Counted from the stretch's first letter, positions 1 through 49,047 are shown. The stretch: 49,047 bases of DNA from Klebsormidium nitens (GCA_000708835.1 DF237588.1:1-49047), one strand, 5' to 3'. Notes: generated by a model from the sequence alone, not told the origin. Translations and numbers: made by a program.

Positions 1-137
1 GGGGGCTGCCGCCCCCGAACCCCCGCTAAGACAGTTTTGTTGGGTTCCATCCGCGCCGTCGATTTGGCTTTTTCCTTAGCAATTGCTGCTCCAAACCAAC
101 TTACCCCCCCGTGCATTCCACAGCCAAGACCGAGCTC

Positions 138-368
138 ATGGGTGAGATCGAGAAGGACACCTACATCGAGTACGTGGCTTCCGATGCCTCTCGCGAGGCG
201 TGGAAGTGCACACTGTGCAAGACCGCGGGCAATGGTTTCTTCCGGTGCTACCGTCACGTCAAGGGTGCTGATCACAAGGAAGCAGTGGCAGAGGTCGAAG
301 CTGCAAAGGCGGTGGCTGAGGAAGCCGACAAGGAGGAAGCCGTTGCAAGGGAAGCTGCTGACGCTTGA
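138..368 (+). CDS. 76-aa U1/matrin(JAZ)-type C2H2 zinc-finger protein with E/A-rich helical tail; putative LINE ORF1
   Basis: ATG at 138. WKCTLCKTAGNGFFRCYRHVKGADHK = C-x2-C-x12-H-x5-H with the H..G..HK ending of U1/JAZ fingers. In-frame TAA at 27-29 prevents 5' extension. Ends 47 nt before the ORF2 ATG. Confidence 0.6.
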   Translation: MGEIEKDTYIEYVASDASREAWKCTLCKTAGNGFFRCYRHVKGADHKEAVAEVEAAKAVAEEADKEEAVAREAADA

Positions 369-415
369 TCTTCAAATCATGATAGTAAGGTCCTTCTCTT
401 CCTTCCTTCTTGCTC

Positions 416-2523
416 ATGAATAGACGCCGTCTTGCTCATAACCCTACATTGCCTGCTCCAAACTTGTCTACCACGGTCCCTACAGCTGTTCATTGTTCCT
501 TAAACATCAATGGTATCAACAAGAGCATTAAGCAAGCACAGTTGAACACCTTGCGAAAGATCCATAATTGGAAGGTTCTCTATCTGACAGACACAAGGGT
601 TTATAAGTTGGAAGAAATTCCTAAAATTGAAAAGGTTTTGGGAGTTTCATCTGGGTTTTGGAGTCTTGGAAACCGTCATTGTGCTGGTACAGCCGTACTC
701 TTCTTTATGCCTGTGAACGTCATCAACGATTACGCCGATCCAAACGGACGTTATACAAGGGTTGATTATGTGTGGGAAGATTCTGAGTACTCTAGCATTG
801 CTGTGTATGCTCCTGCTGTACCTCGTGCCCGCCAAAACTTCCTTTCAACCGATCTTCTGGATTTTTTCCAATCAGTGCCCCTTCTTGAAAAGACAATTAT
901 TGCTGGCGACTGGAACTTTGTTTCCGATCCCTCTTTGGACCGTCGTTCTACAAATGTCTCTGGTGGACAATTTGGGAGTTTAGAATTTGAGGATTTGGTT
1001 CAAAACCACGATTTACTCGACCTTTTCCGACATTTCCACCCGACTAAGAAATCTTTCACTTTTTCATCCTCACAATTCAATATGTCAACTCGTATAGATC
1101 GTTGCTACATCAACAAAGGTGCCCTTGCTTTTACTCATAGCTGCAAGCATGTCACTTTGCCATCTTCTATTTCGGACCATGAAGCTGGAGTTTCCTTTAC
1201 CATTCGGGCAATAAATGCTTCCACCAAAGGTTCTGGTTATTGGAAATTAAATGCGTCGCTGCTGAAAAGGCCTGGCTATAAGAAACTTGTTGAAAGTACA
1301 ATTGATGACTTCAAGGATGCTCGTCATGCGTACCCTGATACTAAATCCTGGTGGGAAAGCTTGAAGTACGCTATTCAGATTGTTACTCAACCCTACGCTA
1401 AGGAACAAAATGGACGTAGAAAACGCACAATTGACTCTCTAGAAAAGCAACTTTCGTCTGTTAATGAAGATCTTTGCTCTTCTTCTTTAGCTTGTCCTGA
1501 ATTAGCTCTTAAAAAAGGAAGATTGAGTCAAATGTTGGCCGATTATTACAACGATATTCATGAAGCAGCAAAAGTTAAAGCAGGTGCCAAGCACGCCATG
1601 CTTGGGGAAAAAGCAACCGCTTACTTTTCTTCGCTGGTGAAGGCTAGAGCCCAAAAGTCTATGATAACTGAAATTGACCCTGGAGACAACACCACACCTC
1701 TTACTAACATCGACGATATTTTACAGGAAGCTACCAATTTCTATTCAACCCTTTATCAAGCCAAGAACACAGATAAAGATGCTAAACGCGCTCAGTTTCT
1801 AAGACCAATGGACGCGACCCTTTGCGAATCGGACAAAATCTTTTGTGATCGGATAGTAGAAAAGGAAGAAGTCTTGTCAAGCTTAAAGAAACTGTCTAAT
1901 GGTAAAGCGCCCGGTATAGACGGTCTGCCCGTTGAATTCTACAAAACATTTTGGCCTGTTATTGGAGATGCATATATGGATCTGCTTCTTGAATGTCTCG
2001 AAAGTAAGGAGCTTCCTTTAACAATGCGCACGAGCGTCATCACTCTGATCTACAAAAAGGAGGATCGAAACAAACTCAAAAACTACCGGCCTATCTCGCT
2101 TTTATGTGCTGATTACAAGATTATTGCCAAGGTGATGGCTGAAAGAATGAAATTAGTTATGCACAAACTGGTTTTAGACGACCAAACTGGCTTTGTTCCT
2201 GGCAGAAACATCAATCAAAACATCATCACATTTTTGGAAGTTCAGGATCATATGCATAATGCTCAGAAGCCAGGCTTCGCTTTTCTTGCTGACATTGAGA
2301 AAGCCTTTGATTCTGTTTGCCGTGATTTCCTTAAAGCCTCCCTAGTCAAACTCAACTTTGGGGACTACTTTATCTCATGGTTCCTCACTCTTCACAACCG
2401 TTCAACCGCAAAGCTTATTATCAACGGCTTTTTATCCAACAGCTTTGATATTTCCTCAGGTGTTCGGCAGGGTTGTCCATGGGCCCCGTTACTATTTTTA
2501 GCAGCCACTGAGCCACTGGCCTG
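416..2523 (+). CDS. LINE ORF2 (APE endonuclease + reverse transcriptase), partial
   Basis: APE motifs SLNINGIN, VYAP, GDWN, RIDRCY, SDH. RT motifs KAPGIDG, YRPISLL, QTGFVPGR, DIEKAFDSV, GVRQGCP. No stops over ~700 codons. Truncated before YADD by the gap. Confidence 0.95.
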
Positions 2524-2826
2524 NNNNNNNNNNNNNNNNNNNNNNNNNNNNNNNNNNNNNNNNNNNNNNNNNNNNNNNNNNNNNNNNNNNNNNNNNNNNN
2601 NNNNNNNNNNNNNNNNNNNNNNNNNNNNNNNNNNNNNNNNNNNNNNNNNNNNNNNNNNNNNNNNNNNNNNNNNNNNNNNNNNNNNNNNNNNNNNNNNNNN
2701 NNNNNNNNNNNNNNNNNNNNNNNNNNNNNNNNNNNNNNNNNNNNNNNNNNNNNNNNNNNNNNNNNNNNNNNNNNNNNNNNNNNNNNNNNNNNNNNNNNNN
2801 NNNNNNNNNNNNNNNNNNNNNNNNNN
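2524..2826. other. assembly gap (N-run)
   Basis: 303 N. Confidence 1.
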
Positions 2827-5800
2827 GTCATCTTGAAGAGTAAGTTTAACACGTGGACGTTTCGAGTGCGCCGGATGGAACCTGCTCTGGGATTCCACGG
2901 TTCGATGACCACCCCTGTTCAACCTCGCCGGCTGCAACCGCGGAAAGATGTTCGATGACGTCAAAGTAATAGCTAAAGTTTAGCTGAAATTTAGTATCTA
3001 AATAGACCCTATCTATCGATCGCAACCGGGAAGCATGCCCCGAAAATGCTGTAGAATCTACCGTATCCTGTCGGGCGGGGCGATGCGGCCTTCGAGTAGG
3101 CTTCGACCCACGCAGTCCAACCCACCAATCAGCGTTGCGGAAATCAGGACACGCGTCAATCACTGAAGTAGGTACTGGCGGCGAGCGCCTCCTAGCAAAA
3201 GGCCCGCTCTAGGAATAGCAGATTAGGTTTGTTATGCGTTGGACAATGCATACAATACGGTCAGTGACATGCACGAAGCGATCGTTACAGTAATCATTCG
3301 ATGAATGAGTAAGTTCAGCGGGCGCAGCCTAGGCAAGCCAGTGTTTAAATGCAAGTAGCTAGTGCTAGGCTCTGTAGCATACTACGTACAGGACTTAAGC
3401 CCGGCGCCAAGCTTAAGCATGCATGATCCCCACGTACGCGCACGCTGTGACGGATTGGCCACAACCAGACATTACGACACTGACCGTGTTAGACATGCTT
3501 TGAAGCTCCTGCGCCCACGATGATGGCAATTTGTACGCCGGCCAATACGGCCGGTAGCTAGATCTTTGGCCGCGCACGCGATCGCAAGCACACATGGTAT
3601 CATATACCATGTGATTCGGGTATGCCGCCGCCGGAAAGCCCGACTCTGATCGAGGGAGCACCGCAGCGCGGCTTGCAAGCTTTGTCGGGTACCCAAAAAC
3701 GCATATGCAATCCGGCTCACCATACTCGGACGGGATTGCTGAATGTTGCAGGTTAATGATCACCGTCTTTTGAAAGTTGAGTCTATCTCATGCTAGTATC
3801 AAGTTCGTTGGTCCGGCAAATTTGCATGGCCGGTGACCAAAGGACGTACTTGTGCAAGTAATGAATGTAAAAGAAAACTGTCTGACAAGATTTCCTACAA
3901 TTCACCGAGTCAAAAAGTCACTTACATTTTTGAGTGTAATCGCTTTACTCAAACCATGACAACAACGTATCAACCGGCGATTAAGCCTGAAGGCCTTAAT
4001 GCCTGCCCGGTTTTCCTGATCTACGCTTGACCAGACTTGATGATCAAATTTTACTCAAAGCGCCTTGCGCTCCCAGACTTCCACATAAACCGGAATGCGC
4101 CTAATGACTGGTTGTCTTTGCATGCAGCTTACAGCCTAACACTGCAAGGATCAGAGAGGGCGCATTCCTACACAATACAGTGCGCGGACCTACCTTAGTG
4201 CACTCTTACGTACCTCAGCAACTGTAACCCTGCGTCCCTCACGTTAACGGTAACTACGTTGCTCAATGGCATGAATGACCTAACGCTGGCTTGCCTGGCT
4301 GCCGATGCACGACTTCCGTTTACATTGATAATGTTGTCTTTTGGGCCCGACGGCTGGTGTCGTGAAATGCATCGACAATAGTAACCGACAAGGAATGCTC
4401 AACACGTTTGCAAGCCACTGCTAAACTCTTTGGACAGCCTGTTTCCGGCTCTTCACAAGAATAATCGCGAAGAAACTGCTGCGATGGGGGACCTGAAGCA
4501 GAGAAATAAAGTTTCATGCTTTTGCTGGTTCAAGGTGGTCAAATCGTTGGGAGATCGCTCGTTCGGAATCAGGGGTACCTCCAAAAAAAGGGGGTCTAGG
4601 TTCTCTGGACTGTAATCCAGGCACTCGACCAGAGAGGAGACTCGTCACACCCGGAATGGTCGGTACAGAGTGGATGATTTGAACCAAGTCGCGAGAGACA
4701 AGGTTTGACAGAAAGAGAGGAGTTCTATCAGACCGACACTGAGGAGTAGGAAACCCGATCGAGGCTCGATCAAGCGCCTCCTCATACAGTCAAAACTCTC
4801 CTGGCTTTAGTCTTGTGTGGTAACGGCACGTACTTGGGACTCTTGAGACTATCCAAGCCACCTCACTTGCTTCAAAATCTTAAATTGCAGGTGCAAACTC
4901 TGCGGACGTTCAATTGTCGGCTCCTATGTTGAATTTGGGAGCTAGGCTTCCGGCCTAGAAAATGATGACGAGGCCTGTTCCCGAAGACAGATTCTCTTTA
5001 ACGCCTCCGCAGCCGTTTGAAGCCACGTCACTATTGCCTGGTCCCCAAACAAGTGGTGCCACACAGTTCGACGGACGCATACTGTATTCTGTGTCGCAAC
5101 TAGAAGAACAGGGAAAACTGCTTCTTGGGACAAAGTGTGAAGAACTTTGACAGGTTGAGATCCCTTCCAAGGAGCGCGCAGGAGTGCTGGAGGAGGCCTA
5201 CATTTCTCTTGAGCTTATTCAGACAAGACAAGCACAGCTTACCATCAGAGCTGGAGACAGACGTTCGTGATCTAGGGCCGCTCCCGGCCCCTCCGACAGG
5301 AACGGGCCTCTGCGAGCGAAACGCTTGGAAACGTGAAGGGGGGTCTCATGTTTGTTTGAAGCGAGGTTGACGATCAGAACACGGCCAAAGAAGGTGTACA
5401 TCAGGCACTACAGGCTCTGTCGAATGTACCGCATCTCTCGGTAGCGGTGCGGTGAGTCAGATTGGCTTCCGTAGCCCGAGACAACAACTGCTTCCTGGCT
5501 GATTATGGTGTTGCAGGGTGGGGTGCTGGGGTCGTTTGCAAAATGATACTGGATACACCTTCCAGCAGCTTTTGTCAGATCGATGTCAAAATGGACTGCG
5601 ACACACGTCCAAGCTGCTTAATTTGAAAGATGTTTACCGCCTTCAGAGCTAGGGAACTGGATTCCTTAACTGTTCGAACTGCGGCTGAACGGAGAAGGGC
5701 TCGTAACTGCTTTCGACAGGAGCGCGAAGAGCTTTGTTTGCTTATGCAGCTACCTTGACTCCTGGCAGAATGGTTCAAGCGCTGCTTAAGGGGCCCAAAA

Positions 5801-6175
5801 GTAGTTCTACGAATCCTAATTGTATGAGGTCGAACCTAACTCAGTGCCTCCAGGCGCAACAAAACAGTGCCGCGGCAGATGTTGGACGGTGACTGGCTGG
5901 AATCAAGTGATGCAACTCGGGAGAGTGTCTAACATCAGCAGAAAATTCTTTGCTGACCATATTCCAAAAGACTACAGAGGCCAGCCATGATGTGTCGACC
6001 AGACATGGGCTACAAGTTTCACTTTAAACATAATCTTAGCAACGACGTTTCGGTCTCCTGCAGCTTATGAGAATCTGAAAGCGGTCTGCCAGGAAGCGTG
6101 ACGCGAAATTGTCAGCCGGATACGTACCTGTGGCACATGATGCTCAGCCCCGCTTTCCTGCCACGTGTCAGGAGA

Positions 6176-9100
6176 TCAACCCGGAGCCGTCTTCAGATTC
6201 CGATCCGGTCTGCAGGGCAGGATCGCTCGCTCGGCGGTGGCCTCCTCGGGGACAAGGCCCCCGCTGCCTGCCTGCGGCGCTCCCTTACACTGGTCATCCT
6301 TCGCGGGCCCTGTTTCCTTCCCTGTTGCCTGCGGCAGAGCCCCGCTTGCAGGCTGGGCTGCTTGGTCGGCCGCTGCCGGGGGTGCCCCGGTAAGAAGAAG
6401 GCGGGGCAGTAAAGACGCGAATTCAGAAGCCTGCAAAAAAGAAAAGCGAAGCTCTAGCTCTGGTCCGCTGTGAAGACGTAGAGAGGCCTACATCCGGAAA
6501 GCTCCGTGTCACGACAGCGTTTGCTGACATGCAAACCAATCCTCCGGGATTCCGGCTTCGAGCTCAATCCTTTCAAACGACCTCAAAGATCCAAACAAGC
6601 ATTGCGAATCGGCGGATGAACGACTGCAAGGGCTGCACAAAACAGGGTGTGGAAGCGCCGTGAATTCTCCAGCACACCTAGGTGCACGGTCAGATCGGGA
6701 TGCTGTCGAGTGTTGATGCGTTCACCTCTTGCACCCAAACGGTTCCAGGTTAAGCGAAGGCACAGACGCTAATGATAACTGCGGGCGCTAAAAAGTACTT
6801 TGGATCGAGCTAACGCAAGCGTGCAGTCGTTCCTGGTGTCAACAAGAATTTGCAAGCGCTCTTGCATGGCCAGTTTCCCGGTCACCTTGTGTTGGCTTTC
6901 GCTGCTGAAAGCCGACGGTTCCAAGACCATCTCGGGAGTCAGTACCCCGGGGAAATCCAGAACCAGCTGGGAATAGGGGTCCGGCTCGCCGATCGCCTGA
7001 TGTGCCTGCGAAAAAAAGGTCACATGAGAACGCTGGGGCAAAATTGGATGCTCGACACGATTTGTATAAACGAGATCTACTCTGCTCCTTCTTCCGGGGT
7101 TGTTTTGAGACGTGACGACGAAACAGAGGAAGAATCTTTGTCATGCGCATGCGTTGGTGAAGTGCATCACGGGAACCACGAAAAAGTCGTTAAACAAGAT
7201 GAGTCATGAGATTGGACGTGGGCAAGAGGGTTTCGTCCCAGTGACAAAGCAGGGTTAGTCAGCACGGAGTCCCCAATGGATGTCTCCTTTGTCGGAACTG
7301 TAGTGAGCCGCCTCTCGTAGCGGACACCCAAAGGCTCTCGACCACTGACGAATGCTTCTAGTGACAGAGGACCGGTGCTGCAACTTGAAAACCTGTTTTC
7401 GCTCCTCGTGACAGCCGACCGTACTCTCTCAAACCCATTCCTTAAACATCCAACGCGCTGTAAGTAATGGCTTGTCTTTACGACCTTTGAGCAGATTTTC
7501 GTGAGATGCCAAAAGCTGGCCTCCGCGGAAGCCGGAAACCCTCTCAAGAAGAAGGACACGTCGAGCCATGCAAGCAACCTACCTCGGAGCGATCCTTCGG
7601 AAAGACGAGCAAGCAGACATTCTGCTCCGTCTGCACCGGATAGCAGGCCTCCTTAAAGCTGCCTTTTCCTCCGACTGCCCAACCCGAAAGCGCGCCCTTG
7701 TTCGACTTTGCTGTCGCTACCATTCCGGCGCCGCCGGTCTTCGCCCTGGTATGGAAGCTTCCCCGGGCCTTGATCGCGTCCGCGACCCTGTCCGACAGCG
7801 GCAGATCGTCGAGGTCCACCGAAGACCCGTCTTCGCCACCTGCGACCACGCCAGGGGTCTGGCTCGCATCCGCCGGCTCCGGTCCTCTAACCCCCGGCTG
7901 CTGTTCAGATGCCGTTTTCCTGCAATCGGGCAGTTTTTGGATCGGGGCAGCCGGCATTTCGTCCGGTTCCGGCGGGTTCTTGAGATTCCGAGCCCTGGCC
8001 CTTTGCGGCTTAGGGCCCTCCGTGCTTAGGGGTTCTGCCCGCTTGACTCGGGCCTTGGGCTTGGGGGTATCCTTCGATTCCTCCGGGGCCTTCTTCTTTG
8101 GAGGCCTCCCCCGCTTCCGCTTCGGGGCGGCCGTACTCGGTTCCACAATTGACGGCTGAATCTTGTCTCCCCCGCCTGACGTGGGTGCAGATTCGTCTGC
8201 AGGCTGAGGAGCGGCCAACTCCGACCCGGGCAGTGGAGTTCTGGGTTCGGACAAGCTTCTGGGGTCCGAGGTTCCGGCGGACTTCGGGGTGGGGGCGCTT
8301 TCGGTTGCCTTTTCGGGAGAGGGTTTGCTTTCCGGCGGCAGTTGCTGCTCAGGGCTTGACGTATCTCCCGGAGCCATTGATTCCGGGGCTTTGAGCTCCA
8401 TCTGAGGAATTGGCGCATCACTGTCGCAGATCTCCGCTATCTCGGGCGCCCCCGCTGGGCTTGCAGGCGCATCTGGACGGTTTCCAGACGCTTCTGCGGG
8501 GCTTTTAAACGCTTCTTGGGGGCGTTCGGACGCTTCTAGGGAGCGTCCAGACATTTCTGGAGGATTTTCGGACGCTTTGGCAGGGTCCGGACCGTCCGCA
8601 CACGTTGGCGCAGGCGCTGTCACCTCTGGGGTATATTTGTACCGAACCGGGACAGCTTCAAACCCCTGGACGGATTGGAGCGCTGCCGGACGCAGCTCAG
8701 TCAGCCTTGCCGGATCGACTGTTTCCCCTGCTGGTTCGACTGCAACCGCGGTTTTTTCCGACCCGGCCTTAACCCTGAGGAGACCCGTTGCCTGGCCGCC
8801 CGCTTGCACACGCTCAGTTGCAGGTTGCACAGCAGCATCCCCTTGCTTGGGGGGGCCGTCCCCAGAGGTGCCGCCCGACATTCTCGCCCCCCTGGAGGGG
8901 GTGTCCACTGTCGGCAGTCGGGGCTCCATCCGCTCCTCTCGGTCCTTGCTGTCACCCCCCTGAGTTGCCTTTCTACCGGTCCCGAAGCTTGGTGCCAGGC
9001 TTTCCTTATCTCCCCGCACCTTGGAAGGGTCACCAATGACCTTCCTGCTTTCTTGGGCTCGTTCACACCCCGTCCTTCCCTGGGGCACCTCACCCACCCC

Positions 9101-12100
9101 CCTCGCTTCTTTCGACCGCCCGCTCTCCCACCCCCTGGCCAGAATCTCCAGCCCGTTCTTCCAGCCGCGGCCGCGCTTCACGTCCTTCCCGATGTTCCTC
9201 CAGCGGATAGGGCGCAGCCGGGCCGGCAGATCCGTGCCGGGGAGGGGCCGCTTGTTACTGACGCTCGTGATTTCATCATCTTCCGCCGCATCTTCCTGCG
9301 TCTCGAACTGCCACTCAGTGATCCGGGGGATCACCATATCCTCCTTACCCAGCGCTGCAAGCTCCAACCGCTTATGAGGTTTGGTAGGGAGACTCCCGTT
9401 ATGGGGGGCGCGATCAAGTGGTGTCGGCTCGGGGGGGTTGGAAAGCTGGGCCCGTTTTGCAGGGGGTTCATCAGCTGCACACGAAAGTAGGTGCGCCTGG
9501 TCAACAACCTCACAACCAAATACATGATAAGCAATGCATGACAGCTGTTAGAGTGGAGTATCAGACCGGATAGAAAAGTCAGATTAAAAGGAAGACGCTG
9601 TGAATGGCTCACATGCTCAAAAGCCCAGGAGGACTGATTCGAGCTTGCAGTCGCCGACTAAGCAGATTCAGAAAGCTAACTACTTGTAGCTTTTTGCACC
9701 ATAGCACACCCCAGCATGGTGCCTGAGGTGATAGAAGGACTCTCGACAAAAGGATGAACCTCGACAGTCTGCAACTTGGAAGGTCCTCCAAGTTGATGAA
9801 TTGCGCACAAATCAGGTGAACATGCAGCTGATGGAGGGACGTGCTGCGAGATCAAGGCAAAGCAAATTTCCCTCATGGATCCAACACTGAGTGAGAATGC
9901 AACGGGCGGCAATACAGCAATGGGCCGATTCTGATAACGCGTGCTGCTTTGAAGTTCAACAACGGAAGTAACTTCTCATCATGTTTGCTATACATAAGAA
10001 GCCGTCCACACTCACACATCACTTATTCCCAGCAAAGCAAACGCATCATCCAAACATTCTCCTTGGCGTTGTTTGAGCTGTCAGAGCCTCCGCAATGTAC
10101 GACTGGCTGAATCGACAGCAACCGCAGCTAAAGGTGAGCAGAGGGAGCCCTCTCAGGGATGTTGCGATGCGACCAAACCGGCATGTGATCTGGATTGGAT
10201 TCGCCCAAGGTGCTTAAACCAAAAACCCTAATGCAAAGGTTTACGCGCTCTGCACCCTAAACCACCATAGACTAGGCCTACCTATTTCTCAGTCGCCTAT
10301 CTCAAGCGATATAGGAGTTGGAAAGTCGTCACAAGCACCAAAACCCTTTTCATAAAGGCGCTTGACACAACGATATCTCAGTGGACAAAAGAGGCCCAGG
10401 TCTTACCTCTTTCTGCCTGCCCCAAGTCCTTGCCACCCCCCGTCCCCCTCGCATCCGTCCCCCACTTCCGCTTCCCCTCCTGTCCCCTCCCAGCTTGTGC
10501 AATCAACCCCGCTTTCTCCACCTCTGCCCCCGGGCCCGAGGAAACACCACTTCCACTTTGTTTCTCCCTGGGCCCATCGTCCCATGCGCTGCGGTTGCCC
10601 TTGCCTACAGGAGGCCCCATTGCGGGCTCCACCAATCCAGGATCGACTAGGACTTTTGCCTTCTTCCGCGGAGGACTGACGCTCCGGGGTGTGGTTCTGA
10701 GAGGAGCGTCTTGCTTTTCCTTCTGCGGGGAAAGCGATTGGCGCGGTGCGTGCCGGCCCCTGCTGGGCGAGCTTGCAGTGCAGGCGGAGGGGCTGAGGCT
10801 TCGAGGAGGGGAAAGGAAGACATTCCTGTCTTGCTGGCAGTTGCAGCGGCTGTCCGAGCAGCGGGTCACACTGCGGCTGCAGAAAGATGGAGAAATGCCG
10901 GTGCGAAAAGGCTAGAAAGACTGGTATAGGCAAAGCACTGTAAGCAGACAAGAGCCCTAGTGCAGTTTGAGTCTACAGAGCGTAAATCTGGCGGATAATA
11001 CGCAATGATCCAAGTAAAACCCTACCGCTGTGAGTTTTAGGATCCCTGATTGGATACCCAAGCTAACACCCCAGATTAAACCCACTCGTCGCAAGACCCT
11101 CTTATTGCGCCGATACCTACTGAATCAATGAGACTTGCAGAGCTCTGCCAGCCAGCCAGGGAAGATGTTTAAAGGAATAACTTCTGAAGGGTAGTCTGAA
11201 TCATTAGAAGCTTGTTTCAAGGATGGAATGTGAGCTGGGGCCCAGACACCTTTCACCTGGGTGACTCAAAAACCCAAGTTTACATCTCAGAGCCTGAGAT
11301 TGCTTTAGTAGCTTTTTGGACGCCGTATTTCGTGGAAAGATAACAATTTGGCGAGCAAATGAGACACCCTGGGACAGGGCTCTTGATTTGAAAAGATTCT
11401 GCAGAAAAATCCGAAGCGAATGCACAAGTCATGTGTTCTTATGCTGAAGGTGCTGTCTTGGATGCCGCATCGGTTCCGGAAGCCCGAAGAGTGTGAATCA
11501 AAGCTCTGGCAAGTAAGTATTGAACATCCCCCGAGCAACAAAGGGACGGTAATTCCTAAGCTCGGACCTTTTGAGCATGTGCCGGGTGCACAAGGTGTTG
11601 CCTTCAGTATTCAAAAGATCGCTGTAATGCATTATGCAGATGATCAATTATGCTCGTTCTCTAATAGTAGATCCAGAAGCAGATGGGTAGCTCATGGTTT
11701 GAATGGGATCCCTTCCGAGAGTGTCCAAGAATGCTGCATCTCTACCATCAGAAGCCTCACAAACACACCGCTGATCTCTTCTTCAAAGAGGGCCTCAGGG
11801 AGCGGTCCCCCTGAAGTCACAGGGCGACTGTATAGCTTGCCCCTCTGCGCTTGTGTAGCCAGCATGCCCCAAGTGGCGGTGGCATTCCCAAGCCAGCATT
11901 CCCTGACCGGTGCTGACATTATGGGCTGCCCCGGTCGTCTGCCCTCTTTGAATCCATGCGCAATTGCCGAAACCAGCATCCTGATATTATGATATGTATC
12001 CAGATAGGTTGAAGCACCAAGCACCGTCTGAAGTCCTGCTCACCTCCTAGAGCGTCCCCTGCTCCCGCTCTGCCCCTTCCTTTTGCTGCCCGAAGCTTGC

Positions 12101-12834
12101 ATCTCTGCTGCGCAAACCAGCGCCTTGGCATTCTCAATATGTGCACCTTTGCCCTCAGGGGGACGCTCTTTCGCTCTGCCACCGGTTCCTTCGGCCGCAG
12201 GTACCTTCTCAGGGTTCCCTCCGCAAGCCTGTGCCTTTCCTTCCAAAGTGCCCCTGTCCCTTGCATTTGGCCTGTGCTCTGCTCGATTGGCCCCCCTCAG
12301 CTTTGTGCCCTTCGCCAGCCTGGTCGTATCCCTGTCCCTCCTCTGATCTCTGCCGTGGTCATCTCCCCTCGCCCTCCAAGCAGCAACCTTGGCACCCCGC
12401 TCGGCGCCACCCCGAGCCTCCCGCTTTACAGCAGTGTTATAGTAGCATACATTAGTATCATGCCCCGCCCTGCAACATATGGTGCAAAACCTTCTCGTGC
12501 CCTGGAAAGAGGGCCTCACATTCGTGACATGAGGTCCCCCAAACCGGCGTTCGTCGCTGCCCTTTGTCTCTACCAGAGGAAACTTTGCCTGAGCAACCCC
12601 TTGCCGCTGCTGCAGTCTCGCCCAGCGGACAACCATCCGTTCCCCGTACAGCACAAGGCCGTGCTCATGCGCTTGGTACGCATCCTGCGCGGCGCATTCC
12701 TCCGCAAAGTCCACAAATGCATAGCCCTCTTTGATACGGACCCAGTTCAGGGAACCAAAGGGTTGGAAGGCGCGCCGCAGCTGCTCTTCTCCGACTGCAG
12801 AGAGGTTGAATTTGCCGACGTACAGGGTCGTCAT
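6176..12834 (-). CDS. ~1175-aa SR/RSZ-like RNA-binding protein: RRM + CCHC zinc knuckle + RS/SP-rich and long disordered region + AT-hook (5 exons)
   Basis: Exons 12834-12044, 10876-10407, 9474-7583, 7005-6886, 6430-6176. All introns are GT-AG with matching phases (2,1,0,0); total 3528 nt. RRM LYVGKFN...GYAFVDF; knuckle CTICCRAGHDTNVC; AT-hook KRKRGRPPKKK near 8090-8125. Extra small exons in introns 1-2 cannot be excluded. Confidence 0.75.
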
Positions 12835-13408
12835 TGCGAAATTGCGGGGGGTGTCGAGGGATTCTGCTTGCAGCTTCGGCAACTCTCATCCAAATGGAAG
12901 GCCAGACTATTTGAAGGGAGTGGCAGCTTCGATCCTTTTGCATTGTAATCATTGACAAATGGGCGTTGCAATTGCCAAGCAAACAGAGATCAGACTAGAC
13001 ATTGAACAGGATGGAGGACCTGTTCGAGAGGTCCTTCGAGAGCCCTGAAGGTTGAGGAAACCAATGTACTTGAACAGGTTAGGTTGCTGGCTTGCCGCCA
13101 CCTTCCACCGCCATGACATTCCCTGAAGGAAGTTCAGCCACCATGGCAACATTTCCCATTTTGCAACTCGGATGATCTCCGCGTGTTCACAACTTCACTG
13201 TTTTCGGTTTTGAAACTGTGCATGCAATTCCTTATCGCCCGTCAGGGTTTTTCGCTCAGCCATTTTGCCGGGAGCCATCAGAATCGTTTCGAAATCGAAT
13301 CACGTGGCGGGGAGATATCGCTGATATACCCCGCCGCAGAGGGGTATATCAAAAAACTCTTGGCAGGCTCGACGGCGATGCAAGGTCTGGACTAAGCGAT
13401 AAGCGAGT

Positions 13409-13546
13409 TATACCATTCGAGCTCGGCGATATCGAAGGTTTCTTGTCGACCTCGAGCTTGATATCCCCCTCGGGGCTCCGCCCTCGGGGAGATATCAGCT
13501 CTCGTTCGACGCGAAAACCATCGGTATCGCCGAGCTCTCATGGTAT
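13409..13546. mobile_element. foldback/palindromic MITE-like element (~60-bp imperfect arms, TA at both ends)
   Basis: Left arm TATACCATTCGAGCTCGGCGATATCGAAGGTTTC..GTCGA..GAGCTTGATATCCCC pairs with right arm ..GGGGAGATATCAGCTC..TCGAC..GAAACCATCGGTATCGCCGAGCTCTCATGGTATA. GC-rich centre CTCGGGGCTCCGCCCTCG. Confidence 0.7.
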
Positions 13547-13753
13547 ACCGTATATACTATAACTACTACTTAAAGTTATCATCAACCATGGCCCTAGAAA
13601 TGCGGCAGCCATTGGCCGGCCGCCGCTGGCGGCGGGGCAACAAGGGCAAGGTTTGCAATTAGTAACTACCGGTACCTGCCACGAGGAGACTAGCCGGCTG
13701 CCGCAGACTTAGCGTTCCAACCCGCCTGAGGGCCCGGGGTTCTAGGTAGTAGC

Positions 13754-13800
13754 GGGGCGCAGGAATGGCGCGGAGCTCCCCCGGGAAATTCCTGCGCCCC
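13754..13800. repeat. perfect 13-bp inverted repeat (hairpin)
   Basis: GGGGCGCAGGAAT (13754-13766) / ATTCCTGCGCCCC (13788-13800). Confidence 0.8.
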
Positions 13801-14379
13801 CGAGAAAAGGGTGTCGTTCCACTAGCGGCCGGCAGAGGCGCAACTAGAAAGGCAGCACAAAGTGCTGCACTCGGCATGCCATTTGATTGATTTGTCTGGA
13901 ACAAATCATTGAATAGCACCAGGCTGGCACTTTACACGCAGTAATTTCGTTGAGATTGAGACCGTTGGAACTTGGTACGGTACCTCGTATAGTGTATGTA
14001 TAGTAGAAGATAGTCCTCGAAATTCTGGTAACGCTAAATAAACCCGATCGACTGGCGTTACGAACTCGTGGATTTGTAAAGTGTAACGCATTCACCCTTA
14101 CCGGTTTCGCATTACAGTTCGATTCCTGGCGACACATTTCAACTTCCCAGTCGACCTTACAAAGCTCAAAGGAACTTTGAAATCGCCCGCGAAACCATTA
14201 CCTGGGTACATGGCATACGCCAGTGCACGCTTTTGAGAGGGCTCGAAGCCTCGAAATCGCGCTTTTGTACTCTGAAAAAGTCGGAGAGCTTTCAATGTGG
14301 GTCGCAGGGCACAACGCTCAAAAACCGTCAGATTTCAAACATGGACGGCAGATATCACATGCTCTGCAAGCTGCAGTTA

Positions 14380-14730
14380 GGTTGCGCGTCGACCGAAAAC
14401 CTACCACCCCCCACTTTGATGTTGTCAGACCACGTGGTCAGAAAACCCTGGTTTTGGCAGTGGTTTGCAGCAAACCTTCCACATCTGTGCGCCCTATATC
14501 ACCCAATTCTGCACCAAAATGCTCTATCCAAAGCACATGGGCAATGCCATGAGTGGTGGCAGTTGCCGACAAAGCTTCTTTGAGCAGAAAAGATGCTAAT
14601 TTGATACTTACAGGCGACACAATCACCCCAGTGATGCAAACCTCGCACAAACCCATATTTATGAAAAGCAGGCCTCTGATTGGCTCAAAAACCTGGGATG
14701 ACCTCGGAGGTTTTCGGTCGACGCGCAACC
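14380..14730. mobile_element. Tourist-like (PIF/Harbinger) MITE, 351 bp
   Basis: Perfect 23-bp TIR GGTTGCGCGTCGACCGAAAACCT at both ends, flanked by TTA (14377-79) and TTA (14731-33), the 3-bp TSD typical of PIF/Harbinger. No meaningful internal ORF. Confidence 0.9.
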
Positions 14731-15649
14731 TTAGTGGCTGGTCAAGCGAAACCCAATTCGTTTAACCGCACTTAATGAGAAATTGTACCCCAGCTCCACG
14801 CAAAACTTCCAGCGAAGAGCCTCTAGGCATGTACACGTGGGGCAGGTCATTAAATAAATAAGCAGGCAAATGATTAGCTGAGGTGGTAATACGCACCAAC
14901 CAGTCGCGATAATCCTTCCACCGGGGCACAGCCGCATGCACTGGCATTCACACCTTGGTCACAAACAGAAAATGTTAAAAGCCTCTCGCAGTGCAGTGAG
15001 CCACGTAACACCCCTTTGTCACGCGAATTCACACCGCTAACGCAAACACCTATTTCCGCGCTTCTTGGTGATATGGGCAATACCGGGTGCCGCCGGGACC
15101 ACTCTATGATTTTGGAGTGCACAGCTGACTGCGGACACTCGCACGGATTCTCCTCCTCGATGATTTCCCCAGTCTGAAAATCAGACCTGTAAGCGTCCTG
15201 AGCGTTGTCAGCTTGGTCCCGGGCATACTTCACATACTATGAGCAGACTGACAGGGTGCCCGGCGTGGCAAAGTAGACCCCAAATTCAAGTGCCCCAGAC
15301 ACCATACCCAATAGGGGCAGACTCGGAAAATTACACCGCGTTTCAAATTCCCTTGAAGACACAGTCTCTACTTCGGGACTTAAGGAGCCTAGGACATTGG
15401 AAACATACTGTGTAACTTACAGGAGAGTGTGTCAACGAGGCGTTTTCAAATGGGAATGGTGCCAATCTGCTTCGACAATAGGCTTAGCAGCCTTGAAAAA
15501 GTCGGGTCCCGCAAGGCCGGCGCGCGAGTTTGACATTGGCCTATTTTCTAAATTCGCAGCCTACGATGTAAAACTTGTGGTCTGAAAATTTAACTCGGCG
15601 GTCGGTTATATTATTCGCGTATATATATCGAATGTCGAAAGCGTACTTT

Positions 15650-15794
15650 CAGTGTTGCGCCGCAGTGTTGCAACGCTGTTGCAATGTTGTCGGGCAACTG
15701 TTGCCCAACAGCCTTTGGGCAACGGTTGCCCGACCGTCGCGACGGTGTCGCGGAACCCGAAAATGCGTATAACCAGCCTGTGTTGTGCTATGGG
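15650..15794. repeat. nested palindrome cluster; probable subterminal region of a DNA transposon
   Basis: 20-bp arms GTCGGGCAACTGTTGCCCAA / TTGGGCAACGGTTGCCCGAC (1 mismatch, 6-nt loop), perfect palindrome ACCGTCGCGACGGT, repeated GTTGC(AA) motifs, ending ...TGTGCTATGGG. Confidence 0.6.
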
Positions 15795-16380
15795 ATAATG
15801 GGACTGATCAATCGTGGTGAATCCCGGCCTGCGTCCCCATGCAATAAGACGCGTCCATGCACCAGTCTACGGCGCATGATCGAGACTCAAGCTGCAATTA
15901 TTTCTAGTCAAGTTTAATGCGAATCTCAGTGGTGTCGGAATGCCACTCCATTAGTATATATGTTTATCTCACTTAATTTAGGAGCTTAGTATACCGGCCG
16001 CCATAGTACTCAACATGTTGAGGGAGGGGACTGTATACAACCGTGACCGTACCCTACCATGGGGCGGCCGGCCTCCTGGCACACACATAATCGTTTGTGT
16101 TGACAAACTTTGTTCAGTGCATGTGCATTGGCCAGACTCATCACTGTGTGTCTCACGCTTAGTTTGAATGCTCGTTTGGCAAACAACTAGAGGTCTGGCA
16201 CTGCATCAATCGCAGAAGAATGGCTTGTCGAAGGATTCAATGACTTTGTCAACCAGCTGAGGCGCTCCCAATGGATTGGCTGGTGTCATCAGGTGGCTTC
16301 TGGAAGACCGATATCCATGCCAACTACTCACTCAATCTGTTCAGATTCTAAACGTAAGTGTTCTGCTTTGTTGACTATGC

Positions 16381-18508
16381 CTATCCCAATCTTGACGGAT
16401 TGACAAACGCCCATTCAGCACCTGGAGGCCACCATTGCCAGTTTGGTTCCAAGTGAAACAATTGGAACCCTGCGGACTCCAACTCCCTAAGGAACGTGTC
16501 AACAATCTTGTGATCGTCTTTCTCCAGGGCAGCCCCGTTATAAGTCTCCACCAAGAATTGTCCAATAGGTGGGTTGGAGACTTGCGGCTTCAGGATCGAC
16601 TTGAAGCTGGTGTACTCGCACCTCTCGCAGTCGACTTTCAGCACATCCACAAAGGTGTGCCCGAGGTTCAGCATGATGTCAGTCAGGCTGTAAACATTGT
16701 TATCCTGCACCCAAGCCAGGTAAACCCACATGTGCCTTGTAAGCGGTTAATAAGATGCTGTAATCTCCGTTGCTCATTTCTTGCGGAAGTTTCCGAAATG
16801 AAGTTGCCAGCGTAATCCCCTGACGACCTTTCTATACTGCCGGTATTGAATGGCTCAGGAAATGGACGGAAGTCTACATGTTCTTCCTAGACGTATTCAT
16901 CCTCTGCTCCTAACCGATCAGCAGATCTGAAAAAGCTTCATACAGGAAGATTGGATTTTGTCAAAGGGGACGGCCGCACCCATACTTGCCTGGTTCGTTT
17001 CATCCGCAAGGCACCACGGGTGGAAGACGAGCAGCGGGGACAGGCTGGTCACTTTCGCAACGTCCGCCTCCTTCAAGGTGCAATCGAAAACGTGGACCTC
17101 CGCTCCAGTGGCGCCGATCAGTTCCATTTCAAAATATGTCTGCGCGTTGCTCCCTATGCTGTAAATAATGCTCTGTCCGTTAAGCCTGTGCGCATTGCAC
17201 ACCCACTTTCCGCCGTCCCCCATCAGACCATACCGAACTTCGCGATAGCATGGATAGATGGGCACCCAGTACTCCATCAGTTCCTTCAGGTAGACTTCCT
17301 GCAACATAACAAACTCTCTCAGGAAGCTTCGGACGTGCCAGTGACGGTCGTCATGCTTGTATCAGTCACTCGCAGGTCCTGGTGTCCAGATTGGCCGAGA
17401 TTCATGGCTTAAGTGACCCATCATCATGAGTTGTGGTGATAATTATCGTTAAGTGGCAAAGAGCACTGGCCATTGGTTGAAAACCTGTTTCCTTTCTGGG
17501 ATGGAAGATCAGCAGATCACGGGGTGCAAGGAGAATCTTGACGCCCCTTCAACAACAAACTCACAACTCGAAAGAAGGAGACAGTTCTTATTCAAGACAA
17601 GTCAGGAAACCAAAGCATGCTCGCACTCTACCGTAGAGTGATCAGTCTGTGTATGTGAATTGCTGAATATATCTCTGTGTACGTGTTCTCACCTTTTCGT
17701 CTTTAATATGACCGGTGTGCCAGGGACTGATGTAGCTCTCCCTGCGCATGATGTTCTCCTCCATTGTTTGGATCGCTTCTCTAAGCAATCGCTCATGCTG
17801 CGCCTCAGAATCCCATGAAGCTGCAAGAAGCGATTCCGTTGATGCACATGGTCTCTAGATAAAGGATGCAAAAGCACAGCGAAAATGGGGAAAGCTCAAG
17901 CTGCTGTTTTGGAGGAGAGGCATACGCAGAAAAATGATACTTGAGGTGAGAACTTTTGTGTCAGGAGGTTCAATAAAGTGTCAATGCTGCAACTTTGATG
18001 GGCGTAGACCAATGACTGCCCTAACATCCAGCGTGCGATTTAAGAGCTAGTTCTTCTCCAAAAGTTTCTCCTCAACGACAATGACTAGGCCAATTGGCCG
18101 TACAACACTCAGCATTCAACCATGCAGGTTGCAATTTCTCATGTCAGTGCATTTCACATTTCCTGGAATCTTCAGTCTTCGGACTTAGCGCTGAGGACCG
18201 AGGTGCTCGGACCTGATCTGTCAGTGGAAGCTTCAGGAGCTGAACAATTCATGCTTATACGCATTGCTGTGGGTTCGATAAGGCCTCGTATCAGACCCAC
18301 CGTGTACGTCAATTCCTCTGCCCGCCAGCATGTGAAGCCCTTGCCGCACAGCGAACTGTGGAAAGATCCCTGCTGAGTAGCTGGCTCCTCCACTTTCTGA
18401 TGCTCCCATGCCATACGGGATGACCGCAACAACCAGAATGCCCAACACTAAGCAGCTTGCAGCAATGATGACAGGTCGTTGTAGCCAGGGGTCACACAAG
18501 AATCCCAT
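16381..18508 (-). CDS. type II membrane-anchored SAM-dependent methyltransferase, Methyltransf_22 / METTL24-like, 322 aa (4 exons)
   Basis: Exons 18508-18301, 17820-17693, 17298-16990, 16704-16381 (969 nt, phases 1,0,0; intron 3 is GC-AG). N-terminal hydrophobic anchor. Motifs DGGKWVC, IYSIGS, VHVFDCT, DVLKVDCE, GFQLFHLEPN. Confidence 0.85.
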
Positions 18509-19212
18509 GAGCAGCGACTTAGGGCTTCCGAGCGTATATTTAGGGGGCTCTTAGTGACACGATTTCGAGCTCTGCGCGATCTGATTGGCTGCTTGGCGCC
18601 ACCGCCGCTGCTCGACCGAGTCTTAACTGGCGCGATTCTTTGAGTGTCAATGATTATGAACATCGCAGACTGGAAATTGGTGCGTCGCCTGTCGGTCGAG
18701 CGCTGGAACTCAAATGCTCGGCACCAGAACCAAGTAGCACTGAGCCGCCGGTTCTCGACTGCGGGCAATTTATCTGCGACCAGTCGGTGTCAATAATAGG
18801 GCAATTTGCAGACTGTGCGGCTAGTGTTAACTTGGTTGGGCTGATATGCTAATATATAAAGCATGGCACCAAAGCTACATTTGTGTCATTTACAAATTTT
18901 TGCCCGTCAGTCGAGGACCGTTGACACCACGGCTTCATAAATATCTGAATTGTGGACCTTATCCGACGGCCTATACACCAGGAACATCACATCGACGGCT
19001 ACTGTGCAGATCTGAGACGAGCCAGGGCCAGGGCCAGAATCAGTGACAGAAGTCAATGTCTTACATATGTCACACATGGTGTATCAAAATCGAAATCGAA
19101 TAATCATATAGACTGACATGTATATATGTAACGCATGTAACGCTTTCGACAAATTGCATCGAAGCTGTCTCGCGATGGTTCACGACAGGCAAGAACATAG
19201 GAAATCGACACG

Positions 19213-19549
19213 NNNNNNNNNNNNNNNNNNNNNNNNNNNNNNNNNNNNNNNNNNNNNNNNNNNNNNNNNNNNNNNNNNNNNNNNNNNNNNNNNNNNNNNN
19301 NNNNNNNNNNNNNNNNNNNNNNNNNNNNNNNNNNNNNNNNNNNNNNNNNNNNNNNNNNNNNNNNNNNNNNNNNNNNNNNNNNNNNNNNNNNNNNNNNNNN
19401 NNNNNNNNNNNNNNNNNNNNNNNNNNNNNNNNNNNNNNNNNNNNNNNNNNNNNNNNNNNNNNNNNNNNNNNNNNNNNNNNNNNNNNNNNNNNNNNNNNNN
19501 NNNNNNNNNNNNNNNNNNNNNNNNNNNNNNNNNNNNNNNNNNNNNNNNN
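19213..19549. other. assembly gap (N-run)
   Basis: 337 N. Confidence 1.
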
Positions 19550-22193
19550 CCGTCGCTTTCAAACCCGAGTCATTTCCACAGCATGTCCTACAGCATTTCC
19601 ACGGCAGCTTTAGCTCCTCACATTGCAAGCAGGGCGGACAGGGCGCCCTCGATGGGCGGCCTCGCGGGCCTTCTACTCGTCATTCCCTACTAGCCTGATA
19701 TCTTCTATCCTCTTCCCGAATTGTCAAGTGACGGCAGCAACCAGTCAAGCGCGTGGGCTGCCGCCATGGAGTTTCCCCAACAGTCTACTAATAGCAGATT
19801 ATTTTGCAAGGTGAGATTGCAATATCTGATCTTACGGTCAGCTTATGCAGCATTCCTTCATGCATGAGGCAGCACATTTATTTGCAGAGGTCCTTTTCAG
19901 GCTGTCATTCCTCTGATCTATCTCATGTATCCTACCTTTCAGTTAACTTATCTCAGCTTTCCGATGCAGGGCGTCATCTCATAACACTTTGACAGCCACT
20001 GCACGAACGCCGACAATTCGCCCGGCCGCCACACCCCCGGCCCCCGGAATTTTGCGAAACTTTTCCAGCCAGCCGCCAGGCTGGCCCCCCCAGGATTGCA
20101 CTTTCAAAAATTCAGGAAATTGCACTTATTTTGAAGAATGCGCCCCATTTTCGTCCTCAATTAGCGCATATTCCCTGTCCGTATCTCATAGGTATGTCAA
20201 GTCGCTTGAGTTCAGGCAGAATATATTGAATATTGTCTTGGTTTTGGCTGGTGGGTAAGTTAGCCCGGGGCGCTTTACCCGGCTGCCGCCGCCGCCGCTG
20301 GACCCCCTGTTCGCTCGTCCTCCGGGCACTTCCGCCAACCGCCGACCGCCCCCGCCGCCATTTCAATTGTCGGCGTTCGTGCAGTCACTGTAAATCTGTT
20401 ATGAGACCACGCCCAGGGCTGGCAAACTGGAGCTTGCGTACTCCAGTCTCTGCGCTTTGCTCTCTCCGTCAGCCTTCTTTGTTGCTTCGCTTCGCTTCGT
20501 GGTTACTTCTTTGCATTCCATCTTTTGGTGAGCATTGCTGGCAGCCCGCTTTCATTCAAAGCCATTGAAGAATACAAAAGCAAGTTGTTTGACTCCAATC
20601 TCAGCCGATCACGGTGTCGCAGAAATTTCCATTCATATTTCATTCATATTATTGGCAGCATTCAAAATCATACGCTTTGAAAGCAAATATTGCTCAATCC
20701 TGATTGCCTGGTTTCATCAGCTGCTTCATCCAAACCAGCTCTGCTCCGCTGAGTGTCCCTCAAGATTCTTCTTCTGGATACTTACCACGGCGCTCGTTGC
20801 CGCTACTTGCATTCATTCAAAGTCGTTGATTTGTTTAGTGTGCTAGCACTCTTGAAAGATGTGTTCCATTGTATCATCTGGATCATTGTGCCATCTGTTC
20901 CACGTCGTACTTTGATCAACTTTCTGACCTTGGGGGTTTGGACACAAGTCGCAACTTTTGCCTCGATATCAAAGCTTTTTTCACCAGACATGCGCTGTCA
21001 GAGACACCTTACTTTCTAAGTTCCCCAATCGCATGAGCTCTTGCAAACTTCGATGATTTGCAGTTGTTACAGTGTTTACACCCTGCTCAATCGTCCAGTT
21101 TTTCCTTGCAGTAAGCACGTACAGCGCATGCCAGTTCTGTGAGCTCCACATGGCGCTGCCCCTTGACGCTCCTTCCTGCGGGTCTTGAAGTTGCTACAAA
21201 ACCGTCCCTTGCTGTCTGAGAGCTACGCTATGCAGCATCCTAATCCGAGAGGGTGAGTCTCAAATGCTTCCTAATTCTGACCTCTGAGTGTTGTTTCCTT
21301 CGAAGCGCATACCCCTTCCGTGTACCTGCATAGTGTTGAATATGCTGGAGACCGCAAGCCAGGCACTTTGATGTTTCCCATAAACCAGGTGCTTTTACAT
21401 GATGTTGGCTCAATCTTACAATGAAGGATCTGCGTCTGTCTCAAACCAGCATTTGCGAGCCATTTGCCAAGCACGAGCAATACCCTAAGGTGTTTGTTTC
21501 AACATTTGAGAAACCTTCAAACCTTCTATGGCACAAGATCTGAGTTTTGCAGCAATGCTGATCTCCATCTTTTCACGTGTCTCACTGTTAGCACAACGCC
21601 CTTGCATAATTCTATTATTGGCCCACAGCGTAGCACGGTCACGTTGGGACTTTTTGCAGCTTAATACAACTCAAACTTATTCAGTGTGCTCCTTCTTATG
21701 CAGTATGCAAGGTGAATCATTCATCCAGCTTTCCATGTTTCGGAGCTTCAACTGAGATGGATCGAAGGTGCTTGCCCGTTAAGTGAGATGGTGGTGGCGG
21801 ACCTGACCAACATGCTGTGTTGCTGCCGTCAAATGATGCTTCTTCGCGCTGTTCGCTGATACGCACTTTGGACCGTGCGTCGCATCCCCATAACTCCGCG
21901 ATCTTCTCTACATGGGTGAGTCTTCGCTTGTTTTCTCTACTCTTTTGTTCAGGAAGTCTTTCCATGGTACATGTTGCTCGCATTCTGCACTATCCTTACC
22001 GGATCTGAAGGGGTCACGGAGCCTGGCTGTATGTAGCAAAAATCTTGTCCACCCTTGAATGCATATCAATCGTGACGAAACATGGCTGCTTCTACTTGGC
22101 AACCCTTTGCAGCAAGAAAGTGTGGTTGGTCATGAGAACCTCTCTTGAAGTGGGTATTTCAATCTCAAGAGATCTGATGTGGCAGGCCGCAAT

Positions 22194-22460
22194 TCACGAT
22201 TGACAGCGGTCGGCACAGCTTGATGTGAGACCCAATTGAAGCTTTCTAGATCTTTCCAGCTCTCCATATGTTGCTTCGCTTGGCTTGTTCAAGTTCATCC
22301 GATCATCTTTATTGACGCTGGCCCCCATTGGCTGAACTTTCCTCCCCCTTTGCAGGCGTTCAAGCAATGTGGCGGCGCTGTCCCATCTTATGTTGGTCAT
22401 TGCGAGTTGTTTCAGGTGTACGGTACCCTGGTATTCACATGGCGCTCCAATATGTTGCAT
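22194..22460 (-). pseudogene. possible degenerate hAT transposase fragment
   Basis: LAMTNIRWDSAATLLERL resembles the hAT 'TRWNS..MLERL' motif. Surrounding frames are full of stops. A GC-rich ACCGG repeat array lies upstream. Confidence 0.3.
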
Positions 22461-22749
22461 TCAGTCAACGTACTTTGAAAGAACAGTATATGGACATGCT
22501 TGCTTTGTGAATCACTCCAATTGATTTGTGCATCTACTATCATCATAAAATCACTTTCTTCTTGGAATCCGATGTGGAGCTACATGCTTTGACAACTTTG
22601 CTATGGGATTGGCACCACCGTGATGTACGCTATATGCTTTCGCATTCTCGTGTTGTATTGAGTAGCAAAGCTTCAAGACATTAACCGTACGCTTTTGAGA
22701 AATTTCATTCTGCCGCAATATTGCAACGTACATGCGTCGGAGGGATTTG

Positions 22750-23010
22750 AGCCCACCGGTATAGCACCGGAAAGCCCCGGCCGTGTTACTCCTTAACCGG
22801 CCGACACACCGACCGGCCAGTCGGGCCGTCCAACCCCCGACCGGGACGTTGCCGAGGCCGCGCCGAGACGTCCGAAGCCCGACCGGGATTCCGCCGGGAC
22901 CGTTGTGGGACCCGGTCACGACCCTGAACCCCGACCGGTTGACCGCAGGTACCGGCGCCACGCTCAACCGGGAGGCGCTAACACCGGCCGTAGCCGTCCG
23001 GCTTGGCAGG
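22750..23010. repeat. GC-rich array of CCGACCGG/ACCGG motifs (transposon subterminal-like)
   Basis: Exact CCGACCGG at 22809, 22837, 22879 and 22931, plus additional ACCGG variants. Confidence 0.6.
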
Positions 23011-23888
23011 CGCTCGGTAGGCTTCTTTCCGGGTTACCCAACGGTACTGGGTCGAGAATGATTGCAGCCGATCGAGGACCGAAGATACACAAAGACGTGT
23101 AATGAACAGTACGTCTTGCATTAATTCTGCAAACGCTCCAAAATCCAGATTCTGTAGGTAGGCTGGATGGCTGCTTAGTTGCTTGGAGAAGTCTCGTAGT
23201 AGTAGAGATCCTCTTGTTCTTGGCCCTCATGCAGGCATGGGGCTGCTTGTCGAGTTTGGGGGCTAACCTGAAGTTGTTACTGCAAGAATTTTATGCTGCG
23301 ATTGAGGAACTGAGGGTGGTTACAATCGGGGTCGCAAGACTCGGTTCTGACCACGTTCTGACATTCAACGAATGTGGTTCAAACGAGCCCCCCTGAGTGG
23401 CAAGGCTGTCAGGTTTTGCCCCTGGTTTTGCGACGCAGGAGTCCAGAGTCTGCACGTCACACGCGGGATCCATGTCCGTATGTCAAGGACACGCTCCAAC
23501 TTGACACGCTGCAAGGCCCCTCAGTGCCTTTACGCAGAACTGCTATTTCGACGAGCTTGACTTGGCCCCAGTATCATTACCCGCCCAACTTGAACTTTTC
23601 CGCCTGTCATGCATCATGCATGGACATTGTCAGAAATCCTACTCCTCTGTAATAGGGCGAAGACTAAATTGAGCCTGCCAGTGTGTTCGAATGTTCCGAT
23701 GTTGGAATTAGAGTGGCAAGCAGCTTTGCCAATAGACCTGAGCGACTCAGCGCTATCTTCTTCATTTGACTTGAAGGCTTTCAGAAGGAACTTTCAAACC
23801 GGCGCAATTCCTTCATTCTGAACTCCACCAGCAGAACGCCTAGGCCCGTGCAGTTGACCCTCCTTCCGCACTCAAAAGAGAAGGCACC

Positions 23889-24803
23889 ATGGCGCAGACC
23901 TAGTTGTCAGACCGTGACGCGGAGCGCATTGCAAAGATTGAGCGCCTCCTGCCACCTGGCACCGCATTTCCGCGGGACCCCCAGTCCTTGAATCTCTTGC
24001 GCAGAGCCTTTACGCATCCATCTTCAAGTCAGCTCTTTAACCACGACGTCTTGGGGTCGCTCGGGGACTGCCAGTTCAAGCACTACGCGGCCATTAACTT
24101 CGAGCGCGAAAACGGGATGGAGTTCGCGTTGCCTGGCGATGTCGCCAAGCCCATTGCTGCCGTGGCGACAAATGAGTCGCTGGCCTCAATGTATCAGGGC
24201 GTGCTGGGGTTCAAGCTCTCTGATATTGAGACGGGCGAGCAGTACAGGTACGCGACCCTGGAGAGGTCAATCCACAGGCAGGCGACTGTGATTGAGGCAA
24301 TCATTACTGTCGTGCAGAAGGTTCTTGGGGGGGACGTCGCACAGCAGTTCGTGGACAGGCTCTGCGCGATCTTCTTCCAGAAGCAGGGAACGAGTTTTCT
24401 CAGCTTCAGGAGCTTCGACCCCATCAGTAGCGTCATGCAGAAGGTGGCCCAGCTCACGGACGGCGTCGCGAACTATCAAGTGTCCGACAAGCCGGACGCT
24501 GAGGGCAACTTCACCGGACGGCTGGGCATCAAGATGGGGCCCAACTTGGAGCTGTTCTTGAAGGGGCCGCAGGCTGGAAGAAGGAAGAATGACGTGAAGC
24601 GGGCGCTGTTCCAGCAGATGGACCTGGACGCCGAGTTCAACGACTTTATCCGCAAGAACCCAAAGAAGGCAAAAGTGGAACTCTCGGAGGAAGCCGCCAG
24701 TGTCAGTGCTAGGGCGAGGGAGAACGCGGAAGCCGCGAAAGCCAGTGTCAGCCCTGGGGCGGAAAACGCGGAAGCCGGTGTCACTGTCAGCCTTGGCGTT
24801 TGA
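23889..24803 (+). CDS. intronless RNase III-domain + dsRBD-like protein, catalytically degenerate; in-frame TAG at codon 5 (possible pseudogene)
   Basis: LLRRAFTHPS; signature NHDVLGSLGD (cf. NERLEFLGD); ATNESLA; QATVIEAII (cf. ADxxEA); FDPISSVMQKVAQ (dsRBD helix 1). caccATGg at 23889 is in frame but followed by TAG at 23901-03. Confidence 0.8.
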
Positions 24804-24830
24804 AAACGCGGAAGACGCCAGGTGTCCGCA
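24695..24830 (+). repeat. three degenerate tandem units at the 3' end of the RNase III-like ORF
   Basis: Repeated (GCC)AGTGTCAG...GA(A/G)AACGCGGAAG(C/A)CG. The stop codon falls inside the third unit. Confidence 0.75.
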
Positions 24831-25386
24831 GGGAGTGCGACAAAAAGTAGAACCAACCGAGCCCACAGTCGGGGTCAGTGTCTTTTCAAAGGACCGCGTT
24901 TCAGGTGGTTAGTGTATGTACGCCGGGCGGCCTGAGAGCGACTAGAGTGGGGGGAGAGTGGGCGTCGGCGAAAAGGGGGGAAGAAGCGGGGGTGAAGAAG
25001 CGTGTAGCTGGTCAGGGCACAGCGTAGAAAGGACAGTTTATACTGGAAGTGTAACTATCGTATAAGTGGGCGACGACGAAACACTGGGTTGTAGGAGGGA
25101 AGCTAAGTAGGGGTCAGCTCCTAGTACACTAGAGCTCCGACTTGGACGTGCAGCCCCTTGGAGCCTGTGCAATCAGCCTGGGAAGTTACTGTCCATAGAA
25201 CTCCGACAGACGATCGCTATACGATTTCAAACCGACGAGGTCGCAATACGATAATTGCCATCTGTCATGGTGCCTGCTTCCGTTCAAACGAAGCCGTACA
25301 CAATCATTGAATGAGCTGTTGCTTCGTGAATGATTCAACAGGACCCTGTGCCGTGCTTGGATGCCATGTTGACATGCGTCTTAAAC

Positions 25387-25419
25387 TGATTGATTGATGG
25401 CTTGATTGATTGATTGATT
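25387..25419. repeat. interrupted (TGAT)n microsatellite
   Basis: tgattgattgat ggct tgattgattgattgatt. Confidence 0.8.
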
Positions 25420-26349
25420 TTGTTAGATAGAAACGCGTCAACTGCGTCCCAAAGACGTACAACGCTGCTCGTGGGCGTCCCCTCCGCCAAATCAAGCCGG
25501 TCTGACTCGTATCTGATATCATGCCGTTGATTTCAACTATTGCCGGCCATCAAATCATTTGCATACGCAAAATAGAGCTAGCTGGCTTTGCACGTTCAAA
25601 GATGCTTCGTATAGACGTGTACAAAGTTGTCGAAAAAGCATTAGACATGGAGCCGGGGTCTTGCGAGAAGCAGGCCGTGCTATTTATGCATGCATCTAGT
25701 AGCCTTTTCCAGGCTCACCCTCATTCAACTACAATTACTGTCTGCACATATTGCGCTCCATAACCATGCTTGTCTACGTGGATTTTCAGCAGCCTTGGCG
25801 GGTCAGAGGCAAAGCCCTTGCCGCCCCAGCGGGGCGGCCAGCTAGCATTGCTTTATGCAGGATCGAAGCAGCACGTAGTCCACCGCTGTGGCAATAGCAA
25901 AACAAGCTCAGCTGTCACGGTCCAAGCATCTGGTAAGATATGCTGGCTGCAGAAATCGACTGTTCGTCGAATGCGTTTGTTGACGTCATCAATCCAACCC
26001 AGGCTTGCTACCGCATCAATCAACCACTCATTCAAGCCTGGCAACCGGATAGCAACTTAAAGGTCATCGGATGTCGATTGTGGCGAATCGTATGTGATAA
26101 GCAACTTATATTTTGTCGATTCTATTCAGCACCACGTCCGGTCAGCACAGTGATTTAAGTGTCGAATCATGCCACCACGCCGGCCCAAACCTGCCTGCCA
26201 GGGCCTTCACACGTCCATCTATTATACTAAGAACCAGTACATTTCATCCTACTTTACTGTTACCCGGTTCGATGCTAGCTTCGCCGCATGCGGCAGAACT
26301 GTTTCAGCGCTGGCAAACGCCTTCTACTGAAGCCAGCCGAGGGCTCAGG

Positions 26350-27690
26350 CGCGCAGCGCCTCCGCGGCCGCGACGAGCCCCGCCTCGCGGTCGGCCACCT
26401 CCGCGCACAGGCTCAGCAGCTCAGGCTTTCACCTACCAACTAGAGCCCACAATCTAGGGCCAGTGACTTATATCTGCAATGGATGGCACCCGGTTTGGGA
26501 AAGAGGCTGAGAGTCCACGTGGATGATCCAGCACAGGCTGCCCGCTGAGGACCCATAGAGCGCTTCCACCTCTGCTCGGATCTTCACTTCGACGTCTGCT
26601 CGAACCTCAAGAGCCGTTCCGTTGAGAAGTTTGGACTCTCGATGCTCGGCTTGATCAATGAGCGCGCCACCTGCAAGATAGAAAAGGGTCGATTCGAAAT
26701 ACTGTTATCACTCACTCCACTTGCAAGGGGGACATGTAGCAGCGCAACGAGCACTTGACATACTTTGGATTGCAGCTGTTCGAGACGGCTTTAGCCTATT
26801 TTCAGCCTCTTCACCTGCAAACGTGACTGCGTCAGCTGCCAAGGACTTGGACAAGACTTTCGATCATATGCGGCAGAAGCTCAAAACTGATCCAAATTAG
26901 AATCTTGCAGAGGTTACGTGCACATACACTTCGGAGAGCTCAAAAGATACATATCAATAAGAGGCGGGCCCAGCGTAGAGTGAGGGAAGCAGTGTCTGCC
27001 GTTCCCATCAATCTGCACCGGGCTTGCTTCTGGTTACCCTATATCGTGAAAAAACCAAAGAGAATTGGAAACATAAACACCTACAACAGTGAATCTGATT
27101 TCTGTGGTTCTTATCGTAGAGCGGACAGTGACTGTCCATCCAATCCCGGTTCCGCGCGGCGCATCGAGCGTCGCAAAAAGGACCGCGGAACGTCGGTCGA
27201 AAATCGACGGCAAATTCGTAAACAAACCCTTGATGCCGATTTTAAAGAGCAAAACGACATTTCCGTTGAGAGGAAAAGGTCGTTGAAGGCCATAGTGCTG
27301 GCTCGGAACGCATGCACGTCAAATTGCTCTCGACTATTTCGAATCACTTCGCACCTTATCCTGCAGCTCGCCTAGGTGACACCCACCTGTGATATGGGGT
27401 AGCCTTCCAGTATTAGCTGTGGAGAAGTGGCGGCCCAACATTGGGCCCGAGTATACAGTGTGTAGCTCGTCGGGGCGCCCGAAGAAGGGGTTCTCCTCCT
27501 GCAAGTAGTTGGAAACGCTCTCCTCCAGCAAGCTCTACAAGCGGCGAAAGACAAATGTTGTTAGAAACGATCAAAAGTTGTATAAAACGATCCGCGGATT
27601 GAGAAATAGCAGATTCTTGGACTAAACGTTCAGCAACCAAATGCCTATCAAGTTCTACCCCTAAGAACAAATCTTCAAGATCCCTCAATA
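26350..27690 (-). pseudogene. fragmentary multi-exon gene of unknown function
   Basis: Phase-compatible GT-AG exons 27534-27387 (SLLEESVSNYLQEENPFFGRPDEL...), 26814-26764 and from 26670 (GALIDQAEHRESKLL...). Start and end are not resolvable. Confidence 0.3.
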
Positions 27691-28012
27691 AATGAAATCA
27701 GCTTGAGCTTGCACGCAGTCCTGCATGTTGCAGAGCCGTGGTCAGCACTGAAACCGGACAGAAGAAAGGTTTCAATTGCTCGTCAAGAAGCGCGCCGTCG
27801 ATGCAGCCTGGAGCAAAAGATTACTATCAACGCGCAGAACATTGCCCGTGTGGTACACTGGAAGGCCTGCGGACTGTCAGAGACCGATTGTCAAAGAGGC
27901 ACGTGATCCGCTTCTGGGCACGTCAAGAACGGAAACAGAACAGAGCGGAACGGAACTGCACCGGAAAGCTTATGAGGCCAGAACAGAAACGCCAGTAAGC
28001 AGAGTAAAATAC

Positions 28013-28560
28013 TGTGACGAAGTCGGTACACAGTTACTACACACGAATCGTCACACTATTCTCCCCTCCGGGGGAGTTCGCAGAACGAGAGAAGAAAAAT
28101 AATCGGATGATATCAGATCGTGGCTGGTCGACTTGCCCTCTCGAAGAAGGAGAAACGTCGATACACAATTCAGATGTAAAACAAGAAAACAAAAGTAGCG
28201 AAAGTATCAGAGGGTGAAAGACGCCAGAATGACGTCATAGCTGAGGTATTAGACTGCCAGCAAACTGCCGGATGGACAGTTTCAAAACTGTCGGAATGAC
28301 AGGATGGCAGTTCATTAGAACCTGATAACAAAAAGACAGGGTATCAGACAAAGAGCAAGCTACTTCTGTCGAAGAGACACTGTTTGCAGTCATCACAACC
28401 AGTTAACCGCCGACAGAAACGGATGGTATGGTCAGAATAGAATTTACAGCGATGTGGATCGGACAACGACCTATGTTACACTCTCACACCGAGAGACGAT
28501 GTGTCGTCATATCCGACAGAAGAGAATAGAGCAGATCAGTCGTCCGCGGATTAGTCGACC
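28013..28560 (-). mobile_element. LTR-retrotransposon-like 3' end (3'UTR, polypurine tract, LTR start TGTGAC), copy 1
   Basis: Minus strand GGAGGGGAGAATAG (28069-28056) directly followed by TGTGACGATTCGTGTGTA. Shares blocks with 36020-36440, including the perfect 17-mer AACGGATGGTATGGTCA (28418 / 36279). Confidence 0.55.
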
Positions 28561-29846
28561 CATCCACTATTAATCGCCAAGGACGAGAAGGAGTCGTCAG
28601 CATTTCCACAACGGAGCAGAACGAAAGTATGGTATCAGAAGCAGGTGCATGATACTGATTTCAGAATCATGAGACTGATAGCCAACAAGCTTGAGTTAGA
28701 TTCAGGGGACCAACAGACACGGGACTCTGCTTTCTCAAGACATACGGACGCTACCGCACGGTTACAGCGACAATCGAAGAAGCAAGCAAGCGTTAGGCAA
28801 GATCTGGGAAGGGCCATCGCGCATATCAACAAATCAGAGGCCTGAATCAACGAGGCCTTGCGCAGTGTTCCTTACGTGGTCGTAACTTGGGACAAATTAG
28901 CGGTCTCTTTCTGCCGTGCTTGCTTGCGCAGAGCAGACCGCCTTTTGCTGCCTCTCACTGGCTGGATTGACGGCAGTGGCTGCGAGATTGCCCGTGGTGG
29001 GTGGCCGCGACTCGTAACACTCTCCAGAACCAGGTGCTGCAGCTTCCTGCAGGGAAACACAAGCCAGATGGAAGGCAAGCAATGCCATGCGAAGTGACTG
29101 CACCATTGAAAGCAAAGAAGACGAGCCCTCTAAAATGGACAATATCACGAACCGAAAAGAGTCATGACTATGCAAAGCGATCAGCCTCCAGCATGAAAGG
29201 GAGTCCCAACTACTGGAAGAGATAAGATGGTGTAGGGGTCAGTTACCGACAACTGAACATTCTTGTGCAGATTTCTGCGCGCTTTCTCAAAATAATTATC
29301 ACTTCTGAATACCAAAGCAGTTGGCAGCACGCGTAAAGGGTCAGCTAGCAAGCAGATGTTTGTTGCAACCAGTTTACTTCTCAAAGCATGAGGGAAGCAT
29401 GAGTAGGCTGCTTGTAAGGCACTGCAACTGCCCGCATATGTAGCCACGAAACAAAAGATTGCTTGACAGCATTATGAATGGCAATCTCACTCTGGAAATT
29501 TGGTTATGAGAAGAACTTCACAAGAAGCATCTACCAAATCAACACTGCCGGATATTGTAACGCTGAAGCCGACCACATTACAGAAGAAAATCTCACAGAC
29601 GTGCCGTGCGCTGTGGCAGAGGCGTGCTGCGTGCTGGTGGCAGCTGTTGAAAATGCAATCAGAATGGGACTCACCAAAGGTAAGCGGGCCCTTTCTTTCT
29701 TGATCCCCATCCCTGCTTTGTGCGTGCCGCTCGCAGCGGAAGTGACTTGGCAAAGATTGTCCACCCGTGTAACGTCCAAGTGTTGTGGAGGGCCTTCTCG
29801 CCTGTGCCGGTCCAATTGTGCAGAACCTTGTGTACCCTGGGAAAAG

Positions 29847-30200
29847 CTAACCGCTCCCCCAACCAGTACTGCGGTCCTCCCAGCCAGAGGGAACAGGAGG
29901 TTCCTGCTCCTCGCCCACCGGCTCCTGCGGTGACTCCAGAAACAGAGCTGGGAACCTCTCCCTGTCAGTCTCCGTGTGCGCCCTGTGGAAGCCAGCCGTG
30001 TACCACGCTGACTGATGACCGTACAGATCTCTAGTGAGCCCAGGGAACCCCCACAGAGCACTCACTATGTCTTCACGCTGGTTCTCCCAGTACTGAGACC
30101 TCGCCTCCTCGCTGAAGTGCAGCTTGAGGTCATCAGCTAGGGCTTCCCGGATGAAAGCAAAGACACCCCTCAACAGGAAGGTGGAAGAGGGGATTTGCCA
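29847..30200 (-). pseudogene. C-terminal fragment of the 'ORF-A' family (paralog of 42471-43430)
   Basis: GVFAFIREALADDLKLHFSEEARSQYWENQREDIVSALWGFPGLTRDLYG aligns with GVFAFVREALADDLDLFFSAKAREEYWEEQRVGIVSPLWGFPWVTGDLYG. Both end in STGW. Confidence 0.85.
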
Positions 30201-30799
30201 GGCACACTGACAGCTCTGTAAGGGCGAATTAGCGAATTAGCGGATGCAATCCGCAGTGACGTCATTAGCGACATAGCGCGGGGAGCGACGGGTTAGTAGT
30301 CGCCGGAATTTGACATCAGCGGATGACACGTGATACTATCTCAGCGACCAGACACCATCACTCTCCGCTTAGTGGTCGCTAACGCGGATGCATCCGCAAA
30401 CGCCCGTAGGTTGAAGATTGATGAATGGGCGAAACTTTGACCGTTCGATTATACTTCAGCTGTATCATCGGAGCATCATCTTGATGATCCAGAGTTTTGA
30501 GTTCGGCGCGCTGTTCATGTTTTTTGCCGACGTGGTGTAATCGACGGTTCTGTTTTTTTCTTTTTGAGAGAATATTTCTGGCCACAAGCAGCTCGTTGTT
30601 GGAGTCTACTGACTGGCATACGCTAACTGGCAAATTCGTAGGCTATTATCGAATAGGATACAGGTAGAATGCGATAATACCTTTCCGGGGGGGGATATAA
30701 GCCATGTACCATCGGGGTGCCATCGCGCCCCCCGTCATCAAGTAATTAGAGTTGGACTCTGCCTATTACCCCCAAGTCGTTTGCAAATATTCAATCTAT

Positions 30800-33630
30800 G
30801 CTACGGTCCGGCTCATTCGAAGTGCAGAAATTGTCAGTCGCCCTCTTTCGGACTGATCTCAGCACAGTTTGCAGGAGGTCAGATCCAGGCCCAGGGCGCA
30901 GGCCCATATTCACGAGTGAATCAGCCAGGGTGTGCACTGTGGTGCTCTTCTCCTTCCGGGTCTTCGCCTTCTGGTGTTAATAGCCTTTGTCCCAAAGTGT
31001 AGGACGGAGTGGCAGGGATCGTGTGGTGAAGCCAGGGAGGTTGTTTTGTTGATCGTTGCCTGACGTTTAGCTGCAATCCCAATCATATAAGGCGGGAGCA
31101 GCCTTTTGCCAAGATCAGATTGAGGGGCAGCTGGGGATGCCAGCTTGCAAAGTCCTCTTCTGACATTTTGCAGCAATCTCCATCATTTTAGCAGGGAGTC
31201 TCCGCTTGCCGAGCGTGCCTTTGGTCCCAGCTGGGGCTGTATTGGGCCCTGTTGAGACAGGTAAGGGGGTTGTATTGGGATTCAGATTGATGTTTCTCAA
31301 TGCTTTGGATGCGTCCACATGCCTTACACCAATGCTGGGCTGGTCGTCCAATGTGATGGATGTTCTGTGATTGCTCGGCATGTTTTTGGTCGCTAAATCA
31401 CGTGTGCCATGCAAGTTTCTGTCGTCTGAACTGGTTTTTTGTTATCATTTCGGTACCGGGACAACCAGATTGTCCTGTAGGAGGTGATGATCAGATGATG
31501 TAACTTCTTTGCAGTGCGGAGTGCGCTTGTGTCATCCAGTCTTGGAGGGCTTTTGGAAGCTGTCCCCCTGAGCGGTACCGTTCATTCCTCACAGAAGGGT
31601 CTAAAATTGTGTCCTCCAGAAAGGTTCGAATCTCGAACATGGCACCCGAGCTCGTCGGATGGATTTTGCACATTTCTGCAGGAGTACAGTCCGGGCTTCG
31701 GCAGTGTATGGGCATCGGAAGAACAGGTGCTCGAAGCTTTCATCTGCCCCCTCGGTGCAGAGGCAGCAAGTACTGTCAGGAAAAAGTTGCGGTCGTACCA
31801 CCTGGAGTCTATGAAAGGTAGGGAGAGTTCGTGCATAAATCTGGACCATAAAGTATCTGATAGAGCGACCCCTTTTGCCATGCATAACGGAGACTGATGG
31901 GCTTTCCCATATGGACAAGTCGAAGAGGTACTCGTGGAACTGTCCTTTCTTGTGAAAGTGTAGTTTCTTTTCCTCGTAAGTTTTCAAGTATAAGTTGAAA
32001 GGATTGTTTTCGTACTTTGAACTGCCGGTTGACGTCATCTGTCCATCTACCATGACTGACATACAGGGAAGGTGCTTTCGCTCATCCGGTATGTTCGGTG
32101 GGGTCGAACCAGCTACTCGTTGGTGCAATCTCGTCTGCTACTTTATTGTGTTCCTGATGTTGCTCTTTTTCTGTAAGGGAATGAGTCGGCTGGTTGTAAC
32201 CAGAGACCGTTTGAACTCCGCATCCGTCGTTGACTCTTTCGTGGGCTTTGACATGGACTATGGTGGTAGCACCGCTTCTTCAAGACATTTCATCCAGAAT
32301 CGGGAGTAGGAGAGACCTGTCTTTGAGGCTTCGGAGTTGATGAGGATGCAGTGGCAGATTTCTAAACTTGTTGATCTGATCAACCAGTGGTTTTCGGTCA
32401 CAGTGGATGGTGAGTGCAGTTTCTTGACGGGCTAGAAGGAGGGCAGCAAGCATTCCAAAATCCTCTGCTCTGGCAATATTTTGGAGGCCAGGGATGCGGG
32501 AGCTGATCCTTTTATATTCTTCTCCTGGTTGCAGTTCAGGGAAGTAGACTCCGAAAGCGGCTCTAGTGCTTCCGTCGGTTGCGCTTCCGTCAGGGTAAGC
32601 GACCAGAAGAGTGTGTTTAGGAAAACGCTCCCAGTGAGTGCTGCTCTCGTTGATTGCTCTCGGCATAAAGGCGCTGTGTTCAGACAACAACATTTCAACT
32701 CAAAGCCGCGTCAAAATTCTTAAAGGCGAAATCGTGCCTGGCTTGCTCCCGGGATCTTCAAGTCATCATGCAGGATTGACCTCAACCTTGCGTTGTTTAC
32801 CTGGGGGGTTTGGAAGATTTCGTCCGGTTTTAAGTATGGGTCGTCCTTTTTGTGTCTCCCAGTTTTCCTGGGGAACCGAGGAACTTGGAAGCAGAGGCAA
32901 ACTCAATCAACTCGCTTCATCAACGACCGGCTTGCCGCCATGCCTGTACCCTTGCCAAAGTGCATCTCGTGGTGTCCTGACGGACCCGTTAGACTGACGT
33001 ACAGCACGGAGGAAGCAGCATATTGTCGGGGGTTGAGGGTGGGGTACTGCTTTAGGCGCAAAATATCTCAAATCCCAGCTGTGCAAGAAAACTGGCTAGA
33101 GGGAACAATAATGAGCATCACCAAAAGTGATTTGCTTGAGATAACAGTGACCAACACCGGAGCGGTTTGGCAATGGGAGAAGTCATCCGGCAAGGCAATT
33201 TTGGACGACGACTGGTGGAAGGTTCATCACCTTGATTGGAGGAGAGTCGTCAGGCAGTTTGTCCCGGATGAGGGGCTTGGGATAATCGATGAGGCTATGA
33301 TTCTGGCAAAGGTGGCAGAGCTGCCCGCTTGGTTTCCTTGGTTCAGCCGGAAGCTCTGCATATCTAGGAGCAGACAAGAAGATTTCGACTTTTTTGCCGC
33401 AGAAAGCATTCGTCGAAGAGCGGGCTTGACGAAGATTAGCGACCTCCCCATATGTCTCCTTGAAGCCCTTATTAAGGAGAGGCAAGATCTTATAGGTGCA
33501 ATAATATTGGACCACTACAGGCAGGAGTGACGCAGGTTTTTGGAAAAGATCACTTCTCTGTGCTGTGTAAGAAGTTTGGATGGTACTGCAAAGCCTCCCT
33601 TCTCATTGAAAAGTTTCTATTTGCGCATGA
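30800..33630 (-). mobile_element. decayed non-LTR retrotransposon 3' part: post-RT region, RNase H, CCHC (zf-RVT-like)
   Basis: NEKGGFAVPS (~33610). RNase H YPDGSA..AAFGVYF..RIPGLQNIARAE..IHCD, then after a TGA IVHVKAH..HNKVADEIA. Then CCLCTEGADESFEHLFFRCP (31601-32128). Several stops and frameshifts. Confidence 0.85.
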
Positions 33631-34636
33631 GTTCCTATAATCAGAAGCCAGGGCTATAATATAGATCGTACGTGCCTTAGGCGGGCTCAATGGTGCCTAG
33701 TAATGTCATCATGATCATCATGGCGCACGCAATCTTAATCAGACGTCTTGCAAGCAGCCGCCGGAAGGCCCACGCCAAGTGAGCTTGCAACATGATGGAA
33801 CATCATATCCAATTCTATAGATGTCTGACCATATTTGAGTTTGGCGCGATACTAGGTACTTGGCACGCAGTGACATTAGATCCGAGGACTACAAGCCTCA
33901 AGGTCGTATGGCATCGAGCACAATTACACCATTGAATATACACACTTTAACCAAATGTATAAGTGCAGCCTGTTCTCGTCGAATTTTGTAGGTCACTTCT
34001 GAGCTGTCAGATCCAGCACGTGTAGCAAGTGTCAAAACATTACAAGTCACTCACTTGCTAAGTTGCTACTTTGCTACTGTATCAAGTCCATCTGCATAAT
34101 TCTAGGCAACTGGGATGGGGTCGAAACGTGAACGCCGCCCAGGTATGTACCTACCTAGCTATAACTAAATAAATAGCTAAGCTTGAATCTCGACATTCAA
34201 CACACTCCGCTTTGCGCATGGTGTGAATGCGCAGATTTGGGGCCCGGCCCAGGGTCTGGGCCGCCGCACGGCGCGCGGCTTTCGCGCTGCGACAAGGAGC
34301 GCAATCGCCGAGCGTCCAATGCTATCCATCGACCGTGGCGGCCAACTGCATCAAGGCTAATTTCCCGCGCTATTTTCACGCCCTGCCATACCTAATACCG
34401 TATCTTGCCTTCTAGCACCTACAGGCTACCTACCTTGGTACCGTACTTAAGGTTTAAAAAGGAGGACGTCATCGTCTTGAGATTGGATGGAGCGTCTCAG
34501 ACAAGCGGTGATCACAGTGTCCAGCATAGGTACGGTGTCTGGGCACAGGTCTGCAAGCGACCAGAGCCTGAGATCAAGGCCTCCGCATTTGAAACGCCCC
34601 ACGTGGCAGGTGAGCCAGCTCACTCCCAGGCTAGGT

Positions 34637-34984
34637 ATGGCTCCCCCCCGAAAAGTACCCTGTCAAACAGCGAAAGAGCCTGAGACTGGTTGCAATTATT
34701 GCGGAGCTTCCCTGGGTGGAAAGGATCGAGTGTTCTGTGAGTGCAAGCTGTATGGATTTTGCAGTGAAAGCTGCAAAGAAAAGCACACGCCAATGCACCA
34801 GCAGAGCGGGATGTGCAAGGAGAGTAAAACTTTCATGATGGGCATAGGCGGCTGCCAAAAGTGCCAAAATGGGGAAATCGTGGTGATACTGCTGAAGGTA
34901 GCTAATGAATCCAGGCACCTCACCAAAAAGGTTGCCTACGTTTTTTGCCCGATTTGCAAGAAGCAGCCCGGAAAAGGTGCGTGA
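34637..34984 (+). CDS. small Cys-rich protein with a MYND-like zinc finger plus two extra CxxC pairs (115 aa)
   Basis: CNYCGASLGGKDRVFCECKLYGFCSESCKEKHTPMHQQSGMC, then CQKC...CPIC. ATG at 34637, TGA at 34982-84. Confidence 0.65.
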   Translation: MAPPRKVPCQTAKEPETGCNYCGASLGGKDRVFCECKLYGFCSESCKEKHTPMHQQSGMCKESKTFMMGIGGCQKCQNGEIVVILLKVANESRHLTKKVAYVFCPICKKQPGKGA

Positions 34985-35332
34985 CTCCACAAAGTTGTGA
35001 TGCTCCGAATTCATCAAAGTTGTCTTTCGTTCCTGGCGATGCAAGAAAGGAGCAGACTAGCAGGTCCCTTTGAATCAAGGCCGATTTTCAAAAGACAGCC
35101 TTCTGGAAACAGGTCACGCAGTAGCTCATCCTGTATTCCTGGATGCAACACCACATCCCCTGCTTCCGCAATACTAGAGTGAAACTGAGTTGACAGGTTT
35201 CTTGCTATGGCCATGGTGCCCCATTGATATGCCCCAAAAATTTCTGAAGTCCTAAAAATTGTTACAGGCTTCAGTACAGCTCCGCAGGATGTGATGCAAT
35301 CCCTTTCTATTTTGCTCTCAAAATAACCTCAG

Positions 35333-35894
35333 GCCTGGATTGGATGCAGCTGAGGCAGAGGTGGCTGCTAAAGAAGCCGGCGCTCCATTGCCGTCAGCAG
35401 AAGGGGAGAGTCTGTGCTGTGGAAGTTGTGGTGCGACAGCTTTTGCAACAAAGGGCATCCATCTGAGTATCAATGGGGAGCTCAACAGGATTTCACTATA
35501 TCATTGTGGCTCCCAATCAACCTTCTTGGACATCCCCAGCCACTTCTACAATGGCAGAGACCGTGAAGGCCCGCAGGTGGATTTCAAGGGTTTCGAGGAT
35601 CTGCGCCCTTACGACTTCATTGGTCGCAAGCGGCAGCGGTTACTAGCATTTTGGGTCCCACCTCGGGGACACTGGATGTCCTCTGACAAAGAGGTTCAAG
35701 CGCTGCCCTTTTTGGTTTGCCGTGGTTGCGATAGCGATTGCAAGGATTACTTATTCGTTGAATTGGCTCGGAGTGGGGCTCTTCTTCTGGACAGCCTCGT
35801 ATTGCATAAGTTGTTCGTTAGGTGGGACTACACCTACGTAACCAAAAGCATTGACCATGTACGGACGTTGTACAATAAAAAGAAGGAGGATTGA
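35333..35894 (+). CDS. terminal exon of an unknown protein (CxxC motifs)
   Basis: 184-codon open frame after the acceptor AACCTCAG at 35332. CCGSCG and CRGCDSDC motifs. Upstream exons unresolved. Confidence 0.45.
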
Positions 35895-36019
35895 AAGGAG
35901 TTCGAAGAATTAGGCCGGGCAAAGATCTTCAGACCAGCAATTGTAAGTTTGTGATCAACATACATCATGCATCAGCTCGCGGGTGTTCTGACATCGATCA
36001 TGAATTCCAGAGAATGTAG

Positions 36020-36440
36020 TGTGACGTTCCACGCATGAATGCACACGAATTCGCATGGCATGGCACCACATAGCACCACATGGCATGGCATAAAGTTCAC
36101 AGGCATGAATACACACGAATTGTCACACTATCCTTCCCTCCGGGAGGAGTCGCATAACGAGAAAGATTAAAAGGAGTCCAGAAACATGAATAAGAAAGTA
36201 TGAGAGGTGCATGTCAGACCGCACATAAACGACTTCTGTCCGTCGGACGGAAGGGGCGGCTTATCATGACCCGAAAGGAACGGATGGTATGGTCATGCAG
36301 CATGCAACAGAACATGAAACAACAATAGCGAATTAGGCAACGAACTGCCACGAATCACACTCATTTGGGAGGGCCTTGAAGCGTCGTCGTATCCGCAGAA
36401 ACAAAAAATAGAAGCAGCGTCAGATCGACTTGTAGATCAG
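36020..36440 (-). mobile_element. LTR-retrotransposon-like 3' end (PPT + candidate 108-bp LTR TGTGAC...GTCACA), copy 2
   Basis: Minus strand GGAGGGAAGGATAG (36141-36128) then TGTGACAATTCGTGTGTA. 36020-36127 is bounded by the inverted TGTGAC/GTCACA and has an internal duplication GCATGAAT(G/A)CACACGAATT. Homologous to 28013-28560. Confidence 0.55.
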
Positions 36441-37489
36441 TGTGGATCAGACTAACGTCCTATGCTACTCTCGGTCGGAGCGGAGAGCGGAAGCGTCGTC
36501 ATATCCTGGCACGTACCCGAAGCCGAGTCAGAGGTAACGGATAAGGCAAGGAAGAGAGAGACAGCAGACAGAGTGGTCAGAAGAGTAAAGCCAGGAACGC
36601 GCCTTCGCGCCTTCGTAAAGGGTGGACAATCTTGCTCATCCTGGCAACTAATTACCCGTAACCCGACCACACTGTAGACTCTGCATCTGGACACCTCGTG
36701 GCAGTGATCATGCTGACTTTGTCTCTCATGATGTCAATTCGATAACAATTACAGAGACTGTTTTGGTGGCTGCAACATCCGCCTACTGTAGCTTCAATAT
36801 TGGCACCCACCCAACTAATCATCCACATGCTCTTCCGAATATCTCCGCCCCTTTCTCGTCTTCTCCAACAACAACGGATCGGTCGAGTAGTACAAGGACT
36901 CAGTGCATCTTTTCAGTGCCTGCAAGTTTGAGAAAGATGACTTTTATACGTCCTCAACTTGAGTGCAAGGTTGATCGCTCTAGAAAGAACAGGTTCAGGA
37001 CGAGAGCTTGCGAATCAAGATCAATTTCAAGGCTCGAGTGCCCTCGGTCAGCCATTTCCTCATTCGACTAATGACGTTAGCTGACGTCACATCAATGACG
37101 ACTGAACCGAATTCCGCGCCGCGCCTACTGTTGAGCTGCCCTGCAGCAAGTGACATCCATGACTTGTTGACGAAAGAACCAATTCGTTGAACAGTCGCCC
37201 ACGTCCAGAACGTCCTCAGCTCGATTAAAGAGACCCCCACTGAAGTTCAAAAAGCTCATGTCGAGCAGCCCGTCTTGCAGCATGAGACAAAGCATTCACA
37301 ATCTGAAATTCAGCATTGAACGCTCTAAGCAAGCAACTAAGGATCAAATGGGCTCTTCCTTAAGGCCAGAGGGAGAAAGCTCTCAACATTATTCCCACAA
37401 GCTCGTCAACCTGATAACAATACACTCCAGAACGGAAGAGTTGAAACGCAAATCGCTAAAAGACTGACAAGCTTTTTGATCACCGTGTC

Positions 37490-38257
37490 TTACCAATACA
37501 CGAACTCCAGCGTGAAAGGACGTTCTGGTAGGAGCCCACTCTTCGTTCTGGTGGCGCAGAACACAGAAATAGCGAAATTTCTCAAGCAGCACTCGCGAGG
37601 ATCAACCATCTTGCTATGATCAACCCTCCAGCGCTCGTCTGCGACTGGCGTGGCGGCGATGTGAAGAAAGCTGTCAACTTCTGCAGGGCCCAGCGACTCC
37701 GCAACTCTGTGGACACTCTTCTGAAGGACAGCTGGATCCTTGAGCATGAAGTCCTTGACTGAACGGAACTTCCTTTTGAAAAGCTTGAGAACATCTTGGC
37801 GGCAGGACCGGTAGAAGGCCAGCGCTGTTTTCAGGTCTGAGTGCAAGGCCTTATGTAGAGCAACCAACTTCAACAGTTCTAAGAAGCCCTGGTGCAGTTC
37901 GTCCCAATCCGGTCCGCCTCTATTGACCAGCGTCCTTCCAAAGTCATGCACATTCTCTGGTATGGCTGTTGCTACGCATTGCAAACGCCCTGCCAAATTA
38001 CAATTCGTCGGGTGCTGCATCTCATCTTTTGACAGCTGCTCGTGCCGAAGCTCTGGGAAGAGCCGCAGAGTCTTGTCCGGGAGAGCTGAGTCCGTAAAGA
38101 GGAGCATGTCCTCCCGAGCGCTGCGCAACCGCGCTCGTTCACCGACCAACCTTGGATCCTCCATTGCCTGCGCGCGCGCTAGCTCGTCTTTCCAATCAGC
38201 GCGACGCCGCAATATCAGGCGCGAAATCCAAACAGCAACGCCAGCACCTGAAGTCAC
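37490..38257 (-). CDS. large exon/ORF of an unknown helical protein (255 codons)
   Basis: Long open frame with GTG start only. Candidate acceptor CTTCAG near 38250 and donor TG|GTAAG at the 3' end. No recognisable domain. Confidence 0.45.
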   Translation of the reverse strand: MTSGAGVAVWISRLILRRRADWKDELARAQAMEDPRLVGERARLRSAREDMLLFTDSALPDKTLRLFPELRHEQLSKDEMQHPTNCNLAGRLQCVATAIPENVHDFGRTLVNRGGPDWDELHQGFLELLKLVALHKALHSDLKTALAFYRSCRQDVLKLFKRKFRSVKDFMLKDPAVLQKSVHRVAESLGPAEVDSFLHIAATPVADERWRVDHSKMVDPRECCLRNFAISVFCATRTKSGLLPERPFTLEFVYW

Positions 38258-38760
38258 CTCACCTCATTGATAAGCTATAACGATCCCTCGTTCTTCTTCT
38301 TTCTGGCATTTAGACTGCAGTGCTGCAGGCTGCGCACACCATTTGACAATCAGAGTGCAGATACGGCTCACCGGAGCTGCTTCAAGCTCCGCGACATGCA
38401 GCATGCACCCGAAAATCAGAAGCCTCACTGGAAGATTATATCAGTATTCCAGTTCTGGGTCGGACCGAAGCTATCGAGATTTGTCGCAAAGCAGAGTCCG
38501 TCTCTTGACTTCGTTTGGTGAACTGTCATTTTCCCGTCCTGTGGGCCTGAGGAGCTGGACAGAAGTTTTAGTCCTTGCTAGCTTCGCAAACAGGGCGGCA
38601 AGGAGAGGGCGGAAAGGCGCTCTGAGCTTCTTCAGGCAAAACTGAGGCGCATCAGCTATGACGGACTTCAAGGCAAAGCTCGAGGTAGTGCTCAAACAGA
38701 ACGGAGTGGGCGAGCAAAGCTACCGCTGAGAAAGCTTTCTTTGAGAAGGAGAAGGATGAG

Positions 38761-40755
38761 GTGGATGCACAATGGAAGGCAGCCGAGACAGCCAGGTTGC
38801 AACTCGCAGAACGACAGAAAGAAGTAGAGTGCTATGAGGAGAGACTTGAGAAGTTGGCAGAGCTTGAAAGACTAAAAACTCATTTGTCATTGCTAGAGCA
38901 CTGCAACCAAATCCAGCGGCAGGAAGTAATTCTGAACAATGAAGTACGGCAGCTAAAAGAACGGATGAATTACCTCCGGCAGGCCCTTGACGAGACAAGC
39001 GCCAGCTATCAAAGCTGCGTCGGTCAACTTGCATCAGTGAGGGACAAGGTGGGCACTGGAGAGCTCAGCCTCAAGGAGGAATACGGACAAGTACGAAGCA
39101 TTGCAGAGAAGCGTCTCAAGGCCTTCTCGGAGTCTGCTTGCCGGCAGAACTTTGGGGAGCCGCAGGGGTTGGCAGGCGAAGCCGCCAGTGGGCTGCGATT
39201 GACAGGCGGAGAAGGTGGGCAGCGAACTGCAGGCAGCAGAGAAGGTGGGCAGGACGTCGGCGGAGAGGTGGGCCGAAAAAGTGGGCAGGACGAGCTTCCG
39301 GGGGGGCGGGATGAAGTACGTCGGGATAGGCGGCCTAGAGGGGGCAAAGGGTCGAAAGTAGAAGGCGACAGGCGCAAGAGGAGGTGCGGACATGAAAGTC
39401 ATCAAGGGTACAATTTTCAGATCGGGATCAGCACCGAGGCCGCAGACTCCTGGAACTTGGGAAAAGTGGGGAAACTTGGGGTGAACCCTGACGGTGGAGC
39501 GGCAATCTTTTGCAGCTGCGGCATCTGCATCAAGATGGCGTCTGAGTGCGAGTGCGATTGTGCCACGTGTGTGAGTGGGTGGATTTTCAGAGAGCAAGGT
39601 AAGTGCAGCAGATATACCGGGTTTGGGCTACAAACCTTGACATGTTTGAGTATATTGTTGATTCCATAGCAAGGCTATGATTGGCACAGCATATGTCACA
39701 GGGGAAAACGGTCAGTAACTTGGGTGGGTTGTGCCGAGGTTACTGCATAGGTCGTGGCGTAACACAGGTACTAACCTAGGTAACCTCGGACCTGGGTTGA
39801 GTAGCAAGTGCCCTTAACCTGGGCAGGTTCTGCATAACCCATGCAGACCCGGGTAGCGAACAGACCTAGGTTGTTTATGACTCATGCGCACAAGATAAAA
39901 ACTCAGAAATTTGAGATGTTTTCTAGCCGTTATGAAACATAAAGCTTTTCTGAAAAGTGACATCTTGTAGCCAACGACGTTCCAAGTTAAGCATGCCGAA
40001 GCCGCAAAAAAGTTGAAACGGGAAAAGTAAGGGAGAAAACTGATTGTTTACTTTGGTAGTTTTCAAAGCCGCTTGGGAGGGGTACTAAAAAGAGAGCGCC
40101 GCTGTGGGGTCCAGGGCTCGAACCCACGATCAATCGCGTGCCCTACAATTAGCCGTCTTACCACAATGATGTTTTTTTCAGCTATCGTCTCCTAACAAAA
40201 TCATTATCCGTTTGTAAGCCCAGGTTAAGAATAATCTACTCGGGTTGTGGGGTAACCCAGGTCCGAATCGTTGTAACCTGGGTATTGCCCAAGTCCTGTA
40301 CATAACCAGCTAGGAACCCCGGTTACTCATAAAATAGCGCAGGTCATTCTGGTATAGCAATCTGGGTGATGCCGAGGTTATTCACAACCTGGATCCCATA
40401 ACCTAGGCATAACCTGGGTGCCTAGGTTACGGGACCTAAGTTACAAGCAATCCCCCCTGTGCGCGCGTAACTGTCAAGGTCATTGATCAAACTTGTAGGG
40501 TAGGCACAACCCCAGATGCGAGCTCGTTTCGTAAAGTCCTCAAAAGCTCGTTGCTAAAATGGTTGCCCTTTTGCAGGACTGCTCTTGACGCCGAATGAAT
40601 TCGAGGTTCACGTGGGAAAGGGACACATGAAGAATTGGAAGAAAAGTCTCTACATCGGCGCCGAGAGAGTCTTCGAGTGGGCGTCCAAAACTGAGCGCGA
40701 TGACATGCAGAGGCGCCTGCGAAGCAACTTCTGTAAACTGAAGGGAATCGTGTAG
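38761..40755 (+). CDS. coiled-coil + Gly-rich linker + ULTRAPETALA-like SAND-domain protein (2 visible exons; 5' end frameshifted/uncertain)
   Basis: Exon to 39598 (CAAG|GTAAGT, phase 1) splices to TTTTGCAG|40577-40755, giving VGKLGVNPDGGAAIFCSCGIC...QG|LLLTPNEFEVHVGKGHMKNWKKSLYI. This matches the SAND 'TPxEFExHxG..KNWKxS' (KDWK) motif. Upstream in-frame TAG at 38686 and a +1 frameshift near 38700. Confidence 0.8.
39200..39295 (+). repeat. short tandem units in the Gly-rich linker
   Basis: 3-4 degenerate copies of G(C/G)(A/C)GAGAAGGTGGGCAG. Confidence 0.65.
39697..40461. mobile_element. non-autonomous CACTA/EnSpm-like element (765 bp) inside the SAND gene intron
   Basis: Termini CACAGGGG...CCCCTGTG. 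More than ten degenerate TAACC(T)RGG subterminal repeats in both orientations at both ends. No clear TSD (flanks TGT / CGC). Confidence 0.75.
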
Positions 40756-41764
40756 TGGAGTTTAGTAGATGACAAACATGGGCAAGAGGGAAGTTGTAAC
40801 AGTGTCTGCATTCAAAAGATCATCAAAAGCCTATCAAAAGCTCGTCGGCGGTACCAGTTGAAATGGACAATCTTGACAAATCTGGACAAGCGTCTAATCG
40901 AACAACTCTGGACAAGCAAATACAAACTGAGTGACGATGACATAGACAATTGAACGGATGGTTGCTAGTATCTGCGCTGTGAGTCTTTCGTTATTGCCAC
41001 TCTCCTCACGACTCCCGATTGAGTTTCAGTCTCCAGTGCCGCGTGCCACCCAGGAGGTAAAGAAGATGGTTATCAAACTCTAAGGAGTAAGCGGATCGCC
41101 GGTCGCAAAAATGGTCATTCTATTCATGTCTTAGTATGTCGTTGACATGATATGGTTAGACTGTGGCCGCGATTGATCATAAAGCTCTGGCAGTTCGTTC
41201 CACGAACAGAGCTAGCTTTACATGCAACTTGACAACATACGTGAAGCTTGGTGCTGATGCTAGCATATACCATCTTTTGGATGTTTGCTTCGACCGCCTG
41301 GCAATGAAATTCTTCTGCGCTGAATGCATGATATGTAACGTCTTCGTATTTGGAAGCTTATGCTTGGATGAGCAAGTTCATAGCCGGTGCTTTGAGGCTC
41401 ATGCTTTGGAACGATATGCAATAAAGGAACTTCTCATCATCTGAACGATCTTTGCGCACGTGCATTTCCAAAGTTGCCGAAAGAGTTGATTATGCAATGC
41501 TAGCCATCCATGCATATTTCAAGCTCGGTTCGGTAAAGGAATGAGGGTACCATAAGAAACCATATATACAAGGAGGCCGAATGGCCTCTGCACCGAGCTC
41601 AACGAGTCAAAGCAGCGAGAGCACGGCCTGCTTGAAGCTGATGCTCAATTGGATTGTGATTGACCATCTTTTGGATGCTCGCACTGCGAGTGATGGCAAG
41701 GATGGTTTTATACACTCTGTCGCGCGCTGACGTTTATGAGTCTAGCACGACCATCTCAAAAGTC

Positions 41765-42447
41765 AAGACAAGGCTGGCATGCCAGGCACGTCAGGCACGT
41801 CAAGACACCCCTCCAGATAATTCTCAACCACAGGCAACCACTTCTGAATAGGGAGATCCTTCTCCCAACTCTCAAACGAAGGTGGAGGCTTGGGTTTGAT
41901 AGAGTCAGACTTGTTCACCTGCGCAGCTTGTTGTGCTTGGATTCAGACAGCTGCCGTGTCATCAACTCAAGATACCTGAGGTTAGTTTTCTTCAGAGCCT
42001 CATAACCACAGTTTGCTCAGCACTACCCTGGTCAAGCTCAAAAGCCTCTCTCTCATCTTTAGATAGAGCTGCCCAGCGGGCCAGAAACTGTTCCGTTGTC
42101 TTAGGAACAATCATCTCGTCAGACTCAGAATTTTGCTCACTAGCAACCGGTGCCCCACCTCGCAGGCGATCAGCCAAGGAGGTAACGTACACCTATCTGG
42201 AGCTAGTAAAAAGATCAGCAACAGAATCGGAAATGGAGGCAAAAGCAGAATGAGCAGAAGGTACGAAGGCAGCTGCAGATGCTGACAACGAGGACGAGAC
42301 AGGAACCGAATTGGGCCCTACAGTGAAGGCGTCCTGTACAGGTGGGGAAGAGTTATCGTCCCCAAGAGTAACTAGCTCTAGGGTCTTTACCCTATCTAAC
42401 AGAGAGCTAACATCAGTCAGAAAGTCGTGTCCTCTATTCCTGCTCAT
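41765..42447 (-). pseudogene. truncated retrotransposon gag-like ORF
   Basis: ATG 42447 (MSRNRGHDFLTDVSSLLDRV). In-frame TAG at 42195-93 with the reading frame continuing after it, further frameshifts, then KPKPPPSFESWEKDLPIQKWLPVVENYL (41897-41814), a typical gag 'P..F......WL..VE.Y' motif. Ends in a small duplication scar. No pol follows. Confidence 0.6.
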
Positions 42448-42470
42448 CTATATACACCAGACTACAGAAC

Positions 42471-43430
42471 CTAGTCCCAACCGGTAGAAGGCCCCCAACT
42501 ACTACTGGGACTAGGAGTCTCTGGTACCCGTGCCTCCGGCAGAGGAGGCTCGCACGCCTCCTTATCGCGGTGCGCTCTGAGGAACCCGGCACTCCTCCAA
42601 GCCACTTGACGACCGTAGAGGTCGCCGGTGACCCAAGGGAACCCCCACAGAGGACTAACTATCCCCACTCGCTGCTCCTCCCAGTACTCTTCCCTGGCCT
42701 TGGCACTGAAGAACAGATCAAGGTCATCGGCCAATGCTTCCCTGACAAAGGCAAAGACTCCCTTCCTGACAGAACTCTCCAGCGCCGAGACACACAGACT
42801 ATCGAGCTCCTTATCCCCACGTCCAAAGCACGCAGCTATGACGTCACAGATGGCCTGCGGTCCTAGGTGCTCTAACACCTTACCCTGCAGCTCTGGGGAA
42901 AGGATATACCGGAAGGAGGGGGAAACGCTAGGGAGGTATACCTCAGGATCAGATGGAGACGTAAGGGAAAGGGAGGGAAAATAGTCCTCTGTCTCCTGCT
43001 GAGTATACTCCCTCTCTACAGACCCGTCACTAAAAGTCTCTTGATAAGTGAAATAGTCAGAAGGATGAACCCTGAAGGTGAACTCAGAGAGCCAACCGAG
43101 ATCCAAGTCCGGGTCCAGGACATAGTCTCCCCGGGTGACCGTTTTACCTGAGACCTTTTGCAACACCAGCTGCAACGCCCTCTTAGTGAGAACACTAATC
43201 TTGTCCCGCAGCCGGCGCTTCAGCCACTCACGCAGATTGAACCTGAGCTCCTTATGCACAGGAAGACAAAGGATCCTCCTCACGTCTCTAATGAGGAGTC
43301 TCTCTGTCCTTGTGAAAAACCACAACACCTGCTCAGACGCAGACAACCCACTCAGGTTCTTGTACTCCTGGATACGCTGCTGAAAAATGACAGAGCCAAA
43401 AGCGAAATGAATCCCCTGTGTGCCTGCCAC
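42471..43430 (-). CDS. 'ORF-A': unknown ~300-aa protein immediately upstream of the gag-like ORF
   Basis: 319 open codons with no ATG at all (GTG start). Strong acceptor TCATTTTTCAG at 43381-80. Stop lies 23 nt before the gag ATG. Two paralogs in the window. Confidence 0.7.
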   Translation of the reverse strand: MAGTQGIHFAFGSVIFQQRIQEYKNLSGLSASEQVLWFFTRTERLLIRDVRRILCLPVHKELRFNLREWLKRRLRDKISVLTKRALQLVLQKVSGKTVTRGDYVLDPDLDLGWLSEFTFRVHPSDYFTYQETFSDGSVEREYTQQETEDYFPSLSLTSPSDPEVYLPSVSPSFRYILSPELQGKVLEHLGPQAICDVIAACFGRGDKELDSLCVSALESSVRKGVFAFVREALADDLDLFFSAKAREEYWEEQRVGIVSPLWGFPWVTGDLYGRQVAWRSAGFLRAHRDKEACEPPLPEARVPETPSPSSSWGPSTGWD

Positions 43431-43687
43431 CTAGCAGCAGCGCTCACGTCGGCGCAAGCTGCCACTCAGCCTACTCAAACACGGGCAATCACTGCGGGTT
43501 GCAGAGCCCTTATTCTGTGAAAAGCGTCAATGCGTCAGACAATGCAGAGCCACAGCAATGCCCAGCTGGAGCATCACTGTTGGCATTGACAGCTCTACAA
43601 TCTATGATTCTGAAGCGCCACGCGTTGAAGCATTTTAATTCTTCGTGTACCGTACGGTAATAATACTTGGCACAGGTCTGTTCAGGG

Positions 43688-43892
43688 CATTTCGGTCAAA
43701 CCTGCCACCTGGCCGCCTGACCCGAGTCCGATTTAATTGGAGCCGAATGCAAAACTTCGCCCGAACAGCAGAACTTGGACCTTGCGATGACCCACATGCC
43801 TCTCATCGAACAGCCCAAGTTCTTCGGTTCGACAAAAGTTCGGCGACTGCCTCAAACCGGATTCGGGTCGGGCGGCCAGGTTTGACCGAATG
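43688..43892. mobile_element. MITE-like element with ~40-bp imperfect TIRs
   Basis: CATTTCGGTCAAACCTG(CCACCTG)GCCGCCTGACCCGAGTCCG vs reverse complement of the right end CATTCGGTCAAACCTGGCCGCCCGACCCGAATCCG. No TSD seen. Confidence 0.7.
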
Positions 43893-45164
43893 TGCAGTAG
43901 GTCCTAACCCATGCGCTTGGCTGAAAGAAGCTCTGACTCAGGGGGACCATACCCCACTTGAAAGTTAGAACTCAGAGGGCCGAAAGTCGGAACCATCCGA
44001 TGAACCTTCTCTTCGATGGAACGGTTCCGATGTCCTTCTGGAGCGTCCCGAGCGCTGGGTAGACCTCCGGTTGGCCTGTAGATTGGGTCTAGTCTGGTTA
44101 TTAGGTAGTTTGAGCATGTTGTTTGGGCAATTGTGACTGGTTAACCCTCCTGAATAAGCGCAAAGTATAGGTCCTAAACCCCTTCCTGCCTCAACCCAAA
44201 ATTCAAGGGTTAAAACGAGACCCTTCGGAGGTTTGACTCACCAGTCTTCGGGTTGGGGCAATTAGAGGTTTAGCTGCTGGCATACAGTGGTTCAGGCAAA
44301 CCTACTTGCCTGGGGTGTTTGGTCCCCCTGGAATACGTTTCATAGTTTTCCAAGAATTTGGATTTCAAAAAAAAACAATCGTCATGAAAATCCGTAGATG
44401 AGAGCAATCGATCAACTCAAGGCTGAATCATCTTAAACCATCTTGAATCTGTATGAAAACCCCTCAAGACGTGCTGAAAAGGCACATCTTGGCATGGAGC
44501 TCAACCAACATTTGATAAGCTAGCTAGGTGGCTCTCTGATCCAGAATCTGCGACTTTGCTCAAGCTACGAGTTACTTACCATTGTTACATGGGTCGTCGT
44601 TCTTCTTCTTTGAATATTTTCGATCAACTACTTAATTTGTACAGTCCAATCTATGCAAATCTGTGAGAATGGATTTTACGTTTCAGTATCATACTGATAA
44701 GCTCGGATTAAATGGCTTCGACATCGTTGCCTTGAAAATGGTTCGTTCTTCTTTCAATCTAGACAACCTCATTGAAGTACTTGATATAGTGCAATCTATA
44801 TGTGACATTGGATTATTACGTTTTGGTATCATACTACTAAGCTCGGTTTAGTATCATGCACACGTTTAAGCCATGCGTCAGTAGCTCCACATGCGTGCCA
44901 AGGTGTATCTCTTGACTTTGTTAGTGACAATCACGCGATGTTATCCTACTCGCACAAGCTGTAGCTATGCATTGTACAGGTATACGCATCGGGAATGGCA
45001 CCGGGGCCACAGGTTAATGCTGCAATTTGTGCACAAATCCATATAGAAACATGGTAAAAATATCCTTGAGTCTTTCAAATCACGCTCAGCCGAATTCCGC
45101 ATTGAAGGCTCAGAGGAAGGCAAGACTGAAGAAAGGACTGGGTCCACCAACAGGCCAAACACCC

Positions 45165-45223
45165 CTGCCCACTAAGGAGCTAATATCTGTCGGAAAGTCT
45201 TGTCCCCTAGCCCTGCTACTCAT
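45165..45223 (-). pseudogene. second gag-like start remnant
   Basis: MSSRARGQDFPTDISSLVGR vs MSRNRGHDFLTDVSSLLDR at 42447. Shared upstream TGTAT(A/G)TAG|ATG. Confidence 0.6.
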
Positions 45224-45329
45224 CTACATACAGATTTGTACATACCTGCCCAGGAACTAGCCGCTAATCCCAACCAGAACTAGGCCCAGCCCAGCATCTA
45301 CAGCAGCGGACTGGGTACCGGTTGCAGTG

Positions 45330-46010
45330 CTACAGGGGAATGACTGGCGAGGGGAATGCCCGCAGCTTCGTACTTGAACACTTCCAGTAGACACGGCTGT
45401 CCACCTCCTGGACCCGACGCAGCCGGTCCAGTGCCATTGCCCGGTCCACCACCTTCAAAACCTCCTCCTTGAGCACCTCTTGGAGAGCCTCCTTGCAGAG
45501 CTCGCAGAACTCCTTGTTGATCCGCCCGCCTATCAGCTCGCACAGCGTCTGTGCACTGCACTTCTTGAGCACCTCAAATCTGAGGGGCTCGTTTAACCGC
45601 TGGAACTGGGCGGGGTCTAAGCTGGGGGAAGGAGGAGAGAGCTGGTCGCCATCTTCTACAAAGAGCTGGTAGTGGAAGGACTCGACCTTCCAGCTGGCAT
45701 CCTCCTCTCGCTGGCTCTCAGCGACCACTCCCCACAAGGAATAACCCTGGCTACATGGAGGGTAGAAGAACTGCCCCAGGAAGTTCAAACGAAAATCAGA
45801 CCGCATATACGAACCAATGTTGTCACAGCGGGTACGAGACAAGGCCAATGCCACTTCTGTTACGTACTTGACACGCTCATCAGCACGCTCCCGGATGACC
45901 CTGCTGCAAACCGCATCAACCTTCTTGCTAATACGGCGCTGGAGAAGCTTTCTAATCTCCCTGGTCCGATAGCCCCCCTTGAGGACTAAGTACAGCACCT
46001 TCTCGTCCAT
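45330..46010 (-). CDS. diverged 'ORF-A' paralog (226 aa from ATG 46010)
   Basis: EKVLYLV..REIRKLL..GSYMRSDFRLNFLGQF..LNEPLRFEVLKKCSAQTLCELI..YWK..RAFP align by eye with EQVLWFF..RDVRRIL..GDYVLDPDLDLGWLSEF..LSPELQGKVLEHLGPQAICDVI..YWE..WGFP. Acceptor GCGCTGCAG just before the ATG. Confidence 0.65.
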   Translation of the reverse strand: MDEKVLYLVLKGGYRTREIRKLLQRRISKKVDAVCSRVIRERADERVKYVTEVALALSRTRCDNIGSYMRSDFRLNFLGQFFYPPCSQGYSLWGVVAESQREEDASWKVESFHYQLFVEDGDQLSPPSPSLDPAQFQRLNEPLRFEVLKKCSAQTLCELIGGRINKEFCELCKEALQEVLKEEVLKVVDRAMALDRLRRVQEVDSRVYWKCSSTKLRAFPSPVIPL

Positions 46011-46657
46011 GCACTGCAGCGCAAAGCGACAGAAGCAAAAGTGAAAGAGGTTCACCTCTGATAACGTATTCTGCTAAGCTTTGTAAGGAGTTGAGCGTGC
46101 GCAAGTATAGACAAGGGCATGCTGAAAAGCTTGTCAAACTGGCCTTTATCACTTCCCTGGCATCATCACTAGCTTCACAAGAGGGTTGGCACGAGTCGAA
46201 TTATCATCCTGGTGTTGCTCGATGAAAGGCCAGATGCAACGTAGATAAAATTAACCAAACTCAACGAATACAGCAAGAGGAAGGGGCCAAAAATCTGCTG
46301 CAAATGACGAGAAGGGAACTGAAAGAGACAAGTGGGCTACCAAGGGCAGCAATAATGGAACAAATGCAGTGGGTTTTAAGCAAACAAACCTGTAATGGCT
46401 GCCAGAAACAGCTGTCATGCCGTAGTTTGAGGGCTGTCCTCATTACTCCTTTTGGTAAGCAGAGGGTATTTGGAGGGATAACGTCAGCATGGCGTAAGTG
46501 CCTATTCCAGGCAAAATGTCAACGAAAGAAAGGAGCGTCTTTTAGAGAATCTCTTGAAGGGGGAAGACCCCAAGGTTCAAAAGGGCGAGGTTAACAGACT
46601 CTGAAAAACTCACCAGTCGCATTTCGTCTGCCAAGGTTCGATCGGCCACAGCCTTGG

Positions 46658-47503
46658 CTAACGACACCCGACCAGCACTCCACTCCATTCAACCTCTGGG
46701 CTGGTCGGAAGTGCGCGCCCGTCTGCAGTAGACCAGATGTAAGAAACAAAGCGGTCTCCCTTGCCCGACTTCCTGTTCAAGCAGACCCCTCTATCTGCTT
46801 CAAAAAGATAACAATCTCCCCTGAATGTAAGCAAATCCGTCTTTGGAAAGGTGAAGCTAAGTTGAGAGCTGGCCTCATTGCCTTCCAGACAGGCTAAGCT
46901 TTCACCACTTCCCGATTGCACGACCAGCGGCTGAAAAGGATCCATATGTAGGCAAAGGGACTCATGGGGACCTAAACCGCAACCTCGGCCAAGGTCAGCC
47001 CCTTCTGCCGGATTCTTGCGAATGCATCCCACCCTCTCAGGAGGCGGCAAAGCTGTAAGTGACCAGCCAACCCTTTTGCGCAAATCATAGGAGGCCCGCG
47101 CAATAGGACATATCTTTTCTCTCTTACTCAGTAACTCAATGCGCGGACCATCAAGGGCGAAAGTGGGGGTGAAATCTGTGAGACCCATGACCCTTCCGGG
47201 AATGCGCTCCCGCTCAGGCGGACCATACGGCAGCAGGTGTATATTCAAAGTGGACCTGTCCTCGACCAGAATACCCTCTGCTGCAATTATCCTACACTCA
47301 TTGGAGGAGCAGATCAGGAACAAACTTTCCATTGGCTGGGTGGTCAGGCAGTCCCCAGCGGTCTGCTCTTTTACCCACCTATACCAGGATTTGCAGACAA
47401 GCGCCATGCCCCTCGGAGTGTTGCCATCATGGAAGCACTGCCACCACCTCCTGGGCACTCTGCTCAAGATCTGATGGAGGACTTCAGGTGGGAGGAACTC
47501 CAT
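46658..47503 (-). CDS. intronless F-box protein (281 aa) with an unknown C-terminal domain
   Basis: MEFLPPEVLHQILSRV...MALVCKSWYRWV is an F-box motif at the N-terminus. Uninterrupted frame. Confidence 0.75.
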   Translation of the reverse strand: MEFLPPEVLHQILSRVPRRWWQCFHDGNTPRGMALVCKSWYRWVKEQTAGDCLTTQPMESLFLICSSNECRIIAAEGILVEDRSTLNIHLLPYGPPERERIPGRVMGLTDFTPTFALDGPRIELLSKREKICPIARASYDLRKRVGWSLTALPPPERVGCIRKNPAEGADLGRGCGLGPHESLCLHMDPFQPLVVQSGSGESLACLEGNEASSQLSFTFPKTDLLTFRGDCYLFEADRGVCLNRKSGKGDRFVSYIWSTADGRALPTSPEVEWSGVLVGCR

Positions 47504-47545
47504 TGCCAAAGCGCTGGGTAGGTGACCTGGTGGCAGCACACCTCT

Positions 47546-47552
47546 TTTTATA
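47546..47552 (-). promoter_or_regulatory. candidate TATA box of the F-box gene
   Basis: TATAAAA on the minus strand ~43 nt upstream of ATG 47503. Confidence 0.35.
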
Positions 47553-47921
47553 GGAGAACTTCAAGAAGATGTTCATTGGAAGGTACGCCCTCGTCAACCT
47601 GACCTAACCCTAATTCAAGGAATTGCGATCAACCATCAGCCGTATTCTCCCGACGATCCCCCGCGCAGCGACTGGACGAGACGCCCACAGGCAAATCTGC
47701 CAAAAGCTCGACCCTACCTATATAGTATAATACTGTCAGGGCTGTTACCAAGAAGGGCGTTTGACTCTGAGGGTGTGAGCCTGCATTTCTTTGCGTCCTG
47801 AAGCTTGAAATTGAATGCAGCACAGGCAAGAAGATTAGGATCTCCGGCAGCAGTATTGTTCACATGCTGGTTCATACTTGCGTGGAGTTGGAAATCGCCC
47901 GTGAAGCCTCTGCGGCACGCG

Positions 47922-48681
47922 ATGGAACCAAGGCCTCAAGCATCTTGCGGCAGAGGCTCCCAGGTTGAAATCTCACCACTGGGGTTTCCGCTCGATAGCA
48001 CATTGCCAGTGGAGGCCGCTCACATGTCTCTGGTATCCGGCGCGATTGGTGGTTGGGAAGAAGATGAGTACATGCGCAGAAGCATTGCAAAGTTGGCGGG
48101 AGAAGTCTCCAAGCTACGAAATGAGCTAAGTCAAAAAAATGTTGCCCTGGAGGCGGCTCACAAGAAATGTATCGAGGTTGACACAGAGCGCAAACAGCTG
48201 CTGTGCCTCTATTCCACAAGGTGCGGTCAGCTTAACGTATGTAGCGACGAGCTTGCCAAGGTGGTCAAGGAATCTGCAGCTTCAGAAGGGCAACTGAAGA
48301 AGACAGCGAAGCAACTGGAGGAAAAGAAGGGGCAACTGAAGGAGTCTCAGGTTTCTCTGGAAAAGGCCTAGGGTCTTTTGAGGGCCAATGGACAGTCAGC
48401 TGGTCATCCGGATCAAGGAGCTGAGCGATGAGGTCGAACGGAAAGGGGAGCAACTGAAGGAGTCCCAGAAGCTTCTGGAAGAGAGCCAGAGAGTGGATGT
48501 AGCGCGCACAGTGGAAAGAGAGAAGGAAGCTCCAGAGAGTGGCAACGAGGAACAGCTGTTGTTCGCAGTTGAGAAAGAAAAAGAGTTGTGCAGATCCCTG
48601 CAAGCCTTGGAAGAGAAGTTGAAGAGGGTGGAGCAGGAGTCTGAGTTAGCGGCTGGGGATCTAGCAAAAGCTCAACTACAG
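47922..48681 (+). pseudogene. coiled-coil protein gene with an internal stop/frameshift; probably continues via a GC-AG intron
   Basis: Heptad-rich frames 47805-48371 and 48388-48756 separated by TAG 48369 and a frame change. Internal duplication GCAACTGAAGGAGTC (48332, 48450). Donor CAG|GCAAGT at 48681. Confidence 0.55.
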
Positions 48682-49047
48682 GCAAGTACCAGCTGTTGTT
48701 TTTTGATCAGCAAAAGAGCAAGCCTGGGACTGATCCTGTTACAGTTCCGTCGTTAGGCTGGCTTAGTAGGATTTGGTGCGCAGGTCCAAGATTTGCCCAC
48801 TGGATGACTGAAGCATTTCGGAATCTTTCGTCATGAACCCTTCAGCCCTCACTTCAAGCTTAGCCTGAAGATTGACTGGCAAGGCTTTCCATGAAGTTCC
48901 TTCAACATCAGAAAGGGATTCTTCTTTAAAGAAGCTTCCCGTCAAGCTCAAGGTACATGAGTTCCCAACAGCGTCATAAGGATGTGTCATCGCTCCTAGA
49001 CTGAACCACAATACCCAACCCCCAGTGCAAACTTCTCAAGAATAAAC

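Follow-up and report, generated by a model that had tools for sequence, protein, structure and literature searches.

ORF-A, the first gene of a chromovirus family in Klebsormidium-like algae

Is a long open reading frame which contains no methionine, and which ends a few nucleotides before a decayed gag-like sequence, a gene at all, and if so, to whom does it belong? The frame in question, called ORF-A here, was noticed in a scaffold from Klebsormidium nitens, a charophyte green alga; the whole scaffold (49,047 nt) constitutes the window analysed in this work. LTR retrotransposons seldom carry additional genes, and the majority of such genes have no assigned function; Klebsormidium serves as a model for the algae in the ancestry of land plants. 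The explanation which accounts best for all the data, and which we regard as likely when taken as a whole, is that ORF-A is the first cistron of a chromovirus, that the window holds a dead copy of it, that its product is a helical protein under selection, that it behaves as a cassette, and that it has a host-directed role and a relation to gag translation which we infer below.

The copy of ORF-A in the window

ORF-A occupies positions 42471 to 43430 of the minus strand and belongs to what we call the alpha type. It consists, as described in the original prediction, of 319 sense codons, none of them coding for methionine, and a TAG stop codon (42471-42473). It corresponds to exon 2 of the public gene model KFL_006390070, whose protein (P0001) is its best protein match and is 100% identical to the ORF; for the spliced protein, the public record P0001 was used as recorded. 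Comparison of the window ORF-A with Pfam gave no match.

The stop codon is separated from the ATG of the following frame (42445-42447) by a 23-nt spacer (42448-42470, minus strand), conserved in the alignment of copies and exactly as long as originally noted. The following frame had been taken for gag-like, and it is homologous to the gag of an intact relative. It runs for 84 codons from the ATG to a premature stop at 42193-42195 (feature 42193-42447, minus strand), and further remnants cover 41799-42192 of the same strand. Residues 4-170 of the relative's gag align with positions 42441-42001 (E 4e-38) and residues 218-256, in another frame, with 41915-41799; residues 171-217 are missing at the frame break, and the gene is truncated at about residue 256 of about 490. 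ORF-A has thus remained open while gag has decayed through an in-frame stop, a frame break and truncation, just as the first reading of the sequence had it.

The missing methionine had been interpreted as the trait of a spliced gene, with ORF-A entered through a strong splice acceptor. When the sequences 5´ of ORF-A were aligned for 12 copies, a primarily different answer emerged. In the window copy, homology within the ORF-A family begins at the codon ATC at 43371-43373 (minus strand), which stands in place of the ancestral start codon, and the frame lacks methionine because this ATG has mutated to ATC. A partly deleted remnant of a tRNA-iMet PBS and a conserved leader lie immediately upstream (43376-43420, minus strand; 90% identical to positions 1080-1120 of L007). 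The leader of the window copy ends with TTTTTCAG followed by CAG. This sequence does look like a splice acceptor and is used as one by the public model, exon 2 of which begins at 43379, but it is the conserved leader of the element: a pyrimidine-CAG leader is kept in every copy of the family, immediately 5´ of the ORF-A ATG. The public annotation rescues ORF-A through a predicted upstream exon of 14 codons (44242-44283, minus strand), which begins with ATG and ends at the donor CTG/GTGAGT.

We conclude that the window copy is a dead remnant of a retroelement on the minus strand, since its PBS is damaged, its start codon reads ATC, its gag is broken and truncated, and pol is absent. When the window was searched, no LTR pair was found for this copy, nor was a matching 5´ LTR recognised, and no tblastn match to pol was obtained anywhere in it, even at E 50; the combination of LTR pair, intact PBS, gag and pol that marks an intact chromovirus is not present in this copy. 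The annotated genes KFL_006390070 and KFL_012940015 are retroelement-derived.

Further pieces of the family are scattered over the window, three ORF-A copies lying on one strand within 16 kb. Both paralogues of ORF-A proposed at the outset (45330-46010 and 29847-30200) proved real, with boundaries at 45267-46064 and 29859-30302, respectively, on the minus strand. The former is of a second, beta type, 2 kb from the alpha copy described above; it has an ATG at 46010, a PBS/leader remnant at its 5´ end and a remnant of the gag start (residues 1-20) at 45164-45223 (minus strand), and its protein is 25% identical to the alpha copy and 59% identical to ORF-A of the intact element L013. The latter is a 5´-truncated fragment of alpha type (residues 184-318), showing 45% amino acid identity to the window ORF-A (E 1e-25) and 90% nucleotide identity to L008. 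An element 3´ UTR with polypurine tract and the first 19 nt of an LTR is located at 36108-36582, on the ORF-A strand (minus), and a second fragment of the family, comprising 3´ UTR and LTR sequence, at 27884-28437 (minus strand). Between 41799 and the piece at 36108-36582, neither gag nor pol was found; the 5.2 kb that separate the gag remnant from the 3´ UTR piece were considered as a decayed pol, a reading rejected because no tblastn match appeared even at E 50. ORF-A with its gag remnant and the 36108-36582 piece may represent one rearranged element or two fragments. An F-box ORF adjoins these sequences at 46658-47539.

Intact relatives and the identity of the element

Four intact relatives found outside the K. 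nitens assembly, L001, L013, L014 and L015 (the last three from three assemblies other than that of L001), share the order LTR, tRNA-iMet PBS, ORF-A, gag, pol. They show directly what had been suspected from the window alone, namely an undescribed accessory gene of a retroelement situated 5´ of gag. L001 is a complete young LTR retrotransposon of 8.3 kb. Its LTRs (about 500-1033 and 8220-8791) are 96-100% identical, the PBS TGGTATCAGAG, of tRNA-iMet type, is found at 1034, and a polypurine tract precedes 8220. ORF-A of L001 (1086-1985) begins with a proper ATG and codes for 299 aa; in intact elements, this ATG lies about 50 nt 3´ of the tRNA-iMet PBS. The gag gene (2049-3527, 492 aa) encodes a CCHC knuckle and scores 22.1 bits with PF03732, and the L013 gag passes the curated gathering score of this profile (24.3 vs 24.1 bits), in agreement with the gag identity that had been ascribed to the downstream ORF. 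The pol gene (3884-7729, 1281 aa) comprises protease, RT, RNase H, integrase, SH3 and chromodomain (Pfam PF13975, PF00078, PF17917, PF17921/PF00665, PF24626, and PF00385 at residues 1206-1259), the chromodomain being recognised with E 3e-17.

Paired LTRs with PBS and polypurine tract, a gag with CCHC knuckle and the domain order PR-RT-RH-INT-chromodomain together identify the element as a chromovirus, an assignment made by domain content (chromodomain integrase) rather than by clade phylogeny. The original prediction had left gypsy and DIRS elements to be distinguished by means of the downstream gag and pol, and the answer is gypsy. A DIRS element was rejected because pol carries Integrase_H2C2 and rve, i.e. 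a DDE integrase, not a tyrosine recombinase, and the Ogre/Tat lineage was rejected because a chromodomain is present in the integrase. ORF-A is thus shown to open a series of three genes (ORF-A, gag, pol) in a Ty3/gypsy chromovirus family of Klebsormidium-like algae.

The association of ORF-A with gag was followed in a census covering 15 loci. Apart from the four intact elements, where both gag and pol follow, ORF-A precedes gag or a remnant of the gag start in the alpha and beta copies of the window and in L002/L003, L004, L006 and L007. L009 (L009/L010) is an LTR-bounded element devoid of pol, with an internal region common to L005 and L011 (L011/L012); in all three, an ORF of 180-330 aa with a weak CCHC knuckle is located about 1.7 kb downstream of ORF-A. 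Within the 15 loci, the gag start is absent only from L008 and from the window fragment 29859-30302. Most copies therefore have a gag, its remnant or a CCHC ORF downstream, and the coupling on which the original prediction was built is not peculiar to the window. Genes flanking L002 and L006 are 70-80% identical at the nucleotide level to those of this K. nitens scaffold; as the flanking genes are shared, at least these two loci come from relatives of Klebsormidium.

The junction of the two genes is tight in most copies, the distance from ORF-A stop to gag ATG being 23-27 nt; it amounts to 63 nt in L001, and in L014 the genes overlap. In L001, L013 and the window copy, a TAG in the gag frame is found immediately ahead of the ATG of gag, and the phase of the spacer is not constant (+2 for the window copy, +1 for L015). 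Synthesis of an ORF-A-gag fusion via ribosomal frameshifting was therefore rejected as a general mechanism, both on account of this TAG and because length and phase of the spacer vary. L014 stands alone in having a gag without ATG which overlaps ORF-A, in the +1 frame; it represents either an exception or a defective copy.

The ORF-A protein, its constraint and its exchange

A word-based protein search detected only eight relatives, 48-71% identical to the window ORF-A. A profile search of all 1.84 billion cluster representatives, of every length, gave 29 matches of 60-322 aa, all of them unnamed or hypothetical, and no fusion, longer relative or host progenitor of ORF-A was found among these representatives. 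A scan of JGI metagenomes with the ORF-A query A2 yielded no relatives.

Determination of dN/dS among copies and modelling of the protein structure had both been put forward as checks of the original prediction. Pairwise dN/dS values (10 pairs; eight relatives compared) range from 0.17 to 0.35, and most indels are in-frame; the ORF-A family is under purifying selection. The AF2 model, computed from a 39-sequence alignment, is a confident one (pLDDT 84.6, pTM 0.81) and depicts an all-helical globule whose last about 17 residues are disordered (tail pLDDT below 50). Known folds offered no counterpart: Foldseek found no match in PDB with either ORF-A model, nor any in BFVD, the best Z-score of VIA-align against 48,161 chains was 4.5, with nothing usable among the hits, and a look-alike search of the ESM Atlas likewise returned nothing usable. 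Descent of ORF-A from a duplicated piece of gag was rejected (hhalign probability 0.1%). Together with the selection data, the models show ORF-A to be a real, selected protein of about 300 aa, predicted to be all-helical and without detectable relatives or known fold.

The C-terminal tails deserve separate mention. Of the 909 residues which they comprise, 61 (6.7%) are tryptophans, found for instance within TGWD, SGWG and SAWD, and a terminal [ST]GW[GDE] motif is found in most ORF-A subfamilies. Being enriched in tryptophan, disordered and provided with small, polar or acidic neighbours of tryptophan, the tails have the features of GW/WG sequences. The young copy L001 has been deprived of its GW tail by a frameshift, which raises the possibility that the tail is dispensable; conservation of this stretch might also operate at the RNA level.

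Comparison of intact elements with each other revealed a striking discrepancy between ORF-A and the rest. L001 and L013 are 86% identical in the LTR-leader region and 91% in gag-pol at the nucleotide level (97% at the amino acid level in pol), yet no alignment is possible over the stretch that begins 10 nt 5´ of the ORF-A ATG and ends 9 nt 5´ of the gag ATG, and their ORF-A proteins share 26% identity. Between L015 and L001, identity is 94% in pol, 84% in gag and 41% in ORF-A. Put generally, ORF-A is only 26-40% identical between elements whose pol is 94-97% identical, and gag retains 83-84% identity between elements differing by 60-75% in ORF-A, the breakpoints of the swap coinciding exactly with the leader on one side and the start of gag on the other. 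In these alignments, ORF-A behaves as an exchangeable cassette. Recombination between lineages at the conserved flanks would be the simplest account of ORF-A divergence, and it is favoured because dN/dS within types is ordinary.

Two other readings of the window copy concern the nature of the frame itself. According to one of them, ORF-A of the window has become a domesticated host gene, a new first exon (44283-44242) having been spliced onto the old leader after death of the element. L006 belongs to another Klebsormidium-like genome, and its collinearity with the window extends from 43367 to 34198 and takes in two flanking ORFs; the ORF-A copies of the two loci are 80% identical, with two in-frame indels. 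Their dS is 0.56 and dN/dS 0.32, close company for the two flanking host ORFs (dS 0.50-0.51, dN/dS 0.24-0.30), and gag has decayed via different deletions at the two loci. These data fit an old shared insertion in which ORF-A would have been kept under constraint. L002 likewise has an intact ORF-A, although its PBS and gag start are dead and it has no gag-pol, and the public model has both a consensus donor and a consensus acceptor. On the other hand, the window copy has lost its ATG, L006 bears a 1-nt frameshift near codon 31, and exon 1 is itself a prediction. Values of dN/dS below 1 between transposon copies may date from selection on the active element, and the 29 codons of gag start common to both loci have a low dN/dS as well (0.12). 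Moreover, the region is a graveyard of elements, with three ORF-A copies in 16 kb of one strand, where independent insertions are plausible. We consider domestication doubtful on this balance. Far less credible still is the other reading, which takes ORF-A for an ORF arisen by chance or an artefact of annotation, without protein product. The window copy indeed has no start codon, and the public model requires a predicted exon of 14 codons; nevertheless, homologues 48-71% identical possess proper ATGs, the position of ORF-A is conserved in four intact elements, and the dN/dS range and confident AF2 model given above are those of a protein. For the ORF-A family, the chance-ORF reading is refuted.

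Translation, function and comparison with known systems

Returning to ORF-A as the first cistron of the chromovirus, one has to ask how gag is translated behind it. The element RNA would effectively be tricistronic, the ORF-A AUG being the first one after the PBS, and gag would be initiated independently of ORF-A. We propose, tentatively, that this RNA also yields gag, ribosomes either reinitiating once they have crossed the short conserved spacer or bypassing the ORF-A AUG through leaky scanning. Judging from the alignments, the short conserved spacer suggests termination-reinitiation, and leaky scanning is suggested by paucity of AUG together with the pyrimidine at -3 of the ORF-A AUG (12/12 copies); the gag AUG has a pyrimidine at -3 as well. 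Internal methionine makes up 0.12% of ORF-A vs 1.3% of gag-pol, and ATG in any frame occurs 2-10 times per kb in ORF-A vs 11-16 times per kb in gag-pol. A strict form of leaky scanning was not adopted, as 4-8 out-of-frame ATGs are kept inside ORF-A of the intact L001, L013 and L015. A spliced RNA from which ORF-A is removed is a possibility for a third route to gag.

As for the function of the protein, cassette exchange between near-identical elements is typical of host-facing genes. ORF-A might be an accessory factor interacting with the host, its GW tail acting as an Argonaute hook which blunts RNA silencing of the element. We put this forward by analogy, because cassette turnover and a GW-type tail fit such proteins, and a counter-silencing factor of this kind, possibly Argonaute-binding, is our best guess, though conceivable rather than probable. 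The loss of the tail in L001 and a fold that offers no functional clue weaken the proposal. About equally likely is a structural or cis-acting role in replication, in which ORF-A would accompany Gag as a matrix-like protein or an RNA chaperone, in analogy to LINE-1 ORF1p. Such a role is in keeping with the place of ORF-A as the first cistron adjoining gag in all intact elements, with retention of ORF-A and the CCHC ORF by the pol-less derivatives L005, L009 and L011, and with the Arg/Lys-rich N-terminal helices of the protein. It is difficult to reconcile with the extent of ORF-A divergence, unexpected for a core replication protein when gag and pol of the same elements are so well preserved, with the lack of similarity to gag or to any capsid or nucleoprotein fold, and with the fact that other chromoviruses manage without ORF-A.

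Less likely than either is the role of a ubiquitin-system adaptor, comparable to polerovirus P0, an F-box protein which binds SKP1. It derives from the conserved segment LPxELQxxVL...GPQxIC, which would function as an F-box (SKP1-binding) or as a ubiquitin-binding helix-turn-helix of UBM type; in the AF2 model, two helices joined by an LP turn occupy this segment. The loose F-box likeness of the central segment, remarked on in the original prediction, does reappear in Pfam on this motif, with F-box-like at E 0.0016 in P0026 (residues 140-170) and F-box at E 0.031 in P0029; yet UBM is matched about as weakly, at E 0.03-0.05 in three members, and the best PDB profile match of the same segment is the Pol iota UBM (E 0.37), so that the two readings compete. 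All these scores stay below the gathering thresholds (at best 18.6 bits vs 24.3 for F-box, in P0026, and 13.5 bits vs 23.3 for UBM), 34 of the 39 members have no match (F-box being seen in 2/39 and UBM in 3/39), and no F-box protein emerged from the searches for similar folds. Homology of ORF-A to the neighbouring F-box ORF was rejected (hhalign probability 0.4%). We judge the adaptor role improbable. Equally improbable is the most far-reaching version of the counter-silencing proposal, in which a chromovirus lineage of streptophyte algae would encode, 5´ of gag, an orphan-fold GW-hook protein opposing silencing and shuffled as a cassette between lineages in an arms race, one K. nitens copy being kept as a host gene after death of the element.

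No published description of ORF-A, or of an extra 5´ gene in a Klebsormidium chromovirus, was found in a literature search on Klebsormidium LTR elements, on extra ORFs 5´ of gag and on the gene identifier. Extra ORFs in LTR retrotransposons as such are already known; what is new here is a chromovirus with an orphan-fold, cassette-like first cistron. The nearest precedent is provided by the Ogre/Tat elements of plants, giant Ty3/gypsy elements outside the chromoviruses, which carry an extra ORF1 5´ of gag. The likeness consists in an extra ORF, without assigned function, between the 5´ LTR/PBS and gag. The Klebsormidium element, however, is a chromovirus of 8.3 kb, not a giant non-chromovirus, and ORF-A has no sequence relatives outside its own small family. 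With the chromoviruses of plants and algae, the element shares LTRs, a PBS of tRNA-iMet type, a CCHC gag and a pol of PR-RT-RH-INT-chromodomain order, but a survey of their clades (Chlamyvir, Tcn1, Galadriel, Reina, Tekay and CRM) mentions no extra 5´ ORF for them (PMC6317226).

In terms of genetic organization, ORF-A and gag resemble the two non-overlapping ORFs of dicistronic LINE RNAs (LINE-1 ORF1/ORF2, SART1), where the second ORF is translated by termination-reinitiation: there is one RNA, a short conserved spacer and a downstream ORF with an AUG of its own. LINEs are nevertheless a different class of elements, and the phase of the spacer varies among ORF-A copies. Rice tungro bacilliform virus translates its ORFs I-III by leaky scanning through an AUG-poor region, and ORF-A, with its weak start context and depletion of AUG, is similar in this respect; the depletion is only partial, though, as the out-of-frame AUGs of intact copies testify. 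The tight ORF-A/gag junction offers a natural eukaryotic polycistronic RNA for the study of reinitiation or leaky scanning.

Viral silencing suppressors are the remaining parallel. P38 of TCV carries GW/WG Argonaute hooks, as does P1 of SPMMV (PMC2904775). ORF-A has in common with these accessory proteins of parasites a few tryptophans in Gly/Ser/Asp/Glu contexts within a disordered region; it differs from them in showing no similarity of sequence or fold, and the young L001 does without the tail. Four intact elements, a confident but unmatched predicted fold, selection and exchange of modules make ORF-A a tractable object, one which could reveal how retroelements coped with silencing in the time before land plants.

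Leader and ORF-A/gag junction

A small inverted repeat, GGTGAA..TTCACC, stands immediately 3' of the tRNA-iMet primer-binding site (PBS) in L001 (L001:1045-1060), an intact element of the Ty3/gypsy chromovirus family that carries ORF-A 5' of its gag. The same position is occupied in L007, L008 and L015, the L007 version reading GGTGA..TCGCC, and the repeat could form a conserved hairpin in the leader. The end of the PBS (AG|GTGA) is similar to a splice donor.

L014, which diverges most among the elements, lacks an ATG in its gag frame (L014:1043-1100). In the +1 frame, gag reaches back into the end of ORF-A and is open over the 37 nt that precede the ORF-A stop. Either this copy is defective or it is a variant with a +1 frameshift.

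ORF-A in pol-less elements and at L004

Elements from JGI samples 3300060284/5 (L009:1918-11526, also L005, L010, L011 and L012) have kept ORF-A together with an ORF of 180-330 aa containing a weak CCHC knuckle, while pol is absent. The ends of L009 are LTR-like repeats, mutually 93-98% identical. These pol-less elements look like a non-autonomous family holding on to the accessory gene ORF-A. Within the L005 element, about 10 tandem repeats of 31 nt form an array (L005:5113-5429). A separate gypsy element lies 5' of the L011 ORF-A copy (L011:2404-7034); its pol displays a faint DNA-methylase match and, in the integrase region, a PHD finger.

At the K. nitens locus L004 (DF238243.1), LTR-like sequence is present as two tandem copies of about 1.09 kb each, 95-98% identical (L004:1563-3640), directly 5' of the PBS and ORF-A of gene model KFL_012940015. 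This ORF-A contains an internal stop, past which the public model splices.

Probable host genes and repeats in the window

Two ORFs of the window, one with an F-box (46658-47539, minus strand; PF00646, E 2e-4) and one coding for a coiled coil (47805-48371, plus strand), are conserved with L002, where an alpha-type ORF-A lies near them in opposite orientation. Between the window and L002 their dN/dS is about 0.4, and both appear to be host genes beside element remnants. Elsewhere in the window, an ORF of LINE type (410-2836, plus strand) encodes an endonuclease domain (PF03372) and a reverse transcriptase domain (PF00078), and another ORF (12040-12882, minus strand) combines an RRM with a weak zinc knuckle of CCHC type.

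The predicted intron of KFL_006390070, the public model of the window ORF-A, includes a palindromic stretch of 175 nt (43707-43881). This palindrome is MITE-like and has short matches at L006 (5386-5516) and L002 (9893-9927).
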